Positions 1 to 63,785 are shown, counted from the first letter of the whole stretch. The stretch: DNA of 63,785 nucleotides, filler included, from Bonamia ostreae (GCA_040357525.1; 13 parts of 13 records of this genome joined end to end with filler, not necessarily neighbours in it); one strand, 5' to 3'. A program made the numbers and translations. The notes: generated by a model not told the origin, from the letters alone.

Positions 1-2038
1 TTTTATCTCTAAATCGCACGAATGCGATGGTAGCGAAAATCATTGCCACTTTATTTATCTTTTAAAACAAATTGATGTGTAAATGGAAAAATTTTTCTTA
101 AGGAAATCTACAACGTCAATATTTTCCGAAATATTTTTAGTCACTTCTTCATAAGCCATTTTGGTCCTATATTTTATCAAGCGCAAATTTACTTTAAACA
201 ATTCTTAATTGCAAAAAACTAAGAAGGTTTAGATTTGCAATAAATCCAAAAATCGATAAATTTTTGGAAAATAAGCCTCACTTCGTTATAAAAATCGATT
301 TTTACATATTTTTACGATAAAAAACTGAAAATTTTCCATTATTTTGAAAAAAATAGTTATTACAAAAGTTCAAATCTCTCAAAAATTTTGTGTAAAGAAT
401 TTACTCGTCACTGTTCGAACCAGTATTTGCTTTTTTCTCGTTTTTCCAACGAAAAACATTCTTTCAGCTCTTCACAATTAATTTTCGGTTCACTGAAAAT
501 AAAATTATTTGCAATTATTTTGTCATTTGATAAAATTTTACAAAAATCATCGCCCATTTCTTTGGCCGCGGCACCAACAATTTTTTCGTGCAATCTCTGC
601 AAAATCTTATGTTTGAATAAGAATCGAAACCGGGTTAAAACCAATTTTCACTTCACTTTTTATTTCACAACTATCCACAAATTCTTCCATTTTCAATAAC
701 TGTTCTTTTGTGACACTTTCAAATTTCTGGTCTCTCTTTGTCACCAATCTTTTATAAAATTTTAATCTAAAACTTGATATCTTCTCTGAACGGCAATTCG
801 TTCCAGACGAAATATCTTTCATTTCCGTTGATCCCCGGTGACAAGTATCCATACAATGGCATCGCTTTGTTCTGTTTGATGAGTCTTTCAGTTTAAATGA
901 TCGTTGCAACCTGACAATAGCGACCGAGTTAGTTTTGCGGCAAGCGCTCACAAATGCCGCCAGAAGCAAAACAGATCTCTCGTTTTCCGGTTGGGCGCAG
1001 ACATAATCAGAAGTGGACATTCTAAGGGGCAGCAAATCGATTCGGTCTCTTTTGACAAATCCCAAGAGACAAAATGATTTTTCCGTCTTCGATTCAAGTC
1101 CCTCTTCGTCAAAGACGGTAAAAGGGACGATGTCCTTTCCGAAAGAAAATGCTTTTATTTTGTCTTTGACAAAATAAGGCGAGTCGGGAGAGTCGTTTTT
1201 GATGACATTGTCTTCATCGAACAGACCGTAATAACGGGAAATGGTTTTTATCGCAGATTTGGTGTCGGCTCTTCGCCTTTTCGCGGGAGGCGCTCTTTCC
1301 ACCTTCGTTTTGCTGTAACAACATACTGAGATTTTTAAGGCGTTGCCGATGTTTAGGAAGCCTTTATATTTCGGTACCTTCAAAATTAGGTTTTTGGAAA
1401 ACCTTTTTTACAAAAATGGTTAAAATAATGGAATATTGTTCTTGAAATAAAAACGTGTTTAATCGATCGTTTCCGTTCGTTTTTAGCTTTGAAAATGGCG
1501 TCCCGAAACGTCGAAACTGATATGAATTTGTTTGCGATCGAATTGTAGAAATCGTTAAATTTTTGCGACAGCAATATAAACTCGACAAAGATTTTGTTTT
1601 CCGACAATGTATCGTTAATGTCAGAATTTCCAAAGTTTTCGTTGATTTTGCAGTTTGTTATGAAATGAATTTTAATGGTGTATTTTCTCTTCTTTATAAC
1701 GTTCTGAATTTCTTCAATTAAGTTTTTAAGAATATCAGTTTTTTGGGACTTCGACAAATCAGTTTTTAATTTTATTTCTTTAATTTTCTTTTTGTTTTTG
1801 TTTGGAAAATGGGAACTTTGAGGTCTTCTAGATCAAACTGTTGTTTCAATGGCGAGATATCAGTTAGTTCTCCTGAACTGCTGACGCCATAGATTCCGAA
1901 CATGTCCGTCTTCTTGTAAAATAAGAGTTTATTCATCGCATAGTTGGCTATATAATTTCGAGCTTTATCTAAAAGTCCGAAATCGTCGTTATTTGATAAT
2001 TCGTCGATAACTAAGACATCCGCAATTTTGTTGGTCAT
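1..2038 (-). CDS. KU80: Ku80 (vWA domain + Ku core), multi-exon, 3' end runs off the window
   Basis: N-terminal vWA-like VLVIDE...KLLFYKKTDMFGI; core YKGFLNIGNALKISVCCYSKT, KAFSFGKDIVPF, FCLLGFV, LAAFVSACRKTNSVAIVR; the 5' ORFs join through GT-AG introns. Confidence 0.85.
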
Positions 2039-2199
2039 TTATTGCGAATTTTAATAATATAAAAAGTTTAAAAATTTGGGATTTAAAGTTTGCCCAATTA
2101 ATTATCTTTTTTGCTTCCAATTTTTTTAACATCACAAAAAATTATGAATAAAAGACTTTTGTGTTTTCTTCATATCGATTTGTCAAAAACTGAGTTTTA

Positions 2200-2400
2200 A
2201 AAATAACAATTTTTTTAAAGACTTCAATAAAAACGACCTCGAAAAAATAAAAAAAAAGTAAAAAAAAATTATCATCCAAAATAACAAAAAAAATAAAAAA
2301 ATGACTTCGAAAAAATAAAAAAATGTCTTCCAAAACAACAAAAAAAAATAAAAAAAATGACTTCGAAATAAACAAAAAAATGTCTTCCAAAACAAAGATT
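2200..2400. repeat. A-rich degenerate tandem repeat (aaaaaaatgacttcgaaa / aaaaatgtcttccaaaacaa units)
   Basis: Repeated units visible directly. Confidence 0.7.
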
Positions 2401-2772
2401 ATAAATATCTTCACCGGAAAGTTGCATTTTTATCATCCAATTTTTGTTAAAATAAATTGTTTGAACAGCGTTTGGCGATTTAAATTCATGAAAAAATGGT
2501 TTGCAAGGACGTCCACAAAAGACAAGAACACGTTCAATAAAGAACGGAAGAAATTATCAACTATGAAAAATGGTTTGCTTTAAATAGCCACGGTGCTCAA
2601 CCAGAGCCAAATTTAACAAGCTACAAAAATTTTGCTTTAACATACCCATTTTTACATTGTGCAATGTATAACCAAATCAACAAAATTCCAAGTTTAATAT
2701 TGTATTGCGTAAATAAATAGATATTTAAAGCTTTAGCAATTTGACTAAATCAGGCACCTTTAACCTCAAAAG

Positions 2773-3246
2773 ATGAACCAATCCGACGTACAAAGTTTTT
2801 AACGTAACCGGAAAGACTTGGCGAAAAATTTTCTCTCGAGTTTCTACGGAAAGTACGAAGAAGACCGCACCAGCTTGGACCAATTCTTCGTAACTTTTCA
2901 AAATTTTAGTCAAACCAGTCAATGGCGAGCATAGAAGGCACCCACGCGATGGGCAAAGCGAACATTAAAAACGCTTTCATCGTTTTGCTCACATTCCAAA
3001 CAAATTATATTAAAATCTCTAATATCGAAGAACCAAATAAAAGCGAACAAAATCCGACATCAAGTGACGACGTTCGATGCTCATCCTTTGCCAGATGGAG
3101 CCGTTTTTATAATGGTCACCGGGAAACTGAGGATCGACAACGACGCGAACGCTGTCAATTATTCGGAATCGTTTCTGCTCAAAAAAGATCCGAGCATCGG
3201 GAATTACTACATTCACAGCAATATTTTCAGGATAAATTATGGATGA
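2773..3246 (+). CDS. NTF2: Nuclear transport factor 2; introns 2795-2815 (21 nt), 2890-2909 (20 nt), 2982-3030 (49 nt)
   Basis: Spliced product MNQSDVQNLAKNFLSSFYGKYEEDRTSLDQFF...TTFDAHP...IMVTGKLRID...YYIHSNIFRINYG, with the typical NTF2 C-terminus. Confidence 0.9.
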
Positions 3247-3472
3247 AAATAAATAACAAAATTGTCCATTTTCAAAAACAATAAATGACGACAAATCTCT
3301 TTTATAAATTATGTTGAATAAATCTCTTTCGCAAAAAGATCGATTTTTATAAAATGTCATTTGTTATCAAAATAAACGGGATTTTATAACATTTAATCTC
3401 TCACCATTTTAAACTTTATATGACAAAACAATAAGCAAATTAAGTTTTTCGGCGATTAGACGAATTAGCAAA

Positions 3473-4836
3473 ATGGCGTCGATAATTCCAAAATTGCCGT
3501 CAAATGTACAAAAGCTGCTTGGAATCGGCGGAGACAGCGACGACGAAAAAAAAGTTTTAAAACCGAATTTAGATCATTTCGAAAACAGAAGATTTGGTAG
3601 ACGAACTTAATCGATGCGAGTTAATGGTAGACCTCTACAAAAACCAGATCTACAAAAAATCCGACATTATTCAGGATAGAAAATCCGAAACTGTCGAAAA
3701 ACCGAGTAAATTTCATATTTTGTAAAGACGAAAAAACCGATTTCGATTTTGATAATTTCGGCGAAGACGAAAACGAAGAAAATGAAAATTTATTCGAATA
3801 CGATCAAATCCCCCAAAACTCACCAAAACTTTTCATTTCCGACGAAAACGTGGAAATGCAAATTTCAAAAGAAAAAGTCGAAAAAGCGTTGGAGTCGGTC
3901 AGGAAAAGTCTCTTCGGTTTGTCAAAATTTTCTGACAAATTTCCGTCTTTAGACAAAACCAAAAATTTGCAGAAACGTTTCGCTAAAATTTTAAACTCTT
4001 TAAATGACGAGAAAACGATTAAAAGCGATCTTATAAGTCCCATTAAAAACGGTTCGGACATTAAAAACTTTGAGCTCAAAACAGATAATGGGCAAAATGT
4101 TAAAGCGTTTTTAAGAGAAGTTTTTGATATCGAAGACGAAATCGATATCAAAAACGACCATTTTGTCAAAAATGACAAAACTGATTTTGACAAAGAATTG
4201 GAGAAGTCCGAAGTAGAATATAATGGGGAAAATGTTAAAAAGAAAGAAAAAGTGTCTGAAATTGACGTGAACAAGATTTTTGGGCCACCAAAAGAAAAAA
4301 CATCCGTCATTAAAAAACGGAGCTTTAAAGACGATTTTGTTGAGAAAAAGCGGTCTGAAATTTCCGAAGACTTAAATGACATGGCAGTTACTCTTAAAGA
4401 CACAGCCGTTAACTTTGGTCAAACAATTCTCGGAGATTTAACTGTTTTAATTTCTTGACTTATTTTCAGCTTAAACTTTACTATTATTGTTAACGGTTTT
4501 GCATAAATAACATTTAATGGCGTCGACTTAAAATCTGTTTTTTACAACTTTAAAGAACTTTAATAAACTGCTAAAAGCTCTAAATATCTATCGTTAATTT
4601 TAATAAATGTCCTAATTCTAAAAATGTCATTTGTAAAGAAACTTGAATCGATTGATAATATGTTTTCAGAGAACAAGGACAAAGTCGGCAACATGACCAA
4701 AGAATTACAGAAGGAACAAAGAATCGGAGGATACGCAGAATCGATTTTTTCTTATGCCATTTTGGTTATTGTTTTTGTGCTGACCTATTTTGTTATCAAA
4801 ACTTTTCCGACGGAAAAGAAACTAAACTTTACTTAG
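3473..4836 (+). CDS. USE1: USE1-like ER Qc-SNARE, multi-exon
   Basis: SNARE-like helix EISEDLNDMAVTLKDTAVNFGQTI...IDNMFSENKDKV and a C-terminal TM ending IKTFP. Confidence 0.65.
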
Positions 4837-4957
4837 CAATTTTATTAAATTTAAAAANNNNNNNNNNNNNNNNNNNNNNNNNNNNNNNNNNNNNNNNNNN
4901 NTTAATTAATTAANNNNNNNNNNNNNNNNNNNNNNNNNNNNNNNNNNNNNNNNNNNN

Positions 4958-5418
4958 GGTTTATGTTGTTGAGGCATTTGATTTACTGAAGGTTGAAATT
5001 GATTGTTCGCAATTCCACGATAGCGACCCTTTTCCGTCAAATTTTCTTTAAATTTATTTTGAACATTTTCCGATAAAAATCGTTCTTCGTTTTTATTCAA
5101 TTCGGAAATGCGTTCATTATTCCGCATTTCGTTCATTCCTTTTGTAGATGGAATTTGAGTACCGTGTACAACATGCGATTGTTGCTTTGGTCGGTTTTCG
5201 GATTCAAGTGGAAATCTGTGTTGGTTTGGATGTGCGAGACTAAAACGATTTTCGTGCATTTGCCAATCTTGTCGGTTGTCGTTTAGAGGTTTGGAGCCCC
5301 TTTGATCGTACTGTTCTGGAATTCTATTAGAGTCTTTATTTTCTTCGAAATATCCGTCTGATTCAAACGAATCACTGTCAGGATTGTAAAACTTCAACTG
5401 TTCATCATCGGAACTCAT
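4958..5418 (-). CDS. Hypothetical protein, low-complexity N/Q-rich N-terminus (partial)
   Basis: Open ORF from ATG 5418 into the spacer; no recognisable domain. Confidence 0.55.
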
Positions 5419-5594
5419 TATATGTTTAATTGTTAATATTTTAACACTTTAATGTCTAACCATTTTCTTTATAAATGCATTAAAGTTTCAATCCCAATAA
5501 ATCAATAATGTTACAATGAGAAAAATAAAAAAATACATTTTAAACATGCTTTCAATAGCTACATTAAAATTAGATTCATTTTAGCATTGAGTAT

Positions 5595-5745
5595 TTATTT
5601 AATGGAGAGATATAGATATAATTAAAGGCCATCAGCGGATATTTGTTTAATGGACAGATCTAGATATAATTAAAGACCATCGGATATTTGTTTAATGGAG
5701 AGATTTACATATAATGACATTTGATAGTAATGACATTTGAGCGAT
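5595..5745. repeat. Degenerate ~45-49 bp tandem repeat (tttaatggaNagat...gatataattaaag...) downstream of RPS15
   Basis: About 2.5 copies visible. Confidence 0.7.
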
Positions 5746-5749
5746 ATTT

Positions 5750-6207
5750 TTATTTTAAGGGCACAAATCTAGAAGTCTTGCTCACGTTGGATTTGTTGTG
5801 CGCGACCATGTTATAAGTTAACGCGAACTCTCCTGTATAATGACCGATCATGTTCTGCCGGATTTCGAACTCTTTGAACTCCTTTCCGGTGTAGACAGCG
5901 ACGCGGGAGCTGATCATGTCGGGCGTGATCATGACGTTGCGCAAATGCGTTTTAACTGTTTTGATTTTGTTGTCTGTTCTCTTGGCCGCTGCGTGTTTTG
6001 CCTTCAAAAGCTTCTTCCGAAAAATGATTTCTCTGTTCTTCTTTCCTCTCTTAATTTTTCTTCGCATCCTGGCTGGAAGGAGCTCTTTAAACTCTTCTTT
6101 GGATGCGTCGATCAATTCAAGGATATCGACGCCGCGGTAGTAATATTTTCTGAAGCGCTTCCTCTCTGTTTTCTGTTTCATTATTTCAATAAAACCTGTG
6201 AAGACAT
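5750..6207 (-). CDS. RPS15: 40S ribosomal protein S15 (uS19); 23-nt intron 6173-6195
   Basis: FRKYYYRGVD, VKTHLRNVMITPDMI, MIGHYTGEFALTY, SRFVPLK; first exon ATG TCT TCA CAG. Confidence 0.96.
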
Positions 6208-6402
6208 AACCCTTCGATATTAATTAGCTTTATATAATTTAGCTTTTCAATTTTTATATGTAAGTTGTTTAATTTTTGTGTTTATAAAATAAATGTGAAG
6301 AATCAAACTATATCCGATAAATAAAAACATTAAAAATCTCATTGAATTGCAATTTTTTTATAGAATTGTTATAAAATTTAATTTGGCGAACAAATTAGTC
6401 GA

Positions 6403-7312
6403 TTAACTCAAATCACCCAAAACTCTTTTCGCTTCGTCTATCAAAACGATCGCCGATTTTACATCATCCAATCGCAATGCCTTTACGCTCTCATTTAGCA
6501 ATTCTTCGCCCTTCAAAATAGTGTTCATTCGCTGTCTCTTATTCTGTCCTTTATTTATCATATCTCCTATTTGTGTTTGTTTTCGCGGTTCTTTTTCATC
6601 AATATTGAACTGAAAATTTTCACTCAAATCATTTTCATTATTTTTCTTCGAAATTTGATTTGGTAGATTTTGCATAGTCTCATCGCTTTCATTATTTTCG
6701 TTTTGCCGGCTGTTCTCACTGAGTTTCAAATTTTCAATTGGAAGATGTTCTATTTTCTTAGTCAATTGAACGCATTTGAATTTGCAGAATTTTATCCTTT
6801 CTACTAGTTTTCGGTCGTCTATACGTTTTATCGAATTAACCTTCTCCGTCCATTTGTTTCAAGTTCCTCAATGTTTCCAGGATCAGTGAAGCGCTATAGA
6901 ATAGTTTCACAGTGTTTCTACAGATTGCTTTATAAACTTTGACAATTGGTCATTTTTTTCCTGTACGAACGCGTTTTCTATTTGAAGAATCGCGATTTTG
7001 GACATCTTTTGATAAATCAAATAGGAACAAAGTTTTATCGTTTAAATCAAACCTTTTCTTTGGCTTCTTCTTTTTTGCCTTTGTAGTCATTACTTTCCTT
7101 TTTTTGAAAATATAATCGGTTAAAACATTTTCGAGATATTGCAGATTTTTTACGATCAAGTTTTTCAAAATTGGTGGTTTCTCCTCAATGGTCATCGCTT
7201 GTTTGACTGCAGTCAATCTCATGTAATACGAGATTAGCGGTTCAGTTTGGCGTAGAGCATCTGACTTTGAAAAAAACTTTTGAACGCTTTTTACTGTTTT
7301 GCTTTTGTCCAT
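6403..7312 (-). CDS. VTA1: VTA1/LIP5 (ESCRT/Vps4 cofactor), multi-exon
   Basis: MIT-like N-terminus EPLISYYMRLTAVKQAM and VSL-like C-terminus SVKALRLDDVKSAIVLIDEA. Confidence 0.8.
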
Positions 7313-8028
7313 TTTTATGTCTTTCAATATATTTTATCAAATGATTAATAATTGCAAACTATCTATTTTTCGAAAACTATTTTTCTATTTTTCGAAAAAT
7401 TTTTAAAAAAATTTTCAATGTTTTTAGCCTTAAAAAAATTAATACTTTAAAAGCAATTTTTAAGTTTCGATCAAAAGAGTGCAAGATTTACAAATTTAAA
7501 TTCTATATATTTTTTAAATTTTTGTATAAACGCAAAGGACAAACATGTTAATTTGAAATATATTTAAAACATTGAACAATAAAATGATCAATATTTTCTT
7601 AAAAATTATTTGCGGCTGTTTAAGTCTTAATTATTTTATTATTTTTTTATTTAAAATGGGTTTAAATAAAAAGGACAGTTCTTCAATTTGTAAAAATAAA
7701 GAAACAATTGTAATAAATATATTTAAAAAGAATTTTATTAAAAATAAAAAATTGCAATTAGAAATGTTAATTAATATAAAAATTATTCCCTGGAATCACT
7801 ATTTTGGCATGAATAGGGAAAGGCTTCAAAAATAAGATTTTTCATTTAATGCATTAACTGTACTATTAATTGTTCTATTAAAATTAAAAAAGATGAAGGG
7901 ACCTGGTATACAAAACGAAAAAAATTACTCTAAATTTTGTAATATAAATTCTAAATTTTCTTAAATTATTTATGAAAATAAAACAGTTATTTTTAAGAAA
8001 ATTTTCGTTTTTAAACGAACAAAGTGAT

Positions 8029-9233
8029 TTAATCAGAAAAGTCAAAAATGTAAAGACCATTTTTGGTTAAAATTTTGTTGCCTTTCGAAATACCCGGTTT
8101 CGAACTGCTCGAATCGTCTGAACTGGATGAATATTCGTTTTGCCCAAACGATCTTTTTCCAACAGACAAAACCGCCAAGTTTTCAGACAATTTATTTAAA
8201 TCAATATCGTTAACGAATTCAAACGGCGTTCTAAAACATTTTTCGGGTTCTAAATCGTCTTATAAAACTAAAACTTGGGCATACTTCGGCTGCATAAAGA
8301 TCAAATTTTCTGATAATTCCATCGGCCGAAGAGGTAAAGAGATATTTGCCATCTGTGCTTTTGCAGAACCCCATTCGCTGATTTCCGATCGTGTGAACAG
8401 GGCGTTCGAACCAAGCCACTGGCTTCGCTGCAAACCTGCAGTCCCACATTAAAATTTCGCTTTGCTTTCTTGCCGATGACAACAGATAAGAGAAATCGTC
8501 CGTCATATCGACTTTCCAGATCCCGTTTCTGTTCGTGTCCCAATCAAAGTCGATCGTTGCCTTCCCGCTTTTTTCGTCGAAAATAAATGTTTTGCCTTTG
8601 TAGTCCCCCACAGCCCAAATTTTCCCTGAAGCATCCGCTGCCGCAATCGTCGAGATAGCGTTTTTTGCCAGCTGTATAAAAGAAAAATTTTTGCTAAAAT
8701 ATAACTTTTCCGTTTTGCGAAGGCAACTTTAATTTAATCGCTTTGTTTCCCGGTTCTGAAACCGAAAACTTGCTCATAAAGCCGCGATGGCCGCAGACGA
8801 ATTGGTCTCCAGCGGGAGAAAATCCAATCGAAAAGGCGGTTGCCGTTTCTTCGTTGGCATCAAATGTACTATCATTGAGTTTTACGAACCAATACGACGA
8901 TATTAGTTTCCCATTGAACGCGTCGAAGGCGTGGATCGGGCGCCCTCTCGAACACGAAAACAAAAGACAGGTTTCTGGATGCCTCGAACTCATCGCGGGA
9001 GACCAAGCCATATCGTATACCGAACCTTGTTCCGGCATTGTCAAAACTGGTTTTAAATCATTCGTGTTGTGCTCCTTTTTTCCCAGAAGCAGCGATTGGG
9101 GAGTTTCAAATACAAAAAGCTTTTTCTCTTCACTGAAAGTGGAAAAACAGAGTCCGTCCGGTGACCAGCAGCTGCGTTGTGGAAAGTTTGCTTTAAATTG
9201 ATCTTCTGATCTGCATTTGGGTGGCAGAGCCAT
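8029..9233 (-). CDS. WRAP53: WRAP53/TCAB1 WD40 protein (telomerase Cajal body protein)
   Basis: CWSPDGLC, VYDMAWSPAMSSRHPETC, RGRPIHAFDAFNGKLISSY, AFSIGFSPAG, TIGNQRMGF motifs. Confidence 0.85.
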
Positions 9234-10109
9234 TATACAGTTTTTCTATAAACAAAATTTCTTTAAACATTATTCAAAGATAAACAAAGAGTTATTTTGA
9301 AATTGAAAAACATTTATGGAAACTAACGTTGATTTATTTTTAATTTTACTTTAAATTTATTTCAGTATGTTGGAGTTGGTTTTTCGTACATTTTTAAATT
9401 CCAAGTTTTAAAGAATTCTGTAATTTTGTTTAATTCTTGAATTGTTTAATATTTTTAAATTTTTATAAAAAAAATAGATCTTTGTTTTTGTTTGCCATTG
9501 TTTAAAAATAATTTTATATTTTCTTAATATTATTTTTTCGTTTAAGTATAATAATTATTATAATTTTATTAAAAGAATTTCAAAGATCATCCATATTTCC
9601 GAAACTTTTAATGATGGATTAATTTTTAAATTAAAAATTATTCTCAAACTAAAATTGATTTTGCTTAATCAGTTTTTAGTAATTTTTAAATTATTTAAAT
9701 TACATTTGTTTATTTTGTTTTATTCTTTTTGAAAATTTTCTAGAATAAATAGAATAATGTTTATGTTTATTTTTGTTTTAAAATAAATTTTGTATTTTCT
9801 TAATTTTATTNNNNNNNNNNNNNNNNNNNNNNNNNNNNNNNNNNNNNNNNNNNNTTAATTAATTAANNNNNNNNNNNNNNNNNNNNNNNNNNNNNNNNNN
9901 NNNNNNNNNNTTCCTTTTAACACATAAATTTATTTCAGCCAAATTTTGCATTTAAAAATTTTACGCAATTAATTACTTAAGATGAATAAAATCTTTAAAG
10001 TACATTATTTTTTGATATTACAATATTTTTTCTATAATTCCATTTTAAAATTTTAATTTCTATTATCATTTTTGGTCATTTTGTTAAATTTATTAAAAAG
10101 AGCAAATTA

Positions 10110-10624
10110 TCAATTTAATAAAACGCGCGTTTCGTTTTCAATCTAAAATTCAAAAAATTAACTTGGCCGCTTTCTTCTGAAATCGTACTTAAACGTCGAT
10201 GAATGTTTTGTGGTTCAATTATATTTTTCCTTCTCTGAAAACATTTTGAACAAGAACACTTATCCAATGCACCAATAATAATAATTATAACAACAACAAT
10301 CATGAAAAAGGATATGAAAATAGCGAAATAGTTTAATTTGCAAACATAAAAATCAATCGAATTTAAGTCATCCACTTTTTTATAAACTCGGTCGCAAAAA
10401 AATTTTACTTTAACCTTTAATGGTTGTTTTTTGTTTTTAAAATACAGCTTCAATAGTGATTTACATGAAATTTCGAAAGTGAGATATTTATCAGAAACAT
10501 CGGTCACGTTATGTATCAACAATCCTGTTTTCTCTGGCAATTCACACGTGTTTTTGTGTGCTATGGCCAAAATAGACATGTTTGCAAAACACAAAAAATA
10601 TTTCATCATTTTAAATATTATCAT
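10110..10624 (-). CDS. Small type I membrane protein: signal peptide, 4-Cys ectodomain, TM, short tail; 20-nt intron near the 3' end
   Basis: Hydrophobic N-terminus, Cys spacing resembling a sushi/CCP domain, TM YFAIFISFFMIVVVIIIIIGAL. Confidence 0.65.
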
Positions 10625-11020
10625 TTTAGTATTTTGAAATTATAAAACTGTTCAATTTTCATTAAACTGTAATTTTAAAAATTCAAAAAAAACTAAACCG
10701 CAGTTGAAAGAGAAAATGGACAAATTTAAAAAAATAACTTCGAGACAGCGAAAAATGAATATTTAATTAAAAAAAACAGAAGAAAGAAGAAAAAATAATT
10801 ATTTATCAACAACAAAAGATTATTTTAGACCAAAAAATTTATCAAAAACAAAAGCGACTTTTTAACAATATTTTTAATGCAATTTTTGACTAAACAATTT
10901 ATTCGCAATTTTTGGAAAAAAATGACTAAAAACGAAATCAAAAAATAAATTATAAAAAAAAGAAAAATTACAAAAAAGCTAAATAATAAAGTTTGAAAAT
11001 TTTAGACTTTTACATTAAAA

Positions 11021-11296
11021 ATGGACATAAAATTTTCAGATGACTATTCAAAGAATAAATATTTTCTAATTGAAGTTGAAGAAAATTTTGATTTGAAAAA
11101 TCGAATCGATTTGGTTGAAAACGGCAATTCAGTTTTTCTTAAAAAAGGCGAAAATCTGTTTTTGAAATTTTCTAAAAACAAAATTTTTAGAATTGAAATG
11201 ACAAAACACGAAACTTCAAACGCAAATATGATATTAAAAAACAAAAGCGAGATTGTTGAAATAACAAATTCCTACTTTAGCGCCATTAAACAATAA
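11021..11296 (+). CDS. Short DCC1-like protein (N-terminal part only), probable in-frame 33-nt intron
   Basis: IKFSDDYSKNKYFLIEV...VFLKKGENLIEMTKHETSNANMIL resembles the Dcc1 N-terminus (YKLIQL...VLC...TSN). Confidence 0.4.
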   Translation: MDIKFSDDYSKNKYFLIEVEENFDLKNRIDLVENGNSVFLKKGENLFLKFSKNKIFRIEMTKHETSNANMILKNKSEIVEITNSYFSAIKQ

Positions 11297-11518
11297 ATTC
11301 AAATTTAGCAAATTATAAATTTAGCAATAGACATCGCAAAACATGCACAGAAAATCTAAATTCTAAAACAATAACTACCAAATAAACAAAAACACATCAA
11401 TATACACAAAATCCTTAACTAAAATTTTTTCACAAAGCTTATTAATTTTAACCATAATCAATATAACACAACTACATTTACTTTAAAGTTTTTCAATATA
11501 CTTACACGAGTAGCTTAA

Positions 11519-11969
11519 ATGGTTAATTTGTTTATTTTTTTAGAACGCGGGCATCGAGCTAAGCGAAAAAGCGATGGAAGATTTCAAACAACTTAAAAAG
11601 GCGAAAAATCAACATTTCATGATACTCGAGATCGACTCGAAAAAAGGTCAAATATATTCCAAGCACATGCAAAATAGCACTCAAGAGGAGCCAGAAGATG
11701 CTTTTGAGATTTTTGCTGAATATCTACTCGAAAACTTTGAGAAGAAGCCAGCTTATGTCGTCTTAGACTTCGATTTCGAGAAAAGCGGTGGAAAGAAAAA
11801 TAAACTCATTTTGGTATCTTGGGTTCCAGATGAATCGCCCCCGATGTCAAAAATGGTCTACGCGACAACAGCGACAAGTGCAAAAAATTCTCTTGTCGGA
11901 GTGCACAAATTGGTCCAAGTTAACGACGAAAAGTCGTTGTCGTATAAGAACTTTGTGTCCAAAATGTAG
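11519..11969 (+). CDS. COF1: Cofilin/ADF; ATG-only first coding exon, 22-nt intron 11522-11543
   Basis: MNAGIELSE..., PAYVVLDFDF, KLILVSWVPDESPPMSKMVYAT. Confidence 0.93.
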
Positions 11970-12124
11970 ATGTAGTAAAACGGCTTACGTCTTTTTCTAC
12001 AATTTTTATTTTTTTGTGATTTTTCGGTGAACAAATATTTAAGTTTGGAAATGACGTTTATAAAAGAGATTTGATAATAATTGGATTTTTTGATATAAAA
12101 AATTGTGGCGAGAAGGTTAATTTA

Positions 12125-50793: not shown

Positions 50794-51797
50794 TCACTCC
50801 ACAACCGCGTTCGGGTTGATAACCGGCAGCTCGCCCCCGTAGCAAACGACTGGGTCCATTTCCCCGCGCTTAAAGTACCGCGGAGTGCCGTCCTCGTCGA
50901 AGAACCCCCGCGGCGCCTCGAAACGCTGCTTCGACAGCGCCCCCAGAAACCTCCTCACTTTCCGCTTGCTCAGCGACTTGACCATGTTCGGCGGAAAGCA
51001 GTCTGCGCTCACGCTGTCGAGGCTGCTCTGCTTCATTTTGAGGATCTTGCGGTACTGCGACTCGATCTGCTCGCTCGGCGGCGACTGCACGTTGAAGTCG
51101 GGGCCCATGGCGATTTCCAGCGTGCTCGGCGAGTTCCCGAGGATGCGCGTCATCGGCGAGACCGGGATGCTGTTCGAGCTCGGGGAGACCGGCGACGCCG
51201 TGCCGCGCTGTTCTCCGAAGACGCCCGGCGGCACCTCGATTTCTGCGCGTGAGAAATGTAACTGTTTAGGAACGACTCTTCCGTCGCCGGGGACAGAATG
51301 GGGCTGAAGCTCGACGAGTAGAACATCGGGCTCTGGTTGCCGTAGCGGTTCAGGTAACTGGGGAAAGGGCTGTTCTGCGGCTCTGCGGCGCTCTCCTTCC
51401 GGGCGCCGAGCGTTCTGCCCGCGACGCGGCTGTGCAGCACCTCCCCGCGCAGCGTCTTCGCGCGCAGCGCCATCGCAGCGGCGACGCAGTTCTTCTCGGA
51501 GGCGAAGCGCAGCGTCCAGTTCTGCCCGAATTCGTTGAAGACGGAGAGGACGTCTGTTTTGCAGACCGTGGCTTCGTCGGCACTGTTCTGCGGCGACGGT
51601 TTGTCGGGGAAGAGCGCCAGGATTTCGGCTCGGTTCACGTCTTTGGGCAAGTCGCGCAGAATGAGTGCTGTTCTCTCGCCGGAGCTCAGCTCCTCTGCCG
51701 GTGTGGTCGCGGGGGAACGCGCTGTGAGACTGACCTTCAAATTTTGCAGCTGTTTCTGGATGTCAGATGCATTCTCAAAGTTCTTCGTAGTTGTCAT
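50794..51797 (-). CDS. LARP4-type RRM protein (no La motif seen); 20-nt intron at ~51243-51262; very GC-rich
   Basis: LILRDLP...EILALF...NWTLRFASEKNCVAAAMALRAKTLRGEVLHSRV resembles the LARP4 RRM. Confidence 0.65.
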
Positions 51798-51890
51798 TTT
51801 TGCAGCTTTAGAATTTTAAGAGGTTTAAATATAGAATTCTTTTAGCTTCGGGCTTGAATATATTGTTTATGAATGAGTTTACACTTATGT

Positions 51891-51959
51891 GAAGGGCGTA
51901 GTCGTTCGAGCAAAGAGCGTGCATTGGTGCATGTTTGGGTTCGAATCCCGGTGTCGTCG
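51891..51959 (+). pseudogene. tRNA-like degenerate element (B-box)
   Basis: T-arm GGGTTCGAATCCC and an anticodon-like hairpin CGTGC-ATTGGT-GCATG, but defective acceptor and D arms. Confidence 0.35.
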
Positions 51960-52239
51960 TTCTAAGTCAAAATTGATTCGGCGTTGTACCATTTTTTGTA
52001 AAATTGCGCCGTGGACCGAATTTTTTCAGGATCCCAATTTTTTTAAGACGCCTAAAAACTTCGGGTCAAATGTTGTTTTATAATGCAAAACATCGATGCT
52101 AAGCTTTTTCGTTGCAAAATATGTTCGTTACAATCTATCACTACGTCGTTACAAAAACTCGCTTTGCCAAAAGCGCAAAATTTATTTATCAGTGAAAATG
52201 ACTTGAGCACAAAATTTATTTAACATTTATTTTCAAAAG

Positions 52240-52954
52240 CTATTTTTTGTAAAGTTTGGCCAGCAAAATGTCAGCGACGATGACTAAAACCAAAATGCCG
52301 ATCATTATCCACAACTTCTTGTTCGTCGCCACCGCCAAAAGCATTCCCTTCGTCAGTCTAAAATCGCAGAACAAAACTTTGCAGACCGCTCCAACAGATT
52401 ATCTATTTCGTAAGCTTCGTCTTTCAGTCTTCTGATCTGTTCGGTTTGGCGCTCCAAAGAGCCGGCGATATCAATCGCGGTCTTAGTTCAAGTTGTTTAG
52501 AGAACCTCGTCGGTGCGAACCAAGACTTCTTTCGTGTTCGCAAGAGTTTCCAGCGTCTTGTCTTGCAAGTCGTACGCGTAGTTCGTTACTTGTTCGATTC
52601 CCTCATCTTTCATTTTCGCAAGTTCTACCGTTTTTGTAAAAACTTTGTTCCAATTCTTTGTGGTCTGCTTCGTATCTCGGGATGGTTTTCTGGAATTTGG
52701 CCAATTTCTGAAAATTTTTGTACAAACTTTTTTTGTTTCTTCGTCACCGTCCGATTTCAGTTCTGTTTTGAGGGACAGAGCGTCTTTTTTGGCGTTGCGT
52801 AGTTTTATTTTTATCTTTTTGGAATACTACAATATCAAAACAAAACTGTTAACATGAAATTGAAATCCCTGTTTTCAGAGCTTAAAACATTAAAGCTTTT
52901 TTCGACACTTCGAAGATTTTTCTCGATGTTAGTAACTAGCACTTCGATTTCCAT
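52240..52954 (-). CDS. Qb-type SNARE (VTI1/NPSN-like), multi-exon
   Basis: DIAGSLERQTEQIRRLKDEAYEIDNLLERS, then TNKKLWIMIGILVLVIVADILLAKL tail anchor. Confidence 0.7.
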
Positions 52955-53047
52955 TTTGGTCGCGCTTCCTTTTTAAATGTGTGTGATAAAGAAAATTAAT
53001 TTACTATAAAATAGTTAATTGGGTCGTATATAATATTTAGCATTTTT

Positions 53048-53505
53048 ATGATTCGCTGTTCAAAAGTATTCTTGCGTAATTTTGCATCTAATCACACAAA
53101 AACTATGCGCTCCGTTGCAGACTTTACGCAGTTTTACGACAAAACTGTCTTTATAATACAAGACAAAGTCGATTCGCCAGAATTCGACAGTTACAACATC
53201 GATGTCGATTTGTCAGTTTTAAATTATAAATTGGATAATTTTTTGTCAAAACTGCTTAATTCTCAAAGGGTGGAAATCTTTCCATCGTCATTGATCGCAA
53301 CAAGAACTTTCTGATAAACAAGCAGTTGCCAAAACGCCAATTGTGGTTTTCGTCTCCAGTGAGCGGCGCGCACCACTACGATTTAGACTTGGAAACAAAT
53401 CGCTGGCGATCTGATAGAGATGGCCATTTATTCCAGTCAATGTTGACTTCGGAACTTTCGGACTGTTTTGACGCCGCAGCTTTTGGTTTCAGCGATAAAT
53501 TTTGA
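53048..53505 (+). CDS. FXN: Frataxin
   Basis: Presequence-like N-terminus; FLINKQLPKRQLWFSSPVSGAHHYD...W...DG. Confidence 0.92.
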
Positions 53506-54153
53506 TATTTTTATTTTTTGTGATGGCGAAGAGCTGAAGCTACCTCTAGCTGTCCTATGGACATTCAAGAGCGGGAAGACGAGCAGATCCATCTTGATCC
53601 ATCTTGAGATAGTTTATTCGTGTTTTGAAGATGAATGTGTGTTTGTTGTCTTTATTTGTTATTTTTGGTATGTTCTCTTATTTGGACACTTCTCTTATTT
53701 ATTTGGTATCTATCAAATTTAAACACACGCAGTATCGATCTGAATTCATGACAAAAGAAAAAATCAAATTGTTTGGTATTGACATTTTTTAAACAAAGGT
53801 ATTTATTGTCTCAATACTCTTCGCTTAAATGCGTCGCTCGTCGATCTGCTCCTCGCATCACTGTTCGCTTCGCTTTCACCATGGCTATAGTTAGCATTTG
53901 GCGAGATCCATCATTTTTATTTTGGTGCATATTGTAACCGTTTCCTCACATATCAATGATTTTTTTTTAGTTTTATATATTTGATTTTATTTATTTTTTC
54001 TCTTTTTTATATTATTTTTNNNNNNNNNNNNNNNNNNNNNNNNNNNNNNNNNNNNNNNNNNNNTTAATTAATTAANNNNNNNNNNNNNNNNNNNNNNNNN
54101 NNNNNNNNNNNNNNNNNNNGCGATGACCAAAAATTATTATAAAATTTGAGCAT

Positions 54154-54945
54154 TTACGATTCAATTTGTAGCATTACATTCAATAACAATGTGTTGAAAA
54201 TTGACGATCGCATAAAAGAAACTCGGGTCTGCTCTATAGTAGATTTATCGGAATAATCTTTCAGATTAAGTGTAATCCAAAAATCATTTACCTGGATAGA
54301 TTCTTCATGCAACTTTTTAATAAAATTTCTCATTCCATCTGTAAATTGGTACCGAAAGATAACAAGCATATCTAAAACACCCAAAACTTTTAACAGAAGT
54401 TTATTTTTGTCATCATCAGAACAAAACACTTCCCCTAAAAAAAGAATAAATGCTCTTGAATCTTCAAGAGCATTTGGCACCATTTTATTCTGATCATTAA
54501 ATTCATTACAAAAATCGAAAACGGCATCTTTTCTTGCCAAAATCTCGTTTTTATCTTTTATAATTTGTTTCCAAAACAGTTTAGCCTTAACTTTTGAATC
54601 CCGGTCATACTTATACAATTCTTGCGCGTAACTAATCAGTTTATCCGCATTCTCGTGATCGTAAATGCTTTTTTGAGTCCATAATGTCATAAATGATTTT
54701 CGAGATTTCATCATCTCTATAAAATTTTTAGTTTTTTCGTTGTCAGAAAAAAGCCCAGAAAATTCCTTCTCTTCTTGTTTAGCAATTAAAGTCTTTCTAT
54801 CTTGAAGTAAAGGAATAGTTTCTTTTAATCCTTTATCGTTAAAATCCTCTTCCACAAATATATCTGCTCCTGTTTCTGTTTCGGGAAACGTAAATGCATA
54901 AGATGGCATATTTTCATCTGGTAATGTACTAACTTGTATTCCCAT
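54154..54945 (-). CDS. Intronless hypothetical protein (263 aa)
   Basis: Long clean ORF, no recognisable motif. Confidence 0.65.
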   Translation of the reverse strand: MGIQVSTLPDENMPSYAFTFPETETGADIFVEEDFNDKGLKETIPLLQDRKTLIAKQEEKEFSGLFSDNEKTKNFIEMMKSRKSFMTLWTQKSIYDHENADKLISYAQELYKYDRDSKVKAKLFWKQIIKDKNEILARKDAVFDFCNEFNDQNKMVPNALEDSRAFILFLGEVFCSDDDKNKLLLKVLGVLDMLVIFRYQFTDGMRNFIKKLHEESIQVNDFWITLNLKDYSDKSTIEQTRVSFMRSSIFNTLLLNVMLQIES

Positions 54946-55149
54946 TTTGGTTTGAATATCTATTTATATATAAATTTTCTTAAAGATGTAACAACAGTTG
55001 GTTTAGAAAATTAAAAATGGGAATTATATGCAATTTTTTGTAAAAAATATTTTACAAATGTGATTAAATTTGCACATACTGTGATCTAAAAACAAAAATA
55101 AAATTTAATCGAACAAGGCTTCTTTCAAAAGATTTCTTTTGGATCCTGA

Positions 55150-55590
55150 TGACATACCCCAAAATTAGCGAAATTTTTGTATCCCTCCAGCAATCCGAAA
55201 TTATAATCGATCCTCTTTCTATTCTTCTGCTAACAATATCTCTCAAAACATCTGATGACCGACAGTCGACCTTCTCCACAAAAAACTCTTTTGCTACATT
55301 TGGCTCCTACAATCCATTGAGTTTTTTATACGGTCTTTATTGTATTTACGTCGACTGGTAACCGATTCGTCAATTTCAACGATCCTATTTTCACCTCGAT
55401 TTTATTTTCTTTGTTTTCGTATTTAAATACAACGGTTTCTCTTAAAAATCGGCACCAATCAACAACAGTTTTTTTGTCGATTTCTATGTCTCTTGAAATA
55501 TCCTTCACAGAGCTATTTATGCTCCATTCGTACATCAAAAGTAATATCTTATCCAAGGGTAACTTTGACTTGGAAAATTACTATAATTTA
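55150..55590 (-). mobile_element. Frameshifted Merlin/IS1595 (ISXO2-like DDE) transposase pseudogene
   Basis: SKLPLDKILLLMYEW, KTVVDWCRFLRE, IVEIDESVTSRRKYNKDR, VDCRSSDVLRDIVSRRIERGSIIISDCWR, spread over different frames. Confidence 0.85.
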
Positions 55591-55774
55591 TATAAAAAAT
55601 GGTCATTTTTTGTACTCAGAAGGGTCGGTTTAGTGAGGGGGGGGGGGTGCTATTCTCCACTTTTACCTAAATTTATATATTCATGGATTAAATCCCTAAA
55701 TCTGCAACTCATAAGTCTCGTTATATCCTCAAATATACCAGAAATCGAAATATGTATATACCATAATTCGGAAA

Positions 55775-57548
55775 ATGGAATCTGAGTTCGTAATTTCAAA
55801 CAAAAATTTTAATTCCAAATATCGAATGGAAGAAAATATCGGGTAAAAATAAGACATTTTAAGACAACCTGGCCAGTTCGGGTTCGCCAAAAGATGTGTA
55901 AGTTTAAAAGATGGTACACATTTCGCAGCAAAAGTGATAGATAAGAACAAATTTTCTAATTTGAATAAGAAAAAAATTTTTTTTCAGCAGGTTAAATTTG
56001 CGATTAGATAAAAATTTAATCGAAACGGCAAATCTTCTTAAACGAAGCGTTGCCCACAATAAAACCGAAGAAATTTGTGTCACAATATAAAACAAACTCA
56101 TGTGCTCTTATAATAATAACAAAACGAAATTTAAAGCTGAAAAATGAAATTAACATAATGAAAACTCTCGACCACTCCAACGTAATAAAATATGTTGATT
56201 TCTTCGAAGACGATCATCAACTTTATATAGTAATGGAACTCTGCGAAGGCGGAGAACTTTTTGATCGAATTTTGGCGAAAGGAAGTTACTCAGAAAAAGA
56301 TGCCGCTTTTGTGCTGAAACAAGCCGTCGAAGGCATCAATTATCTTCATAACCAAAAAATTGCCCACTTGGACTTAAAACCGGATAACTTTTTGTTTGTG
56401 AACAAAGACGAAAAGTCGAAGCTCAAAATAATTGACTTCGGGATGTCTTCGGTTGTTGAAAAACACAAATATTTAAAAAAATTGGTGGGCACCCCTTATT
56501 ATGTTGCACCCGAAGTACTTAGAGGGCAGTACACCGAATCTTGCGACATTTGGAGTGTCGGCATCATCATGTTCGTTCTGCTGGTTTTTAAGCGTTAAAT
56601 TTTCATGACAAAAATGTTTATGGAAAGTGCTGAAGCAAAATTTTCCTTAATTGGCTTTTCAAAAGTATGGTTACCCCCCTTTCTACTCCGACCCAAACAA
56701 CCATAACTCGGAACAGAAAATATTCGAACAAATCAAAAAAGGGTTCAATCCTATCGTCAAAGACGATTATGGTCCTTGGTTTCCAAAATCAGTGCACTGC
56801 TCCGATTCTGCCAAAAATCTGATATCAAAGTTGCTAGACAAAGATCCCGTCGTTTATATGTCAATTTTAAAAAGAAAAGAATAACAGCAAAAGAAGCGTT
56901 GGAGCATTCATGGTTCTCGACAGCTGATGACAGAATGGTTGAGAGTTCGGTGGTATCTAAGATAATATCTTTTAGGAACACCTGTAAACTCAAAAATGCC
57001 TTTTTAAATTTCATGGTGAATAGTCTTGATGAAGACGAAATGAAAGACTTGACCGTTTTCTTGAATTTATGCAAAACAGGATGAATTTGAACAAATCGAT
57101 ACTAATAAAAACGGGAGAATAAGTTTCGCAGAGCTCAAAAGTGTTCTCAAAAGAAATAATTGGTTTTCCGATTCTTTTTTAAATTAAACCAATTTCCTAT
57201 TTTGGTAAAGCGAGATCGCAGAAGAAAAGATTTCTGATATAATGAAACACATGGATGAAGACAATGACGGCAGCATAAGTGTCAACGAATGGTGCATGGT
57301 CGCAATGAATAAGCGACTTCTAGAAAAAGAAGAGCGACTGATGCAGTTTTTATCCCAGCACAAAAAGTTTATTCAGAAAAATAGACGAAAACGGCGACGG
57401 AAAGTTGTCTAGAGTCGAACTGGGAAAGGTTCTTTTGCAGCTCAAACCAGATTTTGACATAAGAAAAGCAATTGAAGAGTTTGATTTGGACAAAGACGGT
57501 AACATTGATTATAAAGAATTTTCAGCGATATTCAAAACGATTATATAA
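55775..57548 (+). CDS. CDPK: Calcium-dependent protein kinase (kinase + 4 EF hands); introns include 55843-55863, 56852-56874, 57055-57079
   Basis: IGQPGQFG, HLDLKPDN, DFG, APE; EF hands DTNKNGRI, DEDNDGSI, DENGDGKL, DLDKDGNI. Confidence 0.95.
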
Positions 57549-57626
57549 ATTGTTACAACACTTTTACATTTTTTTGTATCTTTGTCGCTTTTTAATTTGA
57601 AATATTGACTAATAAAAAAATCATTT

Positions 57627-58500
57627 TTATCTATTTCGCAATTTGCAATAGAATACAAAGATCATGATACCACCAAATATGCAAATGGCGGCACTCGCAA
57701 TCTGCGATTTTATAATAAAAGGACATTTTGTTTCGTTCCAATAAACAACCGGGAGTCCTTCAACAACAGCTTTTTTAAACGTTGGTACAATTGATTCGTA
57801 CATTATGTCATCCATCTTTTTGTTATATTTGATTGAAACAATGAAGTTCTTGTAATTTTATGCAATTTGAATGTAACAATGTTTATTGATTTTATTAATG
57901 AAAAGATACATATTAATTGCTGCAAATGCGTGTCTTAAACATCTAATAGAAAAGTGATGCCAAGTATGTTAACAAGAAGATCTCTATTGCTATAACTTCC
58001 ACTGAATAGCAGTAATCCAGAACCGTAAACAAGAAAATATGTTGTCAAAACAAATTTCGGAAACAATATAATGTATGCGAGGGGACTTTTCTTTGTTTGA
58101 ATTCTTATATTCAAGTTCTCGCTGAATGTTTGCTTTGAAGATAATTTTTTCAAATTTATTATATTTTAATGTAACAATTAAATCGTTTATATTTTAATGT
58201 AACAATTAAATTCTTGTACGAGAAAACACCTTAACAATTAAAGAAGAGTCTACTGGAAGATATCTTGCCCATAGACACATATTGATCATTTTTTTATAAT
58301 CTCTGTAACAGATTAAGACGTAATAAATAATAGCAAATATTTGCAACCCCGTCGGGTTGTTCGTACAGTCGATTGGATTTTTCAAAATTTGAACAATGTA
58401 AAAAATATAACCCGCTTGAATTAAAAAACTCGCGATGTATAAACACATTATTTTCAACAAAAAGACAATTCTTTTTGAAAATGACATTTCCAACAGAACA
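57627..58500 (-). CDS. Multi-pass membrane hypothetical protein, multi-exon
   Basis: Three stacked hydrophobic ORFs on the same strand separated by intron-like gaps. Confidence 0.55.
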
Positions 58501-59004
58501 ATCTAAAATTTTTTGTTTATGCAAATTATTTTTAAATATCGAATAATGATCATTTTTGTCTATTAAACGGCAAAAAAATAGGAAAGGATAGTGCCATGCA
58601 ATTTATAATGGGGTTTTCTGTTCGTTATAAACTCTGAGAAAGTTATATCTCTTGAATTAGTGTCCAAAAATAATTTTTTATCAAAATTTCCCATTTTGAA
58701 TTGTTGCGGGTTTTGTTGATAAAGTCAGTTATAATTGTTTTTTTTTCAAAGGAGGGGTGGCTTGCAGAAAATTTTGACGAAAATATTAATACAGAAACAC
58801 GATAATTATTTCCTATAAATTTGAGTTTCATTTTAAATGATTAGATTCAGTTTTAGTCAATTTTTCGACATTTTTGTCTTTTTTCGATATTTTTGTAAAC
58901 TTTTNNNNNNNNNNNNNNNNNNNNNNNNNNNNNNNNNNNNNNNNNNNNTTAATTAATTAANNNNNNNNNNNNNNNNNNNNNNNNNNNNNNNNNNNNNNNN
59001 NNNN

Positions 59005-62000
59005 AGAAGAGAACATATTAATGCCAAAAATGTTCATCGAAAGGACAATACGATCCTTCAATTTCTTTCTTAACAAAGAAATATCGATAATTTTGGCAAG
59101 AACAATGCGAAAAATTGTCGAAACAATAGTTTCGAAAAATGGCATTGCAATAAAACACTTTTCAATGCCAATCCTAAATTTTGCTAACGACATGTTGGCC
59201 AATATTGGCAAAAAATTTGAAATAACAGATATTTGCTCAATTTTGGATTTTGTGCAAAATTTTTTAAAAATTCTAAAATTTGGGAACGTTAAAATAAGTC
59301 CAAAAACTTTAAAACTGAAAAAATTGACAAGATTTTCATACGACGAAAATCTTTTTATTGCTAAAAAGGGAATTGAAATTCGCTTTTTAATCGCTGTTTT
59401 ACAACAAAATCCAATCATTTTGAGCACAATTTGGGTAAAATCGATTTTGAGTGATTTCTCAAAATTTGAAAATTTTGGGGACAAAAAATTTGCAAAAATA
59501 AAAAATTTGAGAAAATTAAGTTCAAATTTACAAGTTTTGGAAAAAATTTGCGATTTTGAGCTGAAAAACAAAAATTTTCAAAATTTTGATAAAAACGACG
59601 TTTCCTTGTTGTTTTCGATTGCTGTTTCCAAATATTTGTACCGTTTCAACAATCACTTCGTTGGTAACAGCAATAATACCAAAACATTGTCTTTAACAAT
59701 GATGTACCCTTTGCTATTGTTACAACTCTCAAAAAGTCTTTTTTCCATTTCAAAACTGGATTTGAGCATCGACCCCAAATTGCAAATCGAATTTAATTTC
59801 TTTTTGACAAAAAACTTTAAAAAATCGAAATTCGGTTGCAACAGACAGATTTTGTTGTTATCCATTCAATGGACTCGATTTTTGATCGTTGATGCGAATA
59901 TTTCCGATTTTAATATTACAAATTTCGATCACATCTTCGAAAACTTGTCGGATGTAGAAAATTGCTTCGATATCGTTGATTTGTGTTACCATGTTTTCAT
60001 TGAATAAGGACTTTATTTTATTGAATATGTAGATTGCTTTATTGAATTTTGTGAATTTTAAAGGCTTTGAAAAAAGATAAACGACTGATAACGAACGGAA
60101 AATTACTTAAACTTGTCAAAAAAATCTGGACTGAATTTCGGGGCGCAACAATCGAATCAAAATCTTTGTTACTACTTTTGAATCAAATTTCGTCTAAAAA
60201 TATTGAGCAAATTTTGCGTTTTATAAAAAAAATTTAAGACGATTTTCCAAAACCAAAATTAAAAAATAACATTTTGATGCCACAAAAAATGTTTTGTCGA
60301 GACAATGATTCGCCGCCATTAACAAAAAACGACGTAAAAACAATTTTGGAAATTATGGAAAATCCGAAAAAGGAATATTTTAAAAATGGCGGTAAAATCT
60401 CAAAAATGTCTAAAATATTATTAAACGATTTTGCAGAAAACAATTTTGGTGAGCAATTTTGTTATCTGCTTCAGATGTTGTCAAAGTACTTTGTTACCAA
60501 AAAACTTTCAAGTTACATTGGTAACCCCCAAAAAACGCTAAATTTTCTTAGGAAAATATGTCAACGTTTTTATATAAAATATTGTCCCAAAAACACTTTA
60601 TTGTTACAATACTTTGAAAAATTTGATAAACAAATTTAAAAACATGGCAACACTGTTATTTTAGGAAATGGGTTCGAAACCCGAAACAAGCATTTTTATT
60701 TTTTATTTTTGTTAATTAAAGAAACGGAAGAAAACAAACTGAAAAACTTTTATTCAAATTATTTTCTCAACAATTTTATGCAAATTGTACATACTAAAAT
60801 AGCAAAATTTAGTACAAACCCCAACTTTTTTCAATCGAACGCAAATAAGTGCCATAAATTTTTTTCCAGAATATTCTTCGTTTTGTTTGAAACAAGTTAT
60901 CGCAACCAAAATTACAGTGAAGCTTCTATTTTTGGTGAAAACTCGTTGCAAGTTTTGTTGGAACAGAAAAACAAAAAATCTGCAAATAATCTTTTGTTCA
61001 AACTTTGCGAATGTTATTACTTTCTAGAAACACCCGATTGTATTGGCGGTATTTTGGATTGGTACCAGTCAAACTTTAACGAAGATTTTTCGATTTTGTC
61101 GTATTGGAAATTGGCTTTAATAAGCGAATCCAAAAGACAATTTGAAGAAGCGATCGAAAACTTTACCAAAATCTTAAACCATTTTAAAGACAAAACTGAC
61201 CAAACTAACATTTTCTACAAAAACAAAGTTCTTCAGCACATTGAACATTGCTACAACCCCTTGCTTTTAGACAATCCAAACAATTCGTATGGCTACAATA
61301 ACAACAATGAAAAAAATGATAGCAATAAAGTGACTCAAAGTGACAACGAAAAAGGTAACAACAAATTGATAACATTAAAAAAGAGTTTAACAAAATAACT
61401 TCAAACAAACAAAAAATGGTCGAAAATTTGAAAAAATTTGGCGAATTAAATTTTTATGTCAAGTTTGACAAAAATATTGAGAATTTTGAGATTGGCGACA
61501 TAAAAAAAGAAATATTGATCAAAAATAAATTGCTTTTAGATAATTTGCGAAATGTCGAAAATTTTGACGTTTCTGATAACGAATTGGTCAATGAAATCAA
61601 ATTGCTAAATTTTATCTTAAAAAATAAACAAAAAGTAGTCAAAATGGCGTCAGAAAACAAAAATTTTGATATAAAAAAATTAAAACGATTTAATTTGGTC
61701 AATTATCGGAAATTTATGTCTAAAAATAAAAATTTCAAGTGCTCTAAAATAGCTGAAAATTTGGTGAATTTTGGTAACAATAAAATAAATTTTGGTAACG
61801 ACGAAATAAATTTTTCCGACAAAAATTCGATTGACAATATTTTCGACAAATTTTTGTTATCAAAAACTGTTTCAAATTTGGAAAAGGAAATAATTGAAAA
61901 AGACTTTTGTGAATCATTGTTACAACTACAAAAAATTGACGATTATAAAAATTGCTTTGAGATTGCAACAGATATTCCAAAAATAAAAGAAAACCAAAAA

Positions 62001-63785
62001 ATCGAAAATTTTGAAGAAATAATTTTTGATAATTTGGCCAAATTTCAAGATAAAAATTTTAATCAGAAAACAACTGTTTTAATGGCGGATTTCATTTTTG
62101 AATTTGCTGAAAAAATTTTTGATGATTTTCGGGATTTTTTGTTACCGATTGGTTATTTTGAAGAAGGTATTTTTATGTTTAATGACAATAAAATAGTAAA
62201 TTTTTGTTCAAAAAATTGTTACAATTTTTAAAGATAATATGCGAAAAAAAATTGAAAGTTTTTTTATTGGCGAAGATATCGATCAAATTCTTTCAAAATT
62301 AAAAAAATACCGAAAATTGATTTCGCTTGGATTGCGGTTTGATCTAAGCACTTTAAATCAGAATTCTAGTGATTTTAGGAATACTAAAAATGTTTATTTT
62401 TAAAATGCAATAACGTTAATTTGTGAAAAATGGATTTTAATTAAATAATCGAAAAAAATGGATTTTAATAAAATAATCGAAAAAAATGGATTTTAATAAA
62501 ATAATTGAAAAAAATGGATTTTAATAAAATAATCGAAAAAAAATGGATTTTAATAAAATAATTGAAAAAAATGGATTTTAATAAAATAATTGAAAAAAAT
62601 GAATTTAAATAATCGAAAAAAATAAAAGATATTTAGAATTTTAGAAACGATTCAAAACAATTCAAATATCGTCGATGAAGGAATTATAAATACGATAAAT
62701 AACAAAATCAGCGGAAAAATTTTAAAAATTGCCTTTTCACAAATTTTGGCAATATTAAAAACAGAAGACAACATTGCTAAAATTTTTAAAAATTTAGTCA
62801 AAAAATTTTGCAGTGAAAATTTTGACTTTTCTGTATTCCCATTATTGTGTCTTCAAGAGAAATATTTTTGCAGTAAAAACGCAGATTCTACGAAAGACTT
62901 TATTTTTTTGGTTTTTCTAAATATAAAAAATAAAAAAGCTAAAAATTAAAAAAAAATTAAAAACTAAAATTTAATAAAAAGCTAAAAAAGACCAATCTGA
63001 AACTAACCGAAAATACTCAAAAAGCCATCACAGAATTTAAAAGAATATCATTTTTGTGGGGAGAAACTTGTGCTGAAAAAATTGAAAATATAAAATCGGC
63101 TTTTCCCGAAGCTTTAAACCATTTTGCGGAAAATTTTGAGACTTTTAAAGATATTCCCAAAACAGACTGTGCGCTTGTTATGTCAAAAGTTTTTGAAACA
63201 ACAAAAATTATTTTAGAACTTAATGATTATCATATAACAACAAAAAGTTTGGAGCTTTTAAAAAGATTGCAACAATAATTCAAAATCTTCGAAAGAACAT
63301 TCGAAATCCAACTACTCCGTACGAAAATCGCTTTTACAGAGAAAATGGCGCTAATTTTGAAAAAGTCTACAAACTTTTTTTACAAATCGGAAAAATAATC
63401 AAACCTGACAAAATCGAGTTTAGAGAACATCTTTTGGAAGATCGCAAAGCGGAAGCCGTTCGGAAAATTGGTTTTGTGAGGAAAGAGATTTTTTCGATTT
63501 TGGATAAAATCTGTTCCAGCTACAAAAACGAACATAAATGGCAATTGCAAGACATTTCGCCATTGTTGACAAAATTGGATTTTGTAGTAGGAGGTTGGTC
63601 GGAAATGAGTGAAAGCGTAAAAGTGGCCAAAATCGATTCAAAAATTTCTTTAATGCGCACAAATCGACCCAAGAAAATTGATTTTATTGATTTTAACGGC
63701 CAAAAATTGCGTTTTTTGTTGAAATCGAAAGAAAATCTTGTCGTTGATGAAACTTTTGTACAAGTTTTTGTTTTTGCAAATCTTT
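59005..63785 (+). CDS. SMG1: SMG1-like PIKK kinase (internal fragment, both ends missing)
   Basis: LETPDCIGGILDW, RQFEEA, LWGE, QLQDISPLL, RTNRPKKIDFIDFNGQKLRFLLKSKENLVVDE (start of the PIKK kinase domain). Confidence 0.65.
62435..62625. repeat. ~29-bp intronic minisatellite (ggattttaataaaataatcgaaaaaaat)
   Basis: About six copies. Confidence 0.9.

Follow-up and report, generated by a model that had tools for sequence, protein, structure and literature searches.

Very short introns, two donor classes and two U1 snRNA genes in Bonamia ostreae

The DNA of the haplosporidian oyster parasite Bonamia ostreae analysed here (the window: 63,785 nucleotides, made of 13 parts of GCA_040357525.1 joined end to end with filler) carries genes for NTF2, RPS15, cofilin/ADF, actin, thioredoxin reductase (TrxR), a small Tim protein and a calcium-dependent protein kinase (CDPK). 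A sequence-only reading had listed 13 segments of 19–25 nt in six of these genes, all except actin, as introns without whose excision the conserved proteins could not be restored (Table 1). All 13 begin with GT and end with AG, with coordinates and lengths as listed, 12 on the plus strand and one on the minus strand. Excision regained a conserved reading frame in 12 of the 13, which bears out the claim for all but 6173–6195 at the start of RPS15, where removal is not forced because an in-frame ATG lies inside the segment (MKQKTERKRF). Overall, 11 segments are good as introns, one has a competing boundary and the RPS15 segment is dispensable; a second, trained gene model gave posteriors of at least 0.93 to nine of them.

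Table 1. Introns of the window and the two U1 snRNA genes. Values of p are gene-model posteriors, from the trained model unless marked blind.
Feature	Position	Strand	Support
NTF2 gene (2773–3246), 21-nt intron, GTTT donor	2795..2815	+	frame restored; p 0.93
NTF2, 20-nt intron, GTAA donor	2890..2909	+	frame restored; p 0.99
NTF2, 49-nt intron, GTTT donor, absent from the earlier list	2982..3030	+	p 1.0
RPS15 start, 23-nt GT..AG segment, possible intron	6173..6195	-	p 0
Cofilin/ADF, 22-nt intron directly after ATG, GTTA donor	11522..11543	+	excision supplies ATG; p 0.99
Actin, 60-nt intron, GTTT donor	20968..21027	-	gene model, spliced translation
Actin, 214-nt intron, GTTT donor	21152..21365	-	gene model, spliced translation
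Actin, 34-nt first intron, GTAA donor, unused in database protein P0104	21743..21776	-	spliced translation
TrxR, 23-nt intron, GTTT donor	22370..22392	+	stop at aa 12 if retained; p 0.98
TrxR, 25-nt intron, GTTT donor	22611..22635	+	stop at aa 109 if retained; p 1.0
TrxR, 20-nt intron, GTTT donor	22786..22805	+	stop at aa 129 if retained; p 0.99
TrxR, 19-nt intron, GTTT donor, excision gives PKFPNIPGA	22922..22940	+	stop at aa 172 if retained; p 0.98
TrxR, 154-nt intron, GTTA donor	23013..23166	+	gene model, spliced translation
TrxR, 22-nt intron, GTAA donor	24183..24204	+	p 0.74
Small Tim (zf-Tim10_DDP), 22-nt intron, GTTT donor	43695..43716	+	frame restored; p 0.69
CDPK, 21-nt intron, GTAA donor	55843..55863	+	frame restored; p 0.98
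CDPK, 23-nt intron, GTTT donor, rival 56860–56879	56852..56874	+	p 0.71 blind, 0.10 trained
CDPK, 25-nt intron, GTTT donor	57055..57079	+	frame restored; p 0.99
66 predicted introns at p>0.8, 39 of them 19–25 nt	606..57367	.	trained gene model
Variant U1 (L003), outside window	G000:C1288:766-922	minus	Rfam U1 match
Canonical-arm U1 (L014), outside window	G000:C414:3712-3826	plus	Rfam U1 match

Removal of the first four tiny introns and the 154-nt intron from TrxR leaves an open frame that aligns with seven homologues, the residues PKFPNIPGA included; the first exon (MNTQ) lies outside the part that homology can check. Excision of 24183–24204 joins two frames and gives a gapless match to a homologue, with 25 aa in each sequence ahead of residue 364. 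In CDPK, the trained model favours 56860–56879 (p 0.89) over 56852–56874, whose excision yields DPVKRIT, which we take to fit the kinase pattern. The actin exon is 100% identical to the NCBI protein named B. ostreae actin. Genes with tiny introns also hold introns of 34–250 nt and more, and they terminate in TAA or TGA under table 1, so that a ciliate code is unnecessary (tables 4, 6 and 10 were compared by open-frame counts only).

Intron lengths were then taken from a blind gene model, given GT and AG ends only and a 1/L prior over lengths of 10–800 nt, on 784,709 bases comprising the largest contigs, 80 of them beyond the window (<8% of the assembly). It returned 449 introns, with a sharp cliff at 19 nt, a mode at 20 nt and a tail reaching hundreds of bases: seven were shorter than 19 nt, 51 were of 19 nt and 83 of 20 nt. 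Tiny introns are thus found well beyond the window, as had been proposed, but as a majority and not the whole, the 19–25 nt class making up 249/449 in the blind pass, 549/798 in the trained pass and 766/1474 by summed posterior, while 127 of the 798 trained-pass introns exceed 50 nt. Nor do all lengths fall within 2–4 nt of a single value, as in uniform micro-introns, given the long TrxR and actin introns. When nine decoy dinucleotide pairs were substituted, the distribution was flat, without a peak at 19–20 nt; GT..AG gave 205 introns of 19–22 nt against 11–21 per decoy pair, and two of 15–18 nt against 9–21. Bearing on U12-type introns, the AT..AC pair gave no peak, and GTAT donors numbered 7/794. 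We believe that the segments are true U2-type spliceosomal introns of B. ostreae, and hold this with high confidence on the evidence of the DNA.

Among 134 introns of 19–20 nt, 133 have an A at positions 12–14, against 66 for positions 8–10, and in 106 an A stands exactly at position 13. No CTRAY consensus surrounds this putative branch site, the evidence for the adenosine being statistical; the introns lack a pyrimidine tract and their commonest acceptor is AAG. This suggests that the floor may be set by branch-point geometry, in that the branch A would have to lie at least at positions 12–14 from the donor and about 7–8 nt from the 3' end. With such a limit on the branch A, 13+6 = 19 nt would be the smallest intron that could be cut, and longer introns would erode toward that length.

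The donors depart from the usual GUAAG. In the blind set (n=439), 371 (85%) begin GTT, a share that is only 45% when every GT of this DNA is counted; GTTT accounts for 269, about three times its background, GTAA for 38 and GTAT for six, and GTTTG for 32. The identities of +3 and +4 as A or T are strongly coupled, with an odds ratio of 40.6 in the blind set and 70.6 in the second pass, in which the donor was still blind, whereas other adjacent donor positions reach only 2.1–5.6. GTAA donors more often carry -1G (35/72 vs 146/508 of GTTT donors, p 0.001) and +6T (41/72 vs 176/508, p 0.0004), the pattern that canonical U1 pairing predicts. The median intron length is 22 in both classes. An origin of the GTAA donors in a second organism or in clustered contigs was rejected, as 51.7 of the 124 pieces would be expected to contain them and 51 do, 48 of these together with GTTT donors.

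Two U1 genes lie elsewhere in the genome, and a genome search found no extra copy of either. One keeps ACUUACCUG, with the arm ACUUAC; in the other the sequence is (C)AAAACAUC and the arm AAAAC, complementary to GUUUU. The AC that pairs with the intron GU is in register between the two, ahead of the closing helix. The variant matches Rfam U1 (RF00003) over its full length at 47.4 bits (E 1.8e-9), below the gathering score of 69.5; the recoded arm lowers the score. Its identification as U11 was rejected, its best match being U1 and its U1-70K and U1A loops being present. The genome holds the motif AATCCCATAAATTT eight times, against 0 for a reversed control, and in five of the eight cases it precedes U1, U1, U3, U4 or U5, with a TATA-like box and an RNA start 58–59 nt on; the U1 start sites are those inferred from this promoter spacing. 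The two U1s are identical at 57 of 77 positions (~74%), and match animal-type U1 at 42/76 and 43/77. The canonical-arm gene neighbours a gene for a protist actin-bundling protein. A search of metagenomes for an AAAAC-arm U1 in relatives gave 13 matches, of which 11 were one repeat family, one was unrelated and one was an animal-type U1.

The mean duplex energy of GTTT donors is -2.7 kcal/mol with the variant arm against -1.9 with the canonical arm, and that of GTAA donors -0.3 against -3.7. We propose that U1 was duplicated and one copy then recoded at the arm, that the recoded copy probably now recognises GUUU donors, and, at about even odds, that the canonical copy was retained for the GUAA minority. 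Taken together, U2-type introns, a geometric floor and a duplicated U1 with one recoded copy form the explanation that we somewhat favour. More tentatively, two parallel major-spliceosome U1 snRNPs, canonical for GUAA and recoded for GUUU, could represent a living intermediate in the rewriting of the 5' splice-site code, acting on introns of 19–20 nt sized by a 13-nt lariat loop, with introns switching class one at a time.

The recoded U1 might instead do everything, the canonical-arm gene being a decaying relic and GTAA donors being old sites sustained by pairing with the exon (U5, -1G) or by proteins. The canonical copy is indeed incomplete, stopping at a contig end after 115 nt with no Sm site before it, and scores 23.5 bits (E 0.016), under the Rfam 69.5; its U1-70K loop is changed, a hairpin is inserted, and its fold is no better than shuffles (z +0.95, -0.86). 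Only 1/72 GTAA donors has +5G, although canonical U1 would pair there, and two donor classes without two U1s are described in other species (U5- versus U6-type; PMC11732430, in the part available to us). However, given that this copy keeps the promoter motif, the TATA spacing, the arm, an intact U1A loop and its identity to the paralogue, that the inserted element forms a UUCG hairpin of its own, with stems I and II remaining closed, that the variant arm barely pairs with GTAA donors, and that mixed GTAT donors are rare, we consider such a replacement unlikely.

It is less probable still that the work falls to the canonical U1, the variant being a pseudogene or having a secondary role, and that the preference for GTT is due to U6, U1C/LUC7, U-rich binding proteins or biased mutation. 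With the variant arm one would expect -1U, +5U and +6G at GTTT donors, and none is above background: -1T is unenriched (89/508), T follows GTTT in 275/508, not above intron-internal T-runs (p 0.37), and G follows GTTTT in 58/275 vs 117/652 (p 0.27), so the match between variant arm and donor is confined to +3/+4. When all donors are averaged, pairing with the canonical arm is equally good (-2.3 vs -2.1 kcal/mol). The U1 pairing arm hardly varies and was canonical in all 236 candidates from yeasts and outgroups in the portion of PMC10581693 available to us, and lineages with odd donors, such as Giardia and Trichomonas, mostly keep a canonical U1 according to the accessible text of bioRxiv 10.1101/2022.06.08.495308, in which compensatory arm changes appear only for Entamoeba, Mastigamoeba and Physarum. 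Against this, the variant is full length and structured (four stems, z -2.4), with a promoter, an Sm site, a U1-70K loop and a U1A loop with one base changed; its arm is altered exactly opposite +3 and +4 with AC held in register; GTTT exceeds background threefold; and U1C looks ordinary. Loss of METTL16 or SNRNP27 has been linked to +4U in yeasts (PMC10581693, in part), but a METTL16-family gene and SNRNP27 are present in B. ostreae, so their loss does not explain the GTTT donors.

The sequence-only reading had offered a reduced or remodelled spliceosome. Reduction in the style of mikrocytids or microsporidia is, in our view, a very improbable source of the small introns. In its favour, U6 was not recovered by an Rfam search (three matches, E 0.2–1.0, none pairing properly with U4) or by three pattern searches, whose 3, 3 and 9 matches included no U6, Prp8 (three domains) and SF3b1 had no match in the searchable assembly, and mRNA-splicing terms are enriched among B. 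ostreae gene losses in a published supplement (9/328, FDR 0.006). These absences say little because nuclear 18S is missing too, its sole match being a mitochondrial-type rRNA contig; that Prp8 and U6, both essential, are absent along with 18S suggests that the searchable assembly is incomplete. Gene models for this parasite likely miss short introns, as the database actin does, and reported gene losses may therefore be overstated. Ten components were found: U1 (two genes), U2, U4 (94 bits), U5 (68 bits), U1C, U1-70K and the dispensable LUC7, SF1, SNRNP27 and METTL16 family; U2, at 21 bits, is under the cut-off with its branch-pairing stretch intact. The introns are also numerous, vary in length and show little conservation, which sets them apart from the introns of reduced systems. 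The spliceosome thus looks remodelled at 5' splice-site recognition, through a U1 gene with a recoded arm, and not stripped down. Were the insertion in the U2 gene an intron, its GT..AG of 15 nt would be shorter than the 19-nt floor. Finally, assembly errors or pseudogene frameshifts, for which the fragmented assembly might speak, are hardly credible in the face of hundreds of cases with GT..AG ends, in which a sharp floor at 19 nt, an A at a set position and a donor consensus emerged without having been given to the model, of flat decoy pairs, and of essential genes restored by excision.

It is a puzzle how donors in their thousands could change in step with the U1 that reads them and avoid a lethal stage on the way. 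Two U1 genes with two donor classes may be a snapshot of such a change, and with both versions in one genome a route by duplication can be put to the test. A floor of 19 nt, with a putative branch A at 13, gives a measured lower limit for spliceosomes retaining the U1 snRNP, falling between ordinary introns and those of mikrocytid relatives. A literature search found no paper with the intron sizes or U1 of Bonamia.

Introns of Paramecium and Babesia microti measure roughly 20–30 nt. These, the chlorarachniophyte nucleomorphs (18–21 nt) and the heterotrich ciliates (15–16 nt; both as cited in the part of PMC10245619 available to us) share the size class of the Bonamia mode; nucleomorph and heterotrich introns keep to a narrow range, whereas Bonamia has long introns in the same genes and GTTT donors. 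That tiny introns might already be known in relatives proved right for the mikrocytid species Mikrocytos mackini and Paramikrocytos canceri, of the same class, Ascetosporea, for which ultra-short GT-AG introns and a floor-plus-erosion model are described (PMC10245619). Mikrocytids have 224 introns, all of 16–17 nt and conserved in sequence, and only U2, U4, U6 and 17–19 proteins are reported in the accessible text of that source. In contrast, where such reduction entails no U1 and fewer than 20 proteins, Bonamia has hundreds of introns per 0.8 Mb, a floor of 19 nt with a long tail, and a retained U1 snRNP with its RNA duplicated.

The closest parallel in the donor is Entamoeba, with GUUUGU donors and a co-evolved U1 (ACAAAC), alongside which Mastigamoeba has ACGUAC (Roy and Bowser, bioRxiv 10.1101/2022.06.08.495308, as far as available). 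Entamoeba and Bonamia share a majority of GUUU donors, U at +3/+4, a complementary U1 arm with UU changed to AA opposite, and a branch point near -8 (in E. invadens). However, Entamoeba belongs to Amoebozoa, is intron-poor and has one U1 and a strict GUUUG in 97–98% of introns, with +5G kept, whereas Bonamia, in Rhizaria, has a weak consensus with +5G lost (11%), an AAAAC arm, a canonical U1 alongside, a second donor class and introns of 19–25 nt. Physarum polycephalum, cited as unpublished in the same preprint, resembles Bonamia in holding standard and modified U1 (ACAUAC) in one genome; there one base is changed, for GUAUGU donors, whereas in Bonamia three intron-facing bases and exon-facing bases differ and the two donor classes are separable.

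Each of the 13 segments of 19-25 nt that the sequence-only reading had proposed as introns runs from GT to AG at its coordinates (13/13). That their excision restores conserved proteins was borne out for thioredoxin reductase (TrxR), NTF2, cofilin, a small Tim protein and CDPK, but the segment at 6173-6195 in RPS15 is unnecessary as an intron because an in-frame ATG lies inside it, and 56852-56874 has a rival boundary; these two are the weaker cases among the 13. In TrxR, an early stop results if any one of the four 5' introns is retained; once spliced, the frame shows no break at the junctions when aligned with seven homologues, which we chose out of 120 fetched. Removal of 24183-24204 joins two frames into a residue-for-residue match to a homologue. 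Sixteen exon pieces were scanned against Pfam; 9 had a match, and the short pieces mostly lacked one. Judged from the DNA, we believe that the segments are real introns, which would add a new lineage to a known size class and give it a measurable length floor.

Bonamia ostreae is a haplosporidian parasite of oysters (Ascetosporea, Rhizaria), and the last actin exon of the window is 100% identical to P0104, a database protein named Bonamia ostreae actin by NCBI. With a 34-nt first intron spliced (21743-21776, minus strand), the window actin has 376 aa; P0104 has 392 aa, its start being 16 residues longer, and the public model seems to have missed this intron. Public metagenome sets seem to contain close relatives, as indicated by unnamed environmental proteins (P0115, P0118, P0241) that match the window actin at 91-92% identity and the actin-bundling protein encoded beside the canonical U1 gene (below) at 78%. 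Short tandem repeats lie inside long introns of TrxR (23576-24101, an intron that also holds an assembly gap) and actin (21152-21365). The pieces at 39430-44230 and 59005-63785 carry zero introns at a posterior >0.8, and the former holds several orphan ORFs with starts resembling signal peptides. The 13 contigs of the window, ~4.8 kb each, are separated by 12 spacers of the form N44-TTAATTAATTAA-N44 (first 4858-4957, last 58905-59004) and contain three further 100-N gaps; adjacency across spacers is meaningless.

Intron length was surveyed in 139 pieces (contigs C2-C81, at most 10 kb of each, plus the window; 784,709 bases, <8% of the assembly) with a self-trained gene model given only GT, AG, and start and stop codons. 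This blind pass, whose 1/length prior over 10-800 nt is biased to shorter introns, called 449 introns at a posterior >0.8, of which 7 were below 19 nt, 51 were 19 nt and 83 were 20 nt; 249 of the 449 fell at 19-25 nt, followed by a long tail. In the 19-22-nt bin of the final model (469 introns), GT..AG gave 205 calls versus 11-21 with nine decoy dinucleotide pairs. A second pass, in which lengths and acceptor were learned while the donor stayed blind, and which favours the learned lengths, returned 798 introns with a median of 22 nt (4 below 19 nt, 549 at 19-25 nt and 127 above 50 nt); its summed posteriors placed 766 of 1474 at 19-25 nt. The model under-calls introns of 3n length without a stop. 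By the counts of both passes and the summed posteriors, the share of introns 19-25 nt long therefore lies between one half and two thirds. The proposal that such introns are genome-wide is supported in this sample, their peak disappearing with decoys, but they are accompanied by a long tail (127/798 above 50 nt).

The 19-20-nt introns of the blind set carry an A at position 13 in 106 of 134 cases, and an A within positions 12-14 in 133 of 134, compared with 66 of 134 for positions 8-10. For longer introns, the peak of A is blurred and tracks the 3' end at about -7/-8. Neither a CTRAY consensus nor a pyrimidine tract was seen in the sampled introns. A minimal lariat loop of ~13 nt, plus ~6 nt up to the AG, may set the floor of 19 nt. 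Acceptors (439 introns of the 785-kb sample) were AAG in 244, TAG in 128, CAG in 61 and GAG in 6.

The donors of the same 439 introns, a set from which those below 19 nt or close to piece ends had been removed, are GTT in 371 (85%), compared with 45% when every GT of that DNA is counted. Within the set, GTTT accounts for 269, GTTA for 42, GTAA for 38 and GTAT for 6, and +5G occurs in 11%. Positions +3 and +4 are strongly coupled, with an odds ratio of 40.6 in the blind and 70.6 in the second pass, versus 2.1-5.6 for other neighbouring positions. GTAA and GTTT donors are spread over common contigs, and GTAA begins the homology-supported introns at 2890, 21776, 24183 and 55843; within the GTAA class +5G is found in only 1/72, and -1G and +6T are commoner.

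Rfam searches of the assembly recovered a U1 of full length (47.4 bits, E 1.8e-9) as well as U4 (94 bits), U5 (68 bits) and, weakly, a U2 (21 bits) whose branch-pairing stretch is intact. The 5' arm of this variant U1 is CAAAACAUC, compared with the consensus ACUUACCUG. An upstream motif common to U1, U4 and U5, and not to U2, recurs at eight places, including U3 and a second U1 gene that has the canonical arm AACUUACCUG and ends with its contig after 115 nt.

Places of the snRNA promoter motif in the Bonamia ostreae assembly
Feature	Loci	Position
Motif AATCCCATAAATTT with TATA-like box	L003, L007, L011, L013, L014	58-59 nt before U1, U1, U3, U4, U5
Motif AATCCCATAAATTT	L010, L012, L015	no known RNA downstream

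Motif spacing puts the RNA start at +58 for U4, U5 and the canonical U1 and at +59 for U3; by analogy the variant U1 would start at +58/+59, and AAAAC would therefore lie inside the RNA. When both arms are aligned on the closing helix, AC stands opposite the intron GU at the identical position, and the bases opposite +3, +4 and +5 are AAA in the variant and UUC in the canonical U1. The -1U, +5U and +6G predicted by the variant arm were not above background in the sampled donors, and pairing averaged over all donors is about equal for the two arms; these results, like the scarcity of +5G in the GTAA class, tell against the proposed match of the two U1s to the donor classes. The two genes, each single-copy in the assembly, are identical at 57 of 77 positions over stems I-III and are nearer to each other than to an animal-type U1. 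The canonical U1 adjoins a protist actin-bundling gene, animal names being absent among the 120 matches listed, most of them unnamed; this copy has an altered U1-70K loop, an inserted hairpin and a fold no better than shuffles. A metagenome search found no relatives carrying the variant U1. An animal-type U1 on a metagenome contig (L064 58-126, minus strand; 96 bits), with an arm lacking UU, is a variant or pseudogene unrelated to the Bonamia case.

For U5 (L007, contig C1871, minus strand), promoter spacing would put the start ~30 nt upstream of the Rfam match, so that the RNA would gain a hairpin at its 5' end. The sole U2 candidate (L002 368-514, minus strand) has an enlarged stem I and two extra bases ahead of the branch-pairing stretch, its 3' domain is not obvious and the exact promoter motif is absent; if U2 is remodelled, this might bear on tiny introns. 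Neither Rfam nor three pattern searches detected U6 in the assembly. Six of ten protein families searched were found (U1C, U1-70K, LUC7, SF1, SNRNP27 and a METTL16-family gene), the four without a match being SF3b1 and three domains of Prp8. Since Prp8 and SF3b1 are essential and 18S is missing too, gaps are pointed to, not loss. Nuclear 18S, U6, Prp8 and SF3b1, the genes conserved most strongly, all escaped the searches, a pattern that suggests filtering or gaps, not loss. Contig C7503 (L001) is AT-rich and carries mitochondrial-type rRNA of both the small and the large subunit. SNRNP27 retains YRQYMN, whose M we take to be human Met141. Of a spliceosome suggested to be reduced or remodelled, remodelling thus finds support in the recoded U1 arm, but reduction does not, given the families present and misses that point to gaps.

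The stronger result, outside the window, is a recoded U1 beside a canonical one. One U1 appears to have been recoded to match GUUU donors, in a genome that also has the canonical form and, as a minority, GUAA donors; we infer the roles of both U1s from sequence. A literature search whose coverage took in few subscription journals, where single-gene Bonamia papers appeared, found nothing published on the size of Bonamia introns, on their donors or on U1. In the parts of the sources covered, B. ostreae is described as having canonical introns, two per mRNA, with lengths not given in the text (PMC11069148), and Ascetosporea are excluded from the table of PMC13746701. As anticipated, tiny introns are already known in related parasites, those of mikrocytids being 16-17 nt in a paper whose covered part does not mention Bonamia (PMC10245619). 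In yeasts, according to the part covered, +4U is associated with METTL16 or SNRNP27K having been lost, and in no case with a U1 change (PMC10581693), whereas Bonamia keeps a METTL16-family gene and SNRNP27 and has an altered U1. The covered part of a preprint describes Entamoeba and Mastigamoeba as having a recoded U1 and mentions that Physarum has a standard plus a modified one (bioRxiv 10.1101/2022.06.08.495308). The match between the Bonamia U1 and GUUU may work in a manner analogous to the Entamoeba system; in contrast to Entamoeba, with its single U1 and strict donor, Bonamia has neither.
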